Positions 1 to 64,000 of a stretch of 64,000 bases of DNA are shown here, one piece after another. This DNA comes from Felis catus. Its lineage: Eukaryota. The number at the start of each line of letters is the position of its first letter. Within the stretch, counting starts at the first letter, position 1. The notes below the pieces were generated by a model, which was given only the letters and a program-made list of their open reading frames with translations, was not told the DNA's origin and did no database searches. The stretch is from positions 8,494,001 through 8,558,000 of the forward strand of contig NC_058369.1 in assembly GCF_018350175.1 (NCBI RefSeq), written 5' to 3'. The position numbers were made by a program, and so were the translations under genes.

Positions 1-60
1 TTCTCCCGCACATCATACAGGGCCAAGATGCCAAAGATGGGCTCAATCTCGATTTCAAAC
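1..60 (-). CDS. DOCK6: DOCK6 exon 8 (partial, runs off the window)
   Basis: cgtag|G TTT GAA; [19 protein letters not shown]. Confidence 0.93.
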
Positions 61-3000
61 CTACGGTGAACGGGGACTCTCTGGCAGAGGCTGCCCCTAA
101 TACTTGTACCATCCACACACCCCAGTCCCTCTTGAGACCCGGCCCAGCCTTGGTGCATCGTGGTGGCGGGCATCTAATTTCCACTGGGCCACAAAGAATT
201 GCTGCTTACGGGCTTCCAGGAAAAGCCTGTCCCATTTTGCAAATAGGGAAACTGAGGCATTAAGCCCCCCCCCGCCCCCCCCCCCAGTAACTCACACAGA
301 GCCCTTCCCCCGAAAATATGGCCCTTATTCAGATGGGATGGAGGAAGCTTTTGCCACGAGAGTGCCCCTCATCGTGAAATTCTCACCTCCTGGGCCTCGC
401 TGTGCCCCCCTCTCTGGGGTGTCCTCAGCCACCCCGGGCTGAGCTCCCACTTCGCTTGCCTGCACCGTCCCTGTAACCACCGTCCCGTCTTATTCTGCCC
501 TGCTGGCCCCCACTCACCATGTGAGCCCTAAGGAAGCATTTTAAAACTTAAAATGTGAGGGACGCCTGGGTGACTCAGCCGGTTAAGTGTCTGGCTTCGG
601 CTCAGGTCAGGATCTCACAGATCGTGAGTTCGAGCCCCGCGTGGCGCTCTGTGCTGACAGCTCAGAGCCTGGATCCTGCTTCAGATTCTGTGTCTCCCTC
701 TCTCTCCGCCCCTTCCCCACTCACACTCTGTCTCTCTCTCGAAAAATAAACATTAAAAAAAAAAACACCTCAAAATTTGAGGCTCCCCAGTGTGCTGAAA
801 ACAAAATCCTACAGGGCTCCGTCCCGCCCACCTCTTGGCCTCATTTTTCCCCTCTTCAGACATCTCCCAGCCTTCGGGTGTGCCCTGTCCTCCCACCCAG
901 AGGGCCCTGTATGGTCATCCCACGGTTACAAGGTCCTGGATACGGTAGGTAGTGTTTGTTGAATGACTGGATATTCAAAGAGCTGGTTCCCAACCCTACT
1001 GCTTGGGACGGGCCTCAGGCCACACCAGGGCCTCCCTTTCCTGCCCCCATCCAGGCAGGAACTCAGGGTGGGGAGGGGCAGTGCTGGGCTTAGGTCCAAG
1101 GCCACATCCTGTTCAGCTCAATTCCCACGCACTTCTGGCTGCTTCCCGGGGAGGGGCTGATGTGGAGGGGACCTCGGTCAGCTAGAAGTCAGGTCCGGGG
1201 TCACCAGCGCCCCCTCTGGCCTGGGTCCTGGCAGAGCCAGTACCAGATTCTGGCCTCCTAAGTCATGTGATCTCGGGCACAGTGACTTCCACCCTGTGCC
1301 TCAGTTTCCCCACCTGCGCCTACCTCACAAGGTTGTGGTGAAGATTGGAGGTCGTACGTGTGCAGGGCTGAGAACGCAGCCCGGCACATAGTTGGTGCTT
1401 AAGGACCCGGTGGCTTTGAATAACGACGAAAGGAAGTCATTTCCCACCTCAAAGCGCACAGATGACCTCACGGGCCCCAGGGCCACACACGGTAACAGCC
1501 TGGCTTGAGTAGTGGGCCCCAAGTGTGTGCCCGCACCATACCCCACGCGGGGCCTCGCGGGTCTGGAGGGAGGCGTGGGTCAGCACACTTACTTCAGCGA
1601 CAGACACTTGACCAAGATCCTCTGTCCGAAGTGCTCACGGGGCGGCTCGGGGCGGCTGCAGCGTTCCACGGCCTCGTCCTGCCAAGAACCGGGGAGGGCA
1701 GCTGGGACACACCCGTTACGAAGGGCTTGGAACGTGGGGCCCGAGGCCAGCTCTGCCCCCCGACCTGACTTAAGTTTCTTTGGCACATCCCATTGCCCCA
1801 GGCTGGAACCCCCTTCTTCTCCCCTCCTTGTCATCGTCCAGGTGGCTTAGCGGGCACTTCCTCCCTGATCCCTGAGGCCTGAGCAGGGACCTCGTCCAGG
1901 TGTTCACCATGTCACATGGCCGGGACCCAGAGGGCCATGTGAGGGCCAATTACCGGCGACTCATCATGACATTACTCCATCTGGGTTGCAATTTCTTGGT
2001 AGGAGGGTCTCTCCTCCACAGGGCAGGGACGGAGTCTACCCTGTTCATGGCTGTACCTCCAGGACTTGCCATTCGTGTCGGTCAAGCAAATACAGAAGTA
2101 TACAGTAGGCACCTCCTCAAAGTTGGTTGGATAAACACAGACGTATACAGAAAACATTAGATTAACACTGCCTGGACGTTCACAGGGGTATATACTAGGC
2201 TCCCGACAAATACTGCTGAATAAACATAGGAGTGAGTATACAGTAAGCACTTGATAAATGGCTGGATGAAAACACAGGTGTCTACACTAGGTTCCCAATA
2301 AAAGTGAGTTGGTAGGGGCTGGCTTGGTCAGTGCAGATGTGACTCTTAGCCTCAGGGAGGTGAGTTCGAGCCCTGAGTTGGGCACAGAGGTTATTAAAAA
2401 AAAAAAAAAAAAAGTCGGTCGGATAAATACAGGTACTGGAGACATACTAATTGCTGAAATGCTGTTTGATTAAATAAAGGACTATAGGGGCACCTGGTGG
2501 CTCAGTCCGTTGAGCGTCCGACTTCGGCTCAGGTCAGGATCTCACGGTTCGTGGATTCGAGCCCCGAGTTAGGCTCTGTGTTGACAGCTCAGAGCCTGGA
2601 GCCTGCTTCGGATTCTGTGTCTGCCTCTCTCTGCCCCTCCCTGGCTCACACGTGCACACACGCACGTTCTCTCTCTCTCTCCAAAATGGGTAAACATTAA
2701 AAAAAATTTTTGTAAATAAAGGACTATACAATAGGTATACAATTAACATCGGTTGAATAGAGAGGTATATAGTAAGTGCCCAATAAATGCTGGGTGGATA
2801 AATAAAGGAGTATATATACAATAAAAGCCACTGAATAAAAATACACGGTATACACTAGGTGCCCAATAAATGTTAGCTGGATAAATATAGTCATATATAG
2901 TAGGTGCTCAATAAATACCAGTTTGATTAAATTGGTTTTTTTTTAATTTTAATTATTTTTGAGAGACAGTGCATGAGAAGGGGAGAGAGGCAAAGGAAAG

Positions 3001-6000
3001 AGAGAGAACCTTTAAAAAAAACCCTTTTTTTTAATGTTTTATTTATTTTTGAGAGACAGAGTGTGAGTGGGGAAGGGGAGAGAGGGAGAGAGGGAGAGAG
3101 GAAGAGAGAGAGAGAGAGAGAGACGCCGAATCAAAGCAGGCTCCAGGTTCCGAGCTGTCAGCACAGAGCCCGATGCGGGGCTTAAACTCACGGACCACAA
3201 GATCATGATCTGAGCCGAGGTCGGACACTTAACTAACTGAGCCACCCAGGTGCCCCCGAGAGAGACAGAATCTTCAGTGGCCTCCATGCTCAGCACAGAG
3301 CCCAACATGGGGCTCAATCCCATGATCATGACCCGAGCCCAAATCAAGAGTCAGACACTCAACGGACTGAGCCACCCGGGCAGCCCAATTAGATTGTTTG
3401 ACTAAAGAGAAGGCTATACTGCGGCATATATTAAGTATTGGTTGAATGAATATAGGAGTCTATGGTAGGTGCCCAATAAATGCTGGCTGGATAAATATAA
3501 GGGCATGTAGGAGGCATCCAATAAAAGGAACTGAATTTAAAAACACGGGGGTATACAGTAGGCAACCAGAGAATGTTGGTGGGATACCAACATACCACAT
3601 AGGGTCAGTCGCATGGGTACTGGCCTCGGGGCCCGTGTGGGCCTGTGGGCACCCACCTCATCGGGTGCTGGGTAGAGGGCCAGCAGGGCGCGGGGCCGGT
3701 GCTGTCGCCGCAAGGCCTCGTTCCGCCGGTCCACATCTTCAGGGGCTGTGCGTTCCAGCAGCGAGGGCAGCAGTGAGTCAGCTGCCAAGTTCCTCAGGTC
3801 GAAGATGCCAGAGGCCCCACTGCTTCGAGGGGTGTCATCCAGGGAGCCCGAGGAGTGCCGGGGGTCATCCTGCCAGGGGAGAACGCACAAGCACTGAGCA
3901 CCAGCTGGATGCACCTCTACCCCACTCAGAGGCGTCCTCATGCCCAATCAACGGATGGGAAAGCTGAGGGTCATGGGGTGGGGTTACCACTACAAGGGTC
4001 ACTGTGAGGCTTTGCTAAGCCTCTTTCTAGAACCTTCTGCCCCTCCTTTACCATTGTTGGAGGAGGCTACTCCTAAGCTTACTACTCATCTGGCCAATCA
4101 GGACACGACATCTGCCGGCCCCAGGGATTGGCGGCAAAGTAAGGCCATGTCTGGGTTGGGCCAATGAGAGCCTTCCGTGATGCTTTGCTCACTGTTGTCA
4201 GGGGAGGGAGAGGTCTTCCCATTGGAGCTGTCACTGGCTCAGGGCCCTGCCTCACCTCCTAGACTCGGTTGTGGTCAGAGCCAGACTACCCTGGTTCAAA
4301 TTCCCACTCAGCTCTGTGACCCTGTGTCCCTGAACCCAACTCAAAGGCCCTCAGCTTCCCCATCTACATCTGAAACTAGTAACAATGGAAACGATAACAA
4401 TAATTCTTGGTAGGATTATCGTTGGCATAAAGTAGGAGCCCAGTGAATATTGGTTGACAAAATTTCGGCTCAAGACCCACTAGGCCAGTGACATTCTCCT
4501 AATCACCGCGCTGTGCCTCGGTTTCCTCCTTTCTTTCTCTTTTTAAAAAAAAAATATTTATTTTTGAGAAAGAAACACAGAGCGTGAGCGAGAGAGGGGC
4601 AGAGAGAGGGAGACACAGAATCAGAAACAGGCTCCAGGCTCTGAGCTGTCAGCACAGGGCCCGACGCGGGGCTCGAACTCACAAACCGCGAGATCACGAC
4701 CTGAGCCGAAGTCGGACGCTTAACCGACCGAGCCACCCAGGCGCCCCTGGGCCTCGGTTTCTTATCGGCAAAACGGGTGTTGCCCTGCCTCACGGGATGA
4801 AAGATGAGGACCAGTAGAAAGTATTTAGTACACGCTAAGCACTTAATAAATGTTTATAATTATTACCCTTAACTTTTAACCCACGGGGCTGATACGTTTC
4901 CTTTTGGAGTCGAGACTGTTTGGGTCACTTCCCATCACATGGGACCGACAGCTGGGGCCTAGAGCTCACACACACCCCTAAGGTGACCCCTGCCCGGGGC
5001 TCCCTCACCGAGTCCTCTGGGCCGGACCTCTCATCCCCAGAAGTGTCCTGCTCAAAGACCTGGCGGGTGAGGCCCTTTTGCCGCTCTCGCTGAGTCTCTG
5101 TGGTGATGGGGCTGAACGCCGCGCTCAGATGCTGGTACCTGGGAGGAGGGAGGGCTGGGTGGGTAGCAGGGAGAAGGGCACACCCACCCTGCAATACACC
5201 AGAGAAGACCCACCGGAGAAGTCCGGCCGTCCTTGTGGGCACAGCGGCCAACAAACAGGAGGACTAGCCCAACGGGCTCTCCTGGGCTCAGACCGGGCCT
5301 CTTGACCCTCTCCCCCGAGCTGCCCCCCAAGCCAGACCCACCTCCTGTGGGCGATGATCCAATCCTCCGTGTACATCTCCACCGCGGCCCTCACCTGGGC
5401 ATCCAGCTTTCTGCACAAAATATAATCAGGGTAAACAGAGGCAGGGCACAGTGTTAATCCTTCCAGCGGCCTGAGGTGGGTCCTACCCCCCTGCCTGTTA
5501 TAGAGAAGTGGAGACAGAAGCTCAGAGAGGGAGGGTACCTCACCCAAGGCCACACAGCCGAGCCAGGAGTTGAACTTGGGGCCATTGGAGCTTGACGGAA
5601 AGGGGGCGCTGATGAGGGGCATGGAGGCAGAACTGAGTTACAGACAAGGAGGGCCTGGCGCCGAACGCACCCATCCTCGGGGGTCCCGGGCTCCGTGGTC
5701 CGGCATTCCCGGGGCTGTAACAGCAGCTCGAGGTCATCAGCTGGAAACTCGGCCAGGTCCCGGAGGGGCCCGGGTTCGGCATCTGGAGGCCGGCTCAGGA
5801 GCACATCCTCGAAGTCCAGGGGCTCAATGACTTCAGTCAGTGGGACCTGGGTTGGAGCAGACTGGCTGTGGCCCCCGCCCTGGGGGCTGAGAGTGGGGGT
5901 GAGCGTGGGCTTGGGCTCGGGTAAGAGGGCGGTGGGAGCCATAGAGAGTGTTGGAGCTGTGAGGAGCCAAGGAGGACAGTGACCTCAGACTCTCTACCCG

Positions 6001-9000
6001 CATCCCAGAGCGGCCTGCCCCGCCCCTCTTTCCAGGCAGGAAATCACACCCTGTGCCTGGAGGGGCAGGGCTCTGCTGGAAGGAAAGGCATGTGGGCTGC
6101 AGCGAAGAAAGACAATTCCTAAGGCTCCCTCCCTCTCCCAGCAGCTGGAAGTACCTCCCATCCCCCAACCCCCGCCGGTCCCCATCTGGGTGGTCCAGGC
6201 AGCAGGAGGTGGGGCGACCTCAGGGTGACCACCCACGGGGCTGCAGCGAGGGGACTACCCTCCCCACTCACAGAGAAAGAGAGTGGGGACAGTCCCTCCG
6301 GGCACTAGTGGGAGGGGCGGGTGTGACCAAGGCCCAGCAGAGGGGGTTCCCCATGTCGTCAGCCAGAGAGCAGGGTCCTGGAGGGGTCACCTCCCAAACA
6401 CGTACCCCCAGGGAGCCGCTGCTGCGTCTGCTGGAGTGGGGGGAGCCACTGCGCTCCCGGGACACCTGCTTCCGTACCTCCGCAGCCACCGTCCTGCGGG
6501 GACAGAAGGGGGCCACTGGGGACACGAACACTGGGGCAGTGGGGCCCAGAGAACTCCACTTCGGGCCAATAAATCCCTTCTCAGAGACGAAAATCCAGGC
6601 TGTGGAAGGGAAAAACCAGGCCCCGGACCAGGAGAATCTAGGCTTCAGAATCCACAGATCTCAGCCCAGAGGTCCCAGGACCACCCCCAAGCTGGGCCTG
6701 GGGCCCTCCCAACCCCCACTAAGCACAGATGGAAGGAATTGCTCCTGGCAGAGCATGAGGGTCACAGATCCTTCTCTATCCGTGGCACCCACCAAGGGTC
6801 TAAGTCCTGGCTGGCCGGCTCCCTGGTCCCCAACCTCGGCTCCCTCATCTGGGGGACCCGCGTCCACCCTGCCTCCCATCCAGAATATGTGCCCCGTCCC
6901 ACCCTTGCTGTGGGGCTTTGGACAAGTTACTCCTGCCTCTGAGCCTCAGTTTATCCATCTGTACCTGAAGTTCCAGGCAAAAGATACGGTAAGTACAAAG
7001 ACTCTAAGGCTAGGCTGTGAGCTCCTAGACCCCCGGTCCCCCCGGGGTCACTATGAAGGCAGGACAAGGGCTACGTGTCCCCAGCAACAGCCCCGCATAT
7101 AGTAGCTACTCAATAAATATTTTAAAACGTTAAGCTATGTATTTTTGAGAGACGGAGGGAGGGAGAGCACAAGGCGGGGAGCGGCAGAGAGGGGCACACA
7201 GAATCTGAAGTAGGCTCCAGGCTCCCAGGTGTCAACGCAGAGCCCAACACGGGGCTCAAACCCATGAACCGCGAGATCATAACCTGAGCCGAAGTCAGAC
7301 GCCTAACTGGCTGAACCACCCAGGTGCCCCTCAATAAATTTTTCTTGGTGAAATGAGTGAATCCCTCCCAATCTTCCCCCTGGTCCAACTTGACTGAACC
7401 CACTGTTAGAAGCCGCAGACATTTTAGCTGTGTGGCTTTGGGCTGGTGGACGCCCTTTCTGGGCCTCAATCCCTCTTAAAATTGAGAAGGCAATTGCCTG
7501 GGTGTTTGGGCCTTACTCCCTTCTATTTTCCACTTTTCTGTGTGCCGGGGAGTTTTCCCAATAAAAAGTTATACCCCCCAAAAAGCACGATGCTGGGGCA
7601 CCTGGGTGCCTCAGTCCATTAAGTGTCCGACTTTGGCTCAGGTCACCATCTCACGGTTCGTGAGTTCGAGCCCCGCGTCAGGCTCTGTGCCGACAGCTCA
7701 GAGCCTGGAGCCTGCTTCAGATTCTGTGTCTCCCTCTCTCTCTGCCCCTCCCCTGCTCGCGCGCTCGCTCCCTCTCAAAAACAAATAAAATAAAAACATT
7801 TTTTAAAAATACAGAAATAAAAATTTTAAAAAAGCACTATGCCGATTGCCAACCTACGGCCCATGGGCCACCGATGAAATGGATGCGTGCAGTGGGGCTC
7901 AGGTAAGACAGGTGGGGGCGGGGGTCATCTGGAAGCCTCTGAATTCAAATCCGTGTAGGTCAAACAAACTTGACCGTGACCCTGATCCAACATGGGGGCC
8001 TCCAGTGGAGACCTCAGCCTCACTCCTCTGTCTCCGCGTTGTTTATTTTCTTTGTTAATGGTCCCAGAGTCTTGCTTCTGCTGGTTGGGGTTTAGGGGGA
8101 GATGGTGGAGGATCTTCTAGGAAATTCAAAGGTTGTGCAAAATGAGGTATGGGCCCTCAAGTTCCCAACGTTGGGGCTGTCTCTTCTGGAAGCCTGGGCA
8201 CCCAGGGTCTTGGGGGATGATTTATGAAAGACGCCAGGACAGGGCACCGGTCTGTGCCCTGGTCCCAGATGTTCTACAGCTGTTACCCCAGAGCAGGGAG
8301 AGGGGAGGAGGGCACCCCCTCTCTGGACCTCTGGGCTCAGGACAGTACCCACACCTTAATGAAGTGTTCTGAGTGTAGTGCTTGGCACACAGTAAGTGCT
8401 CAATTAAGGCTTGCTGTAAGCATGTTGCCTCGAAAGGATCCCGAGAAACTGGAATCGCTGGACCTTCTTTTTATGCCAAAAGGGGGTGAGGCTCAGAGAG
8501 GGGTGGTAAGGCGCTCAGGGTCACACAGCAGGTGGCCAGGATCAAACCCCTGGGGGCCAGAGGGCAGAGTCTATGCCCTCCAGCATCTGCCATTCCACGT
8601 GGCCTGTGATGGGGAGCGGGGCTGAGAACAGGGGCTCAACCTGCCTCTTCCATGTCCACACTCGCCCCCCACAGTGGTCCCATCCAGCCTCCGGGTTTCA
8701 GCACCATCTAAACAACGACAATCCTCGAGTCCATTCGGTGAGATACCTGCCTCCTTTGCATGCCCTCGCGGGGTCCTGCAGGCATGCGCCATCACCGTAA
8801 CCCTGCCTTCCCAGCATCCTCCTGTCTCCCTAAGGGCAGCCCCGCCCTCTGGGGTGCTCAGGACCCGCGCCTGGGAGGCACCCCCAATGCCCCTCTCTTT
8901 CTCATCCCCACATCAGATCTGCTTCAGACGGCCCCGTGGAGCACATTTTTAAAAAGGAGGCAAGACGTTGAGCTGACTGTGGTGGTTTTTCTCAGGAAGG

Positions 9001-12000
9001 GATTTCAGAATTGCAATGGCAAAAAATGTCAAGATCAGGCGGTGGGTTACAGCCGCCGGTGAGATAAATCCTCCAACGGAGTGTCACCCTATGTGACACT
9101 GTAGAGACGCTCAGAGGGGAAAGGGTAAGCAGTGGCGTCACTGGGAAATTCAGGAGAGACAGTGGACCTCACCCCAGGGCTGGCCAGATTAACAGAAGTC
9201 TAGCCTCACCGGGGAGGAGGATAAAACCAGAACCAAGAATGGCATAAGCCTCTGACGTTACATGTTCCCACCTGTGTAAAAAGCGAGAGAATAGGCGTGC
9301 CCGCGTGGCTCAGTCGGTTACGCATCCGACCCTTGATTTTGGCTCGGGTCGTGATCTCGAGGTTCGTGAGTTCAAGCCCCACGTCGGGCTCTGCACTGAC
9401 AGTGCGGAGCCTGCTTGGGATTCCCTTTTTCTGCCCTTCCCCCGCTCTCTCTCTTTCTCAAAATAAACAAAACTTAAAAAAGAAAAAGACTTAAGTTTTT
9501 TAAAAAAGAAAAGACCTTTTAAAAAACTTAAAAAAAAAAAAGAGAAGAATATGAATCCTTATAAAACCCCAGTGATTCCTCCTTATACCCCACCCCTAGC
9601 CTTCCTGGACCGTCAGAACATTCTAAAGACAAAGAATCAGGGGCACCTGGGTGCCTCGGTCAGGTGGGCGCCCAACTTCACTCGGGTCATGATCTCACAG
9701 TTCGTGGGTTCGAGCCCCGCATCGGGCTCTGTGCTGACAGCTCGGAGCCTGGAGCCTGCTTCGGACTCTGTGTCTCCCTCTCCCTGCCCCTCCTCTGCTC
9801 ACGCTCTGTCTCTCTCTCAAAAATAAACAAACATTAAATAAAGACAAAGAGTCTGCCTGCCCGTGAGGATATGAAGCCACAGGAACTCTCATCTGCTGCT
9901 GGGGGAGCCCCTTTGGAAAATTATCGGTAATTATCAAGCAAAGTTGAAGATCTGCCAATCCAGCCATTTCACTGAGGGGTAGACACTCAGGAGGAAACGC
10001 GTGGCTGAGAACGTGCCCGGCAGCCGAGGTCATGACAGCCCCCCATGCTCCTCAACAGGACATGGAGAATACACTGGCTGGGAAATAGTATGCAGCGAGG
10101 AAAAAGGAGGGACCCGACTACAGGCTGAGGCCCAGATGAGCCCTCCTGCTTGACATTGTGTTGGGTGAGACTCACTCGGCACCCAGGACTCGACGTCCCG
10201 TGTGATCCCACTTGTGAGACATTCTAAACAGGCAAAGTCAACCCGTGCCAGGCAGGGAGCCAGCTCGGATCGCGAAAACCATAATGCAAATGAGGAAGGG
10301 GTGGGAGTCGCCATCAGCGTGGTAGGTCCCTGAGGGACACAACTGGGTGCAGATCAGGAGGGGCTGCTGGGTTGGGTGGCCCTTTAAGTAAACTACCCCC
10401 AGCGTGGGGCTTGACCCCATAATCCTGAGATCAAGAGTCCCATGCTCCACTGATGGAGACAAACAGGCGCCCCCCCCCTCCCGCCATTTATAAGTACTCT
10501 TTAAACTTTGTACTTTTCTAGATGCATGTCAAATGTCATGATTTTTTCTAAAGGTAAAAAAATAGGAATATATGCACGTGCTCACGTTTGTAGACATATT
10601 TGGGGACAGGGGTGGGAGGGAGCCATTTCCTTGAAATCCCAAAGACCCTTCTGGAATTTTCAACGCATGTCTCATTGCCCTCCAACAAATCACTACTTCG
10701 AGAGTGACCTAACCGCTTTGAGTCCAGCCTGCAACAGTTAAACCCACGGGGAGCCCGGGTGGCTCAGTCGGTGGAGCATGATTTCAGCTCAGGTCACGAT
10801 CCCAGGGTCGTGGGATCAAGCCCAACGTCGGGCTCCGCCCCGCGTTTGGGGCACCTCGGTGGCTTAGTTGGTTAAGCGTGCAACTTCAGCCCAAGTCATG
10901 ATCTCATGATTCATGGGTTTGAGCCCCGTATCCAGCTTTGCACTGACAGCACGGACCCCGCTTCAGATTCTGTCTCCCTCTCTCTCTGCCCCTCCCTCAC
11001 TCGTGCTCTCTCTCAAAAATAAATATAAACGTTTTTGAAAAGTGTAAAAAAAAAAAAAAAAAGATTCTCTCTCTCCCTCTTTCTCTGCCCCTTCCCCACT
11101 CGCTTGGGTGTGGGTATGCACTCCCTCTCTCAAAAATAAATATAATGAATTAATTGATCTTGAAGTCATGAGCTCACGGTTCGTGAGATCGAGCCCCATG
11201 TCGGGCTCTGTGCTGACAGCCGAGCCCCCTTATGATTCTTTCCCTCTCTCTCTCTCTCTCTCTCAAATTAAATACACTTTAATTAATTAATTAAAAAAAG
11301 AATACTAAAAAAACCTAGCTACACCTTTGTCAACAGGCTCTGGTGATTCCCGACGGGACCAGCATACAATAAATATATTGTAAGTGCTGGTCATTACCAC
11401 CGTTCCATATCGTATTTTACTTTAAACAGTACAAGTGAAAAAACAAACAAGTTATATTGCACGCAATAGCGTCTGTCCACGTTATTTACATGTATAAGAA
11501 TTTATGGTTTTACGTTATCTCCCCAAACTCTTTTCTTTTCTTTAAGAATCTGTTCATTAGGAAACTGGGGGACTGTTTAATATTCGGGTTAACACGGCAC
11601 TGCGGAGTGAATGACTGAATGAATGAACAGATGAAAAGAGGTCCAGGTCTGAGCAAGTGGACCCCGGTGTCCACTAGGCTGCAATGGAGACCCTGTTGGA
11701 GGATGACTGGAAGCCTTGAGCCACTTGCTTGTGGTTCCCTGGGGCCCCAGGATCATTCTCTGCTCTTCTTACCCTGGGCTCTACAGGGTCCGTTCCCCAG
11801 GACTTCTCTCATTCATTTGAGTGGAAGCCCGGACCCAAGGACAGAGACTGCGTGGCAAAGAAATGGGTTCGGAGATGCCAAAGGTCCGACACAGACAGAC
11901 GATTCAGGAACATGAAGATAGCAGAACACAAAAATCGCCTGACCACTATGCTCCTGACACATGGCTACACCCTTCAGAACGCTTCGTGACTTCCACCCCG

Positions 12001-13382
12001 CTCAGGATACAAGTTAAAGTCCTCGCCACAATCCACGAGCTGCAAGATCTGCTCCCGCTGTCCCCTTCCTTACTCAGCTCCAGACTGGCCGCCCTCCTCA
12101 GATGATCTATAAATACACTATGCCTGCTCCTGCCTCCGGGCCTTTGCACTCGCTTTCTTGTGTTTGGATTGCATTTCCCCCACGTTTGGGCACGGCCGCC
12201 TCCCTCACCTTCAGATCTCTGCCTCCCTCACCTTCAGATCTTTGCTCCAATGTTCCCTTATCACCCCAGCCTTCCTGACCCACCTCCCAGGTCTAAAATG
12301 GCTCCCATCCTCTTCATCTCCTTTCCCTGCCTCGTCGGTCCCCACAGCGCTTATCATTAACATACAATCTATTTTATTGTGCTACCCCTCCATCTATCCC
12401 ACTGTATCTGCCCCCCAGGGTGGGATCTTTTCTTGTGTCTCCATCACGGCCGGCTCTGGACCCACAGGGTGTCCTTTCACTTGGGCGTGGCCAAGACAGG
12501 TCCCCTGTGGAGAGGACCCCGGGGCAGTCTCTGATCTCTGACTGGCTATGGAGGCAAAGAGGGGGAGCAGCTCTTCAGCCCCAGTCTGACCTCCCCCCTC
12601 GCAGGCTGAGNNNNNNNNNNNNNNNNNNNNNNNNNNNNNNNNNNNNNNNNNNNNNNNNNNNNNNNNNNNNNNNNNNNNNNNNNNNNNNNNNNNNNNNNNN
12701 NNNNNNNNNNNNNNNNNNNNNNNNNNNNNNNNNNNNNNNNNNNNNNNNNNGCCGGTGCTGGGAGAGCCTGAAGCAGGGCTGGGGGCGGGGGGACATCCAC
12801 AGCTGTCCCCCGCTCCCCAGACAGCTGGGCACGGGACGCTGACAGTGGGAGAAGAGCACGGGAAACTTCCCGAGGGGCCTCCAAGGCCTCCAAAGAGCAC
12901 CATCCCCGTTCCCAAACCCCGGCGCCCGGAGCATCCCCACCCCACGCCAGTCGCACGAGGGTGGGTCGCAAAGGTCCCTCCCGCTCCCACGCCCGGGGGC
13001 TCAGAGACCCGGGAAGGTCTAGACGGGGAGGGGCGCGGAGGGCTCCCGTGACACGCTTTCCCTGCGCCGCCTCCTCCAGGAAGGCCCCCCGGACACGCCC
13101 CCACGCGTCCCCCCCGGCTCCCAGGGCGGCCCTCGGCTCAGCCGCCATCGCAGCCGCAGCCCCGCCGCGGCCCCGGAGGGACCCCCGCCGCCCCCCTCCC
13201 GCCGCCCGCCGCCCCCCGCCCCACCCCGTCCCCGGCCGGAGGGAGCGGGTCGGACTCGGCCAAGGCCGAAGGGGCTCGAATGGGGGGGCGCCGGGCCGGG
13301 GAGGGCGGGGCTCGGACACGTGCGGGCGGCCGAGCTACCTGTTGATCTTGTGCGCGAAGGCGCGGCGCTCGGCGGCCGCCAT
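1..13382 (-). CDS. DOCK6: Dedicator of cytokinesis 6 (Rac1/Cdc42 GEF), 5' part: coding exons 1-8 (exon 8 truncated by the window edge)
   Basis: Spliced translation [70 protein letters not shown]...[25 protein letters not shown] matches the DOCK6 N-terminus. All seven introns are GT-AG and the phases chain correctly (44+88+176+69+130+213+86 nt). Confidence 0.97.
1204..1221 (-). promoter_or_regulatory. CTCF-like motif in DOCK6 intron 7
   Basis: GGCCAGAGGGGGCGCTGG on the minus strand; motif match only. Confidence 0.5.
1593..1678 (-). CDS. DOCK6: DOCK6 exon 7 (86 nt)
   Basis: ggcag|GAC; [29 protein letters not shown]; donor gtaagt. Confidence 0.95.
2085..3600 (+). repeat. Degenerate ~45-bp tandem repeat broken by SINE insertions
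   Basis: Recurring tatacagtaggtgcccaataaatgctggytggataaata-like units, e.g. at 2771, 2854, 2899, 3464. Confidence 0.75.
2487..2712 (+). mobile_element. Can-SINE with 16-bp TSD
   Basis: taaataaaggactata at 2471-2486 and 2713-2728. Confidence 0.9.
3657..3869 (-). CDS. DOCK6: DOCK6 exon 6 (213 nt)
   Basis: ggcag|GAT; [40 protein letters not shown]...YPAPDE; donor gtgggt. Confidence 0.95.
5009..5138 (-). CDS. DOCK6: DOCK6 exon 5 (130 nt)
   Basis: cccag|G TAC; [43 protein letters not shown]; donor gtgagg. Confidence 0.95.
5342..5410 (-). CDS. DOCK6: DOCK6 exon 4 (69 nt)
   Basis: tgcag|A AAG; [22 protein letters not shown]; donor gtgggt. Confidence 0.95.
5671..5846 (-). CDS. DOCK6: DOCK6 exon 3 (176 nt)
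   Basis: cccag|GTC; [17 protein letters not shown]...TTEPGTPED; donor gtgcgt. Confidence 0.95.
6406..6493 (-). CDS. DOCK6: DOCK6 exon 2 (88 nt)
   Basis: cgcag|G ACG GTG; [29 protein letters not shown]; donor gtacgt. Confidence 0.95.
12050..12460. mobile_element. LINE2 3' fragment (others near 15800-16490, 18250-18460, 34360-34700)
   Basis: ctcctgcctccgggcctttgcac...; L2-type tails atagtaggtgtccaataag / atttattgagcacctactg. Confidence 0.6.
12611..12750. other. Assembly gap (140 N)
   Basis: N run in DOCK6 intron 1. Confidence 1.
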
Positions 13383-13720
13383 GGCGCCGCGCGCGTCCCG
13401 CCGCCGCCGCCACCGCCGCGCGCACCGTCCCCGCCGCCACCGCCGCCACCGCCGCCGCCGCCGCCGCCTCCCGGTTCTGGGCTGCCCGGGCTGGGCGGGG
13501 CCGGGGCCGGAGGCGGGGCCCTTCCGGGTGTGCCGGGCGGCTCCGTGCTGCCCCTGCCGGCCGGAGGGGCGCCGGGGCCCCAGGCCGCCTCCGCGCCCTG
13601 GGGGCTGAGTTGGGGAAACTGAGGCTCTCAAGGGCGCAGGGAGGGAGAGACGCCGGGACCCAGGCCGGGGGTGTCGGACCCCGGGGGACGCTCTTTCTGC
13701 CCTCGGACTAATCACCAGGC
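12900..13720 (-). promoter_or_regulatory. DOCK6 CpG-island promoter / 5'UTR
   Basis: Very GC- and CpG-rich sequence around the start codon, GC boxes (ggggcgggg near 13512) and GCC-repeat tracts at 13398-13468; boundaries approximate. Confidence 0.85.
13339..13382 (-). CDS. DOCK6: DOCK6 exon 1 coding part (44 nt)
   Basis: ATG at 13382-13380 in good Kozak context (gccATGg); [15 protein letters not shown]; donor gtagct. Confidence 0.95.
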
Positions 13721-13739
13721 TAATCCATAATAAGTATGA

Positions 13740-13860
13740 TTTCGAGCATTTATTGAGCACAGCCCTGCAAGTCACAGGTGCAGGAGGAACTATGGTTTCC
13801 CCATTTTACAGATGGGCAAACTGAGGCACGGAGGTGTTCAGACGCTCGCCCAGGCCGGAG
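13740..13860 (+). mobile_element. MIR element (many more cores, e.g. 231-260, 14340, 15055, 20710, 31360, 45220, 57185)
   Basis: cccattttacagatgggcaaactgaggcac core. Confidence 0.7.
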
Positions 13861-16800
13861 TGATCGCAGGGGTCTCCGAGGCCACTATGGGATGTGCCCT
13901 AGTCCAGGGTGACGGAAGCAGAGGGGTCCAGGGGGGCTCTGAGGGGCCGGGCGATGTGACTGGCGCCCCAGTGAGCCAACCCAGGAGGCTGGCCCGGCCC
14001 GGCTGCTTCTACTGGAAGGAGGATGTGGGGATGTCTTGGTTTACTTGTGGTCTCAAATCTCTCCCCAGAGGTCCCTCTCCCAGCCCCAGTGCAGCAGTCT
14101 TAGAGAATTCTCCAGCCCCCGCTCATCCTCCGGATGTGCCAACCCCTCGCTCGCCGCCACGCCCCCGAGCCTTTGCACTGGCAGGTTCTTCCTCCTGATG
14201 GCCTTTCCAGCCCTGATCAGAAAATGTCCCAGGCAGAACTGGGGGCTGAATAATACGAGAGCACGACTCTACCTTCGGGCTTTTACGTGTGCTGCCCCTC
14301 TTCCCGTGTATGGGTGTCAGCGCTATCCTCACTCTTACGCACGAGGAAACTGAGGCCCAGGGAAGCAGAGGGACTTGCCCTAACTAGGCAAGTGGACCGC
14401 TGTCAGATCCCGAGACCGGAGGAGGGAGGCTTGGATCGTGGGGGAACCCTCATACCCTGCCACTCAGCCCCAAGCTCAAGGGGGCACAGCTGGGCTGCTC
14501 CCAGCCTGGCGTGTGACATGTGTGTCTGTCAGCAGCCCACGCGCTTGCCTGAGTGGTCCGGCCACTTTGACCTGGGAGCTGCCGGGTGTAACCCCGCCCA
14601 GCACTCTCTGCCACGCCCCACCCCGTGTCACCCTCACCCCAACCATCAGCCTCCTGGGCTAAAGTCCCTGCCTCACCTTGGGCTTCTGGGAGCCAGGCTG
14701 GTCAAGAAACATGGAGACGAGCAAAGATTGGTGGATTTCTCCCCCTTTCCAGCCCCGGCCCCCTCATACCTGGTCTCCTGGCTCCTGCCCTCACCCCTCG
14801 AAGTCGGGTCTCCCTTCAGGGTCCAGAAGGAGCCTGGGAACACCAGAGTCAGATCGGGTCCCTCCTCCGCTTAGAATTGTTAAAGTCCTTCCCAAGGCCC
14901 GGGAGAGGCCGTGCGTGCGTGACCCGCCCTTGTCACCTCCCCCACTACAGCTGCCCACCCCCTCAACACCCTCTGAACACTAGAGCACAGCTCCAACTTT
15001 GCACATGCCGTTCCCCTTCCCGCGTAGGGGTGCCATCACCACCCCCTCTCTTACGGATGAGAAAACTGAGGCCCAGAGCAGCAGGGCGACTTGCCCAGTT
15101 TCACCCGGTGAGTCAGCGTCAGATCTGTGATTCCAGATTTGTCACCCAGGGAGCCCGCCCCGGGGAAATGTTTGTTTCTAAATAACCGACAGAGTCCCGG
15201 CCCCGGGCCAGGCTGTGGGACCCAGGGTAAATCTCTCAACCTCTCTGAACCTCCATTTCCTCATCTGCCCCATGAGGGCTTGCGGCCCGGCACAGCATGA
15301 GGCACAGACATCGGGAGCTCAGAGCTCCAGGCCCTTGGGGGAGCTGATGCCACACGGGAGCCGGCGGGGACTATGAACCCAGCGATTCGAAGCCCTGTCT
15401 GGGTCAAGAGGCTGCTTCAAAGACCCTTCCAAGTAAAGGCCATGCCCCCCCCAGCTGTCCGCCTGGAGCCTGCTGCCCCACTGGTGCCTACCAGACCTGA
15501 TTGGCGGGGCAGTTCCTCTCCAGGGTATGCCAGGCCTGACTCAGCCAGGCGGGGCTAGGGTGACCCAGGCAGCTGCTCAAACAGAGGCCAAGCTTGATGG
15601 GGACTTTGGCCTCCTCTGGCTGCAGTGAGCAACAGTCTGTAGGATATGGGGGGAAGCACCTGTGTACCTGGGAGGAGGCACAGCACGGGTCCAGGTGGGA
15701 GACGGCTGGGCTGCGGACAGGTGGTCGAACCTCCGTGCCAGTGAGGGGGCGGAGCTGAAGATGATCTCTCTTCACGCCGATGCCCCCTGCTGTTCCCACC
15801 ACCTAGAATGCTGTTCCACTCACTCCTTGTCCGCTTGACCCCTTCTTCATCCCTTCAGTCTCAGCTTGGACATCTCTGCCTCCTACAGCTGCTTGTGCAT
15901 CCCCAATCACACCGGGTCTAAGTGGCCGGCCATTCGTCTCCAAGAGGTCCCCACCCCCGGGCACATCGCTGGCACGATGTGAATATCTCTTTCTAGCCTC
16001 TTTCTCCTCCATTCCTCTGACGTGCTGCTCAGTGTTTGTTCCAGGACGTCACTGTTTGAGTCCGTGTAGCATTATAGCGTTCTCGCCTCTCTTTCTGTGT
16101 GGGGTGGGAGGCCGCTGCCTGCACACCTCGGCACAGGCCGTACCCCCTTCCGGAACACTGTTTCCCCTACTCTGCACCTGAGCGAACTCCTAACTTCCAT
16201 TCATTCTTAGATCTCATGCTTCTTGGAAGCCTTCCTTGGCCACCTCCCTTCCCTGCCCAAGCTGGCTCAGGGGTTCCTCTGGGACCTCCTGCCTCCAGCC
16301 CCTGGGGTTCCCCCTCACAGCCCCCCGATCACCCTCGGTTGTAACGGCCTGATTCCATGATGGCCGCCTCTCCCACTCATAAGTCAGCTTCATGAGGACA
16401 AGGATTTTTCTCTGCTTGATTCATTGCTGTGTCCCCAACGCCTAGCATGGGGCTGTGCATATAGTAGGTGTCCAATAAGAGAATGAATGAGGCAGAGTGG
16501 TGCAGGGGTCCAGTGGCCAGAGGACCCCGATGCCCCTCTGTCCCCTAGTGTCTACCGTTTCCACCATCAGTGTGGTGGGAGAAGCCAGCCTGATGGCGGG
16601 GGTCAGGGGGAGGATCAATGTCTCAGCTGTCCAACCCGGGTGAGGGGCGCTGGGGGCAGGTAGAAGAAAGCTGAAGTGGGCACCCACTGCCCCCTGGTGC
16701 CCATGACAGGAATAGCAGGATCCGCCAGCTCAGGACATTTGCCCCGCCCATCTACTGCCCATAGGCAGGGCTCGCTCTTTCCACAAGGAAAGGGAATTGG

Positions 16801-17349
16801 GGATCGTAAGCAGGTAAGGCCGGGTGCCGGGAGCGGGATGCGAAGGACATCCGTTCAACAGGCATCTCCTCAGCTCCTGCTGTGTGCAGGCTCCAACTCA
16901 CCCTTGGTGGTGGTTGGGGGGTGGGGGGTGGGGGGTGTCATCACCCCAGGTCATCGATCTGCAGGTGCAGGAAACCGAGGCCGAGAGGAGCAACCACCCA
17001 ACTCAAAGCACACTTCTGAGTTGTAAAACTTGAACTCGGGTCTGTCATGTTGAGGGAAATCTCTCCCCTCGTTCTTTTTTTTTTTTTTTTTTTAATTTTT
17101 TTAACATTTATTTATTTTTGAGACAGAGAGAGAGCGTGAACAGGGGAGGGTCAGAGAAAGAGGGAGACACAGAATCGGAAACAGGCTCCAGGCTCTGAGC
17201 TGTCGGCACAGAGCCCGACGCGGGGCTCGAACCCACGGACCGCGAGATCATGACCTGAGCCGAAGTCGGCCGCTTTACTGACTGAGCCCCCCAGGCGCCC
17301 CTCTCCCCTCGTTCTTCAGATGCATTTTGGCAACCTGGTGAATCAACCT

Positions 17350-17396
17350 GATGAATGAATAAATGAATGAATGAATGAATGAATGAATGAATGAAT
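17350..17396. repeat. (GAAT)n microsatellite (L2-tail type)
   Basis: atgaatgaataaatgaatgaatgaatgaatgaatgaatgaatgaat. Confidence 0.9.
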
Positions 17397-19414
17397 AGGT
17401 ATCCTGAGGTAGGTGGTGGACTGAGAGTAGGAGTGGCCACAGGAGGGACTTGGAATCCAAAGAGACCTGAATTCCAGGCCCCAGCTTAGCCACAGCCGGG
17501 CTGGGTGACCTGGGGCCTCTCTGGCCGTCAGTTTCCTCATCTGTGAAATGGGATGTTACCCCCAGAGCTGACCCTATCGGGCTGTGATGGGGACCCCTGA
17601 AGTGTTGTCGGGAGAGCACAGACCCTGGGAGATCCTGCCCTTGTCAGATTGTTTTTCCTGCAGCTTCCGGAGCTGGGGAAGGAAGCTGGGAGCCGACTCA
17701 GGCGCTCCAGGCCTGCCTTTGGGAGTTATAGTCACAAAGACAAAGGCTGGGCCCAGAGAGGCCAGGGGGGCAGGGCACCGTCTTCCTGTTTTTCTTTGAA
17801 CAGATGGCCCAGCCGCCGGATGCTGGTCTGTCTGGATGCTTGTCCATCATCCCTGGAAATCATTCCTGTCCCTCTCAGTGACACTCTGCCAACTTAGCTC
17901 CCTTTCTGTGTGCCCTTCCTGCACCCCAACCTTCAGGGGGTTTCCGCCAGGGTCCCCAGACACCCAAGGGGTTTGCAAATAGAATTCAGGCGCTTATGAA
18001 CTGGGAGGGAAAAACTCGCATCACGTGTGCTCCCTGGCTGCTAACGATAACGTTCGTGAGAGCTGCCCCCCACCCCCCCGCCGCCTTGCTATTCGAGGTG
18101 TTAAGAAAGGCCCAGATTCCATCACAATTAAAACAGATTATGATACCCATATCCCAATGTCATGGGTTTGTAATGGCTTTCCTTCGCCATCCTGGCTGTT
18201 TGATTTATGAACTTACACACATCCCCTTGTAAGGGCCCGGGGCACAAAAAGGTACCCCTGCAAATAAAGGAAATTTTTCAGCAGGCCCTTTCCCTGCTCA
18301 AAGCCTGCTCTGGCTCCCCATTGCCCCAGAAAGGAGCCATGGTCCCCCCTGTGGCCTACAGACCCCCTCAGCTGCTCCCTAAAGCGTGCCCCTCCCCTTT
18401 CTCACCTCCTTCCTTCCTTCCTTCATTTACTCCGGCAGCATTTACTGAGCGCCTGCTGTATGCCAGGCACAGGGGACTTCTGGAAGGAGGTGATGTCAAT
18501 GCTGGTGTCGGCCAGGCCGAGTTAGGGAGGGAGGGAAATCCAGGCCGAGGGACCAGCAAGGCAAAGACAGAGAAGTAGAAGGTCACCTGGGTAGAGAGAA
18601 GGGGGTGGGTTTTCAAGGCCTCCCAGTGGGAGCCCCGGGCATAGCCCTTCAGGTAGTGGGGAGCCATGGAGGGGCGCAGAGCACTGCAGGGACACCCTGT
18701 GGTTTGTCCCAGAAAGATCCAATTCTCATGTCCATCACTGGCACAGGTGTCTTTAGGTCAATGTCAAAGGGAGGACAAATCGGCCACACGTTTCGAAGTT
18801 ACAAACCTGCGAACGCTTGGATTCGGCTAGTACGTCATTTCTAGCAATCTAGTCTTTACATAGAAAATGATGAGGACAGGAGCGCCCGGGTGGCTCAGTC
18901 GGTTAAGCGTCCAACTCTTGGTATCAGTGTAGGTTATGACCTCGCTGTGGTGAGATTGAGCCCCGCATCTGGCTCGTGTGCTGAGTGCGGAGCCTCCTTG
19001 GGATTCTCTCTCTCCCTCTCTCTGCCCCCCCCCCACTCTCTCTCAAAATAAATAAACATTAAACAATATACTTAAAATTTTTAAAAATAAAAGAAAGCAG
19101 TCGTGTGAAGAAAAAGAGCTTAGACACTCAGATGCTCGGGTTCAAATCCTACACTTTGTCTCTCAATGTCAGCCTTAAAAGCCTTTTTTTTAATTTTTAT
19201 TTTTTAATTTTTAATGCATATTTATTTCTGAGGGAGAGAGAGAGAGAGTGCAAGTGGGGGAGGGGCAGAGAGAGAGGGAGACACAGAATCCTCAGCAGGC
19301 TCCAGGCTCTGAGCTGTCAGCTCAGAGCCCGACGCGGGGCTCGAACCCACGGACTGCGAGATCATGACCTGAGCCAAAGTCAGACGCTTAACCGATTGAG
19401 CCACCCAGGTGCCC

Positions 19415-20250
19415 CAAAGTCTTTTTTTTAATGCTTATTAGAACAACTAAACTAAAAATAACGATACCAAATGCTGACGAGGATGCAGAGAAAGTGGACG
19501 TCTCAGACGCTTCTCGTGGCCATGCAAAATGGTACAGCCATTCTGGAAAAGTTGGTTGGTTCTTAGAACACGAAACACGCAGCCACCCATCTGACCCAAC
19601 CATCCCACGGCCACAGTTTTAAAAATGAAAAGTTATGTTCACATAAAAACCTGCATATAATTGGTTTTTTTAAATTTTTTTTAATGTTTATTTATTTTTG
19701 GAGGAGAGAGAGAGACAGAACATGAGTGGGGGAGGGGCAGAGAGAGAGGGAGACACAGAATCCGAAGCAGGCTCCAGGCTCTGAGCTGTCAGCACAGAGC
19801 CCGACGCGGGGCTCGAACTCCTAAGCTGTGAGATCGTGACCTGAGCTGAAGTTGCACGCTTACTGACTGGGCCACCCGGGCGCCCCTATTATTTGTAAAA
19901 GCTTTATTCATAATCACCAATAGCTGGAAACAACCCAACTGTCCTTCAATGGGTGATGTGAAACCTACTAGCTTCCATGCGTACAATGGAATATTCTTCA
20001 GTAACAGAAAGGAACAAACTATTGATACAGGCCACAAAGCTTTATGCTCAAATGCTTTATGCTGCAGTGAAAGAGGCCAGACTCAAAAGGCTACATATCG
20101 TATGATTCCATTTATAGAACATTCTCAGAAAGACAGAACTCTAGTGTGGGAGCCCAGATCGCAGATCGCAGTGTTGGGCTGGGTCTGGGGCTGGGCTGGG
20201 GGGAGGGGCTGACACTAAGGGACAGAGGGAGGGGGCTTGGGGGGGGGGTT
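19415..20250 (+). mobile_element. Old L1M 3' end fragment interrupted by a SINE (19660-19885)
   Basis: Typical L1 3' sequence (aaatggtacagccattctggaaaag...ggaatattcttcag...tatgattccatttatagaacattc). Confidence 0.75.
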
Positions 20251-21069
20251 GGGGAGTGTTGGAGCCCACCAGGAGGTGAGCCGATGATGACCACCCAGGA
20301 ATCAGGGCCATGGTGGGGACACCCAGGCACTGTGGGAGCCCTGAGGCCACGTTCGACCCAGCCGGAGGGTGTCTGGGGGGAGCGGGCCTCTACGCTGGGG
20401 CTTAAAGCTGTGCTGGAGGCAGGCAGGTGAACAGCCTTCCGGGCAGTGGGAAAAGCATAAATAGAGGCCCAGAGGAGAGGCATTCAGGAAACTGAGGCAC
20501 TTATTCGAAGGGAGTACAGAAGGTGTTTTTCGCTTGTGTTTTATTTTGATTCACCCACTTTTGACATGGAAACTAGAAGCCCGGCAGCGGATGGCAGGGT
20601 GGACCTCGCTACCCCCCCCCCCGCGACCCCCTCCCCCCCTCCCTGGCAGCTCCAGGCCGGTCCTACCTTGTGCTGTGAACCTAGGCTGGCTCCATTCTCT
20701 CACCGGTCCCATTTTACAGATGAGGAAAGCGAGACGTAGAGAAGTAGCCCTTCATCACCCGACGTGACCCTGAGGACAACTTGGGCACGAGATGGGGCCA
20801 ACATCCAGACAGCTTCGTCGGAGAGTTTTCTCAGGAGGCTGCACAGAACAGGAGAGAAATGTCTAAGAATGAACGCCCCCTGGGAATAGCCCTCAGCCGA
20901 TGGGGGTGGTGGACGAGAACCCCAGCTCCCTCACCTGCAGGAGGGGAAGACTAAAGTACGCGTCCTATGCCATCTCCTGGGGATCCCTGGCGGGACTGAG
21001 CCCCTAGTTGCCTGTGACCCTAGACCTGCCCCCCCTTACTGACTGCCTTCCCTTCTCTGTCTCACTTCC

Positions 21070-24000
21070 GTTTACAGACTGAATTATGTCGCCCCAAATT
21101 CCTACACTGAAGCGTATCCCCCAGCAACTCAGAATGGGACTGTATTTGGAGATAGGGTCCTTCAAGAGGTAATTAAGTTAAGGGGCGCCTGGATGGCTCA
21201 GTCGGTGAAGCCTCCGACTTCGGCTCCGGTCATGATCTCTCAGTTCACGAGTTCGAGCCCCGCGTCGGGCTCTGTGCTGACAGCTCAGTCTGGAACCTTC
21301 TTCAGAGTCTGCGTCTCCCTGTCTCTCTCTCTGCCCCTCCCCCACTCATACTCCGTGTGTCTCTCTCTCTTTCTCTCAAAAATAAATAAAAAACTTAAAA
21401 CGTCATTAAGTGAAAACAAGGTCTCCTTAAGACAGAACCATCCCAGGGGCCAGAAGATGCCAACGGGGGGTCTAGAGTCTCGGGCAACTGGGATTAACGG
21501 GCCAGGGCCAGCCAGGCCGAGAGGGGACAGGGTCCCCTGCAGGTGGGTGGGAGCCAGACCTCAGAGCTACAGAAGCCACCGTGTGTGTCTCAAAAACCCA
21601 CGAGGAGAAGCTTCTGATGTGGGAAGGACCACAGGAACCTCCTTTGCGGTTTCGGGCCACAAAGTAAGGTCGTGGCACGTTGCTCCACCACCACAAAGGA
21701 AATGGTTACTAGTTCAGGGCTGGGCCGCGCTGCAGGCTCTAGGCGCCTTGGGAAACCTCCTCCCTCGTTGATCTTTCAGGTATATTCCCGCGACGGACAG
21801 CTGACCTCAGCCGCCTTCCCTCCCGGCTCAGAAGCAAAAACCATTATCTTTTAAAAATACATATTGAGCGGCGCCTGGGTGGCTCAGTCAGTGAAGCGGC
21901 CGACTCTTGGTTTCGGCCCCGGTTGTGATCTCACCGTCTGTGAGTTCGAGCCCCGAGTCGGGCTCTGCGCTGACCGCGCGGGGCCTGCTTGGGATTCGCT
22001 GCCTCTGCCTCTCCCGCACTCTCGCTCTTTCGCTCTCAAAATAAATAAATAAACGTTTTAAAAAAGTAAAAACATAAAAAGAGATGTTGAGATATAACTG
22101 AAGTATAATTCACATACTACACTACGCCCATTTAAATACACAATTTGGGGCACCTGGGTGGCTTCGTTGTTAGGCGCCTGACTTTGGCTCAGGTCATGAT
22201 ATCCCGGTTTATGAGTTCAAGTCCCACATCTGGTGAGCTTGAACCCCGCTTCGGGTAAAAACAGGAGACATCCAGGGGTGCCTGGGTGGCTCAGTCGGTG
22301 AAGCGTCCGACTTCGGCTCAGGTTGTGATCTCGCGGTTCGTGAGTTCGAGCCCCGCGTCGGGCTCTGTGCTGACAGCTCAGAGCCTGGAGCCTGCTTTGG
22401 ATTCTGTGTCTCCCTCTCTCTCTGCCCCTCCGCCGCTCATGCTCTGTGTCTCTCTGTCTCTCAAAAATAAATAAACTGTTTCTATAAGCTTCTAGGTACT
22501 TCATATCGGTGCAACCATAGCACAGCCTACTTTTGTGACGGAAAGTGGCCAGACTAGGCTTTGTTTTGCCTAGAGAAGCCGGCTGCTACATCTGGCCACA
22601 TTAAACACCTAGAAGGCGTCAGGTGATGCCTGGACGATCCTGGGGTGTTAGAAGGGCCGAGGATGAAGGCTCAGAGCCTACCCCTGGCAGACTCCAGAAG
22701 CCAGGCCCGAGAGGAGGAGACCGCAGTGCGGAGATAAGGCCAGACTTCCAAATGGGACGACCGCAGGGGCAGAGTCCCCTTTGGCTCATGGAGGCGTGAG
22801 CACTTCCTGGCCCAAGGAATGAGGGTTCAAGCTAGGGACCACAATACCGGACCAGGCTGCCGTGTCAGGTAGCCAGATCACTGCTGGCCCATGTTCTCAG
22901 AAAGAAGCCAGCTCCGGTATTGTAATCATCTGTTTACACACCTGGGTCCCTCTAGTATCTGAGTTCGTGAAGGCAGGGTTTGTCGTGAAGGCAGCGCCTG
23001 GTTTGTTTTGGTGCAACGGTTGGCATACACCAGGCGCTCAATGGATGCTCGCGTTCCAAAAGTAGGATGAATTAGCGAGTGGCCAGTTGCCACCGATCAC
23101 AGAGAAGGCCTGACTTTGGACTCAGAAGACAGCCCTCGGATCTCAGCAGCGTGGCCTGGAACACGAGGCTTCCCCCCACGGTCCCTCTGGATGGTCAAGC
23201 AAAATGCAGGGGCTCCAAGAAACGGACACGCCAACTCTTTCAGATCTGTTGAGAGAGAACAACAGAAAAACAGTCCGCGTGCAGCCTGCGGAGGAAATTC
23301 CGGGGCTGGGTGGGACTGTTTTCCCTGACCCGTGAGGTCCCGGCTGAGTCTGGGGCCAGGCCGGTTTTTGTCTTCTGCAAATTCTCCCTCACTCCCGTGG
23401 TCACAGAGGAGGTCGCGGTTTCCAACGTCGACACCAGAGGCAGCAAGGAGATGTCCCCGGAGACGGCGAGAGAACTCGTCCAAGAATGCAGAGGTCCTGC
23501 TCCGAGACATCACCTGTCGTTGCAGCCCGGACCCCTGTCCTTCAGCCCCTCCCAGGGTCCCCCTTTACGATCGCAACTTCCCTCCGTTTTCTTAAAAACG
23601 TCTTCCCCCCCGCGTGCCTGAGGAAGACATGCTCCTTACAGACCACTGGAGGACGTTTCCAGAGAAAAACGACCTAAGAACAAAGAAAGTCGTTCAAAAG
23701 CTCACCGACGCGGGGGATTTTGTGGCTTTCATTCGGGTCGTTTTTCTCTACAGAACGGGTATCTGCTCGCCTTTGTCAAAAGTTGGGATTGTTCTGGACG
23801 CACAGCTTTGGAATCCGCTGTGTCCTCCCTGCAGTGCAGCTGAGATAGATAGTTTTTCCACACCATTGAACCTCCGAGGCTCTGACGGATTCCATATTTT
23901 AACACAGGAAAGACGGTATGTCTGTCCTCAGGGGGAAAAGGCAGGACGGGCGCCCTGAAACCACCAAAACATCTATGTGGCGACTGCGACCCTGGGGGGC

Positions 24001-25290
24001 GCGTGGGTGGCTCAGCCGGTGGAGGGTCCGACTTCAGTTCAGGTCATGATCTTGCGGTTCATGGGTTCCAGCCCCGCGTCGGGCTCTGGCCTGACAGCTC
24101 GGAGCCTGGAGCCTGTTTCGGATTCTGCGTCTCCCTCTCTCTCTGCCCCACGCCTGCTCATGCTCTCAAAAATAAATCAACATTAAGAAAAAAATTAAAA
24201 ATAAAAAAGACTGCAACCCTGGGGTCAAATTCTGACTTTCACCACTTTCTATCTGTGACATGGGCCAGATGTTTTAATTTTCATGCCTCAGTTTATCCAT
24301 CTGTAAATTGGGGATTTATTATTTCATTTTTTTCAAAACAACGCTGCCCCCCCCCACCAGTGAATAAATAGCAGAGATTTCCATGTTCTTTCTTTTTTTT
24401 AATGTTTATTTCTGAGAGAGAGACACAAAGTACGAGCAGGAGACGGTCAGAGAGAGAGAGGGAGACGGCATCGGAAGCAGGCTCCAGGCTCTGAGCTGTC
24501 AGCACAGAGGCCAACGTAGGGCTCGAACCCACAAACCGTGAGATCCATGACCTGAGCTGAAGTCGGACACTTAACCAACTGAACCACCCAGGCGCCCGTC
24601 TATTTCCTCTTTTAAAAAAAGACTTTAGGGGCGCCTGGGTGGCACAGTCGGTTAAGCGTCCGACTTCAGCCAGGTCACGATCTCGCGGTCCGTGAGTTCG
24701 AGCCCCGCGTCGGGCTCTGGGCTGATGGCTCGGAGCCTGGAGCCTGTTTCCGATTCTGTGTCTCCCTCTCTCTCTGCCCCTCCCCCGTTCATGCTCTGTC
24801 TCTCTCTGTCCCAAAAATAAATTAAAAAAAAAACGTTGAAAAAAAATTAAAAATAAAAATAAAAATAAATTAAAAAAGACTTTGAAAATAAATATTAAAT
24901 AGTGCAAATGTGGAGGAAAAAAAAAAGATGCCACTACCAGATTTTTCTTCTTTTTAATTAATAGAATTTATTTATTTTTTTAATTTTAGGCTTGCAGAAA
25001 CACTGGATGTCAAACGCAGAGGGTTACCATATATGTCCTCTCCCCGCCAAGTGGCTTGTCCCATTATCAGCATCTTGCATCAGTGGGATCAACTTGTTAC
25101 AAGCGATGGACGGATATTGAAGGTGAAATGATGTCTCTCTGGATGGGCCCTGAGCCGATGGGCCCGGTGTCCTTCGAGGAAGAAGATTAAGTGACAGATA
25201 CTCCCGGAGGGAAGACCATGTGAAGACGCCTGGAGAAGATGCCCATGTGCAAGCCAGGGAGAAAGACCTCAAGAGAAACCCTTTCCCTTT
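21070..25290 (+). mobile_element. MLT1A/B-like MaLR LTR fragments (21070-21180 and 25110-25290)
   Basis: gactgaattatgtcgccccaaattc...tatttggagatagggtcctt and gggaagaccatgtgaagac...atgtgcaagccagggagaaagacctcaagagaaacc. Confidence 0.6.
24628..24871 (+). mobile_element. Young SINEC_Fc3-like copy with TSD
   Basis: Diagnostic ggcacagtcgg...cttcagccaggtcacgatctcgcggtcc; TSD aaaaaagacttt at 24615-24626 and 24872-24883. Confidence 0.85.
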
Positions 25291-26060
25291 CTGCCCTGCA
25301 CTCCAGACTTTTTTTTATTGGATAGTCGTTTCTGATTTGTTACCTCCACCCCCCAATGATGGTTACTAAAACAACGGAAGCCATAAGATGCCCCCTTGTT
25401 GGGGCGCCTGGGTGGCTCAGCCGATTAAGTGGCTGACCTCAGCTCAGGTCATGATCTCACGGTTTGTGAGTTCGAGCCCCACATGGGGCTTTCTGCTCTC
25501 AGCTCAGAGCCCGCTTTGGATCCTCTGTCTCCCTCTCTCTCGGCCCCTCACTTCCGATCTCCCTCTCTCTCTCAAAAACAAACATTAAAAAAAAAAAAGG
25601 AGACAAAGCAGGAGAGAAATGAACTATGACTATCTTAACACACCCTAAGCTCTGTGATTAAGCAAAATTGGAGTAACTCTGCTGTTTCTACAGTAATATT
25701 TAAACGTCTTCCTGGTGGCTCTGCAGCTCCCCTTCAAGAGCAGCTTTTCAGTGTTTTCTAGAACCTCTGAACTATTACTGACAGATTGCACTAATTTCCT
25801 GTATGATTTTCTTTTTTCTTTTTTGCCTTTTGTTTTGTTTTGTTTTTGCCAAATGTCTGACCTTTGTAATTCGCCGGATGCCTGCACAATTCTGTCTCTT
25901 CGCGTCAGTTCAGTTGGTGTGGGTTAGGGGGGCTTGGAGGGTGCGTCACAGACACGCGCCATTTCCTCCCACTGGCGGACAGAGCGGTGGCTCTGGGGGA
26001 CCGCGACCGGCTGGGAGACTAGCGTGGGGGACCCGTGTAGGGCCGCGCTTCCGCTGACGA

Positions 26061-26074
26061 CCGCCAGGGGGCGC
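26061..26074 (+). promoter_or_regulatory. CTCF consensus motif
   Basis: CCGCCAGGGGGCGC; motif match only. Confidence 0.65.
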
Positions 26075-27749
26075 GAGAGGCCGAGACCGGAGCCTGGTCC
26101 TTGCAGGGACGCCGGGGCGGGGCGGGGACTTGGGGTGGGGGGTGGTGGGACTGCCTCTGGGGCGGGGCTTCGGAGGAGGTACCTCACCCGCCAGGCCTAG
26201 GGTCCCACTTTTCCTCCAGCCACCCCCCCCCCCCCCCCCCCGCATGCTCTCCTTCGGCCTCCACTCTGCCTCCCGTCCTCCCTGCCCTTACTTGTGTTCC
26301 ATTTTCCTGCCCTCTGCGCCACCCCTCTCCCTTCCTCCTTTGCGCCAACACTTTCCTGCCCACTTTTGCCCACATTTTCACGCCCTCATGCGCATCCCTC
26401 GCATCTCCATTTTTCTCGCCCTCCTTTGCGTCCCCGCTTTCGGGCCCTCAGCCCCTGGCTGTTAGGCTCCTTATTTCAAATGACCTTTTAGAGAAAGTCA
26501 TGGAAGGACACACTCCTAGCCGTGAATGTGGCCTGTCGTCCAGGGAGGAGGCAGTGACTCCTACATGAACATCTTTAGTTCCACATATTCCAAAGAGCAG
26601 ACAGTTTGACAAACATTTGTTATTTAAATGTAAAGTATTTTCTCCCTTTGAGCTGAGCCCTTTGTAGGGGCGGGGGCGGTCACAGAAGATTCTGAAAGTC
26701 CTGAGCCCTCCAAGGACCTGCTCACACACACCCTCCAACCCAGGGCTGGATAAAGGGGGCACATGAGTGGAGTAGCACGGACCTGGGGGGGGGGGCAGGG
26801 AGACAATGTGGGCTAAGGGCTGCAGGAGCTGGGGGGGAGCCCTCAATGCCAAGTGCATAATTTTTGCTCTGAAATGCCTGCTGTGGGTCTGTCATCGTCG
26901 AGAAAGGCCCAGTGATCAATGGCACAGGGCTCGAGGGAACCTGCTTCACCTGCTATGGCTGAGCAGCCTTCCGAGGGAGAAAGGACAGGTTTGGGCCGAA
27001 ATGCGGAAGTGGGGCCGGAGTTGGCAGGGTGGAGGGGTGTCAGAGGTTGCCACGTTCATGTCCCTCTTGGAGCTTCAAAGCCCAGCCTTGACTGACCTTG
27101 CTTCCTGTGTGGCTTTGGGCAGTTACCTTGGCCTCTGAGCCCCGTGAGAGGAATGAGTTCAGTGAGCTGATGTGTAGGCAGGCAGAGGCTTAGGGGACCC
27201 CATGGCTTGTAACTAGATGCTGCTTCATGGAGCTTCATTCACTCATTCATTTATTCCACATCAGTTTCTTGAGCACCTACTGTGTACCAGGCCTTGGGAA
27301 CGCAACCGTGACTAGGACAGCCCAGGACCCCACCCACTTGGAGCCCCCAGCATAGCGGGGTTATTAACCATAAGAGTGGTCAGTGCTGAGCACTATACCT
27401 ACGGGGCCCCGGTGGCACCTAGGGGGTACCAGGGCAGCACATCGTGCCTTTTCTCCACCCCTGGTGGAGAACGAGGAGCCCGCAGGGGCATTTCGGGGCA
27501 TCTGCTTCCCTGGCACTGGGAGCCTTTGCTCCAGCATCCAGTTGTGATGTGATAAAAGCTTATGAAGGAGGAGAGGTAACTGCTGGGGCCCCCTCCCTGG
27601 CAGACGATCAGACTGCCAGGAGAGCGGGGGGCACAGCAAACCAGCCTGGGTGCCCCCGACCCCGGCCCTATACCATCTGGGGAGACCGTAGCCCAGGGGT
27701 TTAGGAGAGATGCTGACTTCAACCTCCGGAGCACCCCAGTCTGGCTGAC

Positions 27750-27818
27750 ACGGCTGAAATGCACACTCCCTACTCTTCCCGGAAGAGACTGTTATCTTTC
27801 TTCAATGGCTTCACGGCG
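27750..27818 (+). pseudogene. TSPAN16: TSPAN16 exon 1 remnant (69 nt; ACG at the ancestral ATG position)
   Basis: ACG GCT GAA ATG CAC ACT CCC TAC TCT TCC ... TTC ACG GCG|gtaagt. Confidence 0.88.
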
Positions 27819-29101
27819 GTAAGTATGTCACCACCCAGACCCTGGGGCTTTGCCGCCCTTCCTCCATAGCTGTCTCCCTCAAAGACAGAAATAAGTTGAT
27901 CCAAATTTCACCGGCATCCGGATCGGTGGTCTCCGGGGAAGCAGGAGGGATGTAGGGCAGACGGACGAGGAGCAGGACAGGTTGCGAACGGGTGTAGGCT
28001 CCATGGACCCAGAGTTGGTGAAATCAAGCACAGAAGAGTGTGATGGGGGAGGGGGGCCGGGTTGGCCGTGGAGGAGCTCGGCTCTAAGTCAAATCTTGCG
28101 GAAAATTAAGTTGTTTGGGAAGGGCAAAAGGGAGGGGGTATTTGCCCGGTCCTTTACATTTTTCGAAAAAGACTTTTTTTTCTTACTATGAAAGTGACCC
28201 AGAATGTACCTCATTAAAGAAGCAATTGTTTTGGTAGCAGAATCGCACTAAGGAAAGACTTCCAGGAAAAAAAAAGAAGGATATTAAAGACCACGCTTCA
28301 TCTTGTTACCTGTGATGTAACATTTTCACGGGAGTTAAATGAGACAAGTACATTTCTTTCCTTTTTTTTTCAAGTACATTTCTTTTTTAAAGCAGGCTCC
28401 ACGTGCGGCGCCTGGGTGGCTCAGTCGGTTAAGCATCCAACGCTTGATTTCAGCTTGGGTCACGATCTCACGGTTCATGGGATCAAGCTCCTCATGGAGC
28501 CCCGCAGGGGGCTCTGCACTCACCGCCGGGGGGCTGCTTGGGCCTCTTTCTCTCCCTCTCTCTCTGCCCTTCCCCCACTCGTGAGCACATACTCTCTCTC
28601 AAGATAAAGAAGCATTTAAAAAAAATTTTTTATTACATTTATTTATGTTTGAGAGACAGAGAGAGACAGAGCACAAGTGGGGGAGGGGCAGAGAGAGAAC
28701 GAGACACAGAATCCGAAGCAGGCTCCAGGCTCTGGGCCGTCAGCGCAGAGCCTGACGCGGGGCTCGAACTCACGAGCCGAGAGATCATGACCTGAGCGGA
28801 AGTCGGATGCTTAACTGACTGAGCCACCCAGGCACCCCTTTTATTTTTTATTTTTAAATGTTTATTTATTTTTGAGACAGAGAGAGACAGAGCGTGAACA
28901 GGGGATGGGCAGAGAGAGGGAGACACAGAATCTGAAACGGGCTCCAGGCTCTGAGCTGTCAGCACAGAGCCTGACGCGGGGCTCGAACTCATGAACTGTG
29001 AGATCATGACCTGAGCCGAGGTCGGCCGCTTAACGACTGAGCCACCCAGGCGCCCCAAAACCTTTAACATTTTAAACATGAACTGCGAAGGGTCCTCCCG
29101 C

Positions 29102-29125
29102 GCACACACACACACACACACACAC
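29102..29125. repeat. (CA)n microsatellite
   Basis: gcacacacacacacacacacacac. Confidence 0.9.
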
Positions 29126-29314
29126 GTCTGTTGCCTGGCAACCATATATGAGCCGATCTCTCCACATCCTCGCTAACTCTGGGTACACGGGTATTATCAT
29201 TTTTTAATGTTTTTGCTGACTTTACCCGCCTTTGCTCTTCTCCCCTCCCCTGGGAGAGCTCCATTTGTATACAACTGACAGACTGTTTTTCCCTGTCTGA
29301 CTCCTGTCCCAAAG

Positions 29315-29512
29315 ATATCTGGTGTGGTCCTCACTGGCCGGGGCATCCATGGCAGCTTCAGAGGGGCTGTCCTGACGAGGGTCCTCGCGCTGCCCTCCGC
29401 ATACCTCCTTCACGTTGGCTCCCTGTGCCCGGCAATGAGCTACCTCACGGGGCCGCTTGGCTTTGCCGGGTGGTCTGGAGCAACCAAAGGAAGCAGAGAC
29501 ACTCTCTTGTTT
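29315..29512 (+). pseudogene. TSPAN16: TSPAN16 exon 2 remnant (198 nt, frame intact)
   Basis: ccaaag|ISGVVLTGRGIHGSFRGAVLTRVLALPSAYLLHVGSLCPAMSYLTGPLGFAGWSGATKGSRDTLLF|gtaagt. Confidence 0.9.
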
Positions 29513-29639
29513 GTAAGTCGGATCTGCACTCAGACCCCAAAGTACCCTCCCGTGTGAATCCTTCCTCGCGCGCATCACAGCCCCCTGGCGGCAGGCATCC
29601 CCTACTCTTCAGCGTTTGTGGTCTCATACGAAGGCATCA

Positions 29640-30000
29640 GAATGCATCCGTGTTCCTCCTTTATGATGTATCTCGGTCGGGACTCCTCTCCCACCCAAGG
29701 CCATAAGTTACAGTCTCCCGGGTCTTCTTCCCATAATTTTAAATCTTGCTTTCTCACTTTTAGCTCTTTGGCTTTTGGGAGTTTTATTATCGGAGCGTGG
29801 TGTGAGGTAGGGGTCAGTCCTCTCCCGCCTCCATTTTTCTTGGGTCTTTTCTGGGCACGCCGGTCTGTGTCATCAGCCCGTGTGTACGTTCCCACTCACG
29901 CAACACTGTGGCCACTGTCATGGGTGTGCAACAAGAGTTTTGAGCACGATCGTGCAGACGGCGTGTTGCAGATTGTACGTGTCTTGCCCCATCCGGCCTC
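29640..30000 (-). mobile_element. Old L1 ORF2 fragment
   Basis: Antisense L1-like phrases (ggtgtgaggtaggggtc...ccactgtcatgggtgtgcaacaagagttttgag). Confidence 0.55.
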
Positions 30001-30797
30001 GGCTAACCCCCCAAAGTCTGGCCCCCAGTCTCCCCACTCCCATTTGCCTTAGAATCGTGTCTGAGTGGATTATCCCACCCTAGGTAAAATTTGTCTCCAG
30101 CATTTTTGTTTTGTTTTCTTTTGTTTTCCTTCCTCCACTGTGTTGCTGCAAAACTCTGGTTCAGTGTGGGGGGTTTCCGGGAGACCCTCAATACGGTCAT
30201 CTCCCAGAGCGTAAACCACCTCCAGGATTAAAAGCACCCCGCCCCCACTCCCCTCCTCCCTGAAGCTCTATCATCTTGATTCCTCAGTTACTCCCTTCAG
30301 CAAATATTTATTGGACAGGTCCCGTGCCTGAAATATTTCATTTCCTTTTCAATCTGATGCGGACGCTATTTGCTAGTTTATTTATAGTTTAACTTGGAGG
30401 AATCCGCGTGCTCTCCCTCACACGCCACGTCCAACCCATCAGCAAATCCGATTGACCTTACCCTTAGTACCTGTCCCTCCAAAGCCTCTGAGAACTCAAA
30501 AAAAGCAAACTGAAGGGGGCAGTCGGTTGAGCATTGGACTCTTGCTTTGGGTTCAGGCCATGATCCCAAAGTCGTGGAACAGAGCCCAGTGTTGGGCTGT
30601 GCGCTGAGCACGGGGCCTGCTTAGGATTCTCTCTCTCTCTCCCTCGGTTCTCTCCCCCACTGTCTCTGTCTTCTTAAAAAAAAGAAAAAAGAAAAATTAA
30701 ATTAAAAAAAGAAAAGAAAAGCGAAATCATTTTGATGGTGTGGGGAGCCACAGAGGATTCTGAGAAGAGGTAGGAGCCCTGACTCAGGGACTCACGG

Positions 30798-30813
30798 GCG
30801 CCCTCTGGTGGCC
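30798..30813 (-). promoter_or_regulatory. CTCF consensus motif
   Basis: GGCCACCAGAGGGCGC on the minus strand; motif match only. Confidence 0.65.
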
Positions 30814-31965
30814 CTTGGGGGAACGGCGTGGGGAGACCGCTCTGGAGGGACTGTGCTGGTCCAGGTGGGAGACGGTGGGGGCTGGGAAGCATGAGGCTGC
30901 AGAGGGGAGGAGAAGGGGGCAGATTAGGGGTAGGTTCTGAAAATGGAACCTATCAAGGACATACAGACGCCTGGATATCAGTACTCTGGCCACCTCGGTC
31001 ACCGAGAGGCGGGGACATGGTAATAACATTAATCCTCGCTCTCTGTCCCATGAGCCGCTAGTCTAGGGTTCCACAACTGCTAAGCCCTGCATCCGTGTTT
31101 GTCCTTGTGGGTCCCTGGATGTGTACCCGCTGCTGTGCCTTCCTGCCTTTCTTAGCTAGATAAGGCCAGCCACGGGCCGGTCTGGCAACTCCAAGCCTGG
31201 ATGTGGAAACAGATTTTAAAAATCATGATCATAACAGGCAAAGACGGGAATAGATGAAAGGGGAGCCAGGAGCTGACCTTCCTTTGCCCCCGTCTGGCCC
31301 CCAGAAGCTCTGCAGAACTCACTGACGCCCCTGGAGCTGGTCCAACCCCCACATTGTACAAATGGGGAAACTGAGGCCCGGGCTGAGCAGCAGTTTCTCC
31401 TTGAGGGGTAACTTGGAGACATCTCCTCTGTTTGCTGCCTGTCTCATTGTTTTCCCCTGGGCTGGTGAATCTTGTCTGAAACATAAGCCAGCAGACCTAA
31501 GTCCCCCCCCCACCACCCTGTAGCCACCAACCTGTCCCCCCGTGTCTTCCCTACAGTCCCCTTTACCTCTTCCCCCCTTTGCAAAGGTTTTCAGCCCACT
31601 TCTCCTCCCCTCCTCTTGCCTCTGTTCTGTCCTTCCAACCCTCCCTCCTGCTTCCTCCATGGGCGCACAGCCTTTATTGACCTGGAGGTCCCTCATAGGT
31701 CTTCCTGATGCCCAGAAAGTTCTGGGCATGAAACGGAGGTCCAGCTAGTGGCTCCCAAGAAAACCTCGGTGCCAACATCCTGGCCAAATGCAGGAAAATG
31801 ACACACAGAGGAAATAACCCCCACACCCCACCCAGGCTGAGTTCTTTCAAACTGAAGAGGCTACGTGGCCTGGGAATGAGGGGAAGAGGGACAGGCCCCT
31901 CCCCTGCAGGGACAAGGTTGCACAGGCTCCCAGCCCCCTCCCTCCCTTCCCTCCGTGTCTTCCAA

Positions 31966-32031
31966 TGTTTCCTGTTCGTGGTTATCATTCTCATCGCTGA
32001 AATCACAGTGGTCCTCACCTTCTTCCCCATG
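31966..32031 (+). pseudogene. TSPAN16: TSPAN16 exon 3 remnant (66 nt; acceptor AA)
   Basis: Pyrimidine tract ending cttccaa|CFLFVVIILIAEITVVLTFFPM|gtaagt (TM3-like). Confidence 0.85.
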
Positions 32032-32659
32032 GTAAGTACAATGTTGCCTCTCCCACGGCACATGACAAATAAATCGAATCAGTAGAGGCACTGCCCCTCC
32101 CTCCCCCACTCAGTGATACCTGGCCCACGGGTCCCTGGGACGGGATACTGGGTCTCCACAAATGGGGTGAGGAGCCAGAAACCTCCGCTGTCCCCTCAAA
32201 GCCCTCAAGAGACTGGCCGAGTTGATTTCACCATCTCTGCTTCTCTCCTGCATTTGGTGGTAAGGTATCAGAAAGGAATGGGGGAAAAAAATAAGACGAA
32301 AAATAAATTAAAAATAAAGGTAATGGGAAAAGCGGTAAAATCTGTTGGGGTTTTGAAACGTGTTAGAAACAGAGGGCTGTTTAGCAAAATCCGTCAAGAT
32401 GATGAGGCGTGGATGCTTTGACCCAACTGTCCCATCTCTAGGAATTATCCAAGGATTTGCTTGCTCAGGTGCAGAAGGACATATAGCTCAGGGCGTGCAA
32501 AAGACTGCCACGGGCCTCGTAAGCCTCAGGAGGAGGGTGGCTAATTTATAATAATGCATACAAGGAAGTCCAATGCAGGGGGAAAGAAGGAAGTAGGAGG
32601 CTCCCCATGCACGAGGTGGTGCCTTCTCCGGGACAAGACGCTCTCCTCCATTGCATCAA

Positions 32660-33000
32660 CCCCCCCAGAGGTAGACCCTGAGACGAGGTTCTGTAGGTTC
32701 ATGGTTTATTAGAGAGGTGGTCCCAAGAAGCACCTGTAGGGGACAGGGGAAGTGAGGCAGGGAAGGGGACGCAGCCCTTAAAGGGTGACACTGCAGGGCT
32801 GCCGGGCTCATCGAATGTGTGCCCCCACAGGGGACAATGTTGACGTACCTCCCATCAGGATTGCCTGAGGGCCGCCCCCAGGGCACCTGTGGGCTGAGAG
32901 GCCACAGAGAGCCAGCCCTGGGTTGCTGGCCCCGTGTGCACAGAAATGACAAATGCCGCGGGGATGTGAGCAGGGCCCCGAGAGCAATTTCTACTCTTGT
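32660..33000. mobile_element. Old MLT1-like LTR fragment (another at about 37700-38188)
   Basis: agaccctgagacgaggttc...gtttattagagaggtggtcccaagaagc; the second copy has ctgggaaatgtagtttgcagg. Confidence 0.5.
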
Positions 33001-33171
33001 TAAGAACAGCCAGATGCCTAGGGCGCCTGGGTGGCTGGGTCGGTTAAGCAGCTGACTTCAGCTCAGGTCAGGATCTCACAGTTCGTGAGTTCGAGCCCTG
33101 CGTCAGGCTCTCCGCTGTCTGCTCGGAGCCCGCTTTGGATTCTGTGTCTCCTGCTCTCTGTGCTCCTCCCC

Positions 33172-33204
<33 letters not shown>

Positions 33205-33939
33205 AAAACAAAGAAACATTAAAAAAAAAAAAGTTTAAAAAATAATAAAAAGAACAGCCAGATGCCGACCAGTGAGAATAGCTACAAAGCAAGGAGAGGA
33301 ATGATGAGAATATGCTTTGCTTTGACACACATTGAATACCTCTTTTGGGACACAGGAAACAGTAACAGTCAGCCGCGGCCGAGGGGGAGGCACTTGTTGG
33401 CTGGGAGAAAAAGGTGGGAGGGAGACTTGGTCGCCGCGTCGCCTTCTGTGCTCTGTGGATGTTGTGCCACGTGACTGCTCCACCTCGTCCAAAAAGCCTG
33501 TTGTATTTAGACCCTTATTTAAAAAAAAAAAAAAAAAAATAGAAAATTACATTCGCCCCTTGTGTGCGGAGACCGATTCCGCGGCTAAAGATGATCGGAG
33601 GCTTTAATGGAGTTACAGCCAAATCGGGGGTGTAGCAGGCCCGTGGGCGATTCAGAAGAGCAGACCATTCAGGTTTGTGATGGGTACAACCAGATGCAAG
33701 AGCTCAAGACCCACGCTCTTCTCTGGGGGGGGGGGGGGGGTGATGGCAGCCAGGATTTATCCTCCTTCAGTGCAGACCCAGAGCTCAGGCAGGGCATGGG
33801 CTGTGAAGGGGGCAGAAGGAGGCAGAAGGAGGCAGAAGGGACACCCCCGCCTCGCCGCTCTGTCCCCGAGAAACCTCACTCACCGAGCGGGGCACCTTGC
33901 GCTGCCGTGTGTCCGTCACTTCCCTGTTTCCTCTCTGAG

Positions 33940-34045
33940 GTTCAAGAAGTGGCCTTGGAGCACGTCTTCGCGACCCTGAGGAAGAATCTATAATTACAGT
34001 GAGCCAGACGACTGTTCCGCGGAATGGAACTTGGTCACGGGGACG
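33940..34045 (+). pseudogene. TSPAN16: TSPAN16 exon 4 remnant (106 nt, frameshifted)
   Basis: VQEVALEHVFATLRKNL* then, in a shifted frame, YSEPDDCSAEWNLVTGT|gtgagg. Confidence 0.9.
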
Positions 34046-35881
34046 GTGAGGCTCGCACCTTGTGTGTGTTATGGTGGCAAAAGACACACCACATGAAGTT
34101 ACCCATCTCAACCGTTAGAAAAATTAAAAAAAAATTTTTTTTAATGTTTATTCATTTTTTTGAGAGACAGAGCGCAAGCAGGGGAGGGGCGGAGAGAGAG
34201 GGAGACTCAGAATCCGAGGCAGGCTCCAGGCTCCGAGCTGCCAGCACAGAGCCCGACGCGGGGCTCGAACTCGCGAACCGCGAGATCAGGACCTGAGCCG
34301 AAGTCGGACGCTCAGCGTCTTGGTGTTTAAGGAACAGGACCGGCTGGTCTGTGGCGTCTAAGCTCTTGGGGCGGGTGGCTTAGCAGCGTCCCTGAAGCCA
34401 GGGAGGGTTTGGAAGGAGAGAGCATTCCCTGTCTCTAGGAGTGTGTCACATCCGGGGCTTGGGCCCGGGAACTGCTGTGGGGCCACGTTCAGGCTTGGGA
34501 GGGGGCCCCACCATGGGTAGGCGGCCTCCCGCATCCCAGTTTTGGCTCCCGAGGCTCGAGACGGGAGAGAACGTCTCTCATACCTTCGTACGGCCCTTGT
34601 CCTGATATTTATTGAGCACCTACTGCGTGCTGGGCACTGTTCAGGGCTCTGGGGACACAGCAGGGCACAGAGCAAAATCCTCGCCCGGTGTTCCTGGCGC
34701 TTAAGTGGGGACACGGACGAGAAATCAGTAAGTGAGCGTGGGTGTCCGAGGTGATACGTGCCGTGAAGAAGAACAAGGCAGGGAAAGGGCAGAGAGAGTG
34801 AGTGTCCGTTAGTCAAAGGTGCTGTGTGTCATCCATTGTCACCACACAGTGGGATGCTCTGTCCTGGCCCCTTTGCGGGGGTCCTGCCATGCGTTCCGGC
34901 CAATGAGCCGTGGCCGGAAGTCTTGTGGGTCGCTTCTGGGCCAAATTATTTAATTGCCTGTGCAGGGCCCCCCCCCCCCCCCCGAGAGCTCTCTTTCCTC
35001 CTGCCACGACCATAGGACATCTGGACGGTGGCTGCTTCCCCAGCCTGAGTCCCTGAGTCATTCTGATAAAGCAGAGCCCCCCTGCCAAGCCGTGAGGGGC
35101 GTGTAGCATGCGTGGGAAGTGAACTGTGGAGATTGAGGGGCCATCTGTTACGCAGCATCACCTGACCCCGCCTGGCTGATACAGGGGCTGTGGCTAACTT
35201 GGAAAGAGGGTTCAGGGCAGGCCTTCCCCGGGCGGGACGTTTGAATAGAGAGCTGAATGCAAAGTGAGTGAGAGAGCCGAGCGGGTATTTGAGGGCATAG
35301 CGTTCCAGAAAGAGGGAACAGCCTGTATAAAGGCCCCGGGGCTGGAGCTGGCTAAGTGCGTTTGAGGAACCGTGAGGGGACCAGCGTGGCTGGCGCTGAG
35401 TGAGTAAGAGGGAGAGTGGAGGGAGATGAGGGCCTGGGGGTGACTGGGCAGGTCGCGCAGGGGCTCGCGGGCCATGGTGAGGGGTTCAGCTTTTACCACC
35501 CAGTAAGATGACTAGGCACCGAGGGCGCCTGGGTGATTCAGTCATTCCGCATCTTGACTTTGGCTCAGGCCAGGATCGCACGGTTCACGAGTTGGAGTCC
35601 CACGCTGGGTGAGCTCGTGCCCCGTTTCTCTCTCTCTCTCTCTGGTCCTCGCTCACTTGCACCCTCTCGCTCTCAAAAAAAAAAAAAAAAAAAAGATGAA
35701 CACCCAGGGAGGGTTCTGAGCCTTGAACGGCTAGAGGGAGGGAGGCATTTAGCGCGAGAGCCCCCGGCAGAGGCCTATGTTGCCGACTCTAGACCGTAGC
35801 CATGGTGACCATGCTTTCTATTGTGTTCATTATTTCCAGAGTTGAAAGGGCACCTTCAAGGGCCTATCCTCCTCTCTGCAG

Positions 35882-35999
35882 CTAAAGTGCTGTGGGGCAA
35901 GGAACTACACAGGCTTTTCTGAGTCTTCCTTTGAAATGACTGCTGGTCCCTCGGACCCCAGGGGCTGCAGCCCACAAGGGTGACACCATCCACCAGGGG
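35882..35999 (+). pseudogene. TSPAN16: TSPAN16 exon 5 remnant (118 nt, internal deletion)
   Basis: ctgcag|LKCCGARNYTGFSESSFEMTAGPSDPRGCSPQG*; in another frame DTIHQG|gtcact. Confidence 0.87.
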
Positions 36000-38188
36000 G
36001 TCACTCAAGATTTTGTTGGACCTAGATAGACCTCCCCACCCCCACCCCCACACACCTCTGCCCAGGGCTGGTGACTTTTATAAAAATTGCCTATTTACAG
36101 GAAGCCCAGCAAAAAAGGTCAAGGGAGGAAGAACATAACTGGAGTTGGGTGTTCAGCTCATTCTGACCCCACAGCCTTGTGGGGGGGGGGGGGGTCAAGG
36201 TTACCACGCCCGTTTCACAGACGGGGCAACCGAGGCTTGGGGGAAGGGACGGCTCAAGGTCACGTGGCCTCGGCAGAGCTGGGTTGGAAGCTGGGTTCGG
36301 GGCTACACTGCCTGCCTTACAGAGGGCCTGAAATATAACGATAGCGAGGAACAGAGATCACTGTAGGATAGTGACCAGGCACTCAGTTTGTGAGTTCAGT
36401 CCCCATCACATACCTTGAGGTGGGGACTGCTTTGCTCCCAATTTGCAGATGAGGAGACCGAGGCACAGAAAGCTTCCGAACAGCGAATCGGCACCTTGAC
36501 AGTGTTACTGCTGTGTTTCTCACCTGTGTTCGCCACTCAAATGTGGGCTCGGCCGAGGCAGGGGGTACGTCTTGTTTCATACATTGCTGGGCTCCCAGCA
36601 GGCACTCAATAAATGCCTATTAAGTGAAGGGGGCGGGCCAAGAGCAAGGTCAAGGCAGCTCAGGCTTCCGGAAGCAAGAACTGCCAGGGGCCTAGAGAGC
36701 GGAGCTTCTCTGTGACTGTCCCCTCACCTGCAGGTGGCGGTTCCGCCCACACACACCGGGGCTTCCGCTCCTTGGCTCTATGACCCAGGTCAGGACCCAA
36801 GCCTCCCTCTCATTTGTAAGTTTGCGCTGGCCCGTTGTTGAGTCGCTCGTGATGGGGAGGCCATCCGAGGCTTCGCACCATGTCCTACCCAACTGCAAGC
36901 CATGAACTGATTCTGGGAAGTGACTGTCACCAACGCCAGGGAGGTCCTGCCCAAGGGAAGGGTCCCAGGGAGGCAGTGGTGGAAAGGGGATGACTTCTCC
37001 GTCATCTTCTTTGAGTTGCTCTCCCTCTCTCTCTGCCCCTCCCCTGCTCGCGTGTACGTACACACACTCTCTCAAAATAAATAAACTTTAAAAAGGAAGA
37101 AAATCCTTTGAAAAATAAACAATAGAAGCTTAAAAGAAACGAGGCATGCAAAGAAACAAGAAAGTGGGGAGAGAGAGAGACAGAGACAGACAGACAGACA
37201 GCATGAGTGGGGGAGGGGCAGAGAGAGAGTGAGGGAGACACAGAATCCGGAGCAGGCTCCAGGCTCTGGGCTGTCAGTGCAGAGCTCGACGCGGGGGCTT
37301 GAGCCCGAGAACCCCTGATCTGTATTTTTTAAATAGGCATTTTTTTCATTGTACAAATTTATGTTGCATCTATGTTTACAAACGATACCACACCCTCTTC
37401 CCCAAAGAGGTCATGATAGTCAGAGGGAACAGAATCGAGCCCCGAGGTGGTCCTTTTAAGAAATTTTCAAGGGCGGGGCACCTGGGTGGCTCAGTCAGTG
37501 AAGAGACCAGCTTCGGCTCAGGTCATGATCTCACCGTTCACGAGTTCAAGCCCCGCATCAGGCTCTCTGCTGTCAGCACAGAGCCCGCTTCGGATCCTCT
37601 GTCTCCCTCTTTCTCTGCTCCTCCCCAACTCATGCTCCATTTCTCTGTCTCTCAAAAATAGACATTTAAAAAAGAAAAAAAGGAGTTTTCAGGGGCTTCC
37701 TTGCTGAGGTGCGGGCAGGGTTAAGAAAAACAAGGGATGAGGCACCGAGAGGCTAGCAACATGGGGAGCTTTTTACTTCTCCTAAGTCTGAAGGGGTAAG
37801 AGAAGAGGGACCATCCGACCTCCGGCTGCAGTCTTGGAGGGCTCAGGATGGGCAGAAGAAAGGAGGGAGTGGGGAAGAAATACTCCAACTTTTCCTCCAG
37901 CCTCTCCCATCTCCTGAAGGTGTTTCCTATTGGCCAAAGCTAACAGGAAGTGGAAGGGCGGGAGATTCTGGGAAATGTAGTTTGCAGGACCCAGGGCAGA
38001 GCGGAAGAGAGTGAAGATAGGTGGGAAACAAGGGGAAAAGGACCAACGCTCATGATGAAAGGCCTCCACTTTCTGCTTCTAAGACTGATTGTGTAAACCG
38101 AGCAAAGTCGCTCCAGCCTGACCATGAGGGACCTTCAGCTCTGTGTCAAACCCTGCCCTTTACTTTTCTGGAAGAAGATGCTTCCCTT

Positions 38189-38318
38189 NNNNNNNNNNNN
38201 NNNNNNNNNNNNNNNNNNNNNNNNNNNNNNNNNNNNNNNNNNNNNNNNNNNNNNNNNNNNNNNNNNNNNNNNNNNNNNNNNNNNNNNNNNNNNNNNNNNN
38301 NNNNNNNNNNNNNNNNNN
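38189..38318. other. Assembly gap (130 N)
   Basis: N run just upstream of the TSPAN16 terminal exon; the right flank is mid-SINE. Confidence 1.
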
Positions 38319-38448
38319 GAGCCCGACTCGGGGCTCGAACTCATGGACTGCGAGATCATGCCCTGAGCCGAAACTAAGAGTCTGACGCTCAACCGACGGA
38401 CCCTCCCAGGTGCCCCTGGTTCAATATTTCTTTCTTCTCCCCTCCCAG

Positions 38449-38496
38449 CTGCCAGGAATTCTTGACACTTTGCTTCTATTCATCAAACTAGGCTGA
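38449..38496 (+). pseudogene. TSPAN16: TSPAN16 terminal coding exon remnant
   Basis: cctcccag|LPGILDTLLLFIKLG* (TGA 38494-38496). Confidence 0.85.
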
Positions 38497-38593
38497 CAGA
38501 CCTGGGGACAGGCCATCTGGCCCACCGGGCTGCTGGAGATCTTGCCTCATTGTTTCTCTGTGGCACTCACTGCTTTTTGGAAGGGAGATTGGT

Positions 38594-38599
38594 AATAAA
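38594..38599 (+). terminator. Poly(A) signal of TSPAN16
   Basis: AATAAA about 100 nt after the stop codon. Confidence 0.65.
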
Positions 38600-39139
38600 A
38601 GATTTGGGAAGGCACTGTTAGCCTGACCCCTTTTTCCTTCCTTCTATTTTTTTTTTTTTTATACCAACTGGCAGTGATTTTAGCCCCAAGGACCTAAAAG
38701 GGATAACATGGCCTCCTTCTCATGAAATTGTCTTGTTTTTAAAATTATTTTGTGGAAAGAAATCTGTTTTTGAACGTTTATTTATTTTTGAGAGAGTGCA
38801 AGCAGGGGTGGGGCAGAGAGAGGGGGACAGAGGATCTGAGGCGGGCTGTGTGCCGACAGCAGAGAGCCCGACTCGGGGCTCAAACTCACGAACCTCGAGA
38901 TCATGACCTGAGCCCAAGTTGGATGCTCAACCGACTGAGCCACCCAGACGCCCCAGGAGAACTTTTGAGATGTGCTGTCTTAGTAACTTTCAAATATGAA
39001 TTAGGGTATTATTAATTACAGCCCGCATGCTGTACGTTACATCCCCAGGACTTACACATTTGGTTTCTTTGAATCGGATCCAAATAACGTGCACACATCA
39101 TGTCTTCTTGTCATGTCTCCTAAATCCCTTTTACCCAAA

Positions 39140-39660
39140 TTAGAGCGTGCACTAAAATCCTCTGAATATTCTGTTCAAGCCCAGAGGCCGGCGGCCCCAC
39201 CTCCAGGGCTTCTGACTCCAGATCCGGAGTGGGACCCAGGGCTCTGAATTCCAAACAGGTTCCCGGCCGGTGCTCCAGAACACGCGCAGAAAACCGCTGT
39301 TCCGGGTTCTTCCTCCTCGTCTCCAGTCCCACCAACCTTCGATTTGTGGGAGAAAGAGCGGGGAATACTGGGGAATGCCATGCCTCCTGGATTGACCCCT
39401 CAGTGCTGTTGTGGTCCCTGTATCTTCTTCCTCCCTCCCCCATATTTCCTGTAAGTCACTTGTTGCCAGCCCTGGCTGTCCCTTAGAACCTCCTGGAAGC
39501 TTTCACAAAATACTCAAGCCCGCACCCCCCCTCCACCTTCTGGTTTGATTGGATTGGGCGGGGGCCTGGGACTCTGATTGGATTGGATTGGATTGGGCTG
39601 GGGACTCTTACATTTACCAGGCGATTCTAAGGGGGTGGCTACGGTCATTGCGGAGAATCA
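39140..39660. mobile_element. Two MER5-like (hAT-Charlie) DNA transposon relics
   Basis: gccccacctccagggcttctgactcc...ggagtgggacccagg and ttagaacctcctggaagctttcacaaaatact...caggcgattcta resemble MER5A/MER5B. Confidence 0.55.
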
Positions 39661-40174
39661 ATAAGCGAAGGGCTTCATCCAATGACCTCAGCCACCTGGA
39701 CCAGTTCTGTCACTGGGGATTCCAAAATGGCGGTTTCTCTCATCTCTCCATCCTTCCTTTGGGGGGATTTGGAGAAAGATAATATGAGCACGTGTGGTAT
39801 TTGTTATTGCTGCAATCACTTCCCACTTCAGGAAAGGAGGCTCCCGCTTTCCTCTGGAGCCAGCCCACCTCTCCGATTTCCATCCCTAAGCCTGTCGGGC
39901 AAGTGGTCTCAGTCAGCCAATCAGAATGTTCCAGCTTTCTGTCCCATGTTCTGGTTCAGGCAAGGGACCCAAGCTGGTCAAGGATGCTCGGCTTGGGGAC
40001 TTTGGATACGGTGCCCAGCTCCCACGAAGCTCACCTCGCCTCGTGAGGGCAAGGCTGCAGAGCAAAGGCACTGGGAGCGGCCGAGAATCCTGGGACGGTA
40101 TGCAATCCTGGGACAGCACACTCTTGAGCCCTGCAGTTCATACATTCACTCAACAAACATCTGTGGCGTGCTTG

Positions 40175-40224
40175 CTGTTAAGTCACAAATGAACCGTTTT
40201 TACTCACAACACTTCTGGCACTGC

Positions 40225-40255
<31 letters not shown>

Positions 40256-41170
40256 CGCGCGCGCGCGCGCGTGTGCACGTGTAGGGGTTTCACAGCAAAC
40301 AATTCTCTCCAGGGACCAACTGGGTGTCCTGGAGTTCAGTTCCGACACTACCCGGAGTTTGAGGCAGATACCAAAAATGTAAAGACTCAGTCCCACGAGA
40401 CTGCCCCCACTTCAGACACCGGTTACAAGGATTGGGTCCCCAGGTGACCTATACTGTCTGACTTGGCCCCCAACCCCAGGCAGAGGGTTCCGACGATCCC
40501 CCTTCCCTTTCAGGCTTCACAATTAGAATGACTCACAGAACTCAGTAAGTTTGTCAGTTACTATTGTTAGGCAGTTTAAAAAAATTTTTTTTTAATGTTT
40601 TATTTATGTTTGAGAGAGAGAGAGAGAGACAGAGTGCGAGCAGGGGAGGGGCAGAGAGAGAGAGGGAGACACCGAATCCGAAGCAGGCTCCAGGCTCTGA
40701 GCTGTCAGCACAGAGCCCGACGCGGGGCTCGAACTCACAACCCTGAGGGATCAAGACCCGAGCTGCGATCAAGAGTCAGAAGCTTAATGGACTGAGCCAC
40801 CCAGGTGTCCCAAATGATGAAAGGGTATAAATCAGGAACAGCCTAATGGAAAAGACGCACCGGGAAAGGTATGGAGAAGGGGCGCGGGGCCTCTGTGTCC
40901 TCTCCAGGGGCGCCCCCCACCTCCCTAGCCCCTTAATTGGCCATTGGGGATGAACTCGATCTCCAGCTCGGGCCTGTCTCCCCTCCCCGGAGGTCAGGGT
41001 CTGGGCTCAGAGTTCCCACCCTCTCGTCTTGGCTTGTTCTTTCTGGAGACCAGCCTCCATCCCGAAGCATACAAAACACACTCTTATCACTCCAGAGATC
41101 CCAAGGGCTTTAGGAGCTGTGTGCCAGGAACCCCAGGACAAAGATCTAATATTTCTTTTTTATTCTGTCA
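40175..41170. mobile_element. MER21-like solo LTR interrupted by a Can-SINE (40577-40812)
   Basis: Recognisable blocks: caactgggtgtcc, agtcccacgagactgcccccacttcagac, ttggccattggggatgaactcgatctccagc, cccaagggctttaggagctgtgtgccaggaacc. Confidence 0.7.
40222..40283. repeat. (TG)n(CG)n compound microsatellite
   Basis: 62 nt of uninterrupted purine-pyrimidine alternation, with (GC)8 at 40255-40270. Confidence 0.95.
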
Positions 41171-42067
41171 AACAGGAAATGAGCTGGGAGTGGTGGCGAA
41201 AAATTTTTAAAAATCCCTGCATTTGAGGAACTGTCATTGTATTGAAAGAGGCGCTTAAATAAGTAAATTGTATAGCAGTTTCCATTCTAGGGGCTATGTG
41301 GAGAGGGACACAGGGAAACGGACATTAGAAATGCTGCAGAGACCCTCTCTCTCTGCCCCTCCCCCGCTAGCACTCTGTCTCTGTCTCTCAAAAATAAGTA
41401 AACATTCAAAAAAAAATTTTTTTTAAATGCTGCAGAGAGGTTACAGCACTAAACGCAGGGAGGGAGGGAAGAGGGAAAGGGGGTCAATGAGAAGGTGAGA
41501 TTTGCACAAAGAGGGCTTGAGTGAGAGGAGCCATTTGACTTCAGGCAGGGGGCATAGCCAGTGCAAAGGCCCTGGGGCAGGGGCCTGGTGTGTTCAAATA
41601 GCAGCAAGGCCAATGTGACTGCAGCATTGCAAATGTGGGGGGGCAGGTGGGAAGAGCTGAGGGAAGGGAAGTGACAGGTCAGATCATGCAGGCCCTTGTG
41701 AGCCGCAAGGAAGACTTAGGCATTTACTCTGAGTGGGAGCCATGGAGGGTTCTGAGGAGAGGAGCAATCTGCCTCGACCCGGGTATTCACGGGCTCCCTC
41801 TGGCTGCAGCGGGGAGGACAGATGTCTTACCCCGCCCCCACCCCCGCCCCTCCCCACCACACAGCAAACTTTCCGGGGCCCAGGTGGTGGGCCCGAACCT
41901 TGGCTAGAGGCAGCCCCAGACCCGAGCCTCTCTAGCCTGATTCAGGTTCTGCCGCGGAACGCACGGCCCTCGACCAAGCATCTACTTGGCTGATCCGACC
42001 CCTCTCTTCCTGGAAACCACGTTTCACTAATGGAAATACAAGAACAAGGGCATCTGGGCGTAACGGC

Positions 42068-42073
42068 TTTATT
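42068..42073 (-). terminator. Probable RAB3D poly(A) signal (3'UTR about 2.5 kb, roughly 42050-44533)
   Basis: AATAAA on the minus strand followed by a U/GU-rich element (ccccttgttcttgtatttcc); the intervening region is free of Can-SINEs. Confidence 0.7.
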
Positions 42074-44533
42074 TTCTCTTGTGGATTAAAAGTGCTCATC
42101 TTGCCAAGTGGACATCAAAGAATCGCTTACGCAGGAGAACCACATCCAGTAATACAGATGACCCAGCCGAGAGCTCCCTCCGTAGTGTTTCGGGATGGAG
42201 GCGAGAAGCCGGTTCGTGGCCTCTCCCGACTCCACTCTCCCCGGAGAGGCGGCTTTCCCACGGCTTTTGGCTTCGTTTTGGCTTGTAAAACTCAACAAAT
42301 CTCCGTCCCCCTGCCCGTGATCTTCGAGGACATTGGTTGCGGTTCCCCAGAGACCATCGCGAGGTAAGCCTCCCACCTAAAATTATAAAATCACCACTTG
42401 GCGTTATTTTTAGAAGAAACAAGCCAAAAAAGAAAAAAAAAAATCCCTCTCCGACATAAACCTAGTCTTGAGAAAACCCAGAGGCAGTTCGCTGTCTCAG
42501 GGCTACTCAAGGCTGAGCTGTTCAAAAATCTTGTGTAAACACAAGGCTTAGCCCACGTCAGGTACGAGACACAGGTTGGTCCGTCCCTTTAGATAATCGC
42601 AGTCTGGTCCACTGTTTTGGTTTTTTTTGTTTGTTTGTTTTCTGGCAGCAGCCTGAGAAAATGGGCTGGCCGACACACTCTTGATAGACCATGATGCATC
42701 TCAACAGGCTTTTTCCTAGCTGCCTTAATTTCTCCTTTACGCTAGAGCAACTAACATTTTTGACTCCTGCCCCGCACGTCCCCCAAGCTCGCTGTGCGTG
42801 TTTCCAGAAACTTGTCCGTCTCACCCCTGTTGTCTGATGTGTTGGCTTACAAAGCTACCCTCGCTTTGAAAGCTCGAAGGGCAGCCCTCGGCAGTGGGAT
42901 GAACGGGGCCCTCTAGAAAGAAATTCAATCCACAGCTTCTATAAGGGGAAGAGCTAAGTTGAACTTCCAGCAGGAGGAGGCTGAGATCTTTAAGGCTCCA
43001 GGAAGTCATTTTGGTGTCAGGGGCTGGGAGTGGAATACGACCCACCTGTTCAGGCCATCCTCACAGGGCCCGTCAAGTTATGGGAGGTTAGTTGGTGTGC
43101 CGGGGCCCAAACAGGTGCCATGCCACCGGAGTGCGGACTTCGGGGGGTAGGAGGGACGCTGAGTCGGGGTGGGGGATGGAGGTCAAGATGTAGATCCTCA
43201 AACTGCACATAACCTCCCGGCAGGAGCCTCCCTGCCGGCTGGGGACCCCAGTCAACCGGGGAGACTGATTTCCAGCCCACCCCCATCAGCCTGCCCCTCC
43301 CGAGCTGTATCTGCGAATCCCATGTGGCAATAACCATTGCACAACGCTGCCTTCTTGCCTCTTCTGCCCAACCCTAAAGCCTCCCTTAGAGGGACGCCTC
43401 CATTTGTAGGAAGCATCGCATCCCTGGGCCCCACCACTGATGTGACTCAGGAAATGGACTCTGGGTCCTCAAGGGTCCTCGATGGGGAAGAGCCCAGGTC
43501 CTTCCGTCGGCAAGCCGCCAGCAAGAGCAGGCTATAGGAACATTGCTCAATTTCCTTTTCTAGCAGGATGTAGGATGTGGAAAGACCTTGCTTAAAACAT
43601 CGCCAGGCAAACGGGGTCTGGGAGAGGCAGGTATGGGCAGGAGGACTCCTGGCTCTGAGGCTAACTCCTGGCAAAAAGTCCCAGGCAGGAACACCCAGGG
43701 TTGGGCCATTCTCTGCCCAGCCTGATGCGGCCCATAATTCTAGAATTCAATCCAGGGATCAGAGATCTAGCGAATAGAGTAAAACAGTGGCAGGGTTGTG
43801 GGTGATGTGGAATACTGGGGAAGCTCAGAAGGCACTTCTGGGGTCCCTGAAGCCGGCGGGGGGGCAGGGGGGGTGCTGGGGGGTGGGGCTCTGACTTCCT
43901 GTCTCTTTACAATGGGAAAACCTGCTTTAATACTGTGTTCACAGGCAGCCGATCTGCAGGCCAGAAGGGAAGGGTCTGTGCGGGCCAGAATCACCTCCCC
44001 GCCTTGGAAGCTTGAGGTCTGAGGAGGTTCACGGGCAGGCTTGGGACCACCCCGGGGGACCCTGAGAAAGGAGTCGCCTTCCACATCTCCGAGGGTGAAC
44101 TCTGAGGACTCACACCGCAGGAGGGAGAAGACGAACGAACCAGCTTGTGAATTCCAGGCAACGCCCAACACAGAATGGACGAGAACAAGTTCTAACCCAG
44201 AAGGCACTGTGGATGCCCCTCCTCCAGACGGGGTGGGACAGGCCGCCCTTGCTCCCTCCATTAAAATGGCTGAAAAGCAGCAAGCTCGCGCACGTCAACA
44301 TCCCCAGACCCCGCCTGCCGTGCAGAGTCCCCAGGGTCTGGAGCTCATGATAAGGCTGCTTTGGGCAAGTTGGCGGCCATGGCGAGAAGATGAGCCATGC
44401 GGGAGTCGGGGCGGCTGACAGCTGGGGGGAGGGAAGGGGGTGCCCTGAGCTTAGCAACAGCCCTTGTGGCTCATGCCTCAGTCACAGTCCCTGCCGAGGC
44501 AGGAAGGGGTGGACAGGGGGTTGGGGACCATCT

Positions 44534-44721
44534 CTAGCAGCTGCAACCGCTGGGCTCGGGGGGCGGGGTGTCCCCCAAGGCCGGGCCTTTCCCATTGCTG
44601 CCCGGGCCGGAGCTGGGTTCTAGGGACTCATTCATCTTCTCACAGATGACGTCCACCAGGCGCTCGAAGACCTGCTTCACGTTGATGTTCTCTTTGGCAC
44701 TGGCCTCGAAGAACTCGAAAC
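44534..44721 (-). CDS. RAB3D: RAB3D last coding exon (188 nt CDS)
   Basis: [61 protein letters not shown]. Confidence 0.96.
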
Positions 44722-47700
44722 CTGGATGGACACAGGGTGGGAACACCAGTAAGCCCGGGCTGTGGCATCACCCAAACATGGCTTCCGAGCCCAGGTCTGC
44801 CCTTCGTGCAGCCGTGGGACCTTGGCTGAGCGCCTCGATCTCTCGAAGCCTCAGTTTGCTCATCAATAGGATGGGAACGATGCTGACGCTGATAAGACCT
44901 GTGGCGGCAGCCCCCCGTGGGGACTATTCTAAGAATCTCCTTGTCACAGAGCAGTGGCCGCAGGTGACGTTCTGGTGGCCAGCAGGCACGTGAGGAACGG
45001 CAGGTTTCCCAGGGGTGTACGCGATGCATACCGTTCTTGACCCACAGAACGGGCTAAAGATGGTAATAAGGATAATACTAAATAACAACAACAACAATAA
45101 TAATAATAATAATAAGCAGTGCTGACGTCATCCTTACTATGGCGAGCGCTTTTCTCAGCATTTTCTGCAAACTGACTCATTTCATGATGCTCTGAGGTTC
45201 ATGCTATCAGAGTCCGTTTTACAAATGAGGAAACCAAGGCACAGAGAGGAAAAGCCACTCATCCAAAGGTATCACACGGCAGAGCTGGGATTCACACCCA
45301 GGCCGCCTGGCTTAAGTGACGATAGTTAATAAACACGAAATACATATTTTGGATCTAAATAAATAAATGATGATAAATATCCCTACGGTCCCACCTTGGG
45401 CCTCAGGAGGGAAGACACGTTGGTTGAGTCCTTCTGGGGAGGAGGACACGAGGGTCCTTTATATATATATATTTTTTAACATTTATTCATTTTAGAGGAA
45501 CGGAGAGACAGAGCATGAGTGGGCAAGGGGCAGAGAGAGAGGGAGACACACAGCCCGACGCGGGGCTTGAATCCATGAACCGTGAGCTCATGACCTGAGC
45601 CGAAGTCAGATGCTTAAGCGATTGAGCCACCCGGGCCCCCCAGGATTTTTTTTTTAGGATTTTATTTAAAAAAATTTTTTTTTCAACGTTTATTTATTTT
45701 TGGGACAGAGAGAGACAGAGCATGAATGGGGGAGGGGCAGAGAGAGAGGGAGACACAGAATCGGAAACAGGCTCCAGGCTCCGAGCCATCAGCCCAGAGC
45801 CCGACGCGGGGCTCGAACTCACGGACCGCGAGATTGTGACCTGGCTGAAGTCGGACGCTTAACCGACTGCGCCGCCCAGGCGCCCCTAGGATTTTATTTT
45901 TAAAGTAATCTCGACACCTAACGTGGGTTCAAACTTACAAGTCTAAGATCAAGAGTCGTATGCTCTACCAACTGAGCCAGCCAAGTGTCCCTGAATATAT
46001 TCTTAGCATCAGAGTGACCAGCATACCTGTCTCTCATTTTAAAAAAGCTTGTCCTGGGGCACCTGGGTGGCTCAGTCGGTTAAGCATCCGACTTTTGATT
46101 TTTGGCTCAGGTCATGATCTCACGGTTTGGGGGTTTGAGCCCCATGTCGGGCTCTGTGCTGACAGTGTGGAGCCTGCTTGGGATCCTCCCTCTCCTTCTC
46201 TCTCTGCCCCTCCCCTGTTCCCTCTCTCTTTCTCTCAAAATAAATAAATAAACTTGAAAAACAAAAAACAAAACAAAACGAAACTTGTCCTCCCAAACGT
46301 GGAAGGTAGTAAATATACTTTGGGGACTTGCCTGTCATCCCTCGGTTACAAAAAGCGGGCTGTCAACCTAAAAATAAGGGCGTACACGTACATGACAAGG
46401 CTTCCCGCACCCCGGAAGGCTGGCTCAGGCTCTGCCTAGGGGTCCCCGATATGTCCGCACCCACCACACCTGCCAAGTTGGGCCAGGGATTCAAACACCC
46501 ACCATACTATGCACACAGCACCGGGCAGACAGGCCTCTCTCCCAGCACCTGTCATGCCGCACTATAAAAATGTAATTGTAATTAAGTAATTACGTGTGTA
46601 ATTACCCATTTACTATCCGTCTCCGCTACTGGTGCGCCAGCTCCAAGGTGGCAGGATTTCTGTCTGCCTCGTCCGGTGCCTGGCCCAGAGCAGGTGCTCA
46701 GAAACTACTTGCTGAATGAATGAATAGATGGATGAACGAACGAACGAATGACAGAGGCAGGGCATGAACTCAGATCTCTTACTCCAAGCCTCGTGATCAT
46801 AAGTGTCACTCCACTGTCCTCCTAAGCAAGACTGGCATTTCCTTATCTGCGTGCAGCTCTGTCTCCAACAATCTTAGTTTTTTTTTTTTTTTAATTTTTT
46901 TTTCAACGTTTTTATTTATTTTTGGGACAGAGAGAGACAGAGCATGAACGGGGGAGGGGCAGAGAGAGAGGGAGACACAGAATCGGAAACAGGCTCCAGG
47001 CTCCGAGCCGTCAGCCCAGAGCCCGACGCAGGGCTCGAACTCCCGGACCGCGAGATCGTGACCTGGCTGAAGTCGGACGCTTAACCGACTGCGCCACCCA
47101 GGCGCACCTTTAGTTTTTTTTTTAATACTTTTTTTTTGCTGATTATAAATATTCAGTGGAGAAATCCACTGAAGAAGTTAGAAACTCCTGAAAACTACCA
47201 AGACAGAAAAGCAACCTGTGATTTTACCATTGAGAAACACTTACTATTGGTGTCTTGATATTTAGCTTTCCGCTATATATTTTTTTAACATAAATACACA
47301 ATCATTGGGGTTGGGTCTGCAGGAGGTATGTGTGCGCGTGTGTGCGTGCTTCTGCGTGTAGTTTTTTTTATTTTTTTAAGTTTTGAGAGAGAGAGAGTGC
47401 AAGCAGGCGAGGGGCAGGGAGAAGAGAGAGGGAGAGAATCCCAAGCAGGGTCCGCGCTGTCAGCACAGAGCCCGACGCAGGGCTTGAACTCACGAACCGT
47501 GAGATCTTGACCTGAACCGCAATCAAGAGTCGGACGCTTAACCGCTGAGCCATCCAGGTACCCCATGTATGTATTCTTTTCCCTACAAAACTGGGGTCAA
47601 ATTCTGCCTCCTGCTCTGTATGTCAATATTTGAAACTTAATGCCAGGTCAGACACCCCCCACCCCCCACTAGATGTTCTCTGCAAGGTGTGGGCAACATC

Positions 47701-50700
47701 CCCAAGTGTTCCAGCCCATGGCGGGGTCATAGCTGATTTTTCCCGGTTCCGGGCAAATTGGGGATCTAGTCCCCAGCAGCAAAAGCTGACTCCCCAGCAT
47801 ACCTGCAATTGAGAGCCAAAGCCAGAGCTCCCAGAAAACACAGGGAACAAAGGAGCAGGTTAAATGATACCGTGAGGGAGCAAAGAGGCAAATCTCAAAT
47901 GGGAAATATTCCATAGAACAAAGACCCAGTTTGTCCAACAAACAGATGGTAAGAAGAAAAAAAAAGAGAGAGAGAGAGAGAGGGGCGCCCAGGTGGCTCA
48001 GTTGGTTAAGCGTCTGACTTCGGCTCAGGTCATGATCTCACGGTTTGTGGGTTTGAGCCCCACATCGAGCTCTGTGCTGACAGTTCAGAGTCTGGAGCCT
48101 GCTTCGGATTCTGTCTCTCTGCCCCTCCCCCGCTTGTGCTCTGTTTCTCTGTGTCTCTCAAAAATAAATAAACATTAAAAAAAAATTAAAAAATGACAGA
48201 GCTATAATTAAAAAGAGAGAGAGATAGAGAGGAAACCGTTCTAGTCCAGGGTCCCTAACCTTTCTCTGTAAAGGGCCAGATAGTAACTACTTTAGGATTT
48301 GCAGGTTGTTATAAGGTGCCTAGAGTTTTTTGTACAAAGCATCAATAATAGTTCACAATCACGCTAGCTGAGATTCCGATACATTCTACGTGCGTGCCCG
48401 GCTGTGATACCTGCTTCGTAGGTCGTAACTCATTTAACCCCCGCGACAACTTGACGCGGTGAGGCCGTTACTAAATCCACTTCACACAAGAGGGAGTGTG
48501 GGCCCAGAGGGCTGAAGTCACCAACACAAGAGCACAAACCGATCGAGAAATAATACGAGTTAACGTTCAAACGGGGCCAGTGTTGGCTTATTTCATCTTT
48601 CTAACAGCGCTAGGAAGTAGGCACAGTTTTCACTCTGTTTCCCAGATGGAGAAATGGAAGCACAGAGAGGGGAGGTGATGTGTCCAAGGTCACACAGCTA
48701 GTGGGTTGCATAATGGGATTCTAGCTCCTGAGTCTGGGTCCTTAACCCACCTTCCCCTACAGTGGTCACACCGTCTCCCACAACGGGAGTCCTAGGCAGG
48801 GCTTAGGATACTAGAATACTCCAGGCCAGATTCCCTTTGAGCTTAAATTTCCATTTACCTGATTCAAAAAGGTAGGCTGAAAAAGCCCTCCTTCCATCCT
48901 AGTACCCTGGCCCCCAGTTCTCGGACACACACAGATCATTGCTGTGACTAGATCCTTTGTATCCTCCCGGAGTTTCTTCAGGCAAACATAAATATATATT
49001 CTTATTCTTACCCTTTTTAGACACTAATGCAGGGGTCAGAAAACTTTAAGTCACAGGCAAGATCTGGCCCATTGCCTGTTTTTATAAACAAAGTTTCGAT
49101 GACAGTCACACTCACTCATTCAGTTATTTTCTGTGGTAGCTTTCAAACAGAGCTGAGGGGCGACAGAGACCCTAAGGCTGAAAATATTTCCTATCTGGCC
49201 CTTTAAGAAAAGATTGGCTGATGGGGCACCTGGGTGGCTCAGGTGTCCAAGTCTAGATTTCGGCTCAGGTCATGATCTCTCAGGGTTGTGAGTCTAAGCC
49301 CTGTGCTGGGCTCCACGCAGGGCTTGAAGCCTACGTAAGGGGCGCCTGGGTGGCTCAGTCAGTTACAGCATCGGACTCCGGCTCAGGTCACGATCTCACA
49401 GTTCGTGAGTTAGAGCCCTGGGTCGGGCTCTATGCTGACCGCTCAGAGTCTGGAGCCTGCTTGGGATTCTGTGTCTCCCTCTCTCTCTGCCCCTCCCTTG
49501 CTCACACTCTGTCTCTCTCTCTCTCTCTAGTTCAAGAATAAATAAACATTAAACAAAATGTAAAAAATAGATAAGTAAAGTTAAAAAATGACAACAACAC
49601 TTGCTGAGCCGCAGACTAAAGGAAGCATCCAAGCCCATTTTTCCACAGTAAGCATATAGCCCAGAGACCTTGCCAGAGCAGAGAATAAGGAAAGTGCTCG
49701 CCCTTTTTCACAGCTGTGTAGTATTCCACAACGTGACTATACTTTATGTTTGGCTGCTTCCCCCACCGTGAGACATTTAAGAGGTTACCGAGGTTCCCCT
49801 CCTGCCAACAGCGCTGTGACTCGATATCCTTGCCACTTCCCACATGCGTGGCATGTTTGTAGGATACATTTCCAGGAGTGTTTTGCGGCAGGGAGGTGGG
49901 GAATACCTGTAACTGAATTCTCTGAAATTAAATGCGGAAGGTGCCGCACATATGGGTATTTTTCCTAGCAGATCCTCAAAGGGCAAAGGGTTGCTGACTG
50001 CGGTTGGACCTGGAACCCAAGGGCGGGGACTGGGGTTTGGTCTGAGGGGTCCGGGGCCTGGGGCCCAGGCTGGGCACTAACCAAGGTCATCAGCGAGCCT
50101 CCGGCCGTCCTCGGTAGGCACAACACGCTCATCCTCCAGGTCGCACTTGTTCCCCACGAGGATGACCTGCGCGTTGTCCCAGGAGTAGGTCTTGATCTGA
50201 GTGGCCCTGTGGAGTGTGAGGGCCATTAGGCTAGAGATTGAGGGTCAGGGGGAGAGGGCGAAGGTCAGGGTGTCAGTGGTCAGCAAGCACTCACCAGTCC
50301 TGCACAGCGGTGAAGGACTCCTGGTTGGCAACATCATACATGAGCAGGAAGCCCATGGCGCCGCGGTAGTAGGCCGTGGTGATCGTGCGGTAGCGCTCCT
50401 GGCCCGCCGTGTCCTAGGAACACAGCAGGGTCAGGCGGCTAGGTGCTACTCTGCTCCCCACTCCCCCCCTGCAGGGTCCCAAGCGGGGCACCACCCCGTG
50501 CTCATAGCCCCTGTCTGCCGGAAGACGTGGCCCTGCCCCTGAGGAATTGCCAGTCTGAGGCATCAGTGCCTCCCACAGTCTTGTAAGCTCCCTCGACCTC
50601 GTCTCCAAGACCAACGTGGCGACCAGGGTCAGAGAGCGCCGTCTTGACGCAGACACCCCGGGGCTCAATACCATGACAATCATCACCAGCAGCCTCGCTG

Positions 50701-51288
50701 GGAGGGAGAGCATCTCCGAAGAGCGCAGAGGCTCAGCGGGGGGACCCTGGGCTCGCCCCTGCGATGGTACCCAAACCTCTGCCCCGCTGGTCACCAGGAC
50801 ATCTAACCTGCCTTGGATGGGCACTGTCTGCCCCTCAGACCCCACAGGGCAGGGCCTACCCCCCTCATCTTGATGAATTCATCTCATAGATACTATCCCC
50901 CTCCTCTTCACCTCTACCCCAAGCCCCCTCCCCAACCCTGGACCCCTCCCCACAGCCCCTACACCCTATCATGGACATCCTCGGAGGAATCCCAGGCCCT
51001 CCCGGCCCGCAGACAGACTCCCGTCCTTCGCCACAGACCCACAACAGCCGCCCGGCCCACCCAGATCTGCAGCTTGATCCTCTTGTCATGGCGATAGACC
51101 GTCTTGACCTTGAAGTCAATGCCCACGGTGCTGACGAAGGCAGGTGTGAAGGAGTCGTCCGCGTAGCGGAACAGGAAGGACGTCTTGCCCACGCTGCTGT
51201 TGCCGATAAGTAGCAGCTTAAACATGTAGTCGAAGTTCTGGTCTGCTGCATCCCGTGGGCCTGTGGGGGGGTCTCCGGCCGATGCCAT
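44534..51288 (-). CDS. RAB3D: Ras-related protein Rab-3D, 219 aa
   Basis: Exons 51061-51288, 50295-50413, 50082-50206 and 44534-44721 sum to 660 nt. GNSSVGKT P-loop, WDTAGQE, GNKCD, EASAK and C-terminal CSC prenylation motif are present; GT-AG junctions. Confidence 0.98.
45081..45114. repeat. (AAC)n(AAT)n compound microsatellite in RAB3D intron
   Basis: aataacaacaacaacaataataataataataata. Confidence 0.9.
45668..45886 (-). mobile_element. Young SINEC_Fc3-like copy in RAB3D intron, with TSD
   Basis: TSD taggattttattt at 45655-45667 and 45887-45899. Confidence 0.85.
46877..47107 (-). mobile_element. Young SINEC_Fc3-like copy in RAB3D intron
   Basis: Same diagnostic positions; flanked on both sides by cttagtttttttttt. 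Confidence 0.8.
49030..49220. mobile_element. MER58-like DNA transposon relic (second fragment at about 48240-48310)
   Basis: caggggtcagaaaact...ggcccattgcctgtttttataaacaaagttt...ctaaaatatt-like end (ctgaaaatatttcctatctggccctttaagaaaa). Confidence 0.65.
50082..50206 (-). CDS. RAB3D: RAB3D coding exon 3 (125 nt)
   Basis: [42 protein letters not shown]|gttagt. Confidence 0.96.
50295..50413 (-). CDS. RAB3D: RAB3D coding exon 2 (119 nt)
   Basis: [40 protein letters not shown]|gtgagt. Confidence 0.96.
51061..51288 (-). CDS. RAB3D: RAB3D first coding exon (228 nt CDS; exon begins at 51327)
   Basis: [36 protein letters not shown]...IKLQIW|gtgggc; acceptor ttctgcag at 51328. Confidence 0.96.
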
Positions 51289-52469
51289 CTTGGCAGAGAG
51301 CCTGCTGGGGGCGGAAGGGCTGTCGCCCTGCAGAACAATAAAACAGCAGGAATGGCTGCGGTGTATACACCAGACCTGGGTTCAAATCCTCCCTCTGCCA
51401 CTTGGAGGCTATGCGGCCTCCGACGCGTCACTTGCTGTCCGTGGGCCTCAGTGTCCTCGTCTGGAAAATGGGGACGTTTATCAAGGGCAAGGGCCCAGGT
51501 TGTAGGGGGCACATGGAGTGCCTCCTGTGGCCACTGAGGAACCAAACCCTGCAGAAGGCGCAGGTGTGGACTTTGCCCCACGGTGAGCAGCTGGCTGGGC
51601 CCAGGTGTGAGATGGGGGGGAGGGGGGGCCTGCCAGCTGGTGGATAGAGCCCCCCCCCCCCGCCCCGCTCCTGGGCCTGGGTGTTGACTTTGGCAGGGAC
51701 ACCTGCCGTGACACCCCCTCCAAAGCTGGGTTTAACCCCCCTCCCTGACCTCCACGGGGAGGGGGGATTTCAGTGGACACAGTCCAGGCTTAAAGCCCAG
51801 ATCTACCCCCAAATGGGTACTGCCACCTTCTGTTTGTCAAAGGGGTGGGCCCGTCTCCCTCCGGGCAGGGCTGACTCACCCGGGCCCCAGCCCCAGCCTG
51901 CAGAGGCTGCAGTGACAGTCCCCAACTCCAAGGAAGCCACACAATAAGAACCCTACCACCACCCCTCCACCCCTGATCCTGCCTTTCCTGGCAATCTGTC
52001 CCCACAGCTGGGCTGCTTCAGCTGCGTCAGGGACCCTCCCTCAGCCCTCACTGCCTCCCTAGGCCTCAGTTTCCCCAGCTGTCTATGGCTACTCCCTGAG
52101 CTACACAAGGAGGCGATCCAGGAGGCCTGGTTGAAAGGAAGGCACCCGGGCGGAGGAACCCTTAGCAAAGCTATTTCTCAACTGCCTGTGGGGCTTTTTT
52201 CCATTTTAAAAGAGGACCGAACCTGTGCGCTTTCCTGCCCAGCCCTCGGGGCCCCACCCGGTGTTCCGGGAGGACGAGTTCGAGGAGGGGAAGACAAGTG
52301 GCAGGAAACCTTTCCCCATGCTGGGCAGGGCCGCCAGGCTGGGGCCCTTACCCCACCCCCCCAGCCCCAGCCCACCTGTCAGCCTGAGCCACCTCTTCCT
52401 GAGCATCTGCCCACCCTCGCTCACGCCTGGCACTAGATGGGAGGCCCCGGAGGGCCTGGCCTTGTCCCT

Positions 52470-53020
52470 CTGCTGGATTCGGGGCGCCCCCGCCGGTGCA
52501 GGGGGGCTCAGGAGCTTCCTCCCATCACCATATGGTCCCATCTCCGGTTCCCAGCTGGACTCTCCGCCCCGCCCGCGCCCCACTAGCGCTCCCCGGGGAG
52601 CCCAGCTGGGTGGGGGCGAGGGAAGAGGCGGTCCCCCTCCGCTCGCCTTTGTTCCCGGGGCCCCGGGCCCTCCCTCTAACCCCCGGCCCCCCAGACCTGC
52701 TGGGAAGCGGATGTACGGGGCAGGCTACGCTCCCTCCGAAGGGGTCACCTCGCGTGGCGGAGGCGCTCCCCGCGGGCGTTCGTCCTCCGAACTCGCTGCG
52801 GCCCGGCCCCCGCCCCGACGCCGACCCCTCAAGCCGCCGCCGCCGCCACCGCCGCTGCCCGCAGCCACCCGGATCCCGCGCCGGCTCCGCCCAGGCGGGG
52901 GAGGAGGGGCCGCTCCCCGGAGAGGGCGGGGCGGGGCCGAGTCCGGGGCGGGGCTTGTAAAAGCCGGGGCCGTGAGGCGGCGGGGAGGGGGTAGCAGAGG
53001 CTGGAAGCGGCGCTAGGCTT
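52470..53020 (-). promoter_or_regulatory. RAB3D CpG-island promoter and non-coding exon 1
   Basis: CpG-rich with stacked GC boxes (52923-52953) and a GCC tract at 52833-52860. Candidate donors at 52748 (gtgacc) or 52696 (gtctgg); exact exon end uncertain. Confidence 0.75.
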
Positions 53021-54065
53021 GCAGCAGTCTAGAGCCCTCCCGTCACCAATAAACTTCTCATTTTTCCTAACTATATGTAGAGCGCCTACTACGTGCACAG
53101 AAGTGAAGAGCGTGGATTCTGGAGTCGGGTTCGAATCCCCGCTCCATCAATGTCTAGTTCTGTTCCACTTTGGACGTGTTCCTTAACCCCGCGGGCCTGG
53201 TTCCCCAACCGTCCAGGGGTCCATAACAAGAGTCCCTACCGCACAGCGCTGTGTGAAGGCTCTGATCGGAGACAGTGCTTGTAAAGTGCAAACCCTGACC
53301 CTAAAGCCGGCTAGTCCCTGCGAAATACACTTCCGGGCCCTTAGAATTAAAACCTTTTACAGATAAGGAAATGGAGGTTCAGAGCCGGGCAGTCCCTTGC
53401 GGGACACACTTGGCATCCAGGCCCAGCTGAGGCCCCAGAGTTTTTCTTCAAGCCATGAGAGGATCTGCAGGCTTTGCTGGGATCCATACCTCAGTAACTG
53501 CACCTGAAGCCACTTCTCTGGGTCCCCTGTTGCTTCTAGGAACAGTAGTAGCTCCCTCTCAGGGCTATCACCTGCCGGTCGGGCATGCACGATTCAGGAA
53601 GGGCGGCGTGGGATCAGTGACAAGCAGTCCCCAAATCTCCATGGCACTCAACATCCAAAGCGTGCTTCTCACTCGCCCTGGTCATTGTGGTGAAGGGGAA
53701 AATGTGGCTAACCGTGCACGGGCTCCCATGCCCGTGACTCTTCACATTTCCGTGGCTTTGGCAAGTCCTGTGGCCGTCCCCGATGTCGGGGGGCGGGGGG
53801 GGGGGCGGGAAATACGATTGTTCCCTAGGGATCAGAACCAGCCATTGTTACAATAAGACACAGTTTGTGCAACGGTCAGTGCCGTGTCCGGCACACGGAG
53901 GAGCCCCGTCAATGGGCCCTGTTATGGGAAGAGCTTGGGGGCTGTGGTGGTAACATCCCGAAGCGTCAGGCCACGTGAAGGAGGTAGCGAAGCTCTACCC
54001 TGGCCCCCGCCTCTGCCAGCTTTCCGGTTGGGAGAAACATGACAGCAGCCGTTTCCAAAGAAGTG

Positions 54066-54071
54066 TTTATT
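54066..54071 (-). terminator. TMEM205 poly(A) signal
   Basis: AATAAA on the minus strand, 40 nt after the stop codon. Confidence 0.8.
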
Positions 54072-54111
54072 GACACCGGGGCCCTCAGCAGGGCCGGAGA
54101 GGCAGCGGGTG

Positions 54112-55889
<1,778 letters not shown>

Positions 55890-56379
55890 TCAGCCTGTGA
55901 GCCTGCTCAAGGCCAGGGTCACCGCCAACCCAGCAGAGATCAAGGGATACCAGCCCGGGGAATGGGAGTGGGGAGGACCCAGAACAGTCCTGTGACAACC
56001 TCCAACCCCATCTCTCCAAATGTCAGCCTTCAAGATCTCAGGCTCTCTGGACCCCAGCATCCACGCCGCCTCCGAAAGCTGAAAATTTCAGTTAGGCCCA
56101 GGAGTACAAATTCACAGCCTTGGGTATTCAGAGGTCTTCCTAGTGATTCCCCCCAATCAGCTCAGGGACCTAATTCTGACAGTAAAGACCCCTGTTCTCA
56201 TCTCAGGATCCCGGATATCACTACGAAGATCCCCATAGCACCCCCGGAGATCCCGTCGAATCCTGGGAAACCTCAAATCTCATCCCGAGGACACCGACCC
56301 TACCACTGCACCCAGACCTCAACCCGCAGCACCCAGGAGTCCGAGAACAGAGGCACCCAGGCCGTATCTCGTAGGGCAG

Positions 56380-56760
56380 GTGGCCTGGGCTTGCTACCTC
56401 ACTCCCGCGCTCCTAGGTGGCCCGCAGACCTCGTCAGCCACCTCTCAAGAATTCATCCCGCCTCCCAGCGAAGTCCGAAGCCAATTGGATCTTAGATCTG
56501 CTGCCCCCCGCACCACCCTCTTAGATATTGACTAATCGATTAGCGGAAACCAGCCTGGAATCCCGCCCCGTCGACTAGATTTTATCCAATTACACCGCGG
56601 CTCCTAAGATCGGCGGAAGCAGGAAGGCGCCAATGAGGCCTTTGGCTGCATCGGAGGGGGCGGAGCTAAAATGTCAGCCACACCCCTCTCTGTGACTCTA
56701 CCTTTAGGCTCTGCGCGTTTTAATGCGATGGTGTCCCCACGGGATCAAATTTCAGCGTCA
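56380..56760. promoter_or_regulatory. Bidirectional TMEM205/CCDC159 promoter
   Basis: Head-to-head genes. CCAAT boxes (56481, 56586, 56630), ETS cggaag (56614), GC boxes (56562, 56656) and CpG enrichment. Confidence 0.8.
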
Positions 56761-56809
56761 CAGCTGGGGACTGGCTTTGCGGTCCCTGAGGGGAGAGCAT
56801 GAGCAGGTG
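56723..56809 (+). CDS. CCDC159: CCDC159 exon 1 coding part
   Basis: ...RGEHEQV|gtatgt; the codon equivalent to human Met1 is AGG (56789-56791); in-frame ATG at 56723. Confidence 0.6.
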
Positions 56810-59800
56810 GTATGTGGTAGGTGGGGGTGGAAGGGGGTAAGGAGCCAGGAAGGCACAGGATTCTCGGTCCGGAGGGCGGGGCTCAGGCTAATGACCCCGC
56901 CCCCTTTCCCCAAGAATTCTCCCGGGGACAGCGGGAGAAACAGATGATGTGGGAGGGGTAGGAGGAAGGTTATGGGGAAGGGAGGGGGGCTCGACTGGGG
57001 ACCTGCCCGCAGTTGGGGCTCAGAAATGCATCTTTCCTTTTTCCCTTCAAGCCTCCCAGGGCTCCTATGGTTTCCCAGGTTCTCAGTGTGACGTGGGAGG
57101 ACAGTTGCCCACTACTGTATGTCAGGCACTGGCAGAGATTAATTTACTTAATCACAATAACCCAGCAAGGTGGATAGTATGACATCCCATTTTTATAGCT
57201 GGGGACGCCGAGGCATGGAGAGAGGTTCAATAACTCTCCAACATCACACAGCCAGGAAGGGGCAGAGCTAGGATTCGAACCCAGGCCACCCAGCTGGAGA
57301 GTCTCCTCGCTTAATCATCATGCTCTACTGCCTCTGGAAGTGCGGGCCTCCCGAGACAGTGATTCTTGAAGGGGTAGCCTAGAACATTTCGGGCAGAAGA
57401 AAAGCTCCTATATCGCAAAATGGGTATAAAGACCCAGTGAGTGCTTCTGGTGGTGCCCAGCACTCAGTGCGGTGCTCAGAAAATATGAGCTTAAAAAAAA
57501 AAAAAAAAAGACTAAGGAAGATTTTACAAAGCAAATGCTGAGTAGAGTTGTGAAGGGCATAGAGGAGTCTTTTAGGAGGACTGGGCCAGAGGAAGGGCAC
57601 CAGCCAACCCAGCAAGGGCAGAAGGAAAAGCCCTGGGGTGTGGGCTTTTTGGCTGAATGTGACTCAGGACAGAATGCCTTTCGCCTGGGAGTTTTTCCAG
57701 GCAGACCTGCCCCAGGTCTCCATCTGTACCAGACCTGACAACACTGGAATGTTGAACAGGGGGCATGAACAGGGGGCATGAACACCGAAAGCTGTGTTTT
57801 TAAACTTCCCTGCTTGGCTTTCAGTGCCTTGCTTGAGCTGCCCCGCTAACCTCCCGCTTCCTCTTGGACCCTACCTTAGCCATCCTGAATTTACCAGCAC
57901 AGAGCACGCGGTTCCACACCTCCATGTTTTTGCAACGCGCTCTTCCCTGCCGGGAATGCCCTTCCTTTAGTGCCCAATGCCAAGATCCTTTTTTGCTTTT
58001 AGGCTCTTCTGAGGCCTCACTTTCTCCTGTGGGGGGGTCTTCTGGATCCTTCTCACTACCCAGCCAATGCCTGGGGCTGGGATCATCTTTCATCCAGCTT
58101 CTGCTCCTGCCATAACTGGGAGGCCTTGAGTTCAGGGCTGAGGCCTCTCTGGGGTATTAGGGGAGGTCTGGGGGTGTCAGGACATGGGGGCTGGTCTCAG
58201 GGCAGCCCCCTGTCCCCCCCTTGTTGAAGCGACCCTCTCCTGGCTGGCCTACCCCAGGACCCTGACTACTCTCTGCCCTGCTCCTCATCTCCCTTGCCCT
58301 CCAACGTGTGTGTGCCTGCTAACGGGAAGTGTGACAAGTACTGGGGTTTGTTGAGGCACTTCCCTAGGGCTGGGGAGCTGGGAGGGGCTGGAGGGCTCTG
58401 GGTTGGCCCCAGGAAGCCCTCACCCCCTCATTCTCCCACCCCCACCCTCTGTTCAGACTCTTCCTCAGACAAGACCTTGGACTATACAATTCACTGGTCC
58501 AGGACCCCAGAGCCAGCGACCTGGGGGCCAGCTGCTTCTGAGAACACAGTGCGGAGTATAGACTGGAGGCCTGGGAGGGACTCAGGGCCTCAGTCGCGTG
58601 GGTCTCCTCTCATCCAGAGCCCAGACTCACAGGAGCAGTGTAATGACCAGGACCTGAAGAGGCATCAGAGCATCGCTAAGGTCACCCCCACCCGGGGAAA
58701 CCCTTCCTGGCCACACCACAGTCTACTGCTCCGGGACTTAGGGAGGGAGCCATGGGGAGGGGGAGGGGTCCTCCTCAAGATGTGTGTCTTCAGCACCCAG
58801 AACAGCACCCGGTGCTCAGCCGGCCCACACTAAAAATGTCTTTTTTTTTTTTTTTTAATGTTTATTTATTTCTGAGACAGAGAGAGACAGAGGATGAGTG
58901 GGGGAGGGGCAGAGAGAGTGGGAGACAATCTGAAGCAGGCTCCAGGCTCTGAGCTGTCAGCACAGAGCCCGACACGGGGCTCGAACTCACAGACCGCGAA
59001 ATCATGACCCGAGCCGAAGTCGGACGCTCAACCGACTGAGCCACCCAGGCGCCCCAAAAATGTCTTAAATGAGTGGACGAAGGGATGAATGGAAGGGACG
59101 CACGATTGTTTCTTTGTGGGGTCTTGTCTGTGATTGTGTCTATGGTGGCGGTTGTGGTCGTGCGTCTGAGATGGAGGAGGGTGGATGCCCTGGGTGTTAC
59201 CACCTGGCGGGCATGGCTGTGTCCGAGCTTGTGTGGCTGTAGCTGTGTTTCAATGATCGTGCGTGGTTGTGCTTCGGGGCTGCTGGAGCTCCCCATAGGC
59301 ATGGCCTATGTCATTTGCCCCTAAGGAGGAGGGCCGTTGCCTGAGCCCAAGCCAGGGACGGGGCTCTGCAGGCGTGTGCTGTCATACAGGGGCAGCCCCC
59401 GGGCGTGCGCAAGTAGGGGACAAGCCACACGAGTATACCCCTGACCGTGTGGGGGCCGGTCGGGGGGTGGGGGTGGGGTGGGCGGTGGTGCGCACAGGTG
59501 CATAGGGGCAGCTTTGCCTGCACGCAGGGTCCGGGACACCCAGCACTCAGCAGACCCAACTCACGGCCAGCCCCACACACAATGGGTTGGGGTGAGCAAG
59601 GAGAAACACAGAGATGAATTTCTACTGCCCTCATGTCCCTGTTTCCTAGAAGCCCTTGGAGGCCAGCTCTCCCAAAGTCAAAGGTGAGAAACCTCCCTCC
59701 CAACACGACCGTGTGTGGAAGATCTGCCAGGTCCTACCTCCACCCTCTGCCCCGGCCTGGGAGGAGCCACGCCATTGCTGCCCACTTATCAGCTGGAGTT

Positions 59801-62800
59801 TTGCCCCTGACCTTGTCCCGCACGCCTGCCTCTCTACCTCCGCCTCCACAGACCCTGGCTCTTTACTCTGCCCCTGCCCCTCGCTCTCCCCTGAGTTTCT
59901 GCTGACCCCTGACCCCACCTTGCCCCCGCCCCCACCCCTCCTGGCCTCGGCTGACTCTTACCTCTGCTCATAGTGAAGTCCACCCTGATGATTCCTGACT
60001 CCCAGAAGCACCTGCGATGCGAGCTGGAGTCACTCAAGAGCCAGCTACAGGCCCAGACCAAGGTGTGAGCCACCTCTGCCCCGCCCTCAGCAACCCCTGG
60101 CCCTGTTCTCCCGCTCCCTGCCCCTGTCCCCAAGCCCGACCTCTTCCTCGCAGGCTTTCGAGTTCCTAAACCACTCCGTGACCATGTTGGAGAAGGAGAG
60201 CTGCCTGCAGCAAATCAAGATCCAACAGCTTGAAGGTGAGGACGGGCCAAGGGTCAAAGTCAGGCTGGGGGCTGGTCCTGTTGAGGTCAGCTGGGTTAGC
60301 CCAAGGTGAAAGAAGTTGGGCGAGTCTAGGGTCAGGGTCAGGGTCAGGGTCTGGCCAGGGATAGGGCCAGCTGGGTTCAAAGCCGGGCGCAGGCGTGGAG
60401 GGGGCTCAGTCAAGATCCCAGTCTCATCTGCAGAGGTGCTGAGCCCCGTGAGCCGCCAGGCAGAGAAGGAGCGACACAAGTGGGGCGTGGAGCAGGGACG
60501 GCAGGAGCTGTATGGGGCCCTGGCTCAAGGCCTGCAAGGGCTACAGAGGACCCTGCGTGACAGTGAGGAGGTACAGAGGGCCCGCACCACTCGCTGTCTG
60601 CAGCTGCTGGCCCAGGAGATCCGGGACAGGTGGGCATCGTCAGGAGGGCAGGTGGGAGATGGCTGCGGGGTGGGGGAGGCTCAGGGAGAAGGAACCGAAG
60701 GTGGGATGAGGCGGGTGGGAGAGGCCTGAGTAAGGGGGACTAGGGCTCTGGAAGGCTTGGGAGACAGACGAGGGGATGAGGAGGCAGTGAAGCAATGGTG
60801 GGGGGAGGGGTGTGTGGGAAGCTGGAGGCCAGAAGGCAGGGAAGACAGGAAGCTGGAGATGGGATGGGGAGAGAGAGCAGGGGATCAGGAGACTGGAGGT
60901 GACCTGGGAAACCGGAGGGAGGAGAGGCTGAGGGTATGGGAGTAGAGTATGGGAGGCCAGAGGGGCAGAAGGCGGGAGACGGAGGCCAGGCAGCAAGAGG
61001 CTGAGGCAACGGGCAGCCGGAGGTCAGGAGGCCAGGACGAGGGGGAAGGACTGGAGGTGGGGGCGTAGCCGTAGGAGGGGCAAAGTGGGCTGGCAGGTTG
61101 CGGGAAGGGGCAGACCCTGGGGGGGTGTGGGGGGGTGGTTGACCAGATGGGAACGTGGGAGCTGGAGGCTTGAGGAGTCAGGCTGGCAAACGGGAGAGCA
61201 GAAGGCCAGGAAATAGGAAGCCGAAGGCTGAGCAGGGACTGTGGGTCTAGGCTGCACTGTCCCCTCAGCAAGAAGTTCCTGTGGGAGGAGCTGGAACTGG
61301 TGCGGGAGGAGGTGACCTTCATCTATCAGAAGCTCCGTGAGTGCCCGGAGCCCACAGCCAGGAGGGGGGGTCCTTCTGCAGCTCTGGCCCCCCTGAGTCC
61401 CCTCCCCCCTACAGAGGCTCAGGAGGACGAGATCACGGAGAACCTGATGAACATCCAGAAGGTGCGGAAGACACAGGTGAAGTGCCGCAAGGTGAGCGGA
61501 GAGGACGGGACCCTGTGGGAGTTGGGGGCAGGGGGAATCTCTGTCGGCCTCCTCCGTAGGACTGGGGCTGGAAGGTCTGGGTTCAAATCTCAGCTCTGCC
61601 ACTTACCGCTATGTGACTGTGGTCAAACCACTTCATCTCTCTGGGCCTCAGTTTCCCCATCCATATAATGGGCATAACAGTCCATCCCTACCTGAAGGAG
61701 TAGCTGCATGAACCGAATGTTAAACGCTTTGAGGGCAGCCTGACGTGTAATACACAGTGAGCGTTTTTCACCATGGCCATTGTTAGTACTATTGTACTAA
61801 CGTCCCCCGCCCCCCACCCCCACCTCGGCCCCAGGTCCTGACCAAGATGAAGCAGCAGGGGCATGAGACCTCCCACTGGCCGGAGACTGAGGAGATGCCA
61901 CCAGGAGGCAGTGGCTCCTGGAGGGATGACCTCCAAAAGGAGCTGAGTGACATATGGTGACGCCCTGCTCCCACCTAACCTCTGACTCCTGACCCTCACC
62001 GCCCCCCCCTGCCCTCCCACCAGTCAGATCAAGCATCGACCACCAGAACCCGGAACCCACCTGAGTCCAGACGTCCCTCTCCTCCCAGGACTCACCTCTA
62101 CCCGTGTCCCCACCGTGGCCCTCCTGCCCCAGCCCTGAGCAGCCTGGACCCCGCCAGGGCCCCCACCTCCCCATCTCCCTGCAGGTCCGCCGTGCACTTG
62201 CTGGAGAACTCCTTTGATGGCTTCACCATGTCCGCAGGGGGCTGCCCCAGGGCCTGGAACCTCAGGGGTGAGGGGGATGAGATGCCCTCTGGGGAGGGGG
62301 GAGGTGTGGGGGGTTCCTTCTCCAGTTACACACATAGAGGTCACGTTCAGAGGCCGTGTTCAGGGGCCACTTCTGTTGGATCTTGTTCTAGGGTCGTATT
62401 AAGGATTTCCATCCACGGGTCACTCAGGGTCACTGGGATCTTTTTAAAAGATCAGTGGGGTAAAATTCAGGGGTCACTGAGGTCATACTTTTGTATCGTG
62501 TTGGGTCACATTCAAGTGGCATAATCAAGGGCCACTGGCCCCTGATCATGATGCCACTCAAGGGTCACATTCAGGGCTCGTGGGTAAAAGGCCAGAATTG
62601 CACCTGTCCCTCCTGCAGGCTACAAGGGGCACCGATGCCTGAGCCCTCTGTTCCCCTCCTGGGACTCGGACTCAGACTCAGACCAGAACCCTTCCCAGCC
62701 ACCGTTCAACAAGAGCCACTCCTTCCCACCTGGTGCGGATCCCCCCTTGCCTCACCCCACCCTTCCCCTCTTGGCCCGCCCTGGAACGGACCCTCCCAGC

Positions 62801-62890
62801 TCCCCACCGGGGCATCGGCTCCCTGACCTCCAGCCCTGGGGTCCTCTGGGCTAAGCCGGGCCCTGACCCTACTCTCTCTCCACAGCCTGA
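56723..62890 (+). CDS. CCDC159: Coiled-coil domain-containing 159 (start codon uncertain: 56723 or 59988)
   Basis: Exons ending 56809, 59650-59683, 59974-60062, 60154-60235, 60434-60629, 61269-61336, 61415-61491, 61835-61956, 62185-62267, 62619-62732 and 62886-62890 chain in phase (GEHEQV-KPLEASSPKVK-MIPDSQKHLRCELESLKSQLQAQTK...SFPPA*). Confidence 0.93.
58258..58680 (+). CDS. CCDC159: Candidate alternative CCDC159 cassette exons 58258-58345 and 58457-58680
   Basis: AG/GT-bounded, stop-free and phase-compatible with exons 1 and 2 (312 nt, 104 aa); donors weak; no expression evidence. Confidence 0.5.
59650..59683 (+). CDS. CCDC159: CCDC159 exon 2 (34 nt)
   Basis: cctag|KPLEASSPKVK G|gtgaga. 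Confidence 0.9.
59974..60062 (+). CDS. CCDC159: CCDC159 exon 3 (89 nt)
   Basis: catag|KSTLMIPDSQKHLRCELESLKSQLQAQTK|gtgtga. Confidence 0.93.
60154..60235 (+). CDS. CCDC159: CCDC159 exon 4 (82 nt)
   Basis: AFEFLNHSVTMLEKESCLQQIKIQQLE G|gtgagg. Confidence 0.94.
60434..60629 (+). CDS. CCDC159: CCDC159 exon 5 (196 nt)
   Basis: VLSPVSRQAEKERHKWGVEQGRQELYGALAQGLQG...LLAQEIRD|gtgggc. Confidence 0.94.
61269..61336 (+). CDS. CCDC159: CCDC159 exon 6 (68 nt)
   Basis: KKFLWEELELVREEVTFIYQKL|gtgagt. Confidence 0.94.
61415..61491 (+). CDS. CCDC159: CCDC159 exon 7 (77 nt)
   Basis: AQEDEITENLMNIQKVRKTQVKCRK|gtgagc. Confidence 0.94.
61835..61956 (+). CDS. CCDC159: CCDC159 exon 8 (122 nt)
   Basis: VLTKMKQQGHETSHWPETEEMPPGGSGSWRDDLQKELSDI|gtgacg. 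Confidence 0.93.
62185..62267 (+). CDS. CCDC159: CCDC159 exon 9 (83 nt)
   Basis: SAVHLLENSFDGFTMSAGGCPRAWNLR|gtgagg. Confidence 0.92.
62619..62732 (+). CDS. CCDC159: CCDC159 exon 10 (114 nt)
   Basis: YKGHRCLSPLFPSWDSDSDSDQNPSQPPFNKSHSFPP|gtgcgg. Confidence 0.92.
62886..62890 (+). CDS. CCDC159: CCDC159 exon 11 coding part (CC TGA)
   Basis: ctccacag|CC TGA completes the Ala codon and the stop. Confidence 0.85.
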
Positions 62891-62931
62891 GCAGCCGGGA
62901 CTGCTCTCCCTGAAGACCCCTCCAGAGAGAA

Positions 62932-62937
62932 AATAAA
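62932..62937 (+). terminator. CCDC159 poly(A) signal
   Basis: AATAAA 41 nt after the stop codon. Confidence 0.8.
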
Positions 62938-63419
62938 CTAGCCAAGACCCTCTTCCACCTGTGGACTTGCTCCTGCTGCTTCCTATGCCTGAGAATGATC
63001 CTCAACATCCCCCCGCCCCCCGCCGCTTCCCCACCCTAGTTTACTTCCCAGGGTTGGGGGCGGTGTGGAGACCCCAGAGGCTGTTCAGGATATGTAGGCT
63101 TAGGGTCAGGGGACAGAGTGAGGCCAGATTTAGTATATAACAAAGTCAGGGGTCAGTCTGTCCAGATAAGAGTGTCCAGACAGGCTCGTTATACTAGCCA
63201 CCAGAGTTCCTTTCGGGGGGGGGGGGGCCCAGGCCATCCAGCCTGCTGCCTGTACTGCCCCAAAGGGGAAACTGAGGCACCGGAAGAGGGTCGAGGCCCA
63301 GGGTCACCCTCTCACACCCTGCCCTCCTCTTCCCCTCAGCGCCCCCACCACCTAGTTCTCCCTCCACCTGCAGCCCTCATTCCCTCCCGAATTTGTTCTA
63401 ACGCTCTGGGGCCCCAAGA

Positions 63420-63666
63420 GCAACGGTGGCGGCCCCGCCCGACCATGCTGATAAGACGCCTCGAGTCCCCGCCTCACAGGGTTATGCAAATGAGGCGCCC
63501 GGAGGCCCCGCCCCTCGCCCCTTCGCTGAGTCTGCGCGGCTCGGCGGGGCCGACGGAGTCTCCCATCTCCGCGTCCGCCCGCCGGGCCTGCCGTCCGTCT
63601 GTTCGTCCTGCTGCCCGGGTGACTTCTAAGCGGAGCGGGGGCTCAGGCGGTGACAGCCTCGACCCG
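63420..63666 (+). promoter_or_regulatory. PLPPR2: Promoter and probable non-coding exon 1 of PLPPR2 (phospholipid phosphatase related 2)
   Basis: CpG island 500 nt after the CCDC159 poly(A) signal, GC boxes, octamer ATGCAAAT at 63484-63491 and donor cccg|gtgagg at 63667. Identity rests on synteny only; no coding sequence in the window. Confidence 0.6.
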
Positions 63667-64000
63667 GTGAGGGAGAGGGGCTTGGGGCGCCCCCTGCTCC
63701 CCCCCCCACCCCTCGCGGGCTTCCGATCCTCGGTCTGTCTGTCTGGCCAAGGTTCAGTTTCTGCGGGTCGGGTCCCCTGTGGGTCCAGCCCAGGGAGGGG
63801 GAGGGGAGGCAGTGAGCTGGGGCTCGCGGACCGGGTTCGGGGAGGGGAGCGTGGAGAGGGGACCCCGGACCCGAGAAGCCAAGCGGCGGTGGTGAGGGTG
63901 ACTGTGATTGTGTGGTTGTCATTATGTATCAGTGTGTGGTTGTGTAACTGCAATTGTGTGGCTTTGGCGATGCCTGTGTGGCGCGCGTGTGACTGTCTCT

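Follow-up and report, generated by a model that had tools for sequence, protein, structure and literature searches.

The TSPAN16 remnant of the cat and its place

The window analyzed here, a 64,000-nucleotide stretch of Felis catus DNA (contig NC_058369.1, positions 8,494,001 to 8,558,000 of the forward strand), carries between positions 27750 and 38496 an intron-bearing remnant of TSPAN16, located beside the gene that serves as its synteny anchor:

44534 to 51288, minus strand: RAB3D, convergent to TSPAN16; open exons, supported by ORFs and Pfam Ras matches

The initial annotation had recognized TSPAN16 exons in syntenic position, next to intact RAB3D and TMEM205 genes, and both parts of this description are borne out. 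When compared with proteins, the exon-2 piece yields 19 matches at E<=1e-3, and those looked up correspond to mammalian TSPAN16 (E from 8e-25 to 1e-10 against TSPAN16 proteins) or to unnamed TSPAN16-like models. The best match is from Panthera tigris (88%), and no felid RefSeq TSPAN16 protein was present in the protein search. In the Weddell seal locus (L009), RAB3D adjoins TSPAN16 in the same arrangement, and the cat locus is here assigned as the orthologue because its best matches are TSPAN16 proteins and its adjacency to RAB3D is that of the seal. The exons of RAB3D and TMEM205 near the remnant read without disruption.

The introns of the cat remnant are collinear with those of four other species in blastn blocks, and hence the locus is not a processed copy. 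No second TSPAN16 copy, such as the paralogue considered in the initial annotation, was found in a genome-wide search using both the exon-2 piece and the intact rhinoceros protein as queries, the matches elsewhere being weak tetraspanin matches. We assign a probability of roughly 0.93 to the reading of the cat locus as the orthologous, single-copy remnant of TSPAN16 in its ancestral place, that is, as a unitary pseudogene.

Exon-by-exon state of the remnant

Functional TSPAN16 (tetraspanin-16, TM4-B) is represented in our comparison by the 244-aa proteins of the black rhinoceros (P0023), the hippopotamus (P0026) and the bat Saccopteryx (P0025), together with human TSPAN16. The cat exons, read from one assembly, were aligned at the DNA level to the intact black rhinoceros gene, which comprises seven coding exons, all in phase 0. 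The cat remnant shares with functional TSPAN16 the same place convergent with RAB3D, the seven-exon phase-0 layout and 80% exon identity to the rhinoceros, but differs from it in the loss of the start codon, the frameshifts and stops in exons 4 and 5, the deletion of loop Cys codons, the deletion of exon 6 and the unconstrained state of the protein. The surviving exons are the following:

27750 to 27818, plus strand: exon 1 remnant, aligned to five species; start codon ACG at 27750-52, donor GT retained
29315 to 29512, plus strand: exon 2 remnant (TM1, small loop, TM2); 198 nt, open, without indel
31966 to 32031, plus strand: exon 3 remnant (TM3); acceptor at 31964-65 reads AA instead of AG, 9-nt in-frame deletion at 32005
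33940 to 34045, plus strand: exon 4 remnant; net 2-nt deletion at about 33988, leading to TAA at 33991-93
35882 to 35999, plus strand: exon 5 remnant (large extracellular loop); deletions of 4 nt at 35969 and of 31 nt at 35982, leading to TGA at 35981-83
38449 to 38496, plus strand: exon 7 remnant (end of TM4 and stop); acceptor AG and TGA stop intact

The start of exon 1 is ATG in rhinoceros, hippopotamus, raccoon dog, badger and seal and ACG in the cat, where the next in-frame ATG of the exon lies at 27759; upstream of cat exon 1 there is no in-frame ATG, and an in-frame TGA is found at 27714. The 9-nt deletion in exon 3 makes TM3 three residues shorter, and the AA acceptor of the same exon is the weakest of the cat lesions, since human, pig, bats and deer have annotated 219-aa isoforms that skip exon 3. 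In exon 5, the TGA stands in the exon's own frame, the 4-nt deletion takes out a conserved Cys codon (one of the PxxCC pair) and the 31-nt deletion the conserved Cys that follows; the CCG codons can still be read, but lie downstream of the exon-4 stop. In all, at least seven independent disabling lesions of differing kind are present. The altered start, the AA acceptor, the exon-4 frameshift with its TAA and the exon-5 deletion with its TGA had all been reported in the initial annotation and were seen again in our alignment, which also reproduced exactly its figures for the longest translation starting at ATG 27759: it runs to 125 aa, and to 103 aa when exon 3 is skipped. Pfam searches with single cat exon pieces, which are too short and too diverged, returned zero matches. 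Four TM helices are not found in one frame in the cat, given the TAA in exon 4, the shortened TM3 and the absence of exon 6, where the last part of the large loop and the first part of TM4 are encoded. A four-helix tetraspanin can thus presumably not be made from this locus.

Loss of exon 6 and the assembly gap

The absence of exon 6 had likewise been recorded beforehand, and it can now be attributed to a deletion. Two further features are relevant here:

36718 to 36777, no strand: deletion junction at which exon 6 is lost, seen in collinear blastn blocks; about 1.7 kb relative to rhinoceros, larger relative to canids
38189 to 38416, no strand: in intron 6; N gap of the assembly (38189-38318), then part of a carnivore SINE (38319-38416)

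The 36718/36777 junction corresponds to rhinoceros positions 13242 to 14983, the interval that holds rhinoceros exon 6. This exon is present in raccoon dog, wild dog, badger, seal, hippopotamus and rhinoceros, and yields no match in the cat window or in the whole cat genome. The possibility that exon 6 is hidden in the N gap, which stops some 130 nt short of exon 7, was considered and rejected, as the gap flanks are collinear with three species and exon 6 maps to the 36718/36777 junction. Specifically, window positions 38188 and 38417 correspond to positions 23260 and 23312 of the raccoon dog locus (L006), the same collinearity is observed in badger and rhinoceros, and 45-54 nt separate the flanks in the three loci (L006, L008 and L007); no exon is therefore expected in the gap.

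Selection on the coding sequence

Substitutions were assigned to branches using parsimony ancestors and NG86 counts over about 190-240 codons, and the resulting omega values are rough estimates of this kind rather than likelihood ones. From the Carnivora ancestor to the cat, 40 nonsynonymous and 7 synonymous codon changes are counted (omega ~1.5), compared with 11 and 19 on the Carnivora stem (omega 0.16; Fisher p = 2e-5 versus the cat branch) and with 41 and 39 on the rhinoceros and hippopotamus branches (omega ~0.3; p = 1e-4 versus the cat branch). Omega is 0.32 on the caniform stem and 0.55 on the canid branch. The dN/dS comparison proposed in the initial annotation thus sets the cat-branch value against 0.16-0.32 on functional branches. 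As judged from these counts, the cat-branch substitution pattern is that of unconstrained DNA, and on the Carnivora stem TSPAN16 appears to have been under purifying selection. Since the carnivoran ancestor, cat exon 2 alone has accumulated 18 nonsynonymous changes and 1 synonymous change, including L32R, L62P, C66Y, L70P and Y77S, which put Arg and Pro into membrane helices and remove conserved Tyr and Cys. The hippopotamus outgroup shows an oddity at its exon-3 donor.

Dating the loss within cats

The evidence from Panthera consists of Ensembl protein models built on other assemblies, rather than of DNA, and the comparison covered the cat sequence outside positions 33203-33260. The tiger and lion models share the three-residue (9-nt) deletion of cat exon 3, and the lion model (P0022) shifts frame exactly at 33987|33989, matching the 2-nt deletion of cat exon 4; both deletions are reflected in the gene models of the two species, and neither species' model has an initiator Met where the ancestral start codon lay. 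Because lion and tiger share the 9-nt and 2-nt deletions, we infer that the loss of TSPAN16 probably predates the split between Felis and Panthera.

These observations also bear on whether the lesions might be assembly or sequencing errors in a gene that is intact in the living cat. An assembly gap does fall within the gene span, but it sits in an intronic SINE, and the exons of neighboring RAB3D and TMEM205 are clean. Moreover, the lesions are at least seven, separate and of differing kinds, a deletion of about 1.7 kb among them, two are mirrored in lion and tiger models from other assemblies, and random errors could not produce a 40:7 ratio of nonsynonymous to synonymous changes. When words were sampled from 27700-36800, 94-95% of them were present in 14 runs from 9 studies whose material is given as DNA or was guessed to be so, a result that likewise speaks against errors. 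We consider this explanation extremely improbable, in keeping with the initial annotation, which had judged so many lesions unlikely to be assembly errors and with which the variety of the lesions, the Panthera models and the substitution ratio agree. An exact look-up of eight lesion-overlapping ORFs in a contig collection found none of them. In gut metatranscriptome contigs, mostly intronic words were covered, and these contigs were uninformative on splicing.

A reduced function, exerted by a short protein of two or three helices from ATG 27759 or by a non-coding RNA, might also be envisaged. Exons 1 and 2 carry no indel, the in-frame ATG is available, and Ensembl builds tiger and lion models of 152-155 aa with partial PF00335 matches, which cover only profile positions 2-131 of 225. 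On the other hand, the 18:1 ratio in open exon 2, with Arg and Pro in its helices and its losses of Tyr and Cys, is not the pattern of a selected protein. Translation from ATG 27759 would moreover meet the exon-4 stop 103-125 codons on, and nonsense-mediated decay would probably remove such a transcript, as is expected when a stop precedes three further splice junctions. A residual function of this kind seems very unlikely to us, and the unitary pseudogene remains the preferred reading.

TSPAN16 in other carnivores

TSPAN16 is also broken in the raccoon dog (L006), the African wild dog (L011), the badger (L008) and the Weddell seal (L009). As in the cat, the remnants of these species are syntenic, intron-bearing and disrupted, with raised omega (0.55-1.33), but their lesions are entirely different from one lineage to the next. 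The canids present deletions of one nucleotide in each of exons 2, 3 and 5 and of 16 in exon 6; the badger has lost its exon-3 donor, harbors a SINE inside exon 5 and carries a TAG in exon 6; the seal has lost its exon-1 donor, lacks exon 4 and carries a TAG in the CCG motif. The ATG and exon 6, both gone in the cat, are retained in every one of these remnants. The panda is represented by a model without the CCG motif.

The idea of a shared carnivoran lesion was rejected: upon comparison of all exons and splice sites, no disabling lesion of the felid was found in any caniform, and none was common to canids and arctoids. The loss on the cat branch is supported as an event of its own, separate from those of the caniforms, because it shares zero lesions with them and the Carnivora stem appears to have been under purifying selection. 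The initial annotation had proposed a lineage-specific loss and an alignment to other carnivores. With canids, badger and seal aligned, the cat lesions are all private with respect to caniforms and the loss holds as a separate event on a previously constrained stem; what does not hold is that it is special to felids, as canids, a mustelid and a phocid are broken too. The loss of TSPAN16 thus appears to be recurrent in Carnivora, rather than peculiar to felids.

It could nonetheless be argued that the gene was lost once, in the common ancestor of Carnivora, through a lesion invisible in the exons (a regulatory one, for example), and that the coding lesions reflect later decay. Every carnivoran lineage examined here (felid, two canids, badger and seal) is indeed broken, and the missing CCG motif of the panda model points the same way. 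However, the absence of any disabling lesion common to felid and caniform or to canids and arctoids argues against a single loss, as do the omega values of 0.16 (11:19) on the Carnivora stem and 0.32 on the caniform stem, although these counts are small and parsimony-based, and the value of only 0.55 on the canid branch, which fits a later loss there. A single ancestral loss is therefore regarded as unlikely, if clearly less so than sequencing error or residual function.

Separate losses are the course of events that we favor instead. TSPAN16 would have been functional in the carnivoran ancestor, as the stem omega suggests; on the feliform branch, constraint would have been lost early, long before Felis and Panthera diverged; and canids and arctoid carnivores would have lost the gene in separate events. 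In broader terms, we lean slightly toward the view that TSPAN16 was constrained in the last carnivoran ancestor and then lost at least three times, with the feliform branch, canids and arctoids each losing it separately. Added to the missing annotations or apparent losses in rodents and sauropsids, this would make TSPAN16 one of the more loss-prone tetraspanins and would point to a shared carnivoran change that made it dispensable.

Discussion

The cat TSPAN16 is an ordinary unitary pseudogene and an instance of routine gene loss. The sweet-taste receptor gene TAS1R2 is a classic felid unitary pseudogene. The same is true of UGT1A6 (PMC3065456). The cat TSPAN16 resembles both in being a single copy in place that bears several disabling mutations common across the cat family. 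The losses of UGT1A6 and TAS1R2 are, however, tied to known traits (drug glucuronidation and sweet taste, respectively), whereas TSPAN16 has no established function and has been lost outside felids too.

A search of the literature found no published account of a decaying TSPAN16 in any carnivore, felids included, and the broken genes of raccoon dog, African wild dog, badger and Weddell seal, with lesions that differ in each, are new. It had been noted in 2014 that Ensembl held no cat or dog orthologue of TSPAN16 (PMC4093529), and rodents and sauropsids likewise have no annotated TSPAN16 or have apparently lost it (PMC4093529, PMC8106303). The 2014 paper further proposed that TSPAN16 is specific to mammals bearing single young. 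This specificity does not hold, because the Weddell seal has a broken gene and the pig has annotated TSPAN16 proteins of 219 and 251 aa. Seals bear one pup and pigs bear litters.

Cat TSPAN16 is to be regarded as a pseudogene and its gene models are to be corrected, the 'tetraspanin-16' models of lion, tiger, dogs, badger and seals being patched-up remnants. Neither cat nor dog nor mouse can model TSPAN16, which matters for the choice of animal models. In human, TSPAN16 is reported to be expressed in testis and blood. That a tetraspanin without an established function would be dispensable across a whole mammalian order bears on the interpretation of human TSPAN16 variants.

Lesions in the TSPAN16 coding exons

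Seven phase-0 coding exons were mapped on the intact rhinoceros gene, and each exon was aligned with its flanks to the window, hippopotamus, raccoon dog, badger and Weddell seal. Rhinoceros was chosen as the main intact reference because of an oddity in the hippopotamus locus (L010, about 9033 and 10827), where the exon-3 donor is CT instead of GT and the annotated 244-aa product reads ...PILRDVALEH against ...PI/VREVALEH in the plain translation.

Coding exons of the TSPAN16 remnant in the window
27750-27818 (+): exon 1, ACG instead of ATG at 27750-52
29315-29512 (+): exon 2, 198 nt, free of indels
31966-32031 (+): exon 3, acceptor AA at 31964-65, in-frame 9-nt deletion at 32005
33940-34045 (+): exon 4, 2-nt deletion at about 33988, leading to TAA at 33991-93
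35882-35999 (+): exon 5, 4-nt deletion at 35969, 31-nt deletion at 35982, TGA at 35981-83
38449-38496 (+): exon 7, intact

The lesions reported in the initial annotation (ACG start, AA acceptor of exon 3, exon-4 frameshift with TAA, exon-5 deletion with TGA and missing exon 6) all recur in these alignments. All the other species aligned for exon 1 present the start ATG, and no in-frame ATG lies upstream of 27750 in the window, where a TGA is found at 27714. In exon 5, the 4-nt deletion eliminates a Cys from the conserved CC pair and the 31-nt deletion the next conserved Cys. Exon 6 has no match within the window or, using badger exon-6 DNA as the query, anywhere in the genome. The junction 36718/36777 of the window corresponds to rhinoceros 13242..14983, and rhinoceros exon 6 (13920-14003) falls inside this interval; hence, a deletion of about 1.7 kb took the exon. 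Recomputing the longest product from the ATG at 27759 yields the lengths initially proposed, 125 aa or, without exon 3, 103 aa. The AA acceptor would not have been fatal by itself, since human, pig, bats and deer have annotated 219-aa isoforms skipping exon 3. An A-rich SINE tail, excluded from the later searches, occupies 33203-33260 in intron 3, and carnivore SINEs are abundant throughout the window.

Almost all public runs containing the stretch come from one organism, represented by many studies, and several of the RNA runs are labelled 'feline metagenome'; with the tiger protein as the nearest match, this points to a felid, most likely the domestic cat. Fourteen runs from 9 studies, classed as DNA by their listing or by guess, contain 94-95% of the words sampled between 27700 and 36800, a coarse measure. 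Gut metatranscriptome contigs contain 42-63% of the words sampled from this mostly intronic stretch, more likely through carried-over host DNA or unspliced RNA than through a mature transcript. At the level of sequence, the alignments support the interpretation of TSPAN16 in the window as a unitary pseudogene.

An N gap (38189-38318) precedes the last coding exon by about 130 nt. Its flanks, 37685-38188 and 38417-38600, are collinear by blastn with 22726-23260 and 23312-23520 of the raccoon dog locus (L006), and are equally collinear in badger and rhinoceros, just 45-54 nt apart. The stretch adjoining the gap on its right (38319-38416) matches SINE copies elsewhere. This places the gap within a SINE insertion of the last intron, or next to one, and it would not be expected to hold coding sequence. 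A further gap of 140 N is found at 12611-12750, on the side initially assigned to DOCK6.

Identity, copy number and neighbourhood

Pfam did not recognize the single TSPAN16 exon pieces of the window. The 67-aa exon-2 piece, used as the query in a full HMMER search, returned 19 matches, of which those looked up were mammalian TSPAN16, the closest being tiger (88% identity). Canonical 244-aa proteins were found in black rhinoceros, hippopotamus, bovids and one bat. Among the matches, felids were represented only by two truncated Ensembl models (tiger, 152 aa; lion, 155 aa), with no felid RefSeq protein. Searches of the whole genome (2.43-Gb assembly, 71 contigs) with the exon-2 piece and the intact rhinoceros protein revealed no second copy, returning this locus and otherwise only weak matches to other tetraspanins. 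RAB3D (44534-51288, -) lies downstream of the remnant and convergent with it, an arrangement shared with Weddell seal.

Neighbouring exons in the window
50959-51288 (-): RAB3D (Ras) exon, open, above Pfam cut-off
55376-55636 (-): TMEM205 (DUF4149) exon, open, above Pfam cut-off

Since both exons are open and exceed their cut-offs, as the reported integrity of these genes had implied, the assembly is sound around the dead gene.

Selection on the coding remnant

Ancestors were reconstructed by parsimony and changes counted by NG86, a rough method applied here to small counts.

Nonsynonymous:synonymous codons and omega by branch
Branch to rhinoceros: 19:19, omega 0.30
Branch to hippopotamus: 22:20, omega 0.32
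Carnivora stem: 11:19, omega 0.16
Carnivoran ancestor to window: 40:7, omega about 1.5

Fisher tests separate the window branch from the Carnivora stem (p = 2e-5) and from rhinoceros plus hippopotamus (p = 1e-4), in agreement with the gene loss put forward in the initial annotation. The open exon 2 accumulated 18 nonsynonymous changes against 1 synonymous on the window branch, compared with 0:3 on the Carnivora stem; some of the changes on the window branch place Arg and Pro in membrane helices or remove conserved Cys and Tyr residues. A selected short product is disfavoured by this pattern. The pattern also suggests that constraint on TSPAN16 disappeared early in the feliform lineage, a timing that we infer. 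Most of the exon-2 changes introduce G or C (Leu→Pro or Arg, Tyr→His, Ser→Pro) and may reflect GC-biased gene conversion on neutral sequence.

TSPAN16 decay across Carnivora

When aligned to the window, the lion and tiger Ensembl protein models both show a 3-residue gap in exon 3, lack an initiator Met at the ancestral position and end after exon 4. The lion model begins with Thr and switches frame exactly at 33987/33989, the same net 2-nt deletion as in the window; the tiger model begins at the Met equivalent to 27759 and skips the stretch around the exon-4 deletion. Given these exon-3 and exon-4 lesions and the start loss, decay is older than the Felis-Panthera split. That split is about 11 million years old.

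The four caniform genes are named 'tetraspanin-16' in databases (190-250 aa), but every caniform protein model is abnormal, and DNA lesions explain why. Raccoon dog and African wild dog, from two independent assemblies, share lesions in exon 2 (-1 and +6), exon 3 (-1), exon 5 (-1) and exon 6 (-16), besides private lesions in each. In badger, exon 3 has lost its donor, exon 5 contains a SINE of about 206 nt, and exon 6 carries a TAG. Weddell seal has lost the exon-1 donor, exon 4 and the exon-7 stop codon, with a SINE at the exon-2 donor and a TAG within the CCG motif. The canid branch has an omega of 0.55; among arctoids, omega is 1.33 for the stem, 0.80 for badger and 0.76 for Weddell seal. 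No lesion is common to canids and arctoids, and none of the felid lesions is found in either canid, badger or Weddell seal, in line with the lineage-specific loss proposed initially. Most economically, the gene is read as still functional in the carnivoran ancestor and lost several times independently thereafter; a single cryptic regulatory loss in that ancestor seems improbable.

Our literature search found no description of decay of TSPAN16 in any carnivore, felids included. A 2014 paper that found no cat or dog orthologue in Ensembl read TSPAN16 as specific to mammals bearing single young (PMC4093529), a reading contradicted by the broken gene of the seal and by the proteins annotated in pig. 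An apparent loss in sauropsids (PMC8106303), a very long mammalian branch (PMC2965184) and, in a review table, human expression in blood and testis (PMC8761850) have also been reported. Felid TSPAN16 is thus a new, well-documented case of a very familiar class, the unitary pseudogenes, to which the modest point may be added that the gene appears to have decayed independently across Carnivora.
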